Counted from the stretch's first letter, positions 1 through 64,000 are shown. The stretch: DNA of 64,000 nt from Syntrophales bacterium (GCA_041946925.1 JBHGBI010000007.1:2900-66899); one strand, 5' to 3'. A program made the numbers and translations. The notes: a model not told the origin generated them from the sequence alone.

Positions 1-302
1 AATTAAGGGAGCTTACGGTTGATGAGATAATTAAAGCTGTCGCGGGAAAATTCAGTATTAAAATAAGCGATCTTAAGTCTGAAAAGAAAAACAAGAATCT
101 TGTCATGCCGAGGCAGATCACAATGTATCTGTCAAGAAAGCTTACAGGAGAATCGTTCCCGGATATCGGTATGAAAATCGGGGGAAAAGATCATTCGACA
201 GTTATTTACGCCCATAATAAAATTAAGAAAATGATCAATGAAGATGCAAAATTCAAAAAACTTGTGGATGAAATAGAGGAACTCCTGATAAAGAGCGGTT
301 AA
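1..302 (+). CDS. dnaA: Chromosomal replication initiator DnaA, C-terminal fragment (5' end upstream of window)
   Basis: The frame is open from base 3 to TAA at 300-302. The translation (...LRELTVDEIIKAVAGKFSIKISDLKSEKKNKNLVMPRQITMYLSRKLTGESFPDIGMKIGGKDHSTVIYAHNKIKK...) carries the DnaA domain IV pattern (RQI.MYL, G..GG.DHSTV). The synteny dnaA-dnaN-gyrB supports the call. Confidence 0.9.
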   Translation, partial: LRELTVDEIIKAVAGKFSIKISDLKSEKKNKNLVMPRQITMYLSRKLTGESFPDIGMKIGGKDHSTVIYAHNKIKKMINEDAKFKKLVDEIEELLIKSG

Positions 303-442
303 CTTTCCCTTCGTAAAGTTATCAACACCATATTGATTGCAATTAATACTTTTTTCTTAGGAAAAATTTCTTATTCACAATTTCAACAGGTACTACTACT
401 AACACTAATTTTTAAATATTAAAATTAGGAATAGGTATAAAA
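303..442. promoter_or_regulatory. AT-rich dnaA-dnaN spacer with two DnaA-box-like 9-mers (candidate oriC segment / dnaN promoter)
   Basis: TTATCAACA at 319-327 and TTATTCACA at 371-379 each differ from the TTATCCACA consensus at one position. The 140 bp are visibly AT-rich, with long A/T runs at 400-442. Confidence 0.35.
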
Positions 443-1561
443 ATGGAATTCAGGATTAAAAGAGATGTCTTGTTGGAAGGAGTTCAGAGAACACTTGGTA
501 TCGTCGAGAAAAGGACAACCATGCCTATACTGAACAATATCTTAATACGCGCGGGAGCGGACAAAATCAGGATTATCGCGACCAACCGGGAAATAGGACT
601 TATTGCTGACTACGAGGCAGGGGTCAAGGCGCCAGGGGAAATAACTCTTTCCGCGAGAAAACTCTATGAAATGATAAGGGAAGTCCCTGGAGAAGATATC
701 CATTTCGAAATGAATGACGCGAACTGGATAACCCTGACCAGCGGAAAAATGCGTTATAGGATTCCCGGTGTTTCCGCGGACGACTTCCCCAAAGTCGACG
801 ACGATGATAATGTTATCTATTTCAAGGTGAACGGCGGGATCATTCGAGATATGATTAATAAGACGTTTTTCGCCATGTCAACAGAAGAGATGCGGGTTAA
901 TTTGAACGGCGCCCTGTTTGAGACGGAGCAGGAAGGAGATCAGTATCGGATAAAGATGGTAGCTACGGACGGCTACCGCCTCTCTCTCGCGAGTGCGGAT
1001 ATCGGGATCAGTGAGTTCCTGCACCTCGAGAAAGGAATCATCCTTCCGAGAAAGGGAATTTCTGAGATCAGGAAGATAATAGAAGCGGACGATCACGACG
1101 TTGAGATCGGCGCAAAAAAAGGACAGTGCCTTATAAAAAAGGAAAACGTCCTCCTGAAAGTGAACCTGATCGATTCTGAATATCCGGATTACAGGAAGGT
1201 CATCTCCATGGACAGGGAAATATCCGTTGAATTGGACAGGGAGTTATTTCTGCAGTCACTAAGGAGAATGGGGGTGATATCGAGTGAGAAGTACAGCGGT
1301 GTGGTGATCAAGCTTTCCAATAACAAAATGCTTTTGAATTCCACGAACCCCGATATTGGTGAGGCAAGCGACGAAATGGATATTTCGTACAGCGACAAGG
1401 AAATAGAAGTCGCTTACAATGTGAAATACCTGCTGGATGCAATCGAGGCGATCGACGACAAAAAAATCATATTTGAGATAAGAGAGGGACTACGGCCGGG
1501 CACGATCAGGCCGGCCGGGTCGGACGGATATCAGTGCGTGATTGTCGCGCTGAAAGTTTAG
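443..1561 (+). CDS. dnaN: DNA polymerase III beta sliding clamp
   Basis: 372 aa. The N-terminus (MEFRIKRDVLLEGVQRTLGIVEKRTTMPILNNILI) and the overall three-domain length are typical of DnaN. It sits directly after dnaA. Confidence 0.95.
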   Translation: MEFRIKRDVLLEGVQRTLGIVEKRTTMPILNNILIRAGADKIRIIATNREIGLIADYEAGVKAPGEITLSARKLYEMIREVPGEDIHFEMNDANWITLTSGKMRYRIPGVSADDFPKVDDDDNVIYFKVNGGIIRDMINKTFFAMSTEEMRVNLNGALFETEQEGDQYRIKMVATDGYRLSLASADIGISEFLHLEKGIILPRKGISEIRKIIEADDHDVEIGAKKGQCLIKKENVLLKVNLIDSEYPDYRKVISMDREISVELDRELFLQSLRRMGVISSEKYSGVVIKLSNNKMLLNSTNPDIGEASDEMDISYSDKEIEVAYNVKYLLDAIEAIDDKKIIFEIREGLRPGTIRPAGSDGYQCVIVALKV

Positions 1562-1596
1562 CGTCTTCACTTCTTACTTTTTACGAATTTATTTAA

Positions 1597-4038
<2,442 letters not shown>

Positions 4039-4075
4039 GAGAAAATCCTGAATCCCAAGCACCAATTTAAGCGAC

Positions 4076-4255
4076 ATGGATAAAATTGTTAAAAGAGGCA
4101 GGTTGGCGGATTTTGACGAAATAAGGGAGAACCGGGCCTTCTGGTTGTCCAAAACTCCCGGGGAACGAGTAGCCGCAGTAGATGCTTTAAGGAAACAACT
4201 GCATGGAAGTTCAACGGGACTTCGAAGATCTGTTCGCGTTATTAAACGCGCATAA
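4076..4255 (+). CDS. Small conserved-looking protein (59 aa) upstream of and overlapping the nucleotidyltransferase gene; below the ORF-track cutoff
   Basis: ATG at 4076, TAA at 4253-4255. Hand translation: MDKIVKRGRLADFDEIRENRAFWLSKTPGERVAAVDALRKQLHGSSTGLRRSVRVIKRA. It overlaps the next gene by 53 nt in a different frame. From memory, this kind of small protein (F..EA....FW.S.TP.ER......LR) commonly precedes this nucleotidyltransferase family. Confidence 0.4.
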   Translation: MDKIVKRGRLADFDEIRENRAFWLSKTPGERVAAVDALRKQLHGSSTGLRRSVRVIKRA

Positions 4256-4652
4256 GGTCGATTACATCATAATCGGGGCCTACGCCTTAGCATATCACGG
4301 GGCTCCCAGGTACACAGGAGATATAGACATCCTGGTACGACCCGATGAGAAGAATGCCGGTAGAATTCTCGATGCGCTCAAAGAATTCGGGTTTGATTCT
4401 CTTGGCTTAAGTCCTGATGATTTTTCGATCCCGGGACAAGTGGTGCAACTTGGTACGGCACCTGTTCGTGTCGACATTGTCACCTCCATTACGGGAGTAC
4501 CCTGGGAAGAGGCATACAAGGGCAGGGCGGAGGGACCTTACGGAAAAATAAAAGTATATTATTTAGGAAAAGACCAGTTCATATCTAACAAGAGAGCTCT
4601 CGGGCGAAAAAAAGACATGGCAGACCTGGAGGCTCTGGGAGTCCTTGAATGA
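4203..4652 (+). CDS. Nucleotidyltransferase-fold protein (minimal NTase, DUF-type)
   Basis: 149 aa. The segment IIIGAYALAYHGAPRYTGDIDILV fits the pol-beta-type NTase pattern (hG[GS]...D.D). There is no other domain. Confidence 0.7.
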   Translation: MEVQRDFEDLFALLNAHKVDYIIIGAYALAYHGAPRYTGDIDILVRPDEKNAGRILDALKEFGFDSLGLSPDDFSIPGQVVQLGTAPVRVDIVTSITGVPWEEAYKGRAEGPYGKIKVYYLGKDQFISNKRALGRKKDMADLEALGVLE

Positions 4653-4683
4653 GGGCTCGGCTGCAGCCGGATACGCGTCCGAT

Positions 4684-5334
4684 TCATTCGGGCGTGATGG
4701 TGAATCCGTACTCGGCGCATCCCGGTGAATGGTGGACCAGGTATTTGCCAAAAAAATTGACTATATATATCCTGCCGAAATCCCTGTACCCCGTACGGTA
4801 GACGGCGTGCAGATTTCTTAAATTGTTTTCCTCTACATAGGCAACGAATCCCTTGAAACCCCTTTGCAGAAATTCGTAAAGGGCCCTTGTACTCCTGATA
4901 ACCCCCAGCCGCCGACCGCGGTAAGCTGGGTGGGTATAGCCGTGATACACATATATATATCGTGGATCGTATTTTACTTGAAGTCCGTTGCCAAGGGTCG
5001 TAGGCAAGTTGGAGAACCACGAATAGGACGCAAGGAAATCTCCGTCGAGTATCCCGTAGCATTGGTCGCCTTTCTTTAAATTGGCGCGAACCAGGCTCGT
5101 GGGCAGGGCTAATTTTTTTATTCCGGAAAAGAACAGAAGTTCATCAGCATTCAGAAATCTGCATGTGTATCCATCTGCTGGATTCAGATAGTCGGGGTTA
5201 ATCTTATTGTTTGTTATGCAGCGCAGAATTTTGAAATAGACTACAGTATTAATGCCTCTCAGGGCCGCATCCTTCATTACATTCGCTATCCCGAAATATT
5301 GTATTTCCTTCTTGACGGAATCTGCGAACCCCAT
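4684..5334 (-). CDS. GNAT-family N-acetyltransferase (putative)
   Basis: 216 aa. The C-terminal half has a GNAT-like acetyl-CoA motif (HPAYRGRRLGVIRSTRALYEFLQRGFKGFVAYVEENNLRNL). The region is noticeably more AT-rich than its neighbours. Confidence 0.6.
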   Translation of the reverse strand: MGFADSVKKEIQYFGIANVMKDAALRGINTVVYFKILRCITNNKINPDYLNPADGYTCRFLNADELLFFSGIKKLALPTSLVRANLKKGDQCYGILDGDFLASYSWFSNLPTTLGNGLQVKYDPRYIYVYHGYTHPAYRGRRLGVIRSTRALYEFLQRGFKGFVAYVEENNLRNLHAVYRTGYRDFGRIYIVNFFGKYLVHHSPGCAEYGFTITPE

Positions 5335-5668
5335 GTCTCAATTCCTTTCTTAATGACGTTTTTCTTATTCTGAAAAGGGGTGAGCAATTTTTGCGCCACA
5401 GGCTGGTTAGCGATGAATAAAAAACAGGAAGAGGATAGGTTCGTTTTTCCTATGATTTCCGATACCTACGAGCAGAGGCTCAGGAATTGCGCCAAATCTC
5501 GCCAATATCCAGCAGGAGTGTACAATACAATCAACAAATTATGTTGGCAGAGGCATGGCTGTTCCAAAAAAGATCGGAGTTTCTCTGAAGAGCGACAACC
5601 GGTATACTTGCGCTGGGTAGTGCAAAACTGCTATTTTTAAAAAAATATTTCAGGAGGATGAACCGTAA

Positions 5669-6037
5669 ATGATCAAGATCAAACGTGTGTATGATAAGCC
5701 GGAGTCGTCGGACGGCGCCAGGATACTGGTCGACCGCCTGTGGCCGCGCGGATTGTCCAAAGAAACGGCCCGGATTGCTTACTGGGCAAAAGACATTTCG
5801 CCTTCGCCGGAACTTCGTAAATGGTATAGACATGACCCGGAGAAATGGGGCGAGTTCAGGAAAAGATATCATGCGGAGCTGGACGGAAACCCGGAAGGGA
5901 TAACAAAACTTCGGGCTTATACAGAGAAAGAAGATGTCACATTTGTTTACAGCTCGAAGGAACAGAAAATCAATAACGCGGTAGCGTTGAAAGAATATAT
6001 GGAAACGCTTGACCGGCAGCGCAGAAAAAAGTTCTGA
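5669..6037 (+). CDS. DUF488 (YeaO-like) family protein
   Basis: 122 aa. IKIKRVYDKPESSDGARILVDRLWPRGLSKE...SPELRKWY closely parallels E. coli YeaO (KRVYD....DGYRILVDRLWPRG). A good SD (CAGGAGGA) lies upstream. Confidence 0.85.
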   Translation: MIKIKRVYDKPESSDGARILVDRLWPRGLSKETARIAYWAKDISPSPELRKWYRHDPEKWGEFRKRYHAELDGNPEGITKLRAYTEKEDVTFVYSSKEQKINNAVALKEYMETLDRQRRKKF

Positions 6038-6569
6038 GTTCAGATAGAGATGGCCATGTAATCATTTTTGACGCGCATGCCATTAAAATGGCATTGGCTT
6101 GAGATAATCCCGCCGATTAGTCCGCTCACTGCCTATTAAAAACTCCTAATTCCTTGCAATTGTTGAGGTAATGCGAAGGCGGCATTCAAGGGAATATTCC
6201 TTCGGAATGGCATGATAAATGCTAATCCAAGGTGATTCTGCCGTCTATCGCTCACTCTGAAAGCGCAATCGACGATTCCGCCGATTGACAATAATATCTG
6301 CTGCTACGGACGATGGCACTAAAAGGATATTCAGAACTTCTGTCTTCTAAATCCTCGGAGATACCGGGAATTGAAACATATGGCCCCGGTGAATTCTTAT
6401 TTCCCCGCATTTCAACAAATTCCCCACGCCTCATAGAAAAAGAACAGAAACAATCGACTCCATCATCAGTCTACGAGATCTTTGAAAAGTGGGACCGGGA
6501 AAAGAGGAGGAATTTAACACGACATTGTGCACGGGGTTGAGACCATTTCCATCAGGAGGATTTTTTGTC

Positions 6570-9026
6570 GTGGACAGCAAGAGCACCGGAAAGAGAAAGG
6601 CACGGGAGAAACTTGTAGAAGAGCTGAAATCCTGCCGTCGTCGTGTGCAGGAACTGGAACAAGCGCTGGTGGAGCTGAAAGATGCCCGGCAAGTCCCGGG
6701 CAAGAGCGAAGAACGCTTACGCCGTGAAAAGGTGGAGGAGGAGCTTGTTCGGTCGGAAGAAGAATATCGCATCCTGGTGGAAACGATCAACGAGGTCATT
6801 TATGAAACAGACGAGAACGGCATAGTGACTTTTGTCAGTTCTTCTGCAACCGGTCTCAAGGGGTACGAGCCGTCGGATATTGTCGGCAGGCATATCACCG
6901 ATTTCGTCTACCATGAAGACATCCCGCGTTTGCTGGAGATGTATCAGAAGATACTGGTCGGTCCGATTCCGCCCAACGAATACCGGTTGATTCTCAAGTC
7001 GGGCGGGTTGCTCTGGGTGCAGGCCTCCAGCCGGGCGATTTTTGAAGGAGAGAGGTTCAAGGGGCTGCGGGGAACCCTTATGGACATTTCCGAACGTAAG
7101 CGGGCCGAGCGGGCGCAACGGGAGAGCGAGACGAAATACAGGGAACTGGTCGAGTTTCTGCCGATAGCGATCTTCGAGACCGATCTGCAGTGCAATGTGA
7201 CTTCCGCCAACCCCGCCGCCCTGGATATATTCGGGTATGGACAAGGCGATATAAGCCGGCGCCTCAATGGATTTCATATGGTCGTTTGCCAGAATCCGGG
7301 CAGGATCCCGGCGAAATTCGAGGAGGTGTTGAGGGGGGAAAGAACAGGCGGAGCGGAATGCATGGGAATCAGGAAAGACGGCAGTGTTTTCCCCGCCGTG
7401 ATTTACGCAAGCCGCATCATGCGCGGGGAAACCCCTGTGGGAGTGAGAGGGGCCGTCATTGACCTTACCGAGCGCAAGCGCGCGGAGGAGGCGGTGTGGG
7501 AGAGCGAAGAACGGTTCCGGCAGTTGGCGGACTCAACGTATGAGGGAATATTGATTCACGTGGAAGGTGAAATTCTGGATTTCAATCAATCCTTCTTAAG
7601 GATGGTCGGTTACGAGCCCCATGAAGCCATTGGAAAGAATGTGCTGGATTTCATTCCACCGCAATTCAGGCAATCCACTTTAAACATGATGCAGTCGCAG
7701 TATGAGAATTCTTTTGAGATATCGGTCAACAGAAAAGACGGGACGCTTATTTCAGTGGAAGTGCATGGAAGAAGGATTACGCACAGGGGCAGGCAGGTAG
7801 GGGTCATTGCACTTCATGACATCACCGAGCGCAAGCGCGCGGAAGAAGAGCATCAACAACTTGAGAAGCGGCTTCAGCAGGCCGAGAAAATGGAGGCGCT
7901 GGGGGCGCTGGCCGGAGGGGTGGCGCATGACTTGAACAACGTATTGGGCGTTCTTGTGGGATACTCGGAGCTTCTTTTGCTGTATCTTCAGGAAGGGGAC
8001 CCTTTGCGTGAATACGCGTTAAATATTCTACAGTCCGGCCGGAGAGGAGCCGCTATCATTCAGGACCTGCTGACGCTGGCCAGAAGAAGTGTGGCGGTTT
8101 CGGATGTGGTGAGCCTCAACTCGGTGGTTTTGGACTATCTCAATACGCCGGAGTTCGAGAAGCTGAAAATGTATCATCCCCATGTAACGATCAAGACCGA
8201 TCTCGAGAAAGACCTGTTGAATATAGAAGGATCTCCGGTTCATCTGGGCAAGACCGTGATGAACCTGGTGTCCAATGCCGCGGAATCCATCACGGACCAG
8301 GGCCAGGTAACAATCCGGACGGAGAACCGCTATCTCGACAGGCCAATCCGGGGCTATGATGACGTGAAGGAGGGTGATTATGTGGTTCTGACTGTTTCCG
8401 ACAACGGGCAGGGTATCTCGCCGGCCGACATTGGAAAGATATTCGAGCCTTTTTATACGAAAAAGGTCATGGGCAGGAGCGGAACAGGACTGGGATTGGC
8501 CGTGGTCTGGGGCACCGTGAAGGATCATGGCGGGTATATTGACGTGCAAAGCGAAGAAGGCAAAGGAAGCTCCTTTGCGCTCTATTTTCCGGCTACCAGG
8601 AAGCCGCTCGCCCGGGATAAAGAGGAGGTTTCTCCGGAGTTGTACAGGGGCTGCGGGGAATCGATCCTGGTGGTGGACGATGTGGAGGGGCAGAGGGAAC
8701 TCGCCGCGAGCATGCTGATGAGACTGGGCTACAGGGTCCATTCCGTCTCTAGCGGGGAAGAGGCCGTGGAATATTTAAAGATCAATAAAGTGGATCTGCT
8801 GGTGCTGGATATGATAATGGACCCGGGGATTGACGGTTTTGAAACATACCGGCAGGCAACTCAAATCAGGCCGGGGCAAAGAGCCGTGATTGTCAGTGGT
8901 TTTTCCGAGACGGAGAGGGTGAAGATGGCCCGGGATTTAGGTGCGGGGGCATATGTGCAAAAGCCTTATAGTCTGGAAAAAATCGGCATGGCCGTTCACG
9001 AGGAACTTCGCAAGAAGGGCTCCTGA
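6570..9026 (+). CDS. Hybrid sensor histidine kinase/response regulator with N-terminal coiled coil and three PAS domains
   Basis: The longest ORF starts at 6489. I prefer GTG 6570, which is preceded by AGGAGGA at a 9-nt spacing. There are three PAS-like repeats, each ending in ...DI(T/S)ERKRAE. These are followed by the H-box LAGGVAHDLNNVLGVL, an HATPase (DNGQGI...GTGLGLAVV) and a REC domain (ILVVDD...DLLVLDMIMDPGIDG...KP). Confidence 0.9.
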   Translation: MDSKSTGKRKAREKLVEELKSCRRRVQELEQALVELKDARQVPGKSEERLRREKVEEELVRSEEEYRILVETINEVIYETDENGIVTFVSSSATGLKGYEPSDIVGRHITDFVYHEDIPRLLEMYQKILVGPIPPNEYRLILKSGGLLWVQASSRAIFEGERFKGLRGTLMDISERKRAERAQRESETKYRELVEFLPIAIFETDLQCNVTSANPAALDIFGYGQGDISRRLNGFHMVVCQNPGRIPAKFEEVLRGERTGGAECMGIRKDGSVFPAVIYASRIMRGETPVGVRGAVIDLTERKRAEEAVWESEERFRQLADSTYEGILIHVEGEILDFNQSFLRMVGYEPHEAIGKNVLDFIPPQFRQSTLNMMQSQYENSFEISVNRKDGTLISVEVHGRRITHRGRQVGVIALHDITERKRAEEEHQQLEKRLQQAEKMEALGALAGGVAHDLNNVLGVLVGYSELLLLYLQEGDPLREYALNILQSGRRGAAIIQDLLTLARRSVAVSDVVSLNSVVLDYLNTPEFEKLKMYHPHVTIKTDLEKDLLNIEGSPVHLGKTVMNLVSNAAESITDQGQVTIRTENRYLDRPIRGYDDVKEGDYVVLTVSDNGQGISPADIGKIFEPFYTKKVMGRSGTGLGLAVVWGTVKDHGGYIDVQSEEGKGSSFALYFPATRKPLARDKEEVSPELYRGCGESILVVDDVEGQRELAASMLMRLGYRVHSVSSGEEAVEYLKINKVDLLVLDMIMDPGIDGFETYRQATQIRPGQRAVIVSGFSETERVKMARDLGAGAYVQKPYSLEKIGMAVHEELRKKGS

Positions 9027-9036
9027 TGCTTATGGA

Positions 9037-11397
9037 CTATCTTATGCAAACGCTGAGGACCTGCTTAAAGTCCGTCCAGCCCTTCACGACTTTCTGCACG
9101 CCATCCTGTAGCAGTGTACGCATTCCCTCCGATACGGCGGTCTCCCGGATCAGTTCCACCGGTTCGCGTTTCGCGATCATCCTTTTGATCCGATCCGATG
9201 TCACCAGCAGCTCGTGGATCGCCATTCTCCCGCGGTAACCGGTATTGTTACATGCATCGCATCCTCCGGGGCGGAAGAGCCGGAAATCATCGTTCATGGT
9301 GATATTAAGTTCAGAAAACAGGTGCTCACCGTAATAATGGATCATCCCTTCCAATTCTTCGGCGGAAGGGCGGTAGGGTACCTTACATTTACAGAGAGTC
9401 CGCACGAGGCGCTGCGCGAGGATGGCAAGGAGAGAATCAGCGAAATTGAAAGGATCGATACCCATATCAAGAAGTCTCACGATTGTTTCGGGTGCGCTGT
9501 TTGTGTGAAGCGTGCTCAGTACTAGATGGCCGGTCAGCGACGCCTCGACCGCGATCTTGGCCGTTTCGAAATCCCTCATCTCTCCCACCATGATGACATC
9601 CGGATCGGCCCGGAGAAAGGCGCGCATCGCATTGCTGAAATCGAATCCGATCTTGGGATTGACTTGAACCTGACGCAATCCTTCCTGAGTGATTTCCACA
9701 GGATCCTCGGCGGTCCAGATTTTCATGTCGGGCGTGTTGATATGGTTCAGGGTGCCGTGCAGGGTCGTGGTTTTTCCTGAACCCGTCGGACCTACGACAA
9801 GGATTATTCCATAAGGCTTCTCCAGTACTTTGAGGAATGCGGAATAATTATGCTGGGACATGTTCATCTCGTCCAGCTTCATGGCTTCGCCCTTCGCCAG
9901 GATGCGCATTACGACATCCTCCACATTGCCTTGCGTCGGAATAGTCGCAACACGCAACTCGATCTCGTGTCCTCCGGGCTTCCTGAATCTGATTTTTCCG
10001 TCCTGGGGAAGCCGGCGCTCGGTGATATCCAGGTTGGACATTATCTTCACCCGTGATACCACAGGGGCCCGATAGCTGAAGGGAACGGTTTGATAATGGA
10101 CACAGTCACCGTCGATGCGGAATCTTATATCCAATGTTTTTTTTCCGGTGTTCGGCTCAATGTGGATATCAGATGCCTTCCGCGCGTCTGCATCGATGAT
10201 GATCTTGTTGACGAGCTGGGTGATAACGCTGTCGGATTCCGACAGAAGCTCCTCGTCCTCCTCGTCTTCCTCGTAAACTTCCAGGCGGTCGAGCATATCC
10301 GAGATGGACTCCTCGCTTTCGCCCTCCCGGTAGAAGAGATCGATGTATCTTAAAATATCTTCTTTCAGAGCCACGCAATACTCGACAGACCTGATCTTCA
10401 GAAGGTTCTCTATCGTATCCCTTTTCAGTATGTTGTCGGGATCATCAACCAGAACTCTTGTTTTTCCGTTGACTTTTTCGAGAGGAATCCATAGCTCGCG
10501 CCGGAGGTACTCCCGTCGCAACTTTCTCAGAATATCGACGGGAGCAGGCCGGCGCTCGTTGAAAGAAATAAACGGGCAACCATAATATTCTTCCAATGAT
10601 TTGCCTATATCGTTCTTGGATATCCGGAATTTCTTCATCAGGTATTCTTCCACGGTCTGATTCGCCCTGTGTGCTTCAACCCAGGAAGCGTTCAGCTCCT
10701 GTTCCTTGATCAAGCCGTGGTCGAGAAGATAATCGAATCTTGTCTTTCGATTTTCCGCCGACTTTTGCTGATTGTAAAGGGCTATGCCCAGCGCCTCGGC
10801 GATTTCCTGGAGCAATACCGGCTCCTCATCCATGAATCTGCCGGGGCGGTCCTTCTTGTTTATGATCTCGAGGACACCCATCAATTCTCCGTTATGAATA
10901 ATGGGTGCGGCCATGACTTGTCTTGTTCGAATGCCCGTCTTTTTATCCGCCAGGACATTGTGACTCAGACCCCGGTGAATGCTTTCCAACTCCTCTTTAT
11001 TGTAAGCATCTGCGACATTGACCGCCTTTTTCGTATAAGCCACATGACCGGGAATGCTCCGGCTGTCGATGGCCAGTCTGATATCGCCCGCCTTTCCGCC
11101 TGAAGCGGCCGCAGTGTATATTTCTTTTTTCAGACGATCCGCGGCGTAGATGCGGACGACCTCGGTGTCAAACAGGCCGAGAATCTTGTCTTTTGCAAGT
11201 GTAAGGATCTGTCTGGTGTTCCGTGCGGAATGAATGGAACTGGTGATGTCCTGCAAGGCCCTTTGCAGGCGAAGAATCTCCTGCAATTCCGCTATCTGCT
11301 CATCTTGTTTTTGCATGTAATCGACCATGCCTTTGCCTTCGGATTGCTGTATTCCGAAACAGGTATCGGACCTGGATGTGAAGTGTCGGGCTTGCAA
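9037..11397 (-). CDS. GAF domain-containing PilB/GspE/MshE-family secretion ATPase
   Basis: 786 aa (TTG at 11397; alternative ATG at 11328).
- N-terminal coiled coil plus a GAF-like region (LTLAKDKILGLFDTEVVRIYAAD...GVLEIINKK).
- A T2SSE_N-like region (FDYLLDHGLIKEQELNASWVEA...YYGCPFISF).
- An ATPase core with Walker A (GPTGSGKTTTL), Asp box/Walker B (DPDVIMVGEMRD), His box (GHLVLSTLHTN) and a C-terminal Cys motif (CKCK...CDAC). Confidence 0.9.
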   Translation of the reverse strand: MQARHFTSRSDTCFGIQQSEGKGMVDYMQKQDEQIAELQEILRLQRALQDITSSIHSARNTRQILTLAKDKILGLFDTEVVRIYAADRLKKEIYTAAASGGKAGDIRLAIDSRSIPGHVAYTKKAVNVADAYNKEELESIHRGLSHNVLADKKTGIRTRQVMAAPIIHNGELMGVLEIINKKDRPGRFMDEEPVLLQEIAEALGIALYNQQKSAENRKTRFDYLLDHGLIKEQELNASWVEAHRANQTVEEYLMKKFRISKNDIGKSLEEYYGCPFISFNERRPAPVDILRKLRREYLRRELWIPLEKVNGKTRVLVDDPDNILKRDTIENLLKIRSVEYCVALKEDILRYIDLFYREGESEESISDMLDRLEVYEEDEEDEELLSESDSVITQLVNKIIIDADARKASDIHIEPNTGKKTLDIRFRIDGDCVHYQTVPFSYRAPVVSRVKIMSNLDITERRLPQDGKIRFRKPGGHEIELRVATIPTQGNVEDVVMRILAKGEAMKLDEMNMSQHNYSAFLKVLEKPYGIILVVGPTGSGKTTTLHGTLNHINTPDMKIWTAEDPVEITQEGLRQVQVNPKIGFDFSNAMRAFLRADPDVIMVGEMRDFETAKIAVEASLTGHLVLSTLHTNSAPETIVRLLDMGIDPFNFADSLLAILAQRLVRTLCKCKVPYRPSAEELEGMIHYYGEHLFSELNITMNDDFRLFRPGGCDACNNTGYRGRMAIHELLVTSDRIKRMIAKREPVELIRETAVSEGMRTLLQDGVQKVVKGWTDFKQVLSVCIR

Positions 11398-11400
11398 ATC

Positions 11401-18091: not shown

Positions 18092-18727
18092 TTATGTGCG
18101 GCTTGAGATCGCTTTTGAATTCAGCTTCAGAAGGTCGCAAGGGGAATCAATCAGATAATCCGGGCAGGCTCGTTTGAGCCTCTCTCTGGAATGCCAGCCC
18201 CAGGTAACCGCCACTGTATGCACTCCCGCCATTTTCGCCTCCCTTATATCGCCGGTGGTGTCGCCGACATAGTAGGTCGATTCTTTCCGAATTCCGAACA
18301 GGTCCATGGCATGGGCGATTTTGTCTATCTTGCTGAACATGAACTCATATCCGAAGATATGCTCGAAATAAGAATCGATATCCTTGAAAATAAGGCGGAT
18401 GGCGAAAGAGGAATTCGATGAAACAATAGAGAGGCGGTGGCCCTTTTTAAGTTCTATAAGGACCGGCAGCAGACTGTTATGCGGCCTGACAAGCTCATAG
18501 TTCAGGGTCGGCGCAATGCAAGCTGATGCGGCTGTAAATGCCTTTATGTCGACGCCCTTTTTCTCGATGCCTTCGTAGAAATTTTCTTCGAAAAGGGCCA
18601 GAAAATCGGTGCGGTTGCGGATAGGCTCAGCCCCGATTTTTTTCAGACACAGGTTTACGGCCGATTCGTACAGATCGAGCGAGTCGACCACAACTCCATC
18701 AAAGTCGAAAAGAAATAGTCTGTTCAT
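18092..18727 (-). CDS. HAD-superfamily hydrolase (phosphoglycolate phosphatase-like, subfamily IA)
   Basis: 211 aa with HAD motif I (LFLFDFDGVVVDS), motif II (IVSSNS) and motifs III/IV (YYVGDTTGDIREAKMAG). Confidence 0.8.
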   Translation of the reverse strand: MNRLFLFDFDGVVVDSLDLYESAVNLCLKKIGAEPIRNRTDFLALFEENFYEGIEKKGVDIKAFTAASACIAPTLNYELVRPHNSLLPVLIELKKGHRLSIVSSNSSFAIRLIFKDIDSYFEHIFGYEFMFSKIDKIAHAMDLFGIRKESTYYVGDTTGDIREAKMAGVHTVAVTWGWHSRERLKRACPDYLIDSPCDLLKLNSKAISSRT

Positions 18728-18738
18728 TCCCGATCCTC

Positions 18739-19818
18739 TCAGCTTCCTGTCTTCCTAACTTTCCCTCGTGCGGAAGCCTTCAGAAGGACCTCCCGAATGT
18801 TTTTCTTGAAGGGTTTCCTGATTATGCCCCGTTCAGTGATAATAGCTGTGATGTAACGGCTGTCTGTAACATCGAAAGCCGGATTATATACCGCCACCCC
18901 GTCCGGAGCCGTTCTGACAGACTGGAAATTAGACACTTCTTCTGCACTCCTTTCCTCTATGGGTATTTCATCCCCGCTTCCGATGGAAGCGTCAAAGGTG
19001 GAAAGGGGCGCCGCGATATAAAAGGGAATCCGGGTCTCCTTCGCCAGCACGGCCAGTGAATATGTCCCGATCTTATTGGCCGTGTCGCCGTTAGCGGCGA
19101 TGCGGTCGGCCCCCACGATCACGAGGTCGACTTTTCCCTGTTTTATAAGGAACCCGGCCATGTTGTCCGTGATAAGGGTCGTGGGTATATTGTCTTTCAT
19201 GAGTTCCCATGCCGTAAGTCGCGCCCCCTGAAGGACCGGACGGGTTTCATCGACATAAACCCGTATTTTCTTCCCCTCTTCCACGGCGGCTCTGACGACC
19301 CCAAGAGCAGTGCCGTAGCCCGCTGTTGCCAGCGCCCCGGCATTACAGTGCGTCAGGATATGATCCCCGTCATGAATAAGCCGCTTTCCCTGATCCCCGA
19401 TCCGCATGTTGATGGCGATATCTTCCTCGCCTGTTCGAATCGCCTCGGCTACGAGGACGCGCTTCAACTCCTGCACGTCAGCCCCGGCTGCAAGATTATC
19501 CTCGAAGCACTTTTTCATCCTTTCAATTGCCCAGAACAGGTTTCTGGCGGTTGGGCGGCTTGCGGAAAACTCTCCGCAAATCCCATGGAGTTTTTTTTTC
19601 AGGTCACAGGCCCTTTTCGAAGGGATTTCCCGGACGCCGAGCGCGATTCCCATGGCTGCAGCAACACCTATGGCGGGGGCACCTCTGACGGTGAGGTCTT
19701 TAATGGCGTGTATGACTTCACGGTATGTCCGGCAGGTGATATACCGCTCTTCCAGGGGCAGTGCCTTCTGGTCTATCATGACGACCGCATCGTCTTTCCA
19801 GAATATCGTCCGGATCAT
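18739..19818 (-). CDS. mtnA: S-methyl-5-thioribose-1-phosphate isomerase (eIF-2B alpha/beta/delta family)
   Basis: 359 aa. [46 protein letters not shown], plus [10 protein letters not shown] and [19 protein letters not shown], are typical of MtnA. Confidence 0.9.
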
Positions 19819-21248
19819 AAGGCGGAAAGCATTTTCTTCAGCAATTCGTTGACCAGAGCCGGATTGGCCTTCCCGCAGGTCTCCTTCATGACCTGTCCGA
19901 CGAAAAAACCGAACAGTTTCTCTCTGCCCGCCCGGTATTGCTTAAGCTGTACCGGATTGGCCGCAATGACCCCGGCAACAACCTTCTTCAGGGCATCCTC
20001 ATCCGTAATCTGAACAAGGCCCCTCTCCTCGATGATCACCGCCGGGCTCTTCCCGGTCCGGTACATTGTTTCGAACACTTCTTTGGCTATCTTCCCACTG
20101 ATAGTCCCGTCTTCTATGAGGTTGATCATTTCCGCGAGACCTTCCGGCCGCACAAGCGATTCTTTAATGTTTTTCTTCTCCTCGTTGAGAAAGCGCAGAA
20201 AATCACCCATGATCCAGTTGCTCGCGATTTTGGGTTTTCCTGTAAGCCTGACTGTCTCTTCGTAGAAATCGGCCAGGGCTTTGGCGGATGTCAGGACCAC
20301 CGCATCGTAAGGAGGAATTCCAAAATCCCTGACGAACCTCTCCCGTCTTTCCAGGGGAAGCTCGGGAAGAGATCTTTTTATTTGCGCGATCCAGGCTTCG
20401 TCAGTAACCACAGGTACCAGATCCGGATCCGGAAAATACCGGTAGTCATGGGCCTCTTCTTTGCCCCGCATGGAAATTGTTGCACCCTGGGATTCATCCC
20501 ACAACCGGGTTTCCTGGACGATCTGTCCGCCCCCTTCCAGCACATACTGCTGTCTCTTGATCTCGTACTCGAGGGCGCGCTGGACATTCCTGAAAGAGTT
20601 CATGTTCTTCAGCTCCGTACGGGTGCCAAACGGTTCCTGTCCTTTGGGTCGGATCGATACGTTGGCATCACAGCGGAAGCTCCCCTCTTCCATATTCCCG
20701 TCGCAGATCTCCAGATATACTAGTATTTCGTGCAGCCTCCTCAGGTATGCCGATGCTTCCTCGGGGCTCCGCAAGTCAGGCTCGCTCACGATCTCTATGA
20801 GAGGCACGCCGGTTCTGTTGAAATCCACGTAGCTTGAAGGTGCGTATTCGTCATGAAGCAGCTTGCCCGCATCCTCTTCCATATGAATACGGATAATCCC
20901 GATGCGTTTCCGGGCGCCGTCTATTTCCAGATCTACATACCCTTTTTCAGCCAGAGGCTTGTCATACTGGGATATCTGGTATCCTTTGGGGAGATCCGGG
21001 TAAAAGTAGTTTTTCCGGGCGAAGACATCCTCAGAATTGATCCGGCAGTGCGTCGCGAGCGCCATCTTTATGGCAAATTCCACCACCTTCCTGTTTAGAA
21101 CGGGCAAAACCCCGGGCATGCCGAGACATATCTGGCAGGTATGGCTGTTTGGCGTGGCCCCGAATTTCGTGGAGCAGCCGCAGAATATTTTGGAATCGGT
21201 CAGCAATTGGGCATGTACTTCCAGTCCGATGACGGCTTCATATTCCAT
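19815..21248 (-). CDS. gatB: Asp-tRNA(Asn)/Glu-tRNA(Gln) amidotransferase subunit B
   Basis: 477 aa. [32 protein letters not shown]...C..CLG.PG.LPV is the canonical GatB N-terminus. It sits in a gatC-gatA-gatB arrangement. Confidence 0.95.
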
Positions 21249-22705
21249 TAAAGATCAGGCCTCCTCTTCTCTAATTTCGAATGCCTTTCATAAGCCGAGG
21301 CGATCTGAATAAGTTTACCCTCCTGAAAATGACCGGCGAGGAACTGCAAACCGATGGGAAGACCCGTCCCGCTGTAACCGCACGGAACGGAGATGCCGGG
21401 TATCCCGGCCAGGTTCGCCGATATTGTAAATATATCCGATAGATACATCTGCAGGGGATCATCAGTCTTTTCTCCGACCTTGAAGGCCGGCGTGGGGGTC
21501 GTCGGAGTCACAACGACATCGCACTTCCGGAAGGCATCTTCAAAATCCCTCTTGATGAGGGTCCGTACCTGGGAGGCCTTTCTGTAATACGCGTCGTAAT
21601 AACCGGACGAGAGGGAATAAGTTCCCAGCATGATCCTTCGCTTGACTTCCGCTCCGAACCCCTCCGAACGGGTTTTCTTATACATCTCGAGGAGGTCTCT
21701 CGCATCTTTTGCTCTGTAACCGTATTTCACGCCATCGTAGCGGGCCAGATTCGAGCTCGCTTCCGCCGGCGCGATAATATAATACACGGCCAGGCAGTAT
21801 TCCGTATGGGGAAGCGATATATCCACGCATTCCGCACCGAGCGATTCGAGTACCCCGATAGCCTTCTTTACGGCGGAGAGGACCTCCGGATCGATTCCTT
21901 TGATGAAATACTCCCTTGGAATTCCAAGGGTCCAGCCAGAGATATCCTTTCCGGTAAAAGATCTGTAATCAGGCACATCGACGGGAACTGACGTGGATTC
22001 CATGGGATCGTATCCGGCGATTGCGTTCATCATAATCGCACAATCTTCCACATCTTTTGCAAAGGGCCCGATCTGATCCAGGGATGATGCGAAAGCGATC
22101 AGACCGTAACGGGAAACGCGGCCATAAGTCGGTTTCATTCCGACAACCCCGCAAAGCGCCGCCGGCTGCCTTATAGAGCCGCCGGTATCTGAGCCGATCG
22201 CGGCTATGCATTCGTCGGCAGCCACCGCAGAAGCGGAACCGCCGCTTGATCCTCCGGGGATTCTCTCAAGATCCCACGGGTTTTTTGTCAAACCGAAATA
22301 TGAAGTCTCCGTTGATGACCCCATCGCGAATTCATCCATATTTGTCTTACCCACGAAAACGGCTCCCGCGGCCTTCAATTTCTTCACTACGGTGGCATCA
22401 TAAGGAGGAATGTAGTTGTAGAGGATCCTGGAGCCGCAGGTAGTCTTTATCCCCTTTGTACACAGGATGTCTTTCAGAGCCACAGGGATTCCAGTGAGGG
22501 GCCTGATTTCTCCCCGCCGGATCGAGCCGTCGGCAACCCGTGCTTCCTCCATCGCGCTATCCTTCAGAAGCGTAATATAGGAATGGACTTTCCCTTCAAC
22601 CGCTTCGATCCTGCGGAAAACGGATTCCGTCACTTCTCGAGAGGTTATTTCACCCCTTTTGAACAGATTCTGCAATTCGTGAATGGTCAGACGATATAAC
22701 TCCAT
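21248..22705 (-). CDS. gatA: Asp-tRNA(Asn)/Glu-tRNA(Gln) amidotransferase subunit A
   Basis: 485 aa with the amidase signature ([44 protein letters not shown]). Confidence 0.95.
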
Positions 22706-22747
22706 AGTCTCTCATGAAAGCTTTCTGGTTTTAAATTCGAGCCCCTT

Positions 22748-23035
22748 TCATTCGATCACCTTGGGGACTCTGAAACAATTTCCCTTCTCTTCAGGCGCAT
22801 TTGCAGTAGCCTCTTCCGGAGCGAGGGATTCCCAGACCTTGTCCTCTCTGAATGCGTTGTTCAGGGCAATGGCATGCGTCTCCGGCGTTACGCCCACGGT
22901 ATTGACGCTGTTGAGTTTCTCCATGTATCCGAGGATGCTGTTTAATTGCAATGTAAACTTCTTTTTTTCTTCTTCGGTGAAATCGAGCCTTGCCAGGTGA
23001 GCCACGTACTCGACTTCTTCTTTTGTGATCTTCAA
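22748..23035 (-). CDS. gatC: Asp-tRNA(Asn)/Glu-tRNA(Gln) amidotransferase subunit C
   Basis: I call the start at TTG 23035, with AGGAGG 9 nt upstream. This gives 95 aa, (M)KITKEEVEYVAHLARLDFTEEEKKKFTLQLNSILGYMEKL, the canonical GatC N-terminus. The ORF-track start at 23098 adds 21 non-conserved residues. Confidence 0.9.
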   Translation of the reverse strand: MKITKEEVEYVAHLARLDFTEEEKKKFTLQLNSILGYMEKLNSVNTVGVTPETHAIALNNAFREDKVWESLAPEEATANAPEEKGNCFRVPKVIE

Positions 23036-23175
23036 TTCCTGAAACCTCCTTTTATGTGAAGGCAATTGAAAAAAAGCAAAAAACATCTCCCGATTCATGC
23101 CGGGTGCATAAACAAGGCAGGGAGGCCAAGGCCTCCCGCTCGGTTCACTTTCGCCGTAATGGCGTCACAGGATTT

Positions 23176-24237
23176 TTACGAGCTCAGCGACTTCCAGAAA
23201 GGCTTGATCTGATCGATAACCGAACCCAGAATCTTGTTTATTGCAGGATTCGCCGATTCTTCCAGCCTGACAAGCTCTTCTTCCGATTTATTCGTATCGT
23301 CTCTCATTTCAGCCAGCACGGCCTTTACGGATTCCGTCAGGCCGCCCACATGATAACCGCCTTCCAGAACAACCGCGAATCTCCCCTCGCAGCATGTTTG
23401 CGCAATATTCATCAGCGCCCTTGCCAGGGTGGCAAATCCCTTCGGAGTCACTTTCATTCCTCCCAGCGGATCCTGATAATAGATATCGAAACCGGCTGAA
23501 AGGAGGACCAGTTCAGGCTTGAATTCAAGAGCTACAGGCGTCAGAACGGTTCTGAAAATTTTCAGATATTCGGCGTCACCCGGTCCTCTCGACAGGGGAA
23601 CATTGATCGTGAACCCGAGCCCTTTTCCCCTTCCTATTTCGTGCAGACTGCCGGTCCCGGGGTAAAAAGGATACTGGTGGGTGGAAAAATATATTACACG
23701 TGGATCTTCGTAGAATGAGTGCTGAGTGCCGTTGCCGTGGTGAAGGTCCCAATCTACAATCAGGATTCTCTTCAGCCCGTAATTCTTCATCGCGTACATG
23801 GCGCCGATCGCCATATTATTGAAAAGGCAGAAACCCGCCGCCCGGTTTGATTCGGCATGGTGGCCCGGAGGTCTGACAAAGGCAAAGGCGTTCCGGACAT
23901 CTTTTTTCATTACTGCGTCTACGGCATTGCAGAATCCTCCGGCCGCGAGCAGGGCGGTCTCGTAAGATTCGGGCGATGTCTCAGTATCCGGATCGAGATA
24001 AGAATGGCTCAAATTAGCCGTCCTGGCGACCAGCTCAATATATTCGGGATCATGGATCAATTGTATTTCATCAATTGATGCATGCCGGGGCTCGATTTCA
24101 ACCAGTTTCCCTTTCATTTCAGGGGATTCAAGCATTTTATAAATCGCCTCGAGGCGCTTCGGCGATTCCGGATGGAAAGAACTCGTTTCATGCTTGAGGT
24201 ACCTATAGTCTTTCACGATCCCTGTCTTTGAGGGCAC
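23176..24237 (-). CDS. Histone deacetylase-family (HDAC/AcuC/Aph-like) deacetylase
   Basis: I call the start at GTG 24237, with AGGAGGA 7 nt upstream; this gives 353 aa. The longest ORF (to 24579) would run antisense through tatA. Motifs: HPESPKRL, RPPGHHA, DWDLHHGNGTQ and GGYH. Confidence 0.85.
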   Translation of the reverse strand: MPSKTGIVKDYRYLKHETSSFHPESPKRLEAIYKMLESPEMKGKLVEIEPRHASIDEIQLIHDPEYIELVARTANLSHSYLDPDTETSPESYETALLAAGGFCNAVDAVMKKDVRNAFAFVRPPGHHAESNRAAGFCLFNNMAIGAMYAMKNYGLKRILIVDWDLHHGNGTQHSFYEDPRVIYFSTHQYPFYPGTGSLHEIGRGKGLGFTINVPLSRGPGDAEYLKIFRTVLTPVALEFKPELVLLSAGFDIYYQDPLGGMKVTPKGFATLARALMNIAQTCCEGRFAVVLEGGYHVGGLTESVKAVLAEMRDDTNKSEEELVRLEESANPAINKILGSVIDQIKPFWKSLSS

Positions 24238-24411
24238 TTGTTTTTCCTCCTGTTTGCCTGATAAAATATTCGGGCTGGAAAAATGAGTTTTTTTAACACA
24301 TAATCCATTAAAAAGCAAAAGGTTTTGCCTCCTCCGGGACGGGAAAGGAGTTGACAAACATGCAAAACCATATATATTCTCTTTTCTCGGTATATTTAAA
24401 AGGAGAGCAGA

Positions 24412-24735
24412 ATGCTTAATATCGGCATGCCCGAACTGATTGTGATTTTGATTGTCGCCATAATCGTGATCGGGCCCAAGAGGTTGCCTGACGTTGCCAA
24501 AGCCGTGGGAAAGGGTATTGCCGAATTTAAAAGAGCCATGAACGAGGTCAAGGAAGAACTGAATTTGGAAAAAATGCAATCCGATGCCGAGGAAATGAAA
24601 AATTCTCTCTTATACAGCAGGAAGCTGGAGGAAGACGAAACACAGGAATCCGGGAAAACGGAAAAAAGTCCTGATAAAAATCCCACCCCCAAAGATCCTT
24701 ATTCAGAGACGGGCTCCACGCCGGCCAAATCCTGA
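24412..24735 (+). CDS. tatA: Twin-arginine translocase TatA/TatB/TatE-family subunit
   Basis: 107 aa. [43 protein letters not shown] is the canonical TM plus amphipathic helix. It is followed by tatC. Confidence 0.85.
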
Positions 24736-24773
24736 ATATCAAAAACCAGGAGTCTTTCGGTCTTCTATTTCCT

Positions 24774-25544
24774 ATGAAAAATCACAAAGAAGAAAAAATG
24801 CCGATCACCGCGCATCTTGAGGAGTTGAGGAAGAGGCTTATCCGCTCGCTGATCGCTATCGGCATTGCCCTGGCCGTATGTTACAATTTCAAGGAAAAGC
24901 TGTTCGAGATTCTCACTCTTCCTCTGGTCAAGGCATTGCCCAAGCAAAGTTATATGATTTATACAAGTCTTCCAGAAGCCTTTTTCAATTACTTGAAAAT
25001 ATCGTTTTTCGCTGCGCTGGTTGTCTCCAGCCCCTATGTATTATACCAGATATGGAAATTCATATCTCCAGGACTGTATGAAACCGAAAAGAAATATATT
25101 GTTCCCTTTGTGATCACATCCACTGTGCTGTTTGTCGGAGGGGTTCTTTTCGGGTACTTTTTCGTCCTGCCTCCTGCTTTCAAATTTTTTGTGGATTTCT
25201 CAACGGATTTTTTGAAACCGATGTTCTCCATCCGGGAATATCTGTCTCTTTCCGTCAAGCTCCTTCTGGCATTCGGCGTCGTTTTCGAAATCCCTGTTTT
25301 CATTTTCTTTCTATCCAAGATCGGCGTGGTCAATTCCAGGCTGCTCTCCAAGCAGAGAAAATACGCCATATTGTTAATCTTCATTGTTGCCGCTATAATC
25401 ACGCCGACTCCCGATGCATTCACCCAGATTCTGATGGCGTTCCCGATGATGGGCCTGTATGAAATCGGTATACTGGTGGCGAAATGGGGAGAAAGAAAGC
25501 GCGCCAGGGGCAGGGAATCTGAAGAAGACCATAATGCCGTATGA
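24774..25544 (+). CDS. tatC: Twin-arginine translocase subunit TatC
   Basis: 256 aa. MPITAHLEELRKRLIRSLIAI is followed by six predicted TM segments typical of TatC. Confidence 0.92.
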   Translation: MKNHKEEKMPITAHLEELRKRLIRSLIAIGIALAVCYNFKEKLFEILTLPLVKALPKQSYMIYTSLPEAFFNYLKISFFAALVVSSPYVLYQIWKFISPGLYETEKKYIVPFVITSTVLFVGGVLFGYFFVLPPAFKFFVDFSTDFLKPMFSIREYLSLSVKLLLAFGVVFEIPVFIFFLSKIGVVNSRLLSKQRKYAILLIFIVAAIITPTPDAFTQILMAFPMMGLYEIGILVAKWGERKRARGRESEEDHNAV

Positions 25545-27988
25545 AGATCAAAAAAGTATCGCTCAATACGATAAAGAAGAAGGCGGGACGCAGTTCGATT
25601 TTCAGGAAATTCATTCTTGGCATCCTGATCCTGTTTCCATTCGTGATACTCGCGGGGGTGGTATCGCTCTATATAATGATCCGGGACCTCCCCGATATTT
25701 ATTCTCTCAAGGACTACCGGCCCAGCATCGCCACCAAGATATACGGGGATGACAATCAACTGGTTTACGAATTCTTCCTGGAAGACAGGCGGGTCATCCC
25801 GATATCGAAAGTCCCCAAACATGTGGTAAATGCATTTGTGGCGGCGGAGGATTCGCGATTTTTCGAGCACGAAGGCATTGACTTGTACGGCATCGCCAGG
25901 GCATTTCTGAAAAATCTGGAGCATGGAGCCATCGTGCAGGGGGGCAGCACGATAACCCAGCAGGTGGCCAAATCCTTTTTCCTCACGTCCGAAAGAACCT
26001 ACTCCCGGAAAATAAAAGAGATGATCCTGGCATACAGGATCAACAAGTATTTGAAAAAGTATGAAATTCTCAATCTGTACCTGAACCAGATATACCTCGG
26101 GCACGGGACTTACGGGATCGAAGCTGCATCTCAATGCTATTTCGCCAAAAGCGCTCACGAGCTCAATTTGGCCGAGGCAGCTCTCCTGGCAGGCCTTCCC
26201 AAGGCCCCCAGTAAGTACTCTCCTTTTACCAATCCTGAAAAGGCAAACCAGAGGCAAATTTACGTGCTCAACAGGATGGTCGAGGATGGATTCATCACTG
26301 AAAAGGAAAGGGAAAAGGCTCTTCAGACCCGGATCCATCTTAGCACAGTGGGGACCAGAGGGAAAATCGGTCCCTATTTTATCGAAAATGTCCGCCGTTA
26401 CATTATCGCCAATTATGGAAGCGATATTCTTTATAAAGAGGGGCTTGATATTTATACCACCATGAATGTGGACATGCAGAAAGCGGCGGAGGCGGCGGTC
26501 GAGAGGGGATTGCAGGAACTTGAAAAAAGAGAGGGCCTGAAGACTCCCTTGAAACAGGTCTCGAAGGCCAACATCGCATCTTTTCTCGAAACTGTCGACA
26601 GGGAGATCGAAAAGAAACCGCTCGAACGGGGACAGATAGTCAAGGCCCTTGTGGAATCCTACGACAGTCAGAAAAAAGTGGCGCGGTTCAGGGTGGGCAG
26701 TAGATACAGGGGCATCTCTGATCAGGAGGAGGCCGGCAAGGATCGAGGGAAATTCGACAGCGCGTCGGGGAAGACATCCCCCGCAACGTTCAAGCCGGGG
26801 GATGTGGTCTATGCAAGAATCATTGAAACCGGACCGACACTGAAATTGTCTGTCGAACAGGGCCAAACCGTGCAGGCGGCGCTCCTCTGCATGGACGCCA
26901 GAACGGGAGAAATAAAAGCAATGGTCGGTGGAAGAGATTTTCATAACAGCGAATACAACCGCGCCACCCAGGCCAGACGCCAGCCCGGGTCCGCCTTCAA
27001 ACCGATCATTTACACGGCGGCGCTGGATAAGGGGATGACCCCGGCGACTGTTATTCTGGACGCGCCGGTCGTCTTTAAAGATCCCTCCAGGAACGGAGAG
27101 TGGAAACCGCAGAATTTCGATCAGGAATTCTGGGGCCCTACAACCATTCGAAACGCGCTCGTCCATTCCAGGAATGTAGTGACAATTAAACTTCTTCAGG
27201 AAATCGGCGTTAATTACGCTGTCGACTATGCGGTCAATATGGGGATCACCTCGCCTCTTTCAAAGAACCTCTCTCTTGCGCTCGGCACGTCAGGAGTGAC
27301 AGTTCAGGAATTAGTAAGAGCGTTTGGTGTGCTCGCCAATGAAGGCAAGCGGGTGCAACCCTTCTTCATCAAGAAAATCGTGGATAGGACGGGAAATGTA
27401 TTCGAGGAGCATGGGCCTGTTGTCGAGCAGGTCATCGACCCGAAGGTGGCTTTCCTGACTACATCCATGCTTCAGGATGCCGTTCAGAGAGGAACGGGAT
27501 GGAGGGTCAAAGCCATCAACAGGCCGGTCGCGGGCAAAACGGGCACGACGGACGATCTTAAGGACGCCTGGTTTGTCGGCTATACCCCATCGCTTGTTAC
27601 CGGTGTCTGGGTGGGTTTCGATGATGGAAAACCGCTCGGTAAAAGCGAAGTAGGCGGACTTGCGGCGGCTCCTATCTGGCTTTATTTTATGGAAAAGGCC
27701 TTGCGGGACAAGCCCGTCGAGAGCTTCCCGGTTCCAGAAGGAATCGTCTCCGTGAACATCGATCCCAAGACCGGCATGCTGGCGAAACCTGGAAAGGAAG
27801 CCATAACGGAGTATTTTCTAGCGGGGACTGTACCCACCGATTATTCCCAGAATCCGATCGAAAACAGGGTCCTGAAATTTTTCCTGGGGAGCCCCGAAAA
27901 AAAACAGGACGCGGAGCCGGGGCCAGGGGCTACACAGAGCAATCCTCCCGGGAAAGAACGGCCGCAGCGCCTGCCTGCTTCGCCCTGA
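25541..27988 (+). CDS. mrcA: Class A penicillin-binding protein (PBP1A; glycosyltransferase + transpeptidase)
   Basis: 815 aa with GT51 motifs (AFVAAEDSRFFEHEGID, GGSTITQQVAK, RKIKEM), an STxK-type transpeptidase motif (RQPGSAFKP), SRN and KTGTT. Confidence 0.92.
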   Translation: MKIKKVSLNTIKKKAGRSSIFRKFILGILILFPFVILAGVVSLYIMIRDLPDIYSLKDYRPSIATKIYGDDNQLVYEFFLEDRRVIPISKVPKHVVNAFVAAEDSRFFEHEGIDLYGIARAFLKNLEHGAIVQGGSTITQQVAKSFFLTSERTYSRKIKEMILAYRINKYLKKYEILNLYLNQIYLGHGTYGIEAASQCYFAKSAHELNLAEAALLAGLPKAPSKYSPFTNPEKANQRQIYVLNRMVEDGFITEKEREKALQTRIHLSTVGTRGKIGPYFIENVRRYIIANYGSDILYKEGLDIYTTMNVDMQKAAEAAVERGLQELEKREGLKTPLKQVSKANIASFLETVDREIEKKPLERGQIVKALVESYDSQKKVARFRVGSRYRGISDQEEAGKDRGKFDSASGKTSPATFKPGDVVYARIIETGPTLKLSVEQGQTVQAALLCMDARTGEIKAMVGGRDFHNSEYNRATQARRQPGSAFKPIIYTAALDKGMTPATVILDAPVVFKDPSRNGEWKPQNFDQEFWGPTTIRNALVHSRNVVTIKLLQEIGVNYAVDYAVNMGITSPLSKNLSLALGTSGVTVQELVRAFGVLANEGKRVQPFFIKKIVDRTGNVFEEHGPVVEQVIDPKVAFLTTSMLQDAVQRGTGWRVKAINRPVAGKTGTTDDLKDAWFVGYTPSLVTGVWVGFDDGKPLGKSEVGGLAAAPIWLYFMEKALRDKPVESFPVPEGIVSVNIDPKTGMLAKPGKEAITEYFLAGTVPTDYSQNPIENRVLKFFLGSPEKKQDAEPGPGATQSNPPGKERPQRLPASP

Positions 27989-28066
27989 CGCCTTATTTCT
28001 ATCCTTAGCCTCGTACCTTTAGTTATTATCCAGCAGACCGCCGGGGAATCAAAGGCAAAAATCAGC

Positions 28067-28095
28067 TTGACTTTTGAAGAATTAATTGTTAATTC
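28067..28095 (+). promoter_or_regulatory. Candidate sigma-70-type promoter of the ilv leader
   Basis: TTGACT (28067-28072), a 17-nt spacer, then TAATTC (28090-28095). It lies ~20 nt upstream of the leader-peptide SD. The -10 match is weak. Confidence 0.3.
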
Positions 28096-28117
28096 ACAAA
28101 TCATCCAAGGGCTTTTT

Positions 28118-28183
28118 ATGAAAAAGACAGAAACCATCATCCTCGTAGTCGTTATCGTACCCTGCATTGCAGGGGCTGGGTGA
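28118..28183 (+). CDS. ilv operon leader peptide (21 aa, branched-chain-rich); not in the ORF track
   Basis: Hand translation: ATG 28118 ... TGA 28181-28183 = MKKTETIILVVVIVPCIAGAG. Residues 7-14 are eight consecutive Ile/Leu/Val. An SD-like AAGGG lies 6 nt upstream. The ORF sits between a promoter-like site and a strong terminator, directly 5' of ilvB. Confidence 0.6.
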   Translation: MKKTETIILVVVIVPCIAGAG

Positions 28184-28203
28184 TGGTTCGTCTTGCATTT
28201 TCT

Positions 28204-28241
28204 AAAAAAAACCGTTACCGGCCCCCGGTAACGGTTTTTTT
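28204..28241 (+). terminator. Rho-independent terminator / attenuator hairpin upstream of ilvB
   Basis: The sequence AAAAAAAACCGTTACCGG-CCC-CCGGTAACGGTTTTTTT forms a perfect 11-bp stem (28211-28221 / 28225-28235) with a 3-nt loop, flanked by an A-run and a 7-T run. Confidence 0.7.
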
Positions 28242-28289
28242 ATGTGCGCCCGGCAGTGTTCTCAAAACCAAAAAGAGGAGGTGTCTTTC

Positions 28290-29984
28290 TTGAAAGGAGC
28301 GCAGATATTCATCAAGGCTTTACAGCAGGAGGGTGTCGACATAATTTTCGGCTATCCGGGAGGAGTGGTGCTCGATATTTATGACGAGCTTCACAAAGAA
28401 AAAATGCGGCACATTCTTGTACGTCATGAGCAGGGAGCCGTACATGCCGCTGACGGTTACGCGCGGGCCTCGGGTAAGGTCGGGGTTGTTCTGGTCACGT
28501 CAGGACCGGGGGCTTCGAACACGGTTACCGGCATAGCCAATGCCCATCTTGATTCCATTCCGATCGTCGTTTTTACCGGACAGGTACCCACGACTCTGAT
28601 CGGGACCGATGCCTTCCAGGAAGTCGATATCGTGGGCATCACCCGACCGTGCACGAAACATAATTTCCAGGTCAGGCGCGTGGAAGAACTGGCCAGGACC
28701 ATTCAGGAAGCATTTCATATCGCGCGCTCGGGAAGGCCCGGGCCGGTCCTGGTCGATCTGCCCAAGGATGTTATGGCGTCCGTAACGGAATACAAGCCTC
28801 TGCCCCGCAGGGAAAAGGAAGATATTGAAGTAAAGCCGGCATCAAAAAAGGCTTTCTATGTCCTTGACCTTATCAATGAGTCGAAGAGGCCCCTGATCCT
28901 CTCCGGAGGAGGCGTCATCCTCGGCAGAGCTTCCGAGGAATTAAGGCAACTGGCATGGAGGACCAGGATACCCGTAACATCGACACTGATGGGGCTCGGC
29001 GCATTTCCCGGCACGGATCCGCTTTGGCTCGGCATGCCCGGCATGCACGGCACCTATTATGCTAACATGGCCATAAGTCATTGCGACCTCATGATCGCCA
29101 TCGGCGTCCGCTTTGATGACCGTGTCACCGGTAAACTCGATACATTCGCCAGGAAGGCCAAGATAGTTCATGTGGATGTCGATCCCTCTTCGATCAACAA
29201 GAACGTCATGGTCGATGTGCCGATTGTCAGCGATTGCAAGAGCGCGTTGCAGAGCTTCAATCAACTGCTCGCAGAACAAAAATTCAACGTTATGGATGAG
29301 CGTCGCCAAGAATGGTTCGACCAGATCAATGAATGGAGATCCGCCGCGCCTCTGTCGTACTGCCAGGACTCAAAGAGCATAAAACCGCAGTTCGTCATTG
29401 AAACTTTGTACAAGCTAACTCGTGGAGAGAATACTATTATTACCACGGAAGTGGGACAGAACCAGATGTGGGCCGCCCAGTTTTATCGTTATGACCATCC
29501 CAATACATTCATCTCATCGGGAGGGCTGGGGACGATGGGGTATGGGTTCCCGGCCGCCATCGGCGCGCAGTTGGCATTTCCGGACAAGCTGGTCGTCGAT
29601 ATCGCCGGGGACGGGAGTATCCAGATGAATATTCAGGAGCTGGCGACGGCCGTACAATATAAGATCCCCGTAAAGATAGCCATTCTTAACAATGGGTACC
29701 TCGGCATGGTCCGCCAGTGGCAGCAGCTCTTTTATGAGAAAAGGTATTCCCATACGGATATGACCTATGCCCCGGATTTCGTCAAAGTAGCCGAGGCTTA
29801 CGGCCTTACGGGCCTACGGGCGTCCAGGCCGGAGGAAGTGGAGCCTGTGCTCAAAAAAGGTTTGTCCATGAAGGGGCCCGTATTGATGGATTTCCAGGTG
29901 GACCGCGAGGAATGCGTCTATCCCATGGTAAGACCGGGTGCTCCCATTCACGAGATGACCCTCGGACGGGAGATGGCGAATTAA
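28290..29984 (+). CDS. ilvB: Acetolactate synthase (acetohydroxy-acid synthase) large subunit
   Basis: I call the start at TTG 28290, with GAGGAGG 8 nt upstream. The track's ATG at 28242 lies inside the terminator T-run. The translation (M)[29 protein letters not shown], plus the ThDP motif ([15 protein letters not shown]...[14 protein letters not shown]), is canonical. Confidence 0.93.
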
Positions 29985-30061
29985 GAATCGGATCGAAAGA
30001 GGCTGAAGGCGGTTCGGAAGGACCGCGGGCAGCCTTAATTTAATAAGAACGAGGTAGATAA

Positions 30062-30553
30062 ATGGAAAGGGAGAAGAAAGAACGCGTACTGTCGTTGCTC
30101 GTGAACAACAGGCCTGACGTCCTGGCAAGGGTTGCCGGTACCCTGGGCGGCCGTGGGTATAATATAGAGACGCTGTGCGTTGATGCCACTATTGACCCCA
30201 AGATATCAAAGATCATCCTGACCACTATCGCCGATCAGCCGACTTTGAACAAGATTGAAAAGCAGTTGATGAAGCTGCTGGATGTAAAGCAGGTGACCGA
30301 CCTGACCAGGCTTGCTTCCGTTCACAGGGAAATGATGCTCGTACGGATGAAGCTGACGGATCAAAACAAGGCGGATATCGCCCTGATCATCGATACTTTC
30401 GATGGTAGGGTGGTTACTATGAATGGAGACCATTGTGTCCTGGAAATTTCTGGAACGAAAGAAGAAATCGAAAGGGCGCTGGAAAACCTCAAGCCGCTCG
30501 GTATCGATGACATGGCACGTACCGGTATAGTGGCTCTTGAAAGGACGAAATAG
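30062..30553 (+). CDS. ilvN: Acetolactate synthase small (regulatory) subunit
   Basis: 163 aa with an ACT domain (RVLSLLVNNRPDVLARVAGTLGGRGYNIETLCV) and a C-terminal ACT-like domain. It follows ilvB. Confidence 0.92.
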   Translation: MEREKKERVLSLLVNNRPDVLARVAGTLGGRGYNIETLCVDATIDPKISKIILTTIADQPTLNKIEKQLMKLLDVKQVTDLTRLASVHREMMLVRMKLTDQNKADIALIIDTFDGRVVTMNGDHCVLEISGTKEEIERALENLKPLGIDDMARTGIVALERTK

Positions 30554-30567
30554 GAAGGAGGAAAGAA

Positions 30568-31629
30568 ATGGCGAAGATCGATTTTGGCGGCGTTATGGAG
30601 GAAGTCATTACCTCAAAGGAGTTTCCTCTGAGCAAAGCCCGGAAAGTCCTGAAAAATGAGACTCTTGCGGTGCTGGGGTACGGAGTCCAGGGGCCGGGAC
30701 AGGCTCTCAATTTGCGGGATAACGGAATCCGGGTAATTGTGGGACAGCGCAAAGGAGGATCAACCTGGAAAAAGGCTGTAAAAGACGGATTCAAGCCGGG
30801 TGTAACACTCTTCCCGCTGGAAGAAGCCGCTGAGCAGGGAACGATAGTTATGTACATGCTCTCCGATGCGGGCCAGAAGGCTATGTGGCCGAAGATCAAG
30901 CCTCATTTAACGGAGGGAAAGGCACTCTATTTCTCTCACGGATTCTCGATTACCTACCGGGAATTGACCCGTGTCATCCCGCCGCCGGATATTGACGTTA
31001 TTATGGTTGCGCCCAAGGGTTCGGGGCGCACAGTCCGCAGCAATTTCCTGGACGGCAGCGGCATCAATTCAAGCTTTGCCGTTTTTCAGGATTATACGGG
31101 AAAGGCTCTCGAGAGGACTCTGGCGATCGGAATAGCGATCGGATCCGGGTATCTCTTCCCGACCACATTCGAAAAAGAAGTATACAGCGATCTGACGGGG
31201 GAGCGGGGGGTCCTTATGGGATGTCTGGCGGGCGTTATGGAGGCCCAGTATAACGTTCTTCGCAAGCACGGGCACAGTCCGAGTGAGTCGTTCAACGAAA
31301 CAGTGGAAGAACTGACCCAGAGCCTGATCAGGCTCGTCGCTGAAAACGGCATGGACTGGATGTACGCCAATTGCAGCACAACGGCCCAGCGAGGTGCTCT
31401 CGACTGGAAAAACCGGTTTCGCGATGCTGTTGCCCCTGTTTTTGACAAGTTGTATGACCGGGTCGTTTCCGGAAAAGAAACCCGGATCGTCCTCAAGGCG
31501 AACAGCGCTCCCGATTATCGAGAGCGGCTGGAAGAGGAACTCGCCGCGCTGAGGAACATGGAGATGTGGAAGGCGGGCGCCGCCGTGCGGGGGCTTCGGC
31601 CGGAACGGAGAAAAGTGAGAAAACCCTGA
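30568..31629 (+). CDS. ilvC: Ketol-acid reductoisomerase
   Basis: 353 aa. Motifs LAVLGYGVQGPGQALNLRDNG, MVAPKG.G..VR and NCSTTAQRGALDW are present. Confidence 0.95.
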   Translation: MAKIDFGGVMEEVITSKEFPLSKARKVLKNETLAVLGYGVQGPGQALNLRDNGIRVIVGQRKGGSTWKKAVKDGFKPGVTLFPLEEAAEQGTIVMYMLSDAGQKAMWPKIKPHLTEGKALYFSHGFSITYRELTRVIPPPDIDVIMVAPKGSGRTVRSNFLDGSGINSSFAVFQDYTGKALERTLAIGIAIGSGYLFPTTFEKEVYSDLTGERGVLMGCLAGVMEAQYNVLRKHGHSPSESFNETVEELTQSLIRLVAENGMDWMYANCSTTAQRGALDWKNRFRDAVAPVFDKLYDRVVSGKETRIVLKANSAPDYRERLEEELAALRNMEMWKAGAAVRGLRPERRKVRKP

Positions 31630-31679
31630 ATATTCGAAGGGCATGGATCTGGAAAGGCACATAAAAACGGAGGAGATGT

Positions 31680-33338
31680 ATGCGCAGTGATCTAATGAAA
31701 AAGGGCCTGGAAAGGGCTCCTCACCGCTCTCTTTTCAAGGCTATGGGGTACACGGATGAAGAGATACGCCGGCCCCTGATCGGTGTGGTCAACTCGGCTA
31801 ACGAAATTATTCCCGGGCATATCCATCTCAGTATGATCGCGGCGGACGTGAAAGCCGGAATTCGGGCGGCCGGCGGCACACCGGTAGAATTTCCCTCAAT
31901 CGGTGTCTGCGATGGAATAGCCATGGGCCACGAAGGCATGAAGTATTCTCTGGCTAGCCGGGAAATCATTGCGGATTCGGTAGAGATCATGGCCATGGCA
32001 CACCCTTTCGACGGTCTTGTTTTCATTCCTAACTGCGACAAAATTATTCCCGGAATGCTGATGGCGGCGTTGCGCCTGAACATACCGTCCATTTTCATCA
32101 GCGGCGGCCCCATGCTGGCTGGGGCGTTGTTCGGAGAATCCGTGGACTTGATCAATGTTTTCGAAGCAGTGGGGAAAGTCAGATCCGGAGGGATGAGCCT
32201 CAAGGCACTGAAGTCCCTCGAGGACTACGCCTGTCCGGGATGCGGCTCCTGTGCGGGCATGTTCACTGCTAATTCCATGAACTGCGTCACGGAGGCTCTC
32301 GGCATGGGCCTTCCCGGAAACGGCACGATCCCCGCCGTGAAGGCTGAGCGCCGCCGCCTTGCCAAAACGGCCGGCATGCAGATCATGCAGCTGGTAAAGA
32401 AGGATATCAAGCCGAGAGATATCGCAACGCTCGACGCCTTCAGGAACGCCATCGCCGTCGACATGGCCCTGGGCTGCTCGACCAATACGGTTCTGCATAT
32501 ACCCGCTATTGCGTACGAGGCGGGGATCACTCTCGATCTTGACCTTTTCAATGAGCTCAGCCGCCGGACGCCCAATATTTGTTATCTCCGTCCCGCAGGT
32601 CCCCACTATCTCGAAGACCTGGACAGAGCAGGCGGCATCCAAAGCGTAATGAAGGAAATCGCAAAGACAGGAGCGATTCATCTTGAAAACCTGACAGTGA
32701 CCGGAAAGCCGGTTAAAGATAATCTGAAAAAGGCCATGCCGGCGGACAGGGATGTAATCCGGTCGGTTAAGGAACCTTACAGCCAAGAAGGCGGAATAGC
32801 CATCCTGAGGGGAAATCTCGCTCCGGACGGGGCCGTTGTGAAACAGTCGGCCGTAGCGCCCGACATGCTTGTAAACGAAGGCCGTGCGCGTGTTTTCGAC
32901 TCGGAGGACACTGCTATAAAAGCAATTCTGGATGGCAGGATCAAACCAGGAGATATCGTTGTTATACGTTACGAAGGACCCAGAGGCGGTCCCGGCATGC
33001 GTGAAATGCTGGCCCCGACCTCGGCGATCGTGGGGATGGGCCTGGACAAATCTGTTTCTCTTCTGACGGACGGCAGATTCAGCGGGGGTACGAGAGGAGC
33101 GGCCATTGGGCACATCTCGCCTGAAGCTGCGGAAGGAGGTCCTATCGGGCTGATCCGTGAAGGCGATATTATTTACATCGACATACCCGGCAAAAAGCTG
33201 ACGCTTAAGGTAAGCAACGAGGAAATGGCGAAAAGGAGAAAGGAATTCCGCCCACGTCCGCCAGCGATCCGCGAGGGCTATCTGGCCAGATACGCGAGAC
33301 TGGTAACATCCGCCAGTACCGGCGCGATTTTGAAATAA
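31680..33338 (+). CDS. ilvD: Dihydroxy-acid dehydratase
   Basis: 552 aa. Motifs [45 protein letters not shown] and TDGRFSGGT are present. Confidence 0.96.
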
Positions 33339-33450
33339 TTATAAGTTTCAAGGCAGGCGCATTTTTTGGAATCCGGGCTTTTTGCTGTCTTGCGGTAAAA
33401 CAATATATCTGAAAAGTCAGGTATTGCCGGATATTTGCGCATTGGAAGCT

Positions 33451-34788
33451 TTAGCGTTTCTTGTAATAGTGTGCTCCTTGCCAGCTCTTTTTCAAAGCCT
33501 TATTCAGCTTGTACGAAGCATAGATATTCATCGCGTTCTTGATATGGATGGCAGACCTCAGCAGGCGGAGCTGATAGGAAGGAAACGAATATAATCTATG
33601 CTTGATATAATTATCTCCTTCGTAAACCTGGGTTTCATCGATTCCCAGCGGTTGATGAACTACGTAGGAAAAACGATATTTGTCCCAATCTCCAGGGAAA
33701 TTTCGGTAAGTTATCCTTCCCTCCTGCTCCAGTTGTTCCATCAGCCTGGTTCCCGGCAGGGGAGTCAGGATACTGATCTGAACCATGTCAATGCCGGACG
33801 TCAGCAGAAATTCTGCAAGTTCGCTGTAATACTCCGGTGATTCGTAGTCATTTCCAATAATGAAGGCCCCCAAAACTCCTATCCCGAATTTGTGGAATCG
33901 GGCAATAACTGCTTTATAGCTTTCGATTCCGGTTTTCAGGTTAATTCCCTTCTGCATCTGTTTCAGGGTTCCTTTATTGAGCGTTTCAAAACCAATAAAC
34001 ACATAGGTACAGCCGGATCTAGCGGCCGCTTCGATCAAATATTCATCATCCGCCGCATTGATGGAGGTTTGCATCCACCATTTCTTGTTCAGAGAGCGGT
34101 CTATCATGCCCTTAAATAATTCCATGGCCCTTTTTTTACTCTGCAGACTGCTGCCAATCAAGTTATCGTCGACAAAGGCTATAAACCGACCTTTAATGGC
34201 TTCCAATTCGTTGAGAATATCTTCCGGTCTGCGCTGTCGGTAGTCTTTGCCGAGATATTTGGATACTGAACAGAAATTGCAATTGAAGGGACAGCCGCGC
34301 GATGTTTGGACAGAGTTCCAGAAATAATTTTCATGTAATAAATCGCGCCGGGGAGTAATCCGTGTTTGAGAGAGGTCTATTCGATCACCGCGATACTTCG
34401 GCATCAATCGGTTATTCTCAAAATCTTCAATAACCTGTTTCCAGATACCTTCTACTTCTCCTATTACAACAGCGTCCGCGTACTGCAAGACTTCATCAGG
34501 CAGCATCGAAGCGTGAATCCCGCCCATGATCACTTTAGTGCCGTGAGCCTTGTACAGCCTGGCAATCTCATAAGCCCTGTTAATATTGCTGGTGAACGCG
34601 GTGATGCCGACCATATCGGCTTCTTCGAACTCAAAAACACCCATGTTTTCGTCCGCTATTTTGACCTCCCAATGAGAGGGGGTGACAGCGGCTGTGTACG
34701 CCAGGCCCAGAGGTTGAAAAGTGGAAAACCTGCTCAAAAGGTAACCGCTTCTCCTGCCGACAGGATTGATCAATAAAAGTTTTTTCAT
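33451..34788 (-). CDS. B12-binding domain-containing radical SAM protein
   Basis: ATG 34788 (MKKLLLINP...) is preferred over the TTG at 34818. The N-terminal region is a cobalamin-binding-like Rossmann fold (ADMVGITAFTSNINRAYEIARLYKAHGTKVIMGGIHAS). The radical SAM motif is SRGCPFNCNFCSV. Confidence 0.85.
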   Translation of the reverse strand: MKKLLLINPVGRRSGYLLSRFSTFQPLGLAYTAAVTPSHWEVKIADENMGVFEFEEADMVGITAFTSNINRAYEIARLYKAHGTKVIMGGIHASMLPDEVLQYADAVVIGEVEGIWKQVIEDFENNRLMPKYRGDRIDLSQTRITPRRDLLHENYFWNSVQTSRGCPFNCNFCSVSKYLGKDYRQRRPEDILNELEAIKGRFIAFVDDNLIGSSLQSKKRAMELFKGMIDRSLNKKWWMQTSINAADDEYLIEAAARSGCTYVFIGFETLNKGTLKQMQKGINLKTGIESYKAVIARFHKFGIGVLGAFIIGNDYESPEYYSELAEFLLTSGIDMVQISILTPLPGTRLMEQLEQEGRITYRNFPGDWDKYRFSYVVHQPLGIDETQVYEGDNYIKHRLYSFPSYQLRLLRSAIHIKNAMNIYASYKLNKALKKSWQGAHYYKKR

Positions 34789-34845
34789 TTGGATGATCTT
34801 TTCTTTTGAAGTGCGCAAAGAAGCACTTCGGTTTGTAATTCGGAA

Positions 34846-36135
34846 TCACAAAGGCGTAGCTTTTTTAGCCGCTTTCACTGCAGCATCGAAGAAGGCGGAC
34901 CGAAGCGGTCTTATGGCCATCAAAGCTTTAACCGGTGGGGAATTTTCCAGTACAGACAAAATGCGCCCCAGGGCCCTGTGGCCGAGGTTTTCATGCCCGG
35001 CGAATATCAAATCAGCAAGTTTTCCCCTTTCGATAGCCATCGCAATCATGCGGTCAAAGGTCGTCTCGGGGGTATGGACCCGCCGGGCCCGGGGCTTCAT
35101 GGAAATCGCGCCTGTTTTGCATACCGAATAACAGACGCCGCACCCCAAGCATAGCTTATCGTCGAGCAACGCCTGTTTTTTCCTGCTCTCTGCGTCTTGC
35201 TTTTCCAGAATGACAATCGCGCCCACGGGGCAGATTTTCTCGCATCGGCCGCAGCCCGCGCACTTCGTGAGGTCCGTATTCATGATCCAGTTGGAAGTGA
35301 CGATCGCATTTCTTATGTTGAATATCCTGATTGCCGCAATCATCTCGCAGCAGCAACTGCAGCAATTGCAGATATAATTAACATTATGCCGGACATTGTC
35401 CCCGGTCTGCACAAGGCCGGCCTGCTTGCTCTTTTCGAGGATTCTCAAAGCCTCGGCAGTTGTCAGCTTTCTTGCATGATGATTGCGGACGAGAATCTCC
35501 GCCCCTATATTCAATGAAATGCAATTCTCCTGCTCGGCTTCACATGCTCTTCCGAGATGGCTCGCCTTATGCCTGCAGGCACATAAGGATACTGCGGCGG
35601 CGGTGGCAGATTCAATCAGGCGACTCGCCCGTTCCCAATCGAGGATTTCCATATAGTCCCCTTCGGGCAGCGCTTCCTCCCGTACAAGGGAGCGGCCTAT
35701 CTGGGTTTCCTTCTGAAATACCGAATGCGCAAAGCGGTCGTCCTTGCGCATGTAGTCGTCAAAAAGGCGGGCAAGCTCGGTCATCGGCAACTCACGCCTG
35801 CACCTCATAAAGGTATACTCGAAAAAACCGATTACAACCGGCGACAAAGAAAAATACCTTCTCTTCCCCTGCCCGATATCGATGACCAGCCCGCGCATGG
35901 CCATATCGGTCAACTTTTCATCGAGTTCATCGGGAGGAATGGCCAGTTTCCGGGAAAGGCGCTCCAGGGATATGAACCGAGTAGGCATCCGGCGGGCTAT
36001 CTCGGCATCCTCCGGAGAAAAAAGGAGCTTTAGAATCTGCATGAAAACCGGTGAAGCGGGCGCTCCAGTGATATTCCTGTCCAGTCGCTGCTGGAGGAGG
36101 CGGTACCGGCGATTCGGATCAGCGTTATGTCCCAT
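34846..36135 (-). CDS. Multi-cluster Fe-S protein (two ferredoxin-type 4Fe-4S motifs plus CNCCSCCC cysteine cluster), function unknown
   Basis: ATG 36135 is preferred; the longest ORF starts at TTG 36183. It contains CAGCGRCEKICP and CLGCGVCYSVCK (CxxCxxCxxxC[PK]), plus CACRHK...C and the unusual ICNCCSCCCE run. The N-terminal ~110 aa look like a helical/winged-helix-like module. Confidence 0.7.
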   Translation of the reverse strand: MGHNADPNRRYRLLQQRLDRNITGAPASPVFMQILKLLFSPEDAEIARRMPTRFISLERLSRKLAIPPDELDEKLTDMAMRGLVIDIGQGKRRYFSLSPVVIGFFEYTFMRCRRELPMTELARLFDDYMRKDDRFAHSVFQKETQIGRSLVREEALPEGDYMEILDWERASRLIESATAAAVSLCACRHKASHLGRACEAEQENCISLNIGAEILVRNHHARKLTTAEALRILEKSKQAGLVQTGDNVRHNVNYICNCCSCCCEMIAAIRIFNIRNAIVTSNWIMNTDLTKCAGCGRCEKICPVGAIVILEKQDAESRKKQALLDDKLCLGCGVCYSVCKTGAISMKPRARRVHTPETTFDRMIAMAIERGKLADLIFAGHENLGHRALGRILSVLENSPPVKALMAIRPLRSAFFDAAVKAAKKATPL

Positions 36136-36327
36136 TTTCGGATATTTTCCCCCGACTGTTTTATGTAGTGATGGTGCAGACAAAGGGCCAAGGGGCCTTG
36201 CAACCTGTTTGCTGGCTTACGGGCAAGGAAAATTCAGAATTTTCGACCTGATAAATCAGGGATTCCCCTATAGGTACATTCTTTCACTTAGCGTAAACTA
36301 CAAGTAAATTTTACCGGAGGGAAGGAC

Positions 36328-36555
36328 ATGTCAAGAAAATTTTTCTTTGTGTTTCTCCTCGGTTTGTTTGTCCTGAGTTGCGCGTCTGCACCGGTCCAGC
36401 AATCGGATGTACTTCGCCATGATTCAATGTACAAGAACTGGAGCCATCTCTGGTTCAGCTGGGCGGGATACAAGAGCGAAAACTGCAACAAAGCTGTGCA
36501 GATGAAATCGGAACAAGAAGGATGGTGGGGAGAAACCGTCCCATGTCCTGAATAA
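36328..36555 (+). CDS. Small lipoprotein (75 aa)
   Basis: The signal peptide carries a lipobox (MSRKFFFVFLLGLFVLS-C). An SD (GGAGGGAAGG) lies upstream. The mature part is Trp-rich, with no recognisable family. Confidence 0.6.
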   Translation: MSRKFFFVFLLGLFVLSCASAPVQQSDVLRHDSMYKNWSHLWFSWAGYKSENCNKAVQMKSEQEGWWGETVPCPE

Positions 36556-36603
36556 TTCCGCACTGTGCCGCCTGAATCTCCCTGAAGCCGAAGAGGCTTG
36601 ATT

Positions 36604-37752
36604 TCATGTATATTCTTCATGCCGATCTACGCCGAGGGAGCATATTTTCGTCAGCATATCGCCTCTGACAGCCACACCCAGACCGTGCAGCGGGCCCCGA
36701 GCCCGCTCATTCTCTTTTATCAGCCGCCCGTCTTTGCGAAATTTCCCGAGCAGGAGATTGGAAGGACCTTCGAAATAGGTCAGATTGGACAAAACCATGG
36801 CGAATTGTACGCCCGCCGCGGACAGAACGTCCGCTTCTCCGACATGACTTCCCAGTTGGCACAATACTCCTTTCTGCCGGGCGTAATCTGCGATCTGCTT
36901 GGACCTCAGCAACCCGCCGCATTTCGAAATTTTTATATTCAGGATGTCGCAGCAGCCGCATTCGATCAAATCCCTGGCATCGGACAGACTGTACATGGAT
37001 TCATCGGCTATGACAGAGATTCCCAGAGTCGATCTGACTTTCCTCATTCCTTCACAATCTCCCCTGGGCACAGGCTGCTCGACGGCCGAAATTCTGAAAT
37101 TTTCTATTTTCCTGAGGTTCGAGATGGCCTGGTCCGGCGTCCATTTCCCGTTGGCTTCCACGCGAATATCCATCTCGCTGCCGAACAATTTCCTGATCCA
37201 TGAGACTCGTTGCCGGTTTTCTTCCTCATCCTGCCCCATAAGGACTTTAACGGATTTGAACCTGATATCTTTCAATATGGACAGGCTGCGTTTTATTTTC
37301 TCCGGAGGTAAAAAAGGTATGGGAACCGCATGTGGTATCTCTGTTCTGACGGCCGGACCCAGAAATTCATATATGGGTTTGTGTTGAACCTTGCCGAGCG
37401 CGTCAAGAAGCGCGATATCGATCGCCCCCAGTGCCGAGTGATAGGCTGGAATTCCGTTATCTATACAGCAATGTTCCAGCCTGCGGAGCAGATCATCTAT
37501 ATCCTCAACTCGTTCAATGCATTTCTCCAGGAGCAATCCGGTGAACTCCTTCCGCAGAATCCCGATTACGGATGAACATGTCTCACCCGTCACGTAATTC
37601 CTGGGTGCGCTCTCTCCGTATCCGGAAACGCCGTTGTCGAATTCCACTTCAACCAGCACGGATTCGGCCCTGGATCTGAACGCCTGGGGGGAATGGAAGG
37701 CGAATTTGAGGGGAACATCGCACTGGTAAATATGAATGCCGGTAATCCTCAC
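36604..37752 (-). CDS. Enolase-superfamily enzyme (mandelate racemase/muconate lactonizing / dipeptide-epimerase-like)
   Basis: 382 aa with a capping domain (GVSGYGESAP), a barrel containing FKSVKVLMG, IRVEANGKW, VEQPV, IADES and NIKISKCGG. Substrate specificity cannot be read from the sequence. Confidence 0.8.
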   Translation of the reverse strand: MRITGIHIYQCDVPLKFAFHSPQAFRSRAESVLVEVEFDNGVSGYGESAPRNYVTGETCSSVIGILRKEFTGLLLEKCIERVEDIDDLLRRLEHCCIDNGIPAYHSALGAIDIALLDALGKVQHKPIYEFLGPAVRTEIPHAVPIPFLPPEKIKRSLSILKDIRFKSVKVLMGQDEEENRQRVSWIRKLFGSEMDIRVEANGKWTPDQAISNLRKIENFRISAVEQPVPRGDCEGMRKVRSTLGISVIADESMYSLSDARDLIECGCCDILNIKISKCGGLLRSKQIADYARQKGVLCQLGSHVGEADVLSAAGVQFAMVLSNLTYFEGPSNLLLGKFRKDGRLIKENERARGPLHGLGVAVRGDMLTKICSLGVDRHEEYT

Positions 37753-37809
37753 TGATATCCTGTTTTCGCACCTCCAATTGACAGCAGGCTACAACCCATC
37801 CAGCATCTG

Positions 37810-40674
37810 CTAAATGACTTTCGAATGATCCAGTACACGCCGGACGGTTTCGGCCACTTTATTCGTGACGAGCGGTTTTATGATGAGTTCCCGGATCCCG
37901 ATTTCCTGCAAATTCGTCGGGGTTACAGATTCACTGAACCCCGTCGTCAATATTACCGGTATGTCGGGGCGTGCGCGCAGGACCTCGAAAGCCAGCTCCG
38001 TCCCGATCATATTCGGCATGGTCATATCCGTGATGATAAGATCAAAACGGTACGGATCGGAGCGGAATGCTTCCAGGGCCTCGATACTGCTTGTATAGGC
38101 CTCCACTTTGTATCCCAGCCGGCCCAGCATTATCTGCGCGAGCTCCACCAGCGTATCCTCGTCATCGACAAAAAGAATGCATTCCCTGCCGCCGGGAAGA
38201 TTCGCGGCCGGCTCGGGCTTGGAAGCGGCGTCTTTCCCGGAAAATACCGGGAGAAATACGCGAAACGTTGTCCCTTTTCCCACCGAGCTTTGTACCGTGA
38301 TCACTCCCCCGTGGTTCTTAATGATGCCGTGGACGACCGACAGCCCCATGCCGGTCCCCTCGCCGGGTTTCTTGGTTGTGAAGAACGGATCGAATATCCT
38401 TTCGATAATGCCGGGATCGATGCCGTGGCCGGTATCGCTGACAGCAAGTTCTATGTACGTGCCCGGTGCAAGGTCCGGATGGCTTAGGGTATCAGTTGTA
38501 GTCAGCTCCGTACGCGTGAGGCTTATCTTCAATGTGCCTCCCTTTTCACGCATTGCATGCGCGGAATTGGTGCAAAGATTCATGAGGACCTGGTGGATCT
38601 GGGTTGGGTCGGCAAGTACCATCTCGGTATTGGCCCTGATATTCTGAATAATCTGCAGTGAAGACGGGAGGGACGCCCTCAGTAGTTTGACGGCTTCTTT
38701 TATAACCGGGCTGATCCGCAGGGGCTTGAACTCCTGTTCGGTTTGACGGCTGAAAGCAAGTATCTGCTTGACGAGATCCTTCGCGCGGTCTCCTGCTCTC
38801 AGGACCTGGTCCAGGTAGTGCTGGACAGGATCATCCTGAGGAAGATCGCCGACTGCCATTTCTGTATACCCGATGATAGCTCCCAGGATGTTATTGAAAT
38901 CATGAGCAATTCCTCCGGCCAGAGTGCCAATTGCCTCCATTTTCTGTGCCTGCCGCAATTGGATCTCCAGATTGCGTTGTTCCGTCATGTCCTTCATCGT
39001 GCCTACTATTCCGGCTACATTGCCACGCGGATCGAAATTCGGCGCGCCGTTGAAATTGAAGAGTCTTTCAGAGCCGTTCTTATGGAGAATGAATCTCTTG
39101 AAATCCTGAACGGTTTCCCCGTCGCGGATTCTATCAAAGAGTTTCTTGAACAGTTCGGTGTCTTCCTTTCTGACAAAATCGGTGAAGTATTTTCCCATGA
39201 CTTCTTCTTTACGGTGTCCCAGGATTCTCTCCCATGCCGGATTGACATACGTAAACAACCCGTCAAGGTCAACAGTATAGATGATATCCGGGGCGTTCTC
39301 GCTTAGCGACCTGAATCGCTCTTCACTTTCCTGGATTTTCTGATATGACACGGCATTATTGATGCTGATGGCGATCTGGTTGGCAATCCCCGCCAGCAGG
39401 CTGATATCACTCTGGCTGAAACGCCTCTTGGAACGGATGTTGTCCACCATCAATACGCCTATGGAGTCTTTCTCGTATACGATTGGAACGCAGATGAATG
39501 ATTCGGTGCCCATTCTCTTTGCAAAATCCAGACTCCTTTGCGAAAGGTCTTTTTCGATCCCGTGAATGGAATCGACGAGAAAAGGTTTTTGTTTCTTAAA
39601 AGCCACCACCGCCGGACCCCGGGAATCCGGATTATCCAGGCGGAACTCAATACCCTGCAAGTACCCTCTGTATTCTGGGTTATAGCCGTATCCGACCGTG
39701 TAAACGAGACGGGTCTTCTCCCTGTCGGCCAGCATGATCATGCCCCGGTCGAAATCGAGGCGTTTTTCCATGGTTTCCATTATATGATTGAGTAGTTTGT
39801 TCAGATCCAGAATACTGGAAACGGCCTGGCTGATCTCTTTGATCAGCAGGGCATTGTTGTAACTCTTATTCAGCTGGTCCAGAAAATTTTCGGCCGAATT
39901 ACCCTGCAATTCGACATGCAGCGAAAGATCTTTCTTCTCCAGATATTCTGCGTATAGGGCCGTCGCCAGGATCGCAATCGCCGAAATCAGGGATAATCTA
40001 ATCCAGAAGGCGGGAATGAAAAGGGAGAACATTAAAACAAGCAAAGGAAACAGGATGACCAGAAACTTACACAAGCGCCGCCACAGGGAGGATCGGGTTT
40101 CCTGCCAGGAGACGATATACCGGCACTTGTCGCCGCCCCGATGCAGGCACACGGGATGTTCAATTTTGGCAAAATTACTAGTGAACAACTTTGCCAGTGC
40201 CTCCAGGTAGCCTATTCTGTTTTCGCACTGATACGGCTTTTCCTTGACGCCGGGGTAAGGAGTGGAGTTGACTTCAATACTGTTCGAGCCCAGTTTTTCA
40301 ACTTTAAATTTGACATGTCGCGAAATGACCGATGCGATTTTTTCCAACACCCGATACGCCATCAAAGGCGAAAGAAAACCGAAAATATACTGGCGTATAG
40401 CACCGAATGCTCCGGCGGAAACAGCAAATCGCCCGGCTTCCCGGGCGATGTTTGGATTATCAACCGCTTTATTGATTACTTCGTGGAACCGGTCGACGTG
40501 ACGCTGAGTCAGCCAGTGGCCTCCGTCTTCAAGTTCATACGGAGTGATCCCGGCCTCTTCCAGGAGGGATTTCGTATTCACATGTGGGTAATACTTTTCC
40601 AGGTATTCAACATATGTCTTGATGACCCGGCTGCTGTATAACGGCGTATCTTCCATAAAAACCTGCAAGATCAT
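37810..40674 (-). CDS. Hybrid sensor histidine kinase/response regulator: V4R-like N-terminal domain, 2 TM, GAF, PAS, HisKA, HATPase, REC
   Basis: 954 aa.
- The N-terminal ~190 aa end in YQCENRIGYLEALAKLF...HPVCLHRGGDKCRYIVSW, a Cys pattern reminiscent of 4-vinyl-reductase (V4R) ligand-binding domains.
- TM helices follow (FLVILFPLLVLMFSLFIPAFWIRLSLISAIAILATAL).
- Then a GAF domain, a PAS domain, the H-box LAGGIAHDFNNILGAI, an HATPase (DTGHGI...GTGMGLSVV) and a REC domain (ILFVDDE...DLIITDMTMPNM...KP).
- The ATG overlaps the stop of the upstream PilZ gene (ATGA at 40671-40674). Confidence 0.9.
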   Translation of the reverse strand: MILQVFMEDTPLYSSRVIKTYVEYLEKYYPHVNTKSLLEEAGITPYELEDGGHWLTQRHVDRFHEVINKAVDNPNIAREAGRFAVSAGAFGAIRQYIFGFLSPLMAYRVLEKIASVISRHVKFKVEKLGSNSIEVNSTPYPGVKEKPYQCENRIGYLEALAKLFTSNFAKIEHPVCLHRGGDKCRYIVSWQETRSSLWRRLCKFLVILFPLLVLMFSLFIPAFWIRLSLISAIAILATALYAEYLEKKDLSLHVELQGNSAENFLDQLNKSYNNALLIKEISQAVSSILDLNKLLNHIMETMEKRLDFDRGMIMLADREKTRLVYTVGYGYNPEYRGYLQGIEFRLDNPDSRGPAVVAFKKQKPFLVDSIHGIEKDLSQRSLDFAKRMGTESFICVPIVYEKDSIGVLMVDNIRSKRRFSQSDISLLAGIANQIAISINNAVSYQKIQESEERFRSLSENAPDIIYTVDLDGLFTYVNPAWERILGHRKEEVMGKYFTDFVRKEDTELFKKLFDRIRDGETVQDFKRFILHKNGSERLFNFNGAPNFDPRGNVAGIVGTMKDMTEQRNLEIQLRQAQKMEAIGTLAGGIAHDFNNILGAIIGYTEMAVGDLPQDDPVQHYLDQVLRAGDRAKDLVKQILAFSRQTEQEFKPLRISPVIKEAVKLLRASLPSSLQIIQNIRANTEMVLADPTQIHQVLMNLCTNSAHAMREKGGTLKISLTRTELTTTDTLSHPDLAPGTYIELAVSDTGHGIDPGIIERIFDPFFTTKKPGEGTGMGLSVVHGIIKNHGGVITVQSSVGKGTTFRVFLPVFSGKDAASKPEPAANLPGGRECILFVDDEDTLVELAQIMLGRLGYKVEAYTSSIEALEAFRSDPYRFDLIITDMTMPNMIGTELAFEVLRARPDIPVILTTGFSESVTPTNLQEIGIRELIIKPLVTNKVAETVRRVLDHSKVI

Positions 40675-42761
40675 TTGAAACGGACCCTGAATTTCCGGGC
40701 CATGTAATCCATGTAATCATGATCGTAGTCGCGCAGGTTCAATATCCAGAGCTGGTACTGCTTCTCGATATCGATGCCGGCTATGCATCCTTGCGGATAA
40801 ACCAGAATGGGGATTTCCGGTACATCGTATTCATCCGTAAACCGGGCGACCACCCTCATCAGCATATCCCAATCAATTTTATCGGGATTTATCACGAGAA
40901 TCTTAAAACCGTTCAATAATTCCGACAGATTTATTGCCGCTTCCGCATGCTCGACGATCAGAACCGCGCAAATGGCGCCCTGACACTTCAGGGAATAAGC
41001 GCGGCATTGCCTGACGAAGCCCACTTTTTCATAAAGTTCTTTCAGGGGCACGTCAATCATGTCTCTCTGCACAAGCCCCATTGCATCGAGGAGCAACCCA
41101 TTCGACGTATTTCTGTAGAATCGTTCCATTTCCCATAGATCGATGTCGCTGCATTCAGAAAGGACGAAATTTTCCGGGAGAGGCTTTTTCTGGATATCCG
41201 TCCGGCACGGTATATAGGAGAAGAGATCGAGAGAGCATCCCTGCGGGTCATTCAATTCTCTGGCGAAATCGCCGTAAGCACGGTCGGAGAACCTGTTCTG
41301 GGGGCGGTAATAAGTCATGACGTAATCCGTCCTTGCCAACGGAAAACGGGAAATACAATTCAGGTAATGCATGAGCTGTTTCTGCACCTGGAGAGCCGGC
41401 AGTTTACCCTCCAGTGTCTTTGCCGCAAGGTGATGAACCATCCATGTCCTGCTGTATGCCTTGAGCATGGCGACATGAGCGTAAATCCGACCATTTTCCT
41501 CGTATGTAAAATGCCTGGCGACTTCAGGACTGTCCTCATACAATCTGCGGTATATCTCTTTGAAATTCCCCCGGTAGGACTGAATATGCTGGTATTTTTT
41601 CGGATAAATGAAGTTGGTATCGAAAAAGAATTCCCACAGGGCTTCCATGTCCACCTGCTTCGACAAATAGGTATGCGGATCAATAATGTTATTGATTATG
41701 TGTGTCAGCATACTGTGGCTTTGTATGTCCATATCCAGAATCGCAAGCCCCTGCAGGATATCGTTTTCCCGCTCCTCGCGGCGGATTACCTGGGCCGTGC
41801 AGCTGATTCTGGTAACGCCCGCGTAAGTGATCTTAAGATCGGTGATTATCATGCCGGGGACGAGAACGCAGTCATCCTTGCTTTCCCGGACCGAGAACCC
41901 CAGGTTGGAAAGGTCGTGGATTTCGCGCTGGATTTTTTTCTGAGAAAACGGGTGCCTGAAAGAAATGATCGCCGGGGTCGTCAAGACCTGTCTGGGGTTA
42001 CGGAACTTGTTCTTCCTGAAACGGTTGATCTGATGATTCTGCGAAGCCATCACTATTTGCCGCTCTGCTGTTTCTTTTGTCTGCCGTATGATCCGGCATG
42101 TACCTGAAAAGGCAATGTTTCTACCCTGATATAGACGAACCGTAACGTCTTCCTCCGCGTTCAGCCAGGTAAAGGAGCAGGGTGGTTCGGGAGTCACCCT
42201 GAGGCGGAAAGCGCGGGCATTGAAATCCAGCAACTCGCCTTTTGCCGAAAAGCCGCTCTGCATTACCTCCGCAATCACATCATGGCACGCGAAACGGCGG
42301 GTTTGCCGGTGGCTCAGGACGTAACTCTTTTCGGGAAGCTGTACAGTGAGCTTTTCCTTTCCCATCTCCTGCATCACTGCCGGCGCCACAATGATCGAAT
42401 CGGCCTTGGAGATAATCATGTGGAGGAATTGGTACTTATCGATACGAAATTCCTGCAGTCGGGGATTCCGCCACGTGCAAGTCAGATAGTCTCCGTTGCA
42501 CGGCTCGGGGTACGCCTTGACCAGAAAAGTATTCCTGTCTCCGGTGCGGCCGAAATGGGCGAATATGCTGCCTTCGGTAAAGTGAATGTAGTTGAGGGCA
42601 TTTATTAGGGTCTCTTTTCTGATGGCTTTCTGATGAGACGCGGCCTCGGTCTGCGATTCCAGGAGTTCCATCAGGCTGGAGACCTGCAGGACCTCACCTT
42701 CAGCAGACTTGATCGGAACAGGCGCGATGAAAGAAATGACTTTGGAATTTTCCGAGTTCAT
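40671..42761 (-). CDS. Large multi-domain protein with two PilZ-like segments and an uncharacterised C-terminal half
   Basis: ATG 42761 (MNSENSK..., GGAG upstream) is preferred over the longest ORF (42881). PilZ-like signatures: RQTRRF (RxxxR) ... LLDFNARAF (degenerate), and a second segment ending in the canonical DLSNLGFSV (DxSxxG). The C-terminal ~330 aa have no family I can name, though a GNAT-like fold is possible. Confidence 0.6.
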   Translation of the reverse strand: MNSENSKVISFIAPVPIKSAEGEVLQVSSLMELLESQTEAASHQKAIRKETLINALNYIHFTEGSIFAHFGRTGDRNTFLVKAYPEPCNGDYLTCTWRNPRLQEFRIDKYQFLHMIISKADSIIVAPAVMQEMGKEKLTVQLPEKSYVLSHRQTRRFACHDVIAEVMQSGFSAKGELLDFNARAFRLRVTPEPPCSFTWLNAEEDVTVRLYQGRNIAFSGTCRIIRQTKETAERQIVMASQNHQINRFRKNKFRNPRQVLTTPAIISFRHPFSQKKIQREIHDLSNLGFSVRESKDDCVLVPGMIITDLKITYAGVTRISCTAQVIRREERENDILQGLAILDMDIQSHSMLTHIINNIIDPHTYLSKQVDMEALWEFFFDTNFIYPKKYQHIQSYRGNFKEIYRRLYEDSPEVARHFTYEENGRIYAHVAMLKAYSRTWMVHHLAAKTLEGKLPALQVQKQLMHYLNCISRFPLARTDYVMTYYRPQNRFSDRAYGDFARELNDPQGCSLDLFSYIPCRTDIQKKPLPENFVLSECSDIDLWEMERFYRNTSNGLLLDAMGLVQRDMIDVPLKELYEKVGFVRQCRAYSLKCQGAICAVLIVEHAEAAINLSELLNGFKILVINPDKIDWDMLMRVVARFTDEYDVPEIPILVYPQGCIAGIDIEKQYQLWILNLRDYDHDYMDYMARKFRVRFK

Positions 42762-43095
42762 TTTTTGATCTCCGAAGAAAGGGTAAGAGGTTGATTTATC
42801 AGGACCCGGACTACGCGGCACCAATACAGAAGATATCACCTGAATTCCAGAATTGCGGAAAAAAATGATCGGCTCAGGCAATCAAAAGAAAGGTAAATTA
42901 TGAATCCAACGGAAACCGACCTGTTTCGTTCAGCTCAGCAAAATTCTCAGGAGTTCAGGTCATGATCGTCAAGAAGGTTTTTACCTCATGTATGAAGGTC
43001 TATAACAGAAAAGGAGGATCGTTGTCAATGCATTCTCCTTCCAGAAAAAGAGATTGTTTCTCTTCATTATCCGGTTGATTAACGGATATGGACAC

Positions 43096-44976
43096 TCATC
43101 GGGTCCTCTCCTTATTTCTTTTCAGGACAATCATCAGGACGGACATGGCCGCCGGAGTCATGCCTTCTATCCTGGATGCCTGGCCGAGTGAAACGGGCCT
43201 CACTTCAGTGAGCTTCTGGGCCAATTCGCTTGACAGGCCCGGGATTTCGCTGAAATCGAAATCCTGCGGTATAAGTATTTTTTCCATATTCTTGAATTTC
43301 CTGACCTCCGACTCCTGGCGCTTGAGATATCCCTCATACTTGCACTGGATTTCCACCTGTTGCCGTACTGCGGGTGGCAATTTCGACGAGGTATTCTCGA
43401 TTGCTTCTATATCCCCGAAAGTTATCTCGGGCCTCTTCAGAAGCTGATCCAGGGTGAGAGGGGCATCAACAGGACGGGAGCCCTTGCGCTGAAGAAAGGC
43501 GTTAATCTCCGGCTCGGGTCTGAGCCGGGTGACTTTCAATCTCTCCAGTTCGCCTGCGATCATCCGCTGCTTTTCGTGCAGTTCATCAAGCCGCTCGCGG
43601 CTGTGGAGTCCTATTTCGTAGCCCCTTTGCAGGAGACGCAGATCGGCATTGTCTTCCCGGAGCAGGAGTCTGTATTCGGCGCGGGACGTGAACATGCGGT
43701 AAGGTTCTCTTGTCCCGCGTGTGACGAGGTCGTCCACCATGACTCCGATGTAGGCTTCCGAGCGGTCCGGAATGAAAGGCGCCCTTTTCTGCACCTTCAG
43801 TGCCGCGTTGATTCCCGCCAGAAGTCCTTGCGCCGCCGCTTCCTCATAGCCGGATGTTCCGTTGATCTGTCCAGCCAGATATAATCCCTTTATCCTCACC
43901 GTCTCAAGCGTGGGCCTGAGCTGGGTCGGATTAACGAAATCATATTCAATGGCGTAGGCCGGTCTCATAATTTCGGCGTACTCCAGACCGGCAATTGAAT
44001 GAATAATATCCACCTGGATTTCATAGGGGAGGGAATTGCCTGTCCCGCTGGCGTAAATTTCCTCGCTGTCCAGTCCTTCAGGCTCCAGAATGATCTGGTG
44101 GCGTTCCTTATCGGAGAACTTTACCACCTTGTCTTCCAGAGAGGGGCAGTACCTGGCGGAAATTCCCGTGATCTGCCCGCTGTACAGGGGCGAGTGCCGG
44201 ATGTTTTTCCTGACGATGGCATGCGTTCTCAAATTGGTGCGTCCGATAAAGCACGATACCTGCGGCAAGGGAATGTTGCGGGTCAGGAGAGAAAAAGGAC
44301 GGGGAATTTCATCTCCCTTCTGTTCGCTGAATTGCGTAAAGTCGATTGTGGATTTCTTCAGCCTGGCGGGAGTCCCGGTTTTCATCCTCCCCATCTGAAA
44401 ACCGAGTTTCCTCAGATTTTCCGCAAGACCATCAGCCGGAAACTCTCCCGCCCTGCCGGCCGGCATCTTTTTTGTGCCGATATGAATCAGCCCATGAAGA
44501 AATGTCCCCGTCGTGAGTACTACAGCCGGCGCCATGAATTCAACTCCTATATTGTCCCTTACACCGATCGCATTTTCGCCTTCCACCAGAATTTCTTCCA
44601 CAATGGTCTGCTTGAGGTCAATGCGGGGCTCCTTCTCGAGGACGGTTTTCATTAAAAGGCGGTAGCGGTTTTTGTCATTCTGCGTGCGGGTGCTCTGAAC
44701 CGCCGGCCCCTTTTTTGTATTCAGTATACGGAACTGAATAGCCGTCAGATCGGCCGCTTTGCCCATTTCCCCCCCGAGGGCGTCGATCTCTTTGACCAGA
44801 TGTCCCTTCCCCACACCGCCGATTGAAGGGGAACATGGCATATGGGCTATGGTATCGAGATTCATGGAGAAAACCAGGACACTGCATCCCATGCGGGCTG
44901 CAGCGAGGGCGGCTTCGCAACCTGCGTGGCCTGCACCGACGACAATCAAATCATAAGATTTCGAGTAAAGAGACAT
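43096..44976 (-). CDS. mnmG: tRNA uridine 5-carboxymethylaminomethyl modification enzyme MnmG (GidA)
   Basis: ATG 44976 gives MSLYSKSYDLIVVGAGHAGCEAALAAARMG..., the canonical FAD-binding N-terminus. Also present: GQINGTSGYEEAAAQGL and a C-terminal KRPE... Confidence 0.95.
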   Translation of the reverse strand: MSLYSKSYDLIVVGAGHAGCEAALAAARMGCSVLVFSMNLDTIAHMPCSPSIGGVGKGHLVKEIDALGGEMGKAADLTAIQFRILNTKKGPAVQSTRTQNDKNRYRLLMKTVLEKEPRIDLKQTIVEEILVEGENAIGVRDNIGVEFMAPAVVLTTGTFLHGLIHIGTKKMPAGRAGEFPADGLAENLRKLGFQMGRMKTGTPARLKKSTIDFTQFSEQKGDEIPRPFSLLTRNIPLPQVSCFIGRTNLRTHAIVRKNIRHSPLYSGQITGISARYCPSLEDKVVKFSDKERHQIILEPEGLDSEEIYASGTGNSLPYEIQVDIIHSIAGLEYAEIMRPAYAIEYDFVNPTQLRPTLETVRIKGLYLAGQINGTSGYEEAAAQGLLAGINAALKVQKRAPFIPDRSEAYIGVMVDDLVTRGTREPYRMFTSRAEYRLLLREDNADLRLLQRGYEIGLHSRERLDELHEKQRMIAGELERLKVTRLRPEPEINAFLQRKGSRPVDAPLTLDQLLKRPEITFGDIEAIENTSSKLPPAVRQQVEIQCKYEGYLKRQESEVRKFKNMEKILIPQDFDFSEIPGLSSELAQKLTEVRPVSLGQASRIEGMTPAAMSVLMIVLKRNKERTR

Positions 44977-45062
44977 CTGATAATCACTTCCATTTTCGGC
45001 GAAAATATGGAAAAAAAGATTCATAATCGCACGAATGTGTGATTATATATTCTGAGGTTGTC

Positions 45063-45986
45063 ATGTCAAGCTCGCTCTATCAGGACCTCAACAGCGTTCT
45101 GCGCAGACGGTTCGGCTGCAGGGTCCAGAAAATCAATATCGACGCCGGGCTTACTTGTCCCAATCGCGACGGTTTTATCGGAACCGGTGGATGCATATAC
45201 TGCAACCGCCTCGGTTCGGGGACAGGTGCATCAAGCACTCAATCCATCACGGAACAATTGGTGGCGGGGAAGGCCTTTCTTGGCCGTCGGTACAAGGCCC
45301 GGAAGTTCATTGCCTACTTTCAGTCATTCACCAACACATACGCGCCCGCCGACAAGCTTGAGCGCCTTTACGAAGAAGCCCTTGCCGTTCCGGACATTGT
45401 GGGAATAGCCGTCGGAACACGCCCGGACTGTGTAAATGAGGAAGTGCTGGACCTTCTTTCGCGGTTGGAGCGTAAAACATACGTGTCGATCGAATACGGG
45501 CTTCAATCCGTTCACGACCGCACGCTCCGATTGATCAACCGGGGCCATAGTTTCGCGGATTTCCTGGATGCCGTAAAGCGCACCCGCAGGAGGGGAATGG
45601 AAGTCTGCGTTCATGTCATTCTCGGCCTTCCGGGAGAAAGCAAAGCGGACATGCTGGAAACAGCGAGGACACTCGGAGAGATCGATGTCCAGGCTGTGAA
45701 GATTCATCTCCTATACGTCATCCGTAATACCCGGCTGCACAGGATGTACAATGAGGGTTATTATGCCTGCCTGGACCGCGAATCTTATGTTGATATTGTA
45801 TGCGAGTTTCTCTCCCTTCTGCCACCGCAAATGGCTGTCCACCGGCTGACCGCGGACCCCCATCCGGCGGAGCTGGTTGCGCCGCTCTGGTCCCTGGAAA
45901 AGCAGGCCACCCTGAAGGCGATCCGGGATGCGCTTTGCAGGAGAGACCTGTGGCAGGGGAAGAATTACAAGAAGTTGAGAAGTTAA
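45063..45986 (+). CDS. TIGR01212-family (YhcC-like) radical SAM protein
   Basis: I call the start at ATG 45063, with GAGG 5 nt upstream. LRRRFGCRVQKINIDAGLTCPNRDGFIGTGGCIYCN parallels E. coli YhcC ([26 protein letters not shown]). The rest aligns as well (AYFQ.FTNTYA, VGTRPDC, INRGH). Confidence 0.88.
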   Translation: MSSSLYQDLNSVLRRRFGCRVQKINIDAGLTCPNRDGFIGTGGCIYCNRLGSGTGASSTQSITEQLVAGKAFLGRRYKARKFIAYFQSFTNTYAPADKLERLYEEALAVPDIVGIAVGTRPDCVNEEVLDLLSRLERKTYVSIEYGLQSVHDRTLRLINRGHSFADFLDAVKRTRRRGMEVCVHVILGLPGESKADMLETARTLGEIDVQAVKIHLLYVIRNTRLHRMYNEGYYACLDRESYVDIVCEFLSLLPPQMAVHRLTADPHPAELVAPLWSLEKQATLKAIRDALCRRDLWQGKNYKKLRS

Positions 45987-45998
45987 AAAGGTGAGAAG

Positions 45999-46475
45999 AT
46001 GATAAACTATCCTGCAACGCCGGCGATCCGCCAGCTGCGGGACAGCGGGGTTGATTTCTCCCTGCATTCCTATAAGTACGAAGAAGGCGGGGGGACGCAA
46101 CGGGCGTCAAGAGAACTGGGAGTAGATGAACATCAGGTCATAAAGACCCTGGTGATGGAGGACGAGAAAAAGACACCTCTTATAGTCCTGATGCACGGCG
46201 ATCGGCAGGTCTCTACGAAGAACCTGGCCAGGACTCTCCAGGTAAAATCCATTCAGACGTGTGATCCTCGCACTGCCCTTAAGCATACGGGCTATATGGT
46301 GGGAGGGACATCACCGTTCGGAACAAGAAAAAAACTACCCGTCTACATTGAAAAGTCCATCCTGAATCTGCCGAGAATTTATGTGAATGCCGGCAGAAAG
46401 GGCCTGCTGGCCGCAATGAGTCCGGCGGATCTGGACGGGATACTCAAACCCATACCGGTCTGTGTCAGTATTTAG
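45999..46475 (+). CDS. ybaK: Cys-tRNA(Pro)/Cys-tRNA(Cys) deacylase YbaK
   Basis: 158 aa. TPAIRQLRDSGVDFSLHSYKYE, KTLVM and GYMVGGTSPFG are typical of YbaK/EbsC. Confidence 0.88.
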   Translation: MINYPATPAIRQLRDSGVDFSLHSYKYEEGGGTQRASRELGVDEHQVIKTLVMEDEKKTPLIVLMHGDRQVSTKNLARTLQVKSIQTCDPRTALKHTGYMVGGTSPFGTRKKLPVYIEKSILNLPRIYVNAGRKGLLAAMSPADLDGILKPIPVCVSI

Positions 46476-46667
46476 TGAAAAAGTGCATCTGCTCTCTTTG
46501 TTGTGCAGCGCTTCACTATGGGCGGCTTATCTCTGTGCAGTCATGATGTTTTCTTTATTTTGACATTTCTCAACCAAGCGATTAAGCTTTTTTAGGTAGG
46601 AGAACGGGGGAAACGGGGAAACGAAGATGCGAGAAAATCATTTTCCGCAGACAAGGACGGAAAGATT

Positions 46668-47234
46668 ATGAAAAACCAGAAAGAAATGGATTACTTCGCA
46701 GCATTGTACAATGTGGCCAGAGTAGTAAACGCATCCCTGGACACAGCGAAGATACTGGAGGAGATTGTAAGGGTCGTCACAACGACAATGAAAGTGAAGG
46801 CCAGTATTCTCCGGATTCTGGATTCCAGAAAGCAACGCCTGCTGCTCGGCGCCGCATACGGGCTCTCCGAGACCTATATCCGGAAGGGGCCTGTTCTTTT
46901 GAAGGAAAGCGGGCTGGATCAGAAGGCCATAGCCGGTGAAATCATCTGGATAAAAGACGCCCGGACGGATAGGGATTTCCAGTACAAAGATATGGCACGC
47001 GCTGAAGGAATCGAGTCCGTCCTGGTGCTTCCTTTGAAAATCGGCAGGAAAGTGATCGGTGTCCTGCGTGTTTACTCCGATGTGATTCGTGAATTCAATC
47101 GAAAAGAGATCAAGTTCCTCGAAGCGGTTGCCAACCTGAGTGCCATTGCGCTGGACAATGCAAGGTTGTATCAGGCGCTTAAGACCGACTATGATCTCCT
47201 GGCGGCGGCGAAATACCGTATTGACGACAATTGA
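46668..47234 (+). CDS. Stand-alone GAF domain protein
   Basis: 188 aa. The single GAF-like pattern runs [29 protein letters not shown]...[20 protein letters not shown]...[19 protein letters not shown]. There is no output domain. The stop lies 12 nt before the gap start. Confidence 0.75.
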
Positions 47235-47245
47235 TGGAGGGTCCC

Positions 47246-48259
47246 ATGATTCGCCTCGGTATCAATGGTTTTGGCCGGATCGGCCGTCTGGTATTGAAGG
47301 CCGCACTGGAACGCTATCCTGAATCTCTAGAGGTGGCGGCAATAAATGATTTGTTCGATACGGAGACCAATGCCCATCTGTTCAGGTATGATACCAATTA
47401 CGGACGCTTTTGTGGAAATGTAACTGTTGAAAAAGACCGGTTTCTCATCGATGGAAGAGGGATCAAGAGCTTCTGTTTTCGGGACCCTTACTCCATACCC
47501 TGGGATGATGAGGGGATCGATATCGTTATCGAAAGCACGGGACTCTTCACGGAAGGACCGAAAGCGGCGGCTCACATAGAAGCAGGGGCCAAAAAAGTAA
47601 TTATCACCGCCCCGGCCAAGAAAGAAGATATAACCATAGCCATGGGAGTGAACCATACGGCGTATATACCCGAAAGGCATCATATTGTCTCCAACGCCTC
47701 CTGTACTACAAACTGCCTCGCGCCGCCCGCTTATGTCGTGCACCGCGCGTTCGGCATCGAAAAGGGGATGATGGTCACAGTTCACTCTTATACGAATGAC
47801 CAGCGTATTCTCGATCTGCCGCACCGGGATCTGCGGCGCGCAAGAGCGGCTGCACAGAATATTATTCCCACTAGCACGGGGGCGGCCAGGGCACTTGCCC
47901 TGATTATCCCGGATTTGGCTGGTCGGTTCGACGGTTATGCGCTCAGGGTGCCCACCCCGACTGTATCCATCCTGGATTTTACAGTTCAGCTCCGGAAGAA
48001 TGTCGATACGGGAAAACTCCGGGAAACTCTCAGGGAAGCAGCCGAAAACGAACTGAAGGGAATCATGGCGTGCGAGGAAGCGCCTCTCGTCTCCATGGAC
48101 TTCAAAGGCGACACCCACTCATCCATCGTTGATCTTGAATTCACGCAGGTCCTGCAGAATAACATGGCCAAGGTCGTGGCGTGGTACGATAATGAATGGG
48201 GTTATTCCTGTCGGGTGGCCGATCTGGCAAATTACATGGCCGAACGAATGAAGTCCTGA
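47246..48259 (+). CDS. gap: Type I glyceraldehyde-3-phosphate dehydrogenase
   Basis: ATG 47246 (GGAGGG upstream) gives [14 protein letters not shown]. The catalytic [12 protein letters not shown] is present, along with the C-terminal WYDNEWGYS. Confidence 0.95.
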
Positions 48260-48320
48260 AATTCCAACCTCCCTTCACGCCTGCTTTATAGGGGCACAAC
48301 CCTCTACGGTGGTGTTAAAA

Positions 48321-49151
48321 TTAAGGTGCTTTGTAGTACTTCATCGCCTCGGGGATCTCGGCTTTTATATTTTCGATCCGTGAGGCCGGCGCGGGATGGG
48401 TGGACAGGATTTCAAGTGTTCTCGCTCCCGATGCCTGATTCATACGTTGCCAGAGGGAGACAGCCGCTCTGGGATCATATCCGGCCATAGCCGTCAGGAT
48501 AAGTCCTATGTGATCCGCCTCTGATTCCTGAATGCGGCTGTAAGGCAAAAGAAATCCGACATTAGAACCTATACCGTAAAGCGACAGGAAAATCTGCTGA
48601 GTCGCTTCAGGTTGTTGCCCCAGGGCCAGTGAAAGGCCCATGCCTCCCATCCGGACCAGCAGCGCCTGGCTCATGCGCTCGTTGGCGTGCCTGGCTATTG
48701 CATGGGCGACTTCATGCCCGATCACCACGGCAAGACCGTCTTCATTCTGAGTTATCGGAAGAATGCCGGAGTAGACAGCTATTTTTCCTCCCGGCATGCA
48801 CCAAGCATTAACAGTTTTGTTATCATCTATCAGATTAAATTCCCAGCGGTAATCCTTGATTTCGGCTCCCCGTCCGGTCCGCGTCATGAAATTCCCCGAT
48901 GCCGTGGCTATCCTTTCACCGACTCTCTTTACTATTTGAATTCTGGCGGGATCCGTGGAGAGTTTTGAATGTTTGATGATATCGGCATATTGTTGATAAC
49001 TCAGGGCGTTCAGTTCCTGATCGGAAACCAGGCTCAGACTCTTTCTTTCCGTCAGCGGCACAGTGGCGCAGGAGATAAGTACAATTACTAAGATGGAAAG
49101 GATCAAAATACATACTGATCTTCCTATCGATTCAAAGTGGAATTTTTCCAT
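48321..49151 (-). CDS. M48-family zinc metallopeptidase (lipoprotein, YcaL/LoiP-like)
   Basis: 276 aa. A signal/lipobox-like N-terminus (ILVIVLISC) is followed by the HExxH motif (GHEVAHAIARH) and a downstream ESEADHIG. Confidence 0.85.
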   Translation of the reverse strand: MEKFHFESIGRSVCILILSILVIVLISCATVPLTERKSLSLVSDQELNALSYQQYADIIKHSKLSTDPARIQIVKRVGERIATASGNFMTRTGRGAEIKDYRWEFNLIDDNKTVNAWCMPGGKIAVYSGILPITQNEDGLAVVIGHEVAHAIARHANERMSQALLVRMGGMGLSLALGQQPEATQQIFLSLYGIGSNVGFLLPYSRIQESEADHIGLILTAMAGYDPRAAVSLWQRMNQASGARTLEILSTHPAPASRIENIKAEIPEAMKYYKAP

Positions 49152-49246
49152 GAGATGCTCTCTCGCGGAGATGGTAAATATTATAGTCCCATTTTGAAGC
49201 TTTTACAAACAAATCGCGAACCTTGTTCGCCGACGCCTCAAAGCTG

Positions 49247-52200
49247 CTATTTATTTTCAAGGTGCTTTCTCAGGTAACGCGCCGTGTGGGAATGCTTTGT
49301 CTGGCACAGAATATTCTCCGGTGTGCCCTGTGCGACAACATGTCCCCCGAGTTTTCCCCCTTCCGGGCCGAGATCGATGATGTAATCCGCTTCTTTGATC
49401 ACGGCCAGATTGTGCTCGATCACGACAATAGTCGTGCCCCGGTCCACAAGCCTGTGAAGAATCGTCAGGAGCTTCTCTATGTCGGCCATATGAAGACCTG
49501 TCGTAGGTTCGTCCAGAACATAAAAAGTTTTTTCCGCCGAAGCGCAGGAGAGCTCACGGGCAAGCTTGATGCGCTGTGCCTCTCCTCCGGACAAGGAGGG
49601 GCTTGACTGCCCGAGAGAGAGGTAATCGAGTCCGATATCGACGAGCAACTGGATACCTTCTCTGATCTTTGGGATCGCGCAAAAAAATTCCAGACTTTCA
49701 CCGAACGTCATCCCGAGGACTTCATCGATGGATTTTCCGTGATAGCGGATATCCAGGGTCTCTTCATTGTACCTGCGCCCGCCGCATTGATCGCAGGTAA
49801 TATAGACATCGGGCAGAAACTCCATTTCGACCCTGATTTTGCCCTGGCCTGCGCAGGCCTCACATCTGCCCCCTTCTACATTGAATGAGAAGCGCGACGG
49901 GGTATAGCCTCTGGTCCTTGCCTCGGGCACCTGGGCGAATATGCGCCTGATTTCATCGAATAGCCCGGTATACGTAGCGGGGGTTGAGCGGGGCGTTCGT
50001 CCTATGGGCGAATGATCTATTTCTATTGCCCTTGAAAGATGCTGCCATCCGCTTATGGATTGGAAACCGCCTGCATTGCCGGCTGTCCCTGACAGGCGTG
50101 CTTTGATTGCCCGGTAAATGACCTCTTTAACAAGAGTCGATTTGCCCGACCCGCTGACGCCTGTCACACAGGTGAGAGTCCCGAGGGGTATCCTGACGTC
50201 GATATTTTTCAAGTTGAATTTTTTTGCGCCCGTAACTTCAATCCATTCTCCATTCATAGCCGGACGCACGCGACGAGCAACTCCGCTTTCACGGCCGCCG
50301 TTGAGAAATATACCTGTAACAGAGTCCGGACACGCCCTGATCTGCTCCAGGCTTCCTTGCGCGACCACTCTGCCGCCGTTAGGCCCGGCACCCGGACCCA
50401 GGTCAACGATATAATCCGCCGACCGTATTGTCTCCTCATCGTGTTCAACGACCAGTATCGAATTCCCTTTATTCTGTAATTCCCGCAGGGTCGACAGGAG
50501 TCTTTGGTTATCCCTGGGGTGAAGACCGATGGTCGGCTCATCCAGGACATAACAAATGCCCCTCATGTTGGATCCAAGCTGAGCGGCAAGTCTTATCCTC
50601 TGGGCTTCTCCACCTGAAAGGGTATCGCCGGAGCGGTCCAGCGCTATATAACCCAGACCCACCTGTTTCAGGAAACGGAGGCGTGGAAGGAGTTCACTCA
50701 TGACGGCGCCGGCGACCGCTCTCTCCCTGCCGGTAAATTTCATGGAAGAGAGCAGGCGTTCAGCCTCTGTTACTGAGCATGAAACTAGTTCGCCTATCCC
50801 CCATTCTCTGACCTTGACGGCAAGAGCTTCCTCTCTGAGGCGTTTCCCATTACAGGCTGGACAGACTGCGTCTCCCATAAAATCCCGCAGCCCCTCTCTG
50901 AGAGTATCGGGAAGTCCCCTCATCATCGGAATGATCCCGCGGAACCCCGCGGCGCCGAAAAGCAGTTTCCGCATGCCCTCTTTTCCCAGAAAAGAGAGCG
51001 GCATGTCCGGGGTGATCCCGAATTCGCGGCATATCTCGCCGATAACTCCGGATTTAAATTTATTAAGAGCACTGTATGCAAACGGTGCCAAAGCCCCCTC
51101 CGACAAACTTTTCCCCGGTTCTGGAATTATGAGCTCGGGAATGAAATCGACCAGACTGCCCATCCCCTGGCATTGAGGACAGGCGCCCTGCCGGCTATTG
51201 AAAGAAAAAAGCCGGGGATCGAGTTCTTCGAAACTCCGTCGGCATCTGGGACAATAAGACCTCTCGCTGTAGGTTTTACGTTTACCAGCTTCATCCATAA
51301 CCCTGATAGTTCCCTTGCCGATCTGAAAGGCCTTCTCGACCGATCCCGCCAGTTCCTCCCGGGATTGTTTTCCGATCCGCATTTCTCTCACGACGATATC
51401 CATGTCGTGTTCCCGGAAGCGCTCCAGCTCAGGGATGGGATCGAGTGTCACATAGCGCCCGTCAATGACGGCGTGGGAAAATCCGAGTCGTTTCATTTTT
51501 CTCATAAGATCCTTGTGATACCCTTTCCTTCCGAAGACCACGGGGGCCAGCACGAGGAGCTTTCCGTTTTTAAAGCTTTCCATGATTTCTTCCACGATGA
51601 TCTCCGGCGAGAAAGACTCGATCGACTCCTGACATCCGGGACAATGCTGAACGCCTATTTTGCTGTAGAGCAGCCTGAGATAATGGTATACCTCTGTCAG
51701 TGTGGCCACGGTGGATCGCTTCCCGGACAGGCTTGTCCTCTGCTCGATGGCTACTGTGGGGGGGATGCCCGAGATGTCGTCGATATCCGGACGCTCCATG
51801 ATCTTCAGGTACTGCCTGATATATGTCGGCAGGCACTCCAGATATCGCCTCTGTCCCTCGGCAAAGAGGATATCAAAGGCAAGAGTCGATTTTCCTGAGC
51901 CGCTTACCCCGGTGATGGCCACCATCTTTCCTCTGGGTATGGAAAGCGAAATATCCTTCAGATTGTGCTCCCTGGCGCCTGTGACGGTTATCTTGTTGTC
52001 CGCGGCCCTGCGGCCGTGTGCAGCATCCTGGAGCCTGGTTTTTGCGATTTGCTCCGTTCCTTTCAGATGATGCCTGAGCCACTGCCCGGTCCAGGATGAT
52101 TCTTCCCCGGCGATTTCTTCCGGAGTCCCTGCGGCAACTACACGTCCGCCCTCCTCGCCTCCTTCCGGCCCGAGGTCAATGACGTAATCCGCGCACTTGA

Positions 52201-54778
52201 TCATCTCGGGGTTGTGCTCGATGAAGACGATACTGTTTCCTTCGCAAACGAGTTTCTGGAAGGCCTTAATCAGGATGGAAATGTCATGCGCATGGAGTCC
52301 GACAGTGGGCTCGTCAAAAATCAAAAGGGCTCGTCCTATCTTCCTGAGGCTGATGTGGCGCGCGAGTTTGAGTCTCTGAGCTTCTCCGCCCGACAGCGTA
52401 TTGACGGGCTGTCCCAGCCTCAGATAACCGAGTCCGACTGAAACGAGGACCTGCAGGGGAGAGACGATTCCGGGACAGTCCGCGAAAAAAGACACGGCCT
52501 CCTCCACTGTCATCGCAAGGACTTCTGCAATGTTTTTTCCCCTGCATCGGACTTCGAGGATTTCATCCGTGAATCTCTTGCCGCCGCAGACTGGACAGAG
52601 GACGAATACATCGGACAGGAACTGCATCTCGATCTTTTCGAATCCTTCGCCCTGGCATGCCTCGCACCGGCCTCCCCGGGTGTTGAAAGAAAAAAAGGAT
52701 GCCTTGTAGCCCTTTTGTTCCGCAAGGGGCTGCGATGCAAAAAGAGCACGGATCGGATCGTAAGCTTTCAAGTATGTGACCGGCGTCGCCCTCGGGGTCT
52801 TTCCGACCGGCTTCTGATCCACGAGGATCGCTTCGTCGATGTTTTCCACTCCCTGAATTTCCAAGAAACTGCCGGGTTTTTCTTCCGTTTCTCCCTTGAG
52901 TCTTTTCAATCCCCTGTACAGGATATCGATGCCGAGTGTACTCTTGCCCGATCCGGATACCCCGGTGACTGCGACCAGACATCCCAGAGGGATATCTACA
53001 TCGATCTTTTTCAGATTGTGCTCGCCCGCTCCCCGGATGGAAATGAAATTCACCGGCCTCCTTCTCTGTTGCGGTACAGGAATGCTGCGCGTGCCGCTCA
53101 GATATTGACCCGTCAGCGATGACGGATGTTTCAGGATTTGATCCAGTGTGCCGCTGCAGATGATCTCCCCTCCTTTTTCTCCCGCAGCCGGCCCCATATC
53201 GATGATATGGTCCGCACCCTTGAGTATCTCCGGATCATGCTCAACGACCACGACCGTATTTCCCTGATCACGAAGATCGAGGAGAGTTCCAAGCAGACGG
53301 CCACTGTCGCGGGGGTGCAATCCTATTGTAGGTTCATCGAGAATGTAGAGCGTATCGACGAGAGATGACCCTAGCGCTTTGGTGAGACTTACCCGCTCGA
53401 TCTCCCCTCCAGAAAGAGTTCTGGATTGGCGGTCGAGAGTCAAATATCCCAATCCCACATCAAGCAGATACCGCAATCTTCTTCTGATTTCGTCGATGAG
53501 AATCCCCGCCGCCTCGTCAAGAGAATTGTGGGAAAGCCGCTCAAAAAACTTCGATGTATCGGCGATACTGAGACGATAGACGTCGGCGATATTTTTTCCG
53601 AGAATACGCCACAGCAGGACTTCGTTTTTGAAACGGCTTCCCGAACATTCGGGGCAGATTACATAGCCTCGGTACCTTGATAGGAACACCCGCACGTGGA
53701 GCTTGTATCTCCTGCTTTCAAGCCATCGGAAGAAACCGCGGATTCCATAAAAATTGTCGTCTCCATCTATGATCAGATTTTGATGTTTTTCATCGAGATC
53801 TTTGAAAGGAACGTGAACCGGAATACCCTTCCTGCGGCAGAAGGTGATGAGGTCTTCCATTTCCAGCCTGGCCGCTCCCGACCATGGCCTTATTGCCCCG
53901 TCGCGGATGGATTTGTTTTTATCCGGGATTACGAGATCAAAGTCGATATCGATCGTCCGCCCGAAGCCCCGGCACATTTCACATGCACCCGCCGGTGAAT
54001 TGAACGAGAAGAAGTTGGCAGAAGGCGCTCTGTAAGTGATCCCGCAGTAAGGGCATTCAAGATTCGAGCTGAAACGAAGGGTTTCTCCGGTGGGAAGGTG
54101 TACATCGACCTTCCCTTTCCCCCTCTTCATGGCCAGTTCAATCGAATCAATGACCCGTTTGCGTTCCGCCCTTTTGAAATGAAACCTGTCGGCAACGACA
54201 TCCCACCTCCCTTCATCCGCTTCCTCAACGGGAATGAGCCGCCCTTCTTTCCATATCCGATAAAATCCGGATCGCTGAAGAGATTCGCGTCTTTCTTCCG
54301 GCATTCCGGTGCATTCCACAGGGAAAGTCAAAACGAGGGGGGTCTTTTCTTCAAGGGCCAGAAGCTTCCCGAACACGTCCTGGGCGGTGTCCTTTCGGAC
54401 CGTCCTGCCGCAGTTGCCGCACTCGAGCACGGCTACGCGGGCATAGAGAAGCTTCATGTAATCGTTGATCTCGGTAATCGTCCCGACGGTGGACCTGGAA
54501 GTCTTGACTGCGTCTCCCTGGGCTATCGCCAATGCAGGGGGGATCCCTTTTATCCGCCCGACGTTGGGTCTGTCCATGCGCTCCATGAACTGGCGGGCAT
54601 AGGGAGAGAACGTCTCCACATAACGTCTCTGCCCCTCGGCATAAAGAACATCGAATGCGAGGGATGATTTTCCGGCACCGCTCACGCCTGTAATTGTGAC
54701 AAGCTTATTCAAGGGAATCTCGATATCGAAACCCTTGAGATTGTTCTGTCTGACATTCTTGAGAACAATGGAAGTCAT
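49247..54778 (-). CDS. Tandem-duplicated UvrA-family ABC ATPase (two complete UvrA units in one 1843-aa polypeptide)
   Basis: There are four Walker A sites (GVSGAGKSS, GVSGSGKST x3) and four LSGGE signatures. Two UvrA-type N-termini are present: NNLKGFDIEIPLNKLVTITGVSGAGKSSLAFDVLYAEGQRRYVE at residue ~10, and HNLKDISLSIPRGKMVAITGVSGSGKSTLAFDILFAEGQRRYLE at residue ~920. Each unit carries the CxxC zinc modules. Confidence 0.9.
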   Translation of the reverse strand: MTSIVLKNVRQNNLKGFDIEIPLNKLVTITGVSGAGKSSLAFDVLYAEGQRRYVETFSPYARQFMERMDRPNVGRIKGIPPALAIAQGDAVKTSRSTVGTITEINDYMKLLYARVAVLECGNCGRTVRKDTAQDVFGKLLALEEKTPLVLTFPVECTGMPEERRESLQRSGFYRIWKEGRLIPVEEADEGRWDVVADRFHFKRAERKRVIDSIELAMKRGKGKVDVHLPTGETLRFSSNLECPYCGITYRAPSANFFSFNSPAGACEMCRGFGRTIDIDFDLVIPDKNKSIRDGAIRPWSGAARLEMEDLITFCRRKGIPVHVPFKDLDEKHQNLIIDGDDNFYGIRGFFRWLESRRYKLHVRVFLSRYRGYVICPECSGSRFKNEVLLWRILGKNIADVYRLSIADTSKFFERLSHNSLDEAAGILIDEIRRRLRYLLDVGLGYLTLDRQSRTLSGGEIERVSLTKALGSSLVDTLYILDEPTIGLHPRDSGRLLGTLLDLRDQGNTVVVVEHDPEILKGADHIIDMGPAAGEKGGEIICSGTLDQILKHPSSLTGQYLSGTRSIPVPQQRRRPVNFISIRGAGEHNLKKIDVDIPLGCLVAVTGVSGSGKSTLGIDILYRGLKRLKGETEEKPGSFLEIQGVENIDEAILVDQKPVGKTPRATPVTYLKAYDPIRALFASQPLAEQKGYKASFFSFNTRGGRCEACQGEGFEKIEMQFLSDVFVLCPVCGGKRFTDEILEVRCRGKNIAEVLAMTVEEAVSFFADCPGIVSPLQVLVSVGLGYLRLGQPVNTLSGGEAQRLKLARHISLRKIGRALLIFDEPTVGLHAHDISILIKAFQKLVCEGNSIVFIEHNPEMIKCADYVIDLGPEGGEEGGRVVAAGTPEEIAGEESSWTGQWLRHHLKGTEQIAKTRLQDAAHGRRAADNKITVTGAREHNLKDISLSIPRGKMVAITGVSGSGKSTLAFDILFAEGQRRYLECLPTYIRQYLKIMERPDIDDISGIPPTVAIEQRTSLSGKRSTVATLTEVYHYLRLLYSKIGVQHCPGCQESIESFSPEIIVEEIMESFKNGKLLVLAPVVFGRKGYHKDLMRKMKRLGFSHAVIDGRYVTLDPIPELERFREHDMDIVVREMRIGKQSREELAGSVEKAFQIGKGTIRVMDEAGKRKTYSERSYCPRCRRSFEELDPRLFSFNSRQGACPQCQGMGSLVDFIPELIIPEPGKSLSEGALAPFAYSALNKFKSGVIGEICREFGITPDMPLSFLGKEGMRKLLFGAAGFRGIIPMMRGLPDTLREGLRDFMGDAVCPACNGKRLREEALAVKVREWGIGELVSCSVTEAERLLSSMKFTGRERAVAGAVMSELLPRLRFLKQVGLGYIALDRSGDTLSGGEAQRIRLAAQLGSNMRGICYVLDEPTIGLHPRDNQRLLSTLRELQNKGNSILVVEHDEETIRSADYIVDLGPGAGPNGGRVVAQGSLEQIRACPDSVTGIFLNGGRESGVARRVRPAMNGEWIEVTGAKKFNLKNIDVRIPLGTLTCVTGVSGSGKSTLVKEVIYRAIKARLSGTAGNAGGFQSISGWQHLSRAIEIDHSPIGRTPRSTPATYTGLFDEIRRIFAQVPEARTRGYTPSRFSFNVEGGRCEACAGQGKIRVEMEFLPDVYITCDQCGGRRYNEETLDIRYHGKSIDEVLGMTFGESLEFFCAIPKIREGIQLLVDIGLDYLSLGQSSPSLSGGEAQRIKLARELSCASAEKTFYVLDEPTTGLHMADIEKLLTILHRLVDRGTTIVVIEHNLAVIKEADYIIDLGPEGGKLGGHVVAQGTPENILCQTKHSHTARYLRKHLENK

Positions 54779-55047
54779 AAAATGATTTTAAACTCTGTCT
54801 CTCTTGACTTCAATACAATACCATTATGGTCCGACTGACGGCGTCCTCATTTCGCATTCGCCATTTCTTGATTTCGTACGGAGGGTGGATAATAAAAGAG
54901 ATGCCCGAAAGAAAGTCCGGACATGAGTAAGTGCTGGAAAAGACAGGAAAGAGAAATTCAGGATAGGTATATCACGCCAGGTGCCGCCAGGGATAGCACA
55001 AGACAACGGGGCGCCTCTTTCAGGCGTCCCGTTGTGCCTTGTAGATA

Positions 55048-56298
55048 TTATATTCGCTCAATTGCACAGGCCATCGCCACACCGCCTCCGCCGCACAGGG
55101 TGGCGAGCCCGAGGGTCTTGTCCTTCTCCTTCATCGTGTGGAGCAGGGTGACCATGATGCGGCATCCCGTCGATCCCACCGGATGGCCGAGCCCGATCCC
55201 CGAACCCTTGATGTTCGTAATCTCCCGGTTCAGACCCAGCTCCCTCTCCACTCCAATATACTGCGCGGCGAAGGCCTCGTTCACTTCGATCAGCTCGAAA
55301 TCCTTGAGTTTGAGGCCGGACTTCGCCAGGAGATCACGCACTGCCGGGGTGGGACTCAAACCCATAACCGAGGGATGGCATCCCCCGTAGCCCACCGCCT
55401 TGATCCGGGCGAGCGGCTTCACCCCCAGCGCCTTCGCCTTATCGGCCGACATGATCAGCATCGCGCTCGACCCGTCATTGATCCCCGAGGAGTTCCCCGC
55501 CGTCACTTTCCCGATCTTTGGAATAAATGCCGGCGGAAGCGCTGCAAGTCTGTCCATTGTGAGCCCCTCCATGAAATGCTCGTCCTTGTTGAACACCACC
55601 GGGGGCTTGCCCTTCTTCTGCGGAACCTCCACGGCAACTATCTCTTCCCTGAAACCGCCTTCCTTTGTCGCCTTCTCCGCCAGATTGTGGCTCCTCAGGG
55701 CCACTTCGTCCATCTCGGCCCGGCTGATCCCGTGCATCTGCGCGATAAACTCCGCCGTCTGACCCATAATGTAGGGCTTGCCCTTGAAAAGCTCCAGAGG
55801 CATCCCATCCTTCACCGGGCCCTTCTCCGGACCAGGAAGAAGATGAGAGCCGCAGTGAAGCGCCCGGATGATGTTGTCCACAAACTCCTGGTCCTGAAGA
55901 CGGCAGCCCCACCGGGCCGCGGGAACCGAATAAGGAACTCGGGACATGTTCTCCACACCGCCTGCAAGTACCACATCCACCAGACCTGCTTTGATCATCG
56001 CCATGCCCGATACCACCGCCTCCATTCCCGATATGCAGACCCGGTTGATCGTCACCGCCGTCGATGTCTCCGGAATCCCCGCCATCAACGCCCCGATCCG
56101 CGTCACGTTGAGCGAGTCCACCGGGTCCATGCAGCAGCCGTACCGCACATCATTGACCTCGCCGGGCTCCACTCCGGCCCGCCTGAGCGCCTCCTTCATC
56201 GTGACACTCGCGAGAACCGCCGCGTGTACGTCCTTGAGACTGCCGCCGAATGAGCCGATCGCCGTGCGGCATGCCGATACAATGACTACGTCCTTCAT
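55048..56298 (-). CDS. Acetyl-CoA C-acetyltransferase (thiolase II family)
   Basis: 416 aa. MKDVVIVSACRTAIGSFGGSL opens the protein. The active-site region is VNRVCISGMEAV, followed by NEAFAAQ, GHPVGSTG and the C-terminal CGGGGVAMA. Confidence 0.93.
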   Translation of the reverse strand: MKDVVIVSACRTAIGSFGGSLKDVHAAVLASVTMKEALRRAGVEPGEVNDVRYGCCMDPVDSLNVTRIGALMAGIPETSTAVTINRVCISGMEAVVSGMAMIKAGLVDVVLAGGVENMSRVPYSVPAARWGCRLQDQEFVDNIIRALHCGSHLLPGPEKGPVKDGMPLELFKGKPYIMGQTAEFIAQMHGISRAEMDEVALRSHNLAEKATKEGGFREEIVAVEVPQKKGKPPVVFNKDEHFMEGLTMDRLAALPPAFIPKIGKVTAGNSSGINDGSSAMLIMSADKAKALGVKPLARIKAVGYGGCHPSVMGLSPTPAVRDLLAKSGLKLKDFELIEVNEAFAAQYIGVERELGLNREITNIKGSGIGLGHPVGSTGCRIMVTLLHTMKEKDKTLGLATLCGGGGVAMACAIERI

Positions 56299-56638
56299 AA
56301 TAATACACTCTCCTGTGGTTTATTTCCGATTTTCCGAGTAGCTCCGATTAACGGATAAAAAAACCCGTTTTGCGGGCTGATTCAAAATGCAGGCTAACGG
56401 CACAGGGCTGAAGGGAGAAAAGTATAAAAAACAGCTCCCCTGCTGTCCGAAGCCGCTTTTGAGAACAAAACCGAAAGCGCAAGGCAAAGGGCCAAAGGAA
56501 TTGCTCAAATAGTAATTTTTCCTGAAGCCTGTCTTCAAGACGGCCAGCGCCAAGCATTTCCTTATAAATGAAATGTCTCCGAAAGTAAAGGAAGAACTCC
56601 GCTTTTTTTCAAACCGGTTGCAGCGAGTTTCTTCGCGG

Positions 56639-57721
56639 TCATGTTTTTGATATCCGCCTGTATAGAAGGCAATTGATATGAAAGAAGGCAGTTAATGCTC
56701 CCCCCTGTCTGATGATTTTTCTTGCAAGTTCTTTTACCCGTTTTTGTCTGGTTACTTTCCGGTCCGCCAGATAGACAGCAGGCAGACCATGGCAGATCAT
56801 TTTGTGGAACCCGGCATGCGGCAGCTTTGACACACCCTGGCTTGCCATTCTGAAGAAGAGCAGGAGACGCTCGATCATGCGATCGTCGTTTTCATAATAT
56901 GAACAGAAATTCAGATCTCCGCCTATCAGATCCTCCTCCTGATCTACAAAGTAATCCATCAGTATGTGCAATCCCTGGACCCAGGGGAAATAGGCATTCC
57001 TGATTTGGTTCACAAGGGTGCCGGAGCAATAGTCATTCTGGGCGGAGCTGACGAGACAGAATATCCCCAGTGTTGAACCCGCGCATGCCGAAAATTCATA
57101 CCAGCTCATGGGCGGCAGCACGGGGCGGTATACTTCAAACCAAGCTTTCAAATACGGGACTCTATCCTCCACGCGGACGTGTTTGAACACCTGCAGATCA
57201 CAATAATACGTGGCAAGCTCATACAAAGAAGGGGAAATCTTTTCATATGCGGGGGTTTTTTCCAGTATACTCTGGCATGTCCTCACAAGATCGGCAAGGT
57301 ATCCTCCGTCAGATTGTTCTTCTCTGTATCGATAGTAATTGGTACAGGGGGCGCACGGCGTAAGCGCATGGAACATTGCTTCGTGAAGAGTCCGGAAATC
57401 CAGAGGATCCACAGAGGTGCTCCGATCGCACAGATTGTCGAGGTAATCGCTGATGGTCTGATAAGCAACGATGAATTTAACCGCATCATTCCTTTTCTCG
57501 CCGGCCAGCAATCCATAAAGGGCCCCTCCTTCGCAATGGAACGCCTTGGTATGGATGCTCATCAGCGCCTGTTTGCGCAGTTCCGGATCAGGAATTTGCT
57601 TCGCCTTCTCTATCCATCCGTTTAAAAAAAAGTGGGCGTCGGGAAGAACCTCCCGGATCGTCCTCACCGTCATGGTCCAGAAGCCTGTCGGAACTGCCAA
57701 TGTTTTAAACACTCCTTGCAT
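56639..57721 (-). CDS. DUF2600 / tetraprenyl-beta-curcumene synthase (YtpB)-like protein
   Basis: 360 aa. IPDPELRKQALMSIHTKAFHCEGGALYGLLAG...FIVAYQTISDYLDNLCDRS matches my recollection of the YtpB/DUF2600 family signature. An alternative start is at M17 (57673). Confidence 0.55.
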   Translation of the reverse strand: MQGVFKTLAVPTGFWTMTVRTIREVLPDAHFFLNGWIEKAKQIPDPELRKQALMSIHTKAFHCEGGALYGLLAGEKRNDAVKFIVAYQTISDYLDNLCDRSTSVDPLDFRTLHEAMFHALTPCAPCTNYYRYREEQSDGGYLADLVRTCQSILEKTPAYEKISPSLYELATYYCDLQVFKHVRVEDRVPYLKAWFEVYRPVLPPMSWYEFSACAGSTLGIFCLVSSAQNDYCSGTLVNQIRNAYFPWVQGLHILMDYFVDQEEDLIGGDLNFCSYYENDDRMIERLLLFFRMASQGVSKLPHAGFHKMICHGLPAVYLADRKVTRQKRVKELARKIIRQGGALTAFFHINCLLYRRISKT

Positions 57722-57789
57722 AAGGGAATTTAGGGCAATTTAATCGGAACACGCCAAATTTGCAAATAACTTTTGGCGGTGCTGCATCC

Positions 57790-57825
57790 AAAAAACGAAA
57801 GCCCGCCCCTGACAGAGGGCAGGCC
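57790..57825 (-). terminator. Rho-independent terminator (minus strand)
   Basis: The minus-strand RNA reads GCCUGCCCU-CUGUC-AGGGGCGGGC (a 9-bp stem with one bulged G) followed by UUUCGUUUUUU. It lies 174 nt downstream of the stop of the 59-aa ORF. Confidence 0.5.
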
Positions 57826-57998
57826 TGTTATGCAACCAGTTCCGGAATTCAGAACCTGAGGACAAAGCCCGAGCGTGTGTAATCACAAAATCCTATTTTC
57901 CCGAATCTCTCCTGGCCACGAGACCGGACAGGGCGAAAATTCCGGCGAAAACATAATCGCAGGCAAAGAAATCAACAAACGGAATGGAGCGGATGTAT

Positions 57999-58178
57999 CT
58001 ACTTTCTATCCTTAAAAAATTTCAGAAGGAACGCAGCATCCTTAGGTGAAAGATCGAAATTGAAGACAGCTTTTTCGACTAGTTGTTGAACCGGTTGTTT
58101 TGGATTCTCTTCCAGATGGGATGAAATCCATTTGATAGCTTTCCTGATGTCTTCCCCTTCCGGCATCATGTTCGACAT
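57999..58178 (-). CDS. Small hypothetical protein (59 aa)
   Basis: ATG 58178 is preceded by AAGGAGGTG at a 6-nt spacing. Translation: MSNMMPEGEDIRKAIKWISSHLEENPKQPVQQLVEKAVFNFDLSPKDAAFLLKFFKDRK. The protein looks helical, with no family recognised. The longer track ORF (to 58295) lacks an SD. Confidence 0.5.
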   Translation of the reverse strand: MSNMMPEGEDIRKAIKWISSHLEENPKQPVQQLVEKAVFNFDLSPKDAAFLLKFFKDRK

Positions 58179-58460
58179 CTGCGCCACCTCCTTGCTTATT
58201 ACTATAGTAAAAAAAGGAGCAGGTTTCAAGGATGAAAGGACCTCTTGAGGACACATTTCCCGTCCGCCGGGACGTTGAGCTAAGCAAATCGGCAATCAAA
58301 AATCAGGATTCCCCTAATATTAAAGGGACTGGAATCTGGTTATGCTTTAAATCAATTCTGCCGGCGCAAATTCAGACGACGGAAAGCTGTATTTGCGCCG
58401 CCTCCCGATAGCGACAATTCGGGATTAAATCAAAAATCTGATAAAAAGGAGGGTGCCGAA

Positions 58461-59144
58461 ATGAAAAAGCACATATTCCCTGCTATTATCATTGTCATTT
58501 TGCTCGCGTTTTCTTCCGTTTGCGCCGCCCAGGACAGAATGGGATCTTCCGGGCCGGGCCTTTATTTTGGCGTTTTCGGAGGGGGTGTGTTCCCCCTGGA
58601 CATGCAGATGTCCAATGATAATGCATCACTGCGAGACCTGGATCTGGGTAATGGCTGGACAGCCGGTGCAAAAGTCGGAGGACTTTTTCTGGACAAAGTA
58701 CTCGCTGTCGAGATCGAATACAATCATATTGCGGGTACAAATGCCGATAGTCAGTTCAGCCACACATTCAGCGGGACAAACATCAATGTTTCGGGAAAGG
58801 TTGCAATTGATTCCGTCTTCGTGAATTTCATTGCCCGATATCCTCACGGAAAAATCCATCCCTATATAGGGGTCGGTCCCGGCTGGTCCTGGTTCAAATT
58901 CAAGGATGCCAGCGCATCGTCGGTGCCCAACGCACTCGGTTTGTCAACAGCAACGAGCGATGACACTGATTCGACCTGGGCCGTTCAAGGGCTCGCCGGA
59001 GTAGAATTCGACATAGTGCGCAATGCCTCGTTTGTCCTCGGTTACAAGTACTATTATACAAAAGCGGACCTGGATTCGTTCAACCATACTGATGTCAAAT
59101 TCAAGTCGCATATTGTGACGGGCGGTTTCAATTTCTATTTCTGA
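58461..59144 (+). CDS. Outer-membrane beta-barrel protein (OmpW/opacity-porin-like)
   Basis: 227 aa. It has a signal peptide (MKKHIFPAIIIVILLAFSSVCAAQ), an alternating beta-strand pattern and a C-terminal aromatic signature (...GGFNFYF). A strong SD (AAAGGAGGG) is present. Confidence 0.8.
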   Translation: MKKHIFPAIIIVILLAFSSVCAAQDRMGSSGPGLYFGVFGGGVFPLDMQMSNDNASLRDLDLGNGWTAGAKVGGLFLDKVLAVEIEYNHIAGTNADSQFSHTFSGTNINVSGKVAIDSVFVNFIARYPHGKIHPYIGVGPGWSWFKFKDASASSVPNALGLSTATSDDTDSTWAVQGLAGVEFDIVRNASFVLGYKYYYTKADLDSFNHTDVKFKSHIVTGGFNFYF

Positions 59145-59203
59145 TTCGCGTCTGGACACACTATTTCAAAGATTCGGAGAGGCTGCTCTTACGGGGTCAA
59201 TAG

Positions 59204-59377
59204 CTCTGGATCACGCAAACCGACGGACATGGAACCCTCAAAGCGATCGCGGAGGGGGAAGTCCTAGATCCGGAAAGACACAGCCAGCGCGTCGATGTGA
59301 AGGCCGTTACTCTGCACCGCTTTCGCTTGGACAGGACAGAACATGGATGGGAGGCCACAGTCATTCTCGACATCTGA
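59204..59377 (+). pseudogene. Archease-like gene remnant (C-terminal ~57 codons only)
   Basis: Hand translation of the open frame, which has no start codon: LWITQTDGHGTLKAIAEGEVLDPERHSQRVDVKAVTLHRFRLDRTEHGWEATVILDI*. The ...GE..D...H...VKAVT.H.........W.A.V..DI ending matches my recollection of archease C-termini. In-frame TAG at 59201 and the OMP gene end (59144) leave no room for the ~85 missing N-terminal residues. Confidence 0.4.
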
Positions 59378-59638
59378 GGCAATATCCTCTGCGTATTCCG
59401 GCGGGTTGAATTCTACAAAGTTTGGAGAAGGAAGCTACAATTCATCTCAGTTTCCACGGCCGGCGGAAGTACCATCATCAGCGGGACTTGGCGGGAAAGC
59501 CATCGCTCCGTAATTACAAACAAAACATGATTCCATGCAGGCTGTCGGGCCGGGGAATGGTACATAATGTGCAAGCTGCATGTAGAACAGATGCCGTCCC
59601 CAGGTTCCTGAACGAGAAACGGACAAGAAAGGTGAATC

Positions 59639-59833
59639 ATGAGAGTAAGAGTAGATGAAGAAATCTGTGTCGGGTGTGAAGCATGCGCCGAGGCATGTCC
59701 CGAAATTTTCGAGATGAATGGAGAATTCGCCGTTCCGGTGATAGAAGATGATGTTCCTGAAGAACTTGAGGAAATTTGCCGGGAGACGGCGGACACCTGT
59801 CCTGTAGAATCCATTATTATCATGGAGGATTAG
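59639..59833 (+). CDS. Small ferredoxin (single [3Fe-4S]/[4Fe-4S]-type)
   Basis: 64 aa. MRVRVDEEICVGCEACAEACPEIF...CPVESI has the CxxCxxC...CP pattern of the Pyrococcus/Desulfovibrio-type ferredoxins. Confidence 0.85.
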   Translation: MRVRVDEEICVGCEACAEACPEIFEMNGEFAVPVIEDDVPEELEEICRETADTCPVESIIIMED

Positions 59834-60125
59834 CCGGATTTGACGGGCAGAGTTTTTTCAGGAGCCCGCTGATCCGCCAGGGGGATCGCTTATAGCTGAG
59901 ATTGGGGAACATAGTATTCAAAGATCGACGCAGAGTGATTACTGGATCGGTACTTCACCGAAACTGGAAGAAACACAGTCTGCCGTGAGCTTTGATTTAC
60001 ACTTCGGAAAGGGGATGTGTCGCTAATTTTGATTGCAAAAGTTTAATTTATATGGTTTTTTATATATCGAATGGGGCTTTTCTCAGTACCGGTGATTGTT
60101 TCAACGCCATCCTGAAAGCCGGAAC

Positions 60126-61142
60126 ATGTTTCTGAAAGAGGCTCTTCTATACAAGAAAGCCGAGGCCAATAAGGTATCCTGTTACCTCTGTAGTCATCGC
60201 TGTAGTATTCCCGACGGAGGGTTCGGCATATGCAATGTCCGGGAAAACCGGGGTGGTGTCCTGTACACACACGCATACGGAGAACTCATTGCCCGCAATA
60301 TCGATCCTATTGAGAAAAAACCCCTGTACCATTTTTATCCCGGCACTTACTCCTATTCCATTGCAGCAATCGGGTGCAATTTCAAGTGCGATTTTTGTCA
60401 GAACTGGCAGATATCTCAAGCCAGGGAAGCTGAAGAGCTGGGTCTTCGCTCCCAGGCGGTCAGGCCGGAAGATGTGATCAAGCAGGCAAAACAGACCGAC
60501 TCAAAAAGCATCTCCTATACCTATACTGAGCCCACGATTTTCTTCGAATATGCCCTGGAGATTTCACGGTTGGCCAAAAAAGAGGGGCTTGCCAATGTAT
60601 TTGTGACAAACGGGTATATGACGGCGGAGATGCTGCACATGATGGACGGCTATCTCAATGCGGCGAATGTAGACCTCAAATCTTTCCGCAAAGATTATTA
60701 CCGCAAAGTGTGCAAGGGCAATCTCGCGCCCGTGCTCGAGAATATCAGGACAATGCATAAATCGGGTATCTGGATCGAGATCACGACTCTGGTTGTTCCC
60801 GGCCTTAATGATTCAGAGCAGGAATTGCGGGAAATAGCCGATTTCATAGCAGGCGTCGACAGGACGATTCCCTGGCACGTCAGCCGCTTCCATCCTCAAT
60901 ACCGCATGGACGGAAGGCCGGCTACTCCCATGACTGTTCTGAATAGGGCTTATGAGATTGGCAAAGAAGCCGGCCTGCATTACGTTTACCTGGGCAATGT
61001 CTCGGGGAAAGGAAATCATACCTATTGTCACAAGTGCAGCCGGCTTCTGATTGAACGCAGCGGTTTTTCCGTTCGTAGATATGAAATAACGGAAGGGCGA
61101 TGCCCGCAGTGCGGTACCAGGGTGGAGGGTGTGGGACTCTAA
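60126..61142 (+). CDS. AmmeMemoRadiSam-system radical SAM enzyme (PFL-activase-like)
   Basis: ATG 60126; the longest ORF starts at TTG 60096. VSCYLCSHRCSIPDGGFGICNVRENRGG.LYTHAYG...DPIEKKPLYHFYPG...IGCNFKCDFCQNWQISQ is the family-typical N-terminus, including CxxxCxxC. Confidence 0.85.
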   Translation: MFLKEALLYKKAEANKVSCYLCSHRCSIPDGGFGICNVRENRGGVLYTHAYGELIARNIDPIEKKPLYHFYPGTYSYSIAAIGCNFKCDFCQNWQISQAREAEELGLRSQAVRPEDVIKQAKQTDSKSISYTYTEPTIFFEYALEISRLAKKEGLANVFVTNGYMTAEMLHMMDGYLNAANVDLKSFRKDYYRKVCKGNLAPVLENIRTMHKSGIWIEITTLVVPGLNDSEQELREIADFIAGVDRTIPWHVSRFHPQYRMDGRPATPMTVLNRAYEIGKEAGLHYVYLGNVSGKGNHTYCHKCSRLLIERSGFSVRRYEITEGRCPQCGTRVEGVGL

Positions 61143-61160
61143 CATAAGGAGGGTCGGAAA

Positions 61161-61268
61161 ATGAAGATCAGCAAAAGGACCTCTTTAAAAGGTCGCGCCA
61201 GAGAGCAAGAAGCAAAATTCTGGCGGATCATGCGTTCTGCAGGACCCGGCAGGCAATGTCTTAAGTGA
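61161..61268 (+). CDS. Candidate 35-aa ORF translationally coupled to the radical SAM/SPASM gene; not in the ORF track
   Basis: ATG 61161 is preceded by AAGGAGGG (61147-61154). Hand translation: MKISKRTSLKGRAREQEAKFWRIMRSAGPGRQCLK. The TGA (61266-61268) overlaps the GTG start (61265) of the downstream gene. Confidence 0.4.
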   Translation: MKISKRTSLKGRAREQEAKFWRIMRSAGPGRQCLK

Positions 61269-62338
61269 AAACAGTGAAAGGGAAAATAATTGCCGGTTCG
61301 GCAGTTAAGAAATTTGATTTTTTTATTCAGTGGCATCTCACGGAACGGTGCAACCTGCGTTGCCGTCACTGCTACCAGCAGGGGACGGACGCCGAGGAGA
61401 TGACCCCCGACAGAGTCAAAGAGGAAGTAGACGGGGCAACCGGGATGTTCCGGGCCTGGGAGGAGAATTACGGCATACAGGTGACCCCGTCTATTCATTT
61501 CACAGGCGGAGAGCCTCTTCTTTATCCGGGCATGTGGGATGTTGCGGCTTATTGCCGTGACAAGGGATATCAAGTCGCTCTTTTGACGAACGGCTGCCTG
61601 ATTACCGAAGAGGATTCAGTGAAAGCGTCTTCTCTCGGCGTGAGTGACATCCAGATCAGTCTAGAAGGACCTCGCCAGCTTCACGACGACATACGCGGGA
61701 AAGGGAGTTTTGCTTCGGCTCGAAGAGGTCTCGAAAAGCTGCTTAAGCGCGAAAACAGGGTCAGCGCCAACGTGACTCTTTCTCGTCTCAATTCAGATTA
61801 TATCGAGAAAACGGTGGAGACCGCCAGAAATACAGGGTTTCACCGGATCGGTTTTTCGAGAGTCGTGCCTTGCGGAAGGGGAAAAGCCTTCCTCCGGTAT
61901 CTGCTCCGCCCGGATGAATTGAAGGAAGCCTATAGCAGAATCCAATCATTGAACAGTCCTGCATTCCCCGTTTCGTCTCTGGATCCCCTGGCAGGGACTC
62001 TTCATTGCGACCCTGCCGGTTCCGCAGATGCGCTGACACTCGCTGGGTGCAGCGCGGGCTTTTCGGGCGTAACCGTCACCAGCGACGGTTCCGTCATGCC
62101 CTGCAGGCGCATCGGCCTCGTCGCGGGGAACTTGAAAAGTAATTCTCTCCGGTTCATCTGGGCTACCTCAGAGATCCTGTGGCGGTTGAGGACACGGGAA
62201 AGCTATAAGGGAAAATGCAACCGATGTGGCTACTGGTCCTCATGCCGGGGCTGCCGGGCAATAGCTTATCATTACTCGCTGGCGGATAACGGCGAAGGCG
62301 ACCTGTTTGCTGATGATCCCCAGTGCTGGCATGAATGA
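61265..62338 (+). CDS. Radical SAM / SPASM-domain protein
   Basis: 357 aa with the CxxxCxxC motif (TERCNLRCRHCYQQG), a GGEPLL motif and C-terminal auxiliary-cluster cysteines (GCSAG...MPCRR...CNRCGYWSSCRGCRA...DPQCW). Confidence 0.85.
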   Translation: MKTVKGKIIAGSAVKKFDFFIQWHLTERCNLRCRHCYQQGTDAEEMTPDRVKEEVDGATGMFRAWEENYGIQVTPSIHFTGGEPLLYPGMWDVAAYCRDKGYQVALLTNGCLITEEDSVKASSLGVSDIQISLEGPRQLHDDIRGKGSFASARRGLEKLLKRENRVSANVTLSRLNSDYIEKTVETARNTGFHRIGFSRVVPCGRGKAFLRYLLRPDELKEAYSRIQSLNSPAFPVSSLDPLAGTLHCDPAGSADALTLAGCSAGFSGVTVTSDGSVMPCRRIGLVAGNLKSNSLRFIWATSEILWRLRTRESYKGKCNRCGYWSSCRGCRAIAYHYSLADNGEGDLFADDPQCWHE

Positions 62339-62353
62339 AAAAAGAAGGGGGCA

Positions 62354-63820
62354 TCAATAAATATATGGAAAAAAAACAGGCGAATGCACGCCGGAAATGA
62401 ATTTTTCCAGCTTGGTGATGCCGTGAACCGGTTCCGGATATTCCAGGACATGGGGGTGCGTCTGAATATATCCTGTATCGAATCTCTCTTCCCGGAAATC
62501 CGAGTCCATACAGATCGCGCGATAGAAGGGGATGGTTGTTTTGGGACCGACAATGAGAAACAGGTCCAGTGCGCACTGGAGCCGCTGGACCGTCTGTTCC
62601 CAGTTGTATCCGCGGACGGTCATTTTGACCAGCAGTGAATCATATTCCGTGGGAATTCTGTAGCCCTGATAGATGATCCCGTCCAGCCGCACACCTGGTC
62701 CGCCGGGTGGAAGATATACGTCGATATTTTTTCCACCATCCGGCATGAAATTATTGAGCGGGTCCTCCGCATTGATCCTAACCTGAACGGCTTTTCCGCG
62801 AAGCTGAATCCGTTCGGCGGGTATTGTCAAGGGCTTTCCTTCGGCGATATTGATCTGCTCCCTGATGATATCGATATTGACCAATTCTTCCGTAACAGTA
62901 TGTTCCACCTGGAGACGGGTATTCATTTCCATGAACCAGAATTGATTCGTCTGGGGATCCACAAGAAACTCGACCGTTCCTGCATTGACGTAACCGACCT
63001 CCCGCGCTGCCCTGATTGCGGCGGCATACATGGCATCGAGCACCTCAGGCGGAAGAGCGGCCGGGGCCAGTTCCAGCAATTTTTGATGCCTCCTCTGGAT
63101 GGAACAATCTCGGGAACCAAGGTGAATGACATTCCCGTAATAGTCCGCCAGGATCTGGATTTCGACATGCCGGGGGGATTCGATGCACTTCTCCACATAA
63201 ATATTCTCATTTTTAAATGCCTTGCGGGCTTCGGCCCGCGCCCTTTTTACAGAATTGGCCAGTTCCGCCTGATTCTGAACTTTTCTGATTCCCCTGCCGC
63301 CGCCCCCCGCTGATGCCTTGATCATGATCGGATAGCCGTACTGATTGCCAAAGGAGATCGCCTCGCGAATCCCTTCTTCACCTGATGATAGATTATAAGT
63401 CCCGGGGATAAAGGGCAGATCAGCCCTTTTTACGATCTCCCTGGCCAGAACTTTTTCTCCCAGATTCCGTATGAGCTTTGGAGGAGGGCCGATAAAAATA
63501 ATTCCGGCCCGCTCGCATGCTGACGCGAAATCCGCATTTTCCGCCAGAAATCCGTAACCTGGATGAATCGCGTCGGCTCCTGTTTTGGTTGCCGCCCATA
63601 TCATTCTGTCGATATCCAGGTAATCTTTCCTGGGGCCGTCCCCGATCAAGACAGCTTCTTCCGCGATCCGGATATAATAAGCGTGCTGATCCGGTTTTTC
63701 ATAAACGACGACCGCCAGAAGCCCCATTTCCTTTACGGTCCTGAGGATCCGCAGGGCTATTTCACCGCGGTTCGCAATCAGTATTTTTTTAATCTTCCTT
63801 TTTACGGCCTTTATAGACAT
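62354..63820 (-). CDS. accC: Biotin carboxylase (acetyl-CoA carboxylase AccC / pyruvate-carboxylase subunit A type)
   Basis: 488 aa. Motifs: KKILIANRGEIALRILRTVKEMG, HPGYGFLAEN, the ATP-grasp motif GYPIMIKASAGGGGRGIR, and EMNTRLQVEHTVTE. Confidence 0.9.
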   Translation of the reverse strand: MSIKAVKRKIKKILIANRGEIALRILRTVKEMGLLAVVVYEKPDQHAYYIRIAEEAVLIGDGPRKDYLDIDRMIWAATKTGADAIHPGYGFLAENADFASACERAGIIFIGPPPKLIRNLGEKVLAREIVKRADLPFIPGTYNLSSGEEGIREAISFGNQYGYPIMIKASAGGGGRGIRKVQNQAELANSVKRARAEARKAFKNENIYVEKCIESPRHVEIQILADYYGNVIHLGSRDCSIQRRHQKLLELAPAALPPEVLDAMYAAAIRAAREVGYVNAGTVEFLVDPQTNQFWFMEMNTRLQVEHTVTEELVNIDIIREQINIAEGKPLTIPAERIQLRGKAVQVRINAEDPLNNFMPDGGKNIDVYLPPGGPGVRLDGIIYQGYRIPTEYDSLLVKMTVRGYNWEQTVQRLQCALDLFLIVGPKTTIPFYRAICMDSDFREERFDTGYIQTHPHVLEYPEPVHGITKLEKFISGVHSPVFFPYIY

Positions 63821-63831
63821 CTCTATCCACT

Positions 63832-64000
63832 CTACAGCCAGCTATAGGGGAAGAACTCGGCTGTATACATATCCATCAGGAACGTTTCCAGGTTTGCAAT
63901 CTCCTTGCCCGGATCCGGGTAATTGAAAATACCGGGATGTTTGTAAATATAACCGGTATCGATTCTGCCGGCGATAAAGTCAGGATCGTCGCATATCGCC
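63832..64000 (-). CDS. Second biotin-carboxylase paralogue, C-terminal fragment (5' end beyond window)
   Basis: Hand translation of the minus strand: ...AICDDPDFIAGRIDTGYIYKHPGIFNYPDPGKEIANLETFLMDMYTAEFFPYSWL*, with the stop (TAG) at 63832-63834. It parallels the C-terminus of the adjacent gene (AICMDSDFREERFDTGYIQTHP...FFPYIY). Confidence 0.7.
   Translation of the reverse strand, partial: AICDDPDFIAGRIDTGYIYKHPGIFNYPDPGKEIANLETFLMDMYTAEFFPYSWL

Follow-up and report, generated by a model that had tools for sequence, protein, structure and literature searches.

Effectors of c-di-GMP with enzymatic outputs are rare, and PixB of Myxococcus xanthus is, to our knowledge, essentially the only PilZ-GNAT protein studied so far. 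PixB (MXAN_2604) has the domain order PilZ-PilZ-GNAT, binds c-di-GMP even without the serine of the motif, and needs its GNAT domain (PMC8316039). YcgR, PlzA, MrkH and VCA0042 share a two-barrel fold with the arginine motif in the inter-barrel linker; nothing follows their PilZ barrel, and they work through target binding (motor, DNA). On the sensor side, free H-NOX proteins are known to bind directly to adjacent kinases and c-di-GMP enzymes and thereby to regulate them (PMC7108781). The proximal histidine was present without exception in the 598 H-NOX sequences analysed, the zinc ligands of So H-NOX are C139, H161, C164 and C172, and heme-free Vc H-NOX senses oxidants via its zinc site (PMC7108781).

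The locus described here lies in a 64,000-nucleotide stretch of DNA from a Syntrophales bacterium (GCA_041946925.1 JBHGBI010000007.1:2900-66899), hereafter the window. It consists of two co-transcribed genes on the minus strand, gene A (40671..42761) and gene B (37810..40674), and both ORFs were recovered where the initial annotation of the window had placed them. With a probability of roughly 55%, the pair forms a conserved cytoplasmic signalling module, in which a PilZ/tandem-GNAT c-di-GMP receptor is combined with a membrane-anchored multi-sensor hybrid kinase.

Predicted architecture of gene A

The longest ORF of gene A (40671-42881, minus strand) encodes 736 aa from a TTG start. The ATG at 42761 is the likely start, since it is preceded by a GGAG 8 nt upstream and yields a 696-aa protein, the length of NCBI record P0001, which is 100% identical to the gene A product. 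Residues are numbered accordingly. According to DSSP of the AlphaFold model, residues ~28-141 (42339..42680, minus strand) form two helices followed by a small β-barrel, which together with Foldseek suggests a PilZN/YcgR-N-like region. PilZ domain 1 (residues ~145-240; 42042..42329, minus strand) and PilZ domain 2 (residues ~249-344; 41730..42017, minus strand) follow, both being β-barrels in the model. The Pfam PilZ model (PF07238) matched residues 254-356 with 31.7 bits (E 2e-7), above the gathering score of 22.5 bits, and was found in 36 of 36 family members; PilZ1, assigned from its motifs and the model barrel, appears in this search only as a weak second stretch. In Foldseek searches, the N-terminal half matched PlzA, MrkH, VCA0042 and YcgR (E 1e-6 to 1e-4) as well as MotI. 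Thus, the two PilZ-like segments reported earlier are supported, the second by a profile above threshold and both by model barrels and structural matches.

The motifs also agree with the earlier description, i.e., RQTRR with a degenerate second motif in one segment and DLSNLG with an imperfect arginine motif in the other. PilZ1 of the window copy carries R152-QTR-R156 and D179-F-N-A-R-A184. All 192 relatives retain both RxxxR arginines. The second motif has the consensus DFSxxG in the family, with S in 153 and G in 154 of these relatives (~80%), and the window copy has N and A at these positions. In PilZ2, the residues are R254-NP-R257 and D283-L-S-N-L-G288. Its spacing is RxxR, not RxxxR, across the whole family, and the motif residues are nearly invariant (R in 190 and 188, S in 190 and G in all 192 relatives). 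We therefore predict gene A to be a c-di-GMP receptor, which would bind its ligand through a PilZN-like barrel and two PilZ domains.

The C-terminal ~330 residues, left unassigned in the initial annotation, gave no match to Pfam or NCBIfam families or to PDB sequences. In the model (pLDDT 78), however, the order of secondary structure elements in GNAT-like domain 1 (residues ~364-520; 41202..41672, minus strand) is β1-α1-α2-β2-β3-β4-α3-β5-α4-β6, which is canonical for GNAT, and the fold occurs a second time in GNAT-like domain 2 (residues ~532-691; 40689..41168, minus strand). The best Foldseek PDB matches of residues ~364-691 were more than 10 independent entries of tandem-GNAT enzymes (E 6e-8 to 1e-4, probability 1.0), which have two GNAT halves per chain, among them the C. 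acetobutylicum GlcN N-acetyltransferase (5kf1), Legionella VipF (6wqb/7wx7), clavulanate CBG (2wpw), MAB_4324 (7q3a) and an Eis-like protein (3n7z). Superposition on these structures was poor (TM 0.4-0.5, rmsd 8-9 Å), identity is 8-12% with no detectable sequence similarity, and the half in gene A is fused to PilZ. Further, only 1 of 36 family members touches a Pfam GNAT model (Acetyltransf_1, E 0.19).

A P-loop-like motif is partially present in domain 1, where the expected Q/R-x-x-G-x-G/A after β4 appears as K/R-R-x-G-F-x in the family and as K-L-P-A-L-Q in the window copy; the glycine of this β4-α3 loop, (K/R)RxG, is found in 187 of 192 relatives and is changed to A in the window. Motif counts over the relatives revealed no glycine-rich or CoA-loop motif in domain 2, which contains an invariant N-L-S-E-L-L-N segment instead. 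The partial CoA-loop motif of gene A is located in the first GNAT half, in contrast to the second half in tandem-GNAT enzymes. In addition, a His and a Tyr on the strands assigned β4 and β5 are invariant in the 192 relatives. Based on the modelled fold, a tandem-GNAT (double acyltransferase) fold is predicted for the C-terminal ~330 aa, which bears out the proposal in the initial annotation that GNAT-like folds be considered for this half.

Judged by its published description, PixB is the closest analogue, as it also has two PilZ domains followed by a GNAT-fold output and imperfect second motifs. However, its single GNAT was assigned to the GNAT family by its authors, whereas the tandem GNAT is undetected by Pfam; the arginines of its PilZ motifs (R121, R331) are separated by ~210 residues and those of gene A by ~100; and no H-NOX-like/GAF partner is reported for PixB, while such a partner is located downstream of gene A. 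With YcgR, PlzA, MrkH and VCA0042, gene A shares the barrel fold and the arginine motif in the linker, but it comprises three barrels and a 330-aa enzyme-like output.

Gene B and its heme-less H-NOX-fold sensor

Gene B encodes a hybrid histidine kinase of 954 aa when translated from its first ATG. This ATG overlaps the stop codon of gene A (ATGA at 40671-40674), from which translational coupling had been proposed. The overlap is present in the sequence, but it relies on a start codon which the homologues do not support: in 44 homologous partners the start corresponds to the second ATG at 40656 (homologue start MxDxPLYNSR), so that the two genes are probably separated by a 14-nt spacer and gene B probably encodes 948 aa (MEDTPLY...). 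Whichever start codon is used, genes A and B are tightly linked.

The N-terminal sensor (residues 7-200 of the longer product; 40075..40656, minus strand) was modelled with AF2 at a pLDDT of 86.6 and a pTM of 0.84. Foldseek aligned the model to S. oneidensis H-NOX (4u99) over 192 columns with TM 0.76/0.78, an rmsd of 3.0 Å and an E-value of 6.5e-8; hhalign detected Tt H-NOX (E 1.9e-4 over 150 columns) with an alignment probability of only 48%. The pattern C...C...GGDKC, noticed earlier in this domain, is present as C150, C176 and C184 and, together with H173, makes up a Cys3His zinc-type site; H178 is found in the same region. In a profile match on the H-NOX C-terminus, H173, C176 and C184 align with H161, C164 and C172, and the residues of the site are invariant or at least 90% conserved across the 44 partners. 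The helix of the proximal heme ligand (So H103, Tt H102) contains no conserved His and shows a variable Ala/Ser position opposite Tt H102; the YxSxR motif is replaced by S-T-P...E in the hhalign alignment (48% probability, moderately secure). Heme binding by the gene B sensor is unlikely, since both the proximal His and YxSxR are absent.

The V4R-like assignment of the initial annotation did not hold in the profile search, since Pfam V4R (PF02830) reached 15.9 bits against a cut-off of 31 (E 0.014) and covered residues 149-188 only. Weaker Foldseek matches than that to H-NOX were obtained with V4R/XylR-N sensors (MopR, DmpR) and with the N-terminal domain of VirS (PF12625), all members of the same structural superfamily; PF12625 passes an E-value of 1e-5 in only 2 of 44 partners. 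The zinc site of MopR (C155, E178, C181, C189) has the same spacing as C150, H173, C176 and C184 of gene B. The sensor fold is closer to H-NOX than to V4R/XylR-N or PF12625, and the domain is best described as an H-NOX-fold member of the H-NOX/V4R superfamily that is heme-less and carries a Cys3His zinc site. It resembles the H-NOX proteins of the H-NOX/HnoK and H-NOX/HaCE systems (Shewanella, Vibrio) in its fold, in the near-equal Cys-His-Cys-Cys spacing and in its association with a histidine kinase or c-di-GMP enzyme. In those systems, however, H-NOX is a separate protein, whereas the domain described here is fused to the kinase, lacks the proximal His and YxSxR, and has a PilZ-GNAT neighbour.

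The sensor is followed by a membrane hairpin of two predicted TM helices (residues ~202-245; 39940..40071; Kyte-Doolittle), the sole hydrophobic stretch of the gene B product, without a periplasmic domain. Then come GAF (residues 290-438; 39361..39807; Pfam E 2.6e-17), PAS (residues 452-565; 38980..39321; PAS_4, E 2.9e-20), HisKA (583-646) and HATPase_c (689-810; together 38245..38928; E 1.3e-11 and 2.8e-25) and REC (residues 833-944; 37843..38178; Response_reg, E 2.2e-17), all on the minus strand. The translation contains the H-box AHDFNN and the receiver motif DMTMP.

Conservation of the pair across genomes

The gene A family comprises 985 clusters at E ≤ 1e-3, nearly all of 660-720 aa, or ~1,000 clusters at 50% identity, with 290 matching loci in a one-genome-per-species collection and a mean column identity of 67%. 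It occurs mostly in Desulfobacterota/Syntrophales-type anaerobes, and the pair recurs in genomes of sulfate reducers and syntrophs. Among the 67 related loci with at least 600 bp of downstream DNA, 55 carry an H-NOX-like/GAF gene downstream of gene A in the same orientation, and in 32 cases this gene lies within 150 bp. When at least 2 kb of downstream sequence is available, the partner is present in 47 of 54 loci and missing in 7. Spacing between the genes is often <25 nt. The pair is held at 41-49% protein identity while the remaining neighbourhood changes, and other flanking genes are not conserved (mnmG in 1 locus). Some genomes contain extra orphan copies of gene A (L011, L014), and one locus (L081) has an H-NOX-like/GAF kinase without a nearby PilZ gene.

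All 44 partners contain GAF and share the N-terminal domain; the output is a hybrid kinase in 26, a nucleotide cyclase in 12 and an HD-GYP c-di-GMP phosphodiesterase in 5 of them. The proposed pairing with a kinase is therefore correct in that a downstream gene is strongly conserved, but its output varies: the conserved neighbour of gene A is the sensor part of H-NOX-like domain, membrane hairpin and GAF with interchangeable outputs, not the kinase as such. In the window, no Hpt or response regulator lies within ~15 kb, in agreement with the initial annotation, which had seen none nearby. Nevertheless, the pathway is less undefined than was then stated. HD-GYP domains occur in 14 of 80 loci, and an RR-HD-GYP phosphodiesterase directly follows the kinase in five relatives (L029, L032, L070, L079, L081). 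Since the sensor drives a cyclase or HD-GYP domain in relatives, or RR-HD-GYP follows the kinase, the module probably exerts feedback on c-di-GMP levels or receives cross-talk from them.

An MLE-subgroup enolase-superfamily gene (36604..37752, minus strand; Pfam MR_MLE_C/N, all NCBIfam matches below their cut-offs) is located 57 nt downstream of gene B and may belong to the unit as its third gene. MR_MLE was found in 11 loci, and downstream of the partner gene in 10 loci besides the window. Other neighbouring enzymes are a methyltransferase (32 loci), which is convergent to the pair, not co-transcribed and absent from the window, and B12-rSAM (14 loci); none is universal. Fusions were also detected: the whole PilZ-GNAT unit precedes HisKA/HATPase in P0267, a single metagenomic protein truncated N-terminally, and is fused to a Ser/Thr kinase in P0204 and P0247.

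Possible modes of action

Gene linkage alone is no proof of physical interaction. It appears most likely that gene A is a c-di-GMP-responsive module coupled to the sensor side of its partner. Binding of c-di-GMP to the arginine-rich linkers and PilZ barrels would re-orient the barrels against the tandem GNAT, and the activity or docking of the GNAT module would shift. This module may then act on the H-NOX-like/GAF region of the partner, via acylation or binding, and thereby tune kinase autophosphorylation and the phosphorelay.

The initial annotation had proposed a c-di-GMP-responsive adaptor. Two PilZ-type domains agree with this, but the adaptor is just one option, as the output resembles an acyltransferase. 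A non-catalytic gene A would use its pseudo-enzyme GNAT as a docking or allosteric surface and, when bound to c-di-GMP, switch the partner at its H-NOX-like, GAF or DHp domain, by analogy to free H-NOX switching HnoK or YcgR braking the flagellar motor. We consider this possible, if tentative: Pfam GNAT models do not match, the Q/RxxGxG/A loop is partly kept in domain 1 and missing in domain 2, the high column identity would suit a protein-protein interface, and P0267 places the unit before HisKA, where sensor domains normally sit. However, the invariant His and Tyr and the conserved loop glycine resemble an active site, the GNAT domain is required in PixB, and departures from the loop motif are common among active GNATs. 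If catalysis is taken further, gene A could be a c-di-GMP-controlled signal synthase, whose tandem GNAT N-acylates a small metabolite serving as ligand of the H-NOX/V4R-like pocket or GAF of the partner, with the MLE-subgroup racemase/epimerase, the SAM methyltransferase and the B12-radical SAM neighbours processing the molecule. This would fit a partner with a conserved ligand-binding side and varying outputs, the binding of small hydrophobic ligands by the fold relatives MopR/DmpR and VirS, the recurrence of small-molecule enzymes beside the pair, and the N-acyl-amino-acid racemases among MLE-subgroup relatives. It is very unlikely nonetheless, given that no such neighbour is universal, that the orientation of the methyltransferase and its absence from the window speak against a role, that fusions of gene A to kinase cores without an H-NOX-like domain favour direct protein-level control, and that no substrate can be inferred.

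Adjacency could also reflect co-regulation only, gene A being a protein acetyltransferase of the PixB kind, which is controlled by c-di-GMP and modifies targets elsewhere in the cell. PixB influences motility and development and not a neighbouring kinase, and loci without partner as well as orphan copies exist; yet the persistence of the pair amid a changing neighbourhood, the short spacing and the kinase fusions make independence quite improbable. Finally, the window copy itself may be blind to c-di-GMP, with decayed PilZ motifs and constitutive activity or another stimulus. Among 192 relatives it diverges most: 29 of the 164 columns conserved to at least 90% are changed (median 5), including S to N and G to A in the PilZ1 DxSxxG motif and G to A in the putative P-loop; DFNARA in place of DFSxxG and the RxxR spacing of PilZ2 point in the same direction. 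On the other hand, the window copy retains both RxxxR arginines in PilZ1 and a complete DxSxxG in PilZ2, its ORF is intact with 135 of 164 conserved positions kept, and PixB binds c-di-GMP although the serine is missing from its motif, which leaves blindness doubtful. Coupling of a c-di-GMP-responsive gene A to the sensor of its partner remains our preferred reading.

The gene A family is large and highly conserved but has no characterised member. Its partner has an H-NOX-fold domain that lacks heme ligands but retains the redox-sensitive zinc site, in line with the emerging view that H-NOX signalling can be independent of heme. In an improbable extension of the synthase proposal, a c-di-GMP-gated enzyme would make an acylated "tertiary messenger" read by the adjacent heme-less H-NOX-like/GAF sensor, with a lineage-dependent kinase, cNMP cyclase or c-di-GMP phosphodiesterase as output; if true, it would represent a second-messenger relay of a new kind and provide a first ligand class for heme-less H-NOX-like domains. 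In general, the fixed partnership with an H-NOX-like/GAF sensor and the variable outputs suggest how, in these anaerobes, c-di-GMP may be wired to a phosphorelay, to cAMP/cGMP or to its own degradation.

Fold and motifs of the gene A protein

The longest frame of gene A covers 40671-42881 on the minus strand (736 aa from a TTG). The ATG at 42761 has a GGAG at −8 and yields a protein of 696 aa (40671-42761), the same length as P0001, a protein of a Syntrophales MAG at NCBI which is 100% identical and annotated as “hypothetical protein.” Pfam reports one PilZ domain over threshold (31.7 bits vs. 22.5) and a second, weak PilZ stretch at the permissive cut-off only; NCBIfam gave no match. In the AlphaFold2 model, which was based on an alignment of 36 relatives (mean pLDDT 78, pTM 0.60), a helical hairpin and a small beta-barrel (residues ~28-141) are followed by two predicted PilZ barrels (~145-240 and ~249-344) and two alpha/beta domains. 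The first of these (~364-520) has the GNAT order b1-a1-a2-b2-b3-b4-a3-b5-a4-b6, and the second (~532-691) has the same order minus the helix between b5 and b6.

Using Foldseek against the PDB, the N-terminal half was found to resemble the two-barrel c-di-GMP receptors PlzA, MrkH, VCA0042/PlzD, YcgR, and MotI. Searches of the C-terminal half in Pfam, NCBIfam, and PDB sequence profiles were all empty, and this half is assigned solely by structure prediction and Foldseek. The initial annotation had proposed a check for GNAT-like folds here, and many independent tandem-GNAT proteins were indeed matched (probability 1.0), e.g., the Clostridium acetobutylicum glucosamine N-acetyltransferase 5kf1 (E 6e-8), Legionella VipF, the clavulanate tandem GNAT 2wpw, MAB_4324, Eis-like enzymes, and the histidine acetyltransferase 9emp. 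Since superpositions reached TM-scores of only 0.4-0.5 with an rmsd of 8-9 Å, the tandem-GNAT call is based on consistency of the hits and topology rather than on tight superposition. Comparisons within gene A by hhalign (GNAT half 1 vs. half 2, PilZ1 vs. PilZ2, N-terminal barrel vs. the PilZ domains) revealed no significant similarity; the lowest E-value (0.027) came from an alignment with the two DxSxxG regions in register.

Motif conservation was assessed in 192 relatives. Both arginines of RxxxR in PilZ1 are present in 192/192, and DFSxxG is kept in about 80%. The window sequence reads R152-QTR-R156 followed by D179-F-N-A-R-A184 and thus belongs to the minority without the motif Ser and Gly. 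PilZ2 has R-N-P-R family-wide, i.e., RxxR instead of RxxxR (Arg in 190/192 and 188/192), together with a canonical D-x-S-x-x-G (S in 190/192, G in 192/192; DLSNLG in the window). Both PilZ domains of the Myxococcus xanthus protein PixB are without the motif Ser, yet PixB binds c-di-GMP (PMC8316039). The deviations in gene A are therefore compatible with binding, and we infer that its product is a c-di-GMP receptor. Judged by architecture, PixB (PilZ-PilZ-GNAT) appears to be the closest characterized analog. In contrast to PixB as described, the gene A family has a tandem, sequence-cryptic GNAT part, a shorter distance between the PilZ domains, and a fixed partner with H-NOX-like and GAF domains.

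The sensor domain of the partner kinase

The partner, gene B (37810-40674, minus strand, 954 aa), carries a GAF domain (residues 290-438), a PAS domain (452-565) and, C-terminal to the latter, HisKA, HATPase_c, and REC domains according to Pfam. Its single hydrophobic stretch (~202-245) is compatible with a two-helix hairpin, so that the N-terminal domain and the remainder would both be cytoplasmic. The N-terminal domain had been described as V4R-like, but V4R membership was rejected at 15.9 bits against a Pfam cut-off of 31. A confident model of the N-terminal ~200 residues (AlphaFold; pLDDT 86.6, pTM 0.84) matched the Shewanella oneidensis H-NOX 4u99 (TM 0.76/0.78, rmsd 3.0 Å, E 6.5e-8). H-NOX matches span the whole domain and extend to dozens of entries from Tt, Nostoc, and sGC beta1; the VirS-N and MopR/DmpR sensor domains match more weakly. 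The earlier label holds at the superfamily level only, H-NOX being the closer match.

In a profile search of PDB sequences, the EHPxCxHxGGxxC motif of gene B was aligned to H161, C164, and C172 of S. oneidensis. Together with C150, these residues reproduce the H-NOX zinc site, Cys139/His161/Cys164/Cys172 (PMC7108781). The 44 homologous partners show no variation at C150, C176, and H178, and conservation of H173 and C184 is at least 90%. An hhalign comparison with Tt H-NOX (E 1.9e-4, 150 columns, probability 48%) aligned the proximal His102 to a variable Ala/Ser column and showed YxSxR to be absent. The proximal His was absolutely conserved in 598 analyzed H-NOX sequences (PMC7108781), and identity as a canonical heme H-NOX was rejected as this His and YxSxR are missing. 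Fold match, zinc-site residues, and missing heme ligands lead us to call the domain a putative heme-less H-NOX-fold domain of the H-NOX/V4R superfamily with a structural, probably redox-sensitive zinc site. In its fold, zinc site, and association with kinases and c-di-GMP enzymes, gene B is similar to the H-NOX/HnoK and H-NOX/HaCE systems; unlike in those systems, its sensor is fused to the output and the heme ligands are absent.

Distribution and genomic context of the pair

A word-index search detected at least 692 relatives of gene A of ~698 aa with 44-49% identity, whose source names are Deltaproteobacteria, Desulfobacteraceae, Desulfobacterales, Thermodesulfobacteriota, or Syntrophales. 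When the tandem-GNAT part was used as the profile of an exhaustive search, 985 clusters at 50% identity were retrieved (334 at E ≤ 1e-30). Almost all measure 660-720 aa and place the GNAT part at ~350-690. Full-length members of the family filled the results, leaving distant relatives such as PixB out of reach. In a collection with one genome per species, relatives are encoded at 290 loci, the best 80 of which were used for linkage counts. One relative lies on a 3.1 kb contig binned as “Thermoprotei archaeon” (L001, QMWS01000145.1), which is probably mis-binned since the distribution is otherwise bacterial.

Pairing with the sensor part of the kinase is conserved: a homolog of its N-terminal domain follows downstream on the same strand in 55 of the 67 loci with at least 600 bp of downstream sequence, within 150 bp in 32 of these 55, and in 47/54 loci with at least 2 kb downstream. 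All 44 full-length partners carry the H-NOX-like domain, the hairpin, and GAF, and their outputs are a hybrid kinase (26), a class III nucleotide cyclase (12), or HD-GYP (5); two of the partner kinases have an Hpt domain. A hybrid kinase and a cyclase occur as two tandem H-NOX-like/GAF partners at L003 and L005, each with a 436-aa ParA/MinD-type P-loop ATPase gene between the PilZ gene and the partners (L003 10824-12134, L005 10703-12013).

The ATGA overlap reported initially (40671-40674) is real as a 4-nt overlap in the 954-aa frame, but a start-stop overlap is not conserved across homologs. As the 44 partners start at the position corresponding to the second ATG of gene B (40656, MEDTPLYSSR...) and the gap in related loci is typically −10 to +40 nt, a 14-nt spacer is the likely arrangement. 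The tightly linked genes almost certainly share one transcript. Upstream of gene A lies mnmG, separated by a 330-bp leader. No c-di-GMP or other riboswitch was found in the leader region (42600-43200), the sole match being a chance-level sRNA. Promoter-like sites were fewer than in shuffled sequence and terminator-like sites fell within ~1.4 sd of the shuffle mean; both scans are uninformative. A PADLOC search for defense systems with both proteins yielded zero matches.

Several further genes recur near the pair. An MLE-subgroup enolase-superfamily gene (36604-37752, minus strand) follows the kinase after 57 nt in the same orientation. The NCBIfam models nearest to it (muconate cycloisomerase, Ala-Glu epimerase, OSBS, N-acetyl-D-Glu racemase) all score below cut-off. 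The same family is found downstream of the partner in 10 other loci, in five within about 80 nt of the partner end. A ~273-aa class I SAM methyltransferase gene is convergent with the partner and meets or overlaps the latter's 3′ end in about 24 loci irrespective of output (32 loci in all, range L003-L078; e.g., L004 5304-6125, L026 12318-13199, L044 7006-7827); this type is absent across the whole window. B12-binding radical SAM genes, represented in the window at 33451-34818 (minus strand), occur near the pair in 14 loci and between PilZ gene and partner in four (L032 2829-4283, L053 4140-5606, L059 6994-8454, L064 10033-11493). A ~270-aa MerR-HTH/DUF4004-like gene precedes the PilZ gene on the same strand by a median of ~50 bp in 11 loci (L012, L014, L017, L022, L027, L033, L036, L037, L040, L044, L054) and is absent from the window. 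Elsewhere in the window, a 1843-aa ORF (49247-54778, minus strand) with two sets of UvrA_inter and UvrA_DNA-bind plus ABC ATPase matches apparently encodes a tandem UvrA-like protein of double length. A stand-alone GAF-domain protein of 188 aa (46668-47234, plus strand) overlaps with its stop the start of an ORF that looks GAPDH-like (47231-48259), and a 467-aa histone-deacetylase-family protein (23176-24579, minus strand; Hist_deacetyl, E 2e-103) is encoded at a distance of about 16 kb from gene A.

A candidate c-di-GMP signaling module

In the window, no response regulator or Hpt is encoded within about 15 kb, in agreement with the initial annotation, and the only other receiver domain of the window (~8650-9017) is about 29 kb away. 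HD-GYP domains occur in 14/80 loci, and the gene next after the kinase encodes an RR-HD-GYP protein in L029, L032, L070, L079, and L081, the last being an H-NOX-like/GAF kinase locus with no PilZ gene nearby. Thus, the phosphorelay output missing here is a c-di-GMP phosphodiesterase in relatives. Three fusions of metagenomic origin were found among the representative hits of the profile search. P0267 (893 aa) runs from the PilZ-tandem-GNAT unit directly into HisKA-HATPase of gene B's HisKA subtype; it carries little weight as a single, N-terminally truncated protein. P0204 and P0247 (~1210 aa) have NERD and a Ser/Thr kinase ahead of the complete unit. Together, the fusions tie the unit to protein kinases.

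Folds, motif conservation, linkage, variable outputs, and recurrent HD-GYP association being established, we propose, with a probability of about 0.55, the following module. Binding of c-di-GMP to the PilZ barrels of gene A and to their Arg-rich linkers would alter the state of the tandem-GNAT output. Through acylation or docking, this output may act on the sensor side of the partner, which is its conserved part, and thereby set the partner's own output. Where the partner's output is HD-GYP, this would close a feedback loop on c-di-GMP; where it is a cyclase, cross-talk to cAMP/cGMP may result. In the window, the module would feed a phosphorelay with a terminal regulator encoded at another site.

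Within this module, neither a catalytic nor a purely adaptor role of the GNAT part is clearly favored. GNAT half 1 has a b4-a3 loop of the form [K/R]-R-x-G-F (G in 187/192), a partial Q/RxxGxG/A, and an invariant His and Tyr on b4 and b5, the location of GNAT active sites; a loop of that type is absent from half 2 in the 192 relatives. That the GNAT part is a non-catalytic adaptor, taken as an explanation of its own, we regard as possible but doubtful. A c-di-GMP-gated synthase of an acylated small-molecule signal, read by the H-NOX-like or GAF pocket of the partner, is the least probable reading. It is unlikely that the window copy of gene A is c-di-GMP-blind. In favor of this reading, the copy is the most divergent among the 192, with 29 substitutions at 164 columns of at least 90% conservation (median 5); its canonical PilZ2 DxSxxG speaks against it. 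Genes A and B as functionally independent neighbors are decidedly unlikely. Seven loci with ample downstream DNA are without a partner, four of which (L021, L023, L035, L041) have another synteny group in common. Other neighbors of the pair vary among the best 80 loci (mnmG in one, the enolase-family gene in 10); since the rest of the neighborhood is not conserved, the pairing exceeds inherited synteny. The adaptor, synthase, independent-neighbor, and c-di-GMP-blind readings are not mutually exclusive.

Overall, the observation of the initial annotation stands, and its interpretation as a c-di-GMP-responsive adaptor with a kinase is supported in part and sharpened into the module proposed here. 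No description of the gene A family or of its pairing was found in the published literature. The family and the pair are widespread and uncharacterized, and would combine two known kinds of system, PilZ effectors that have a GNAT output and signaling through H-NOX-type sensors.
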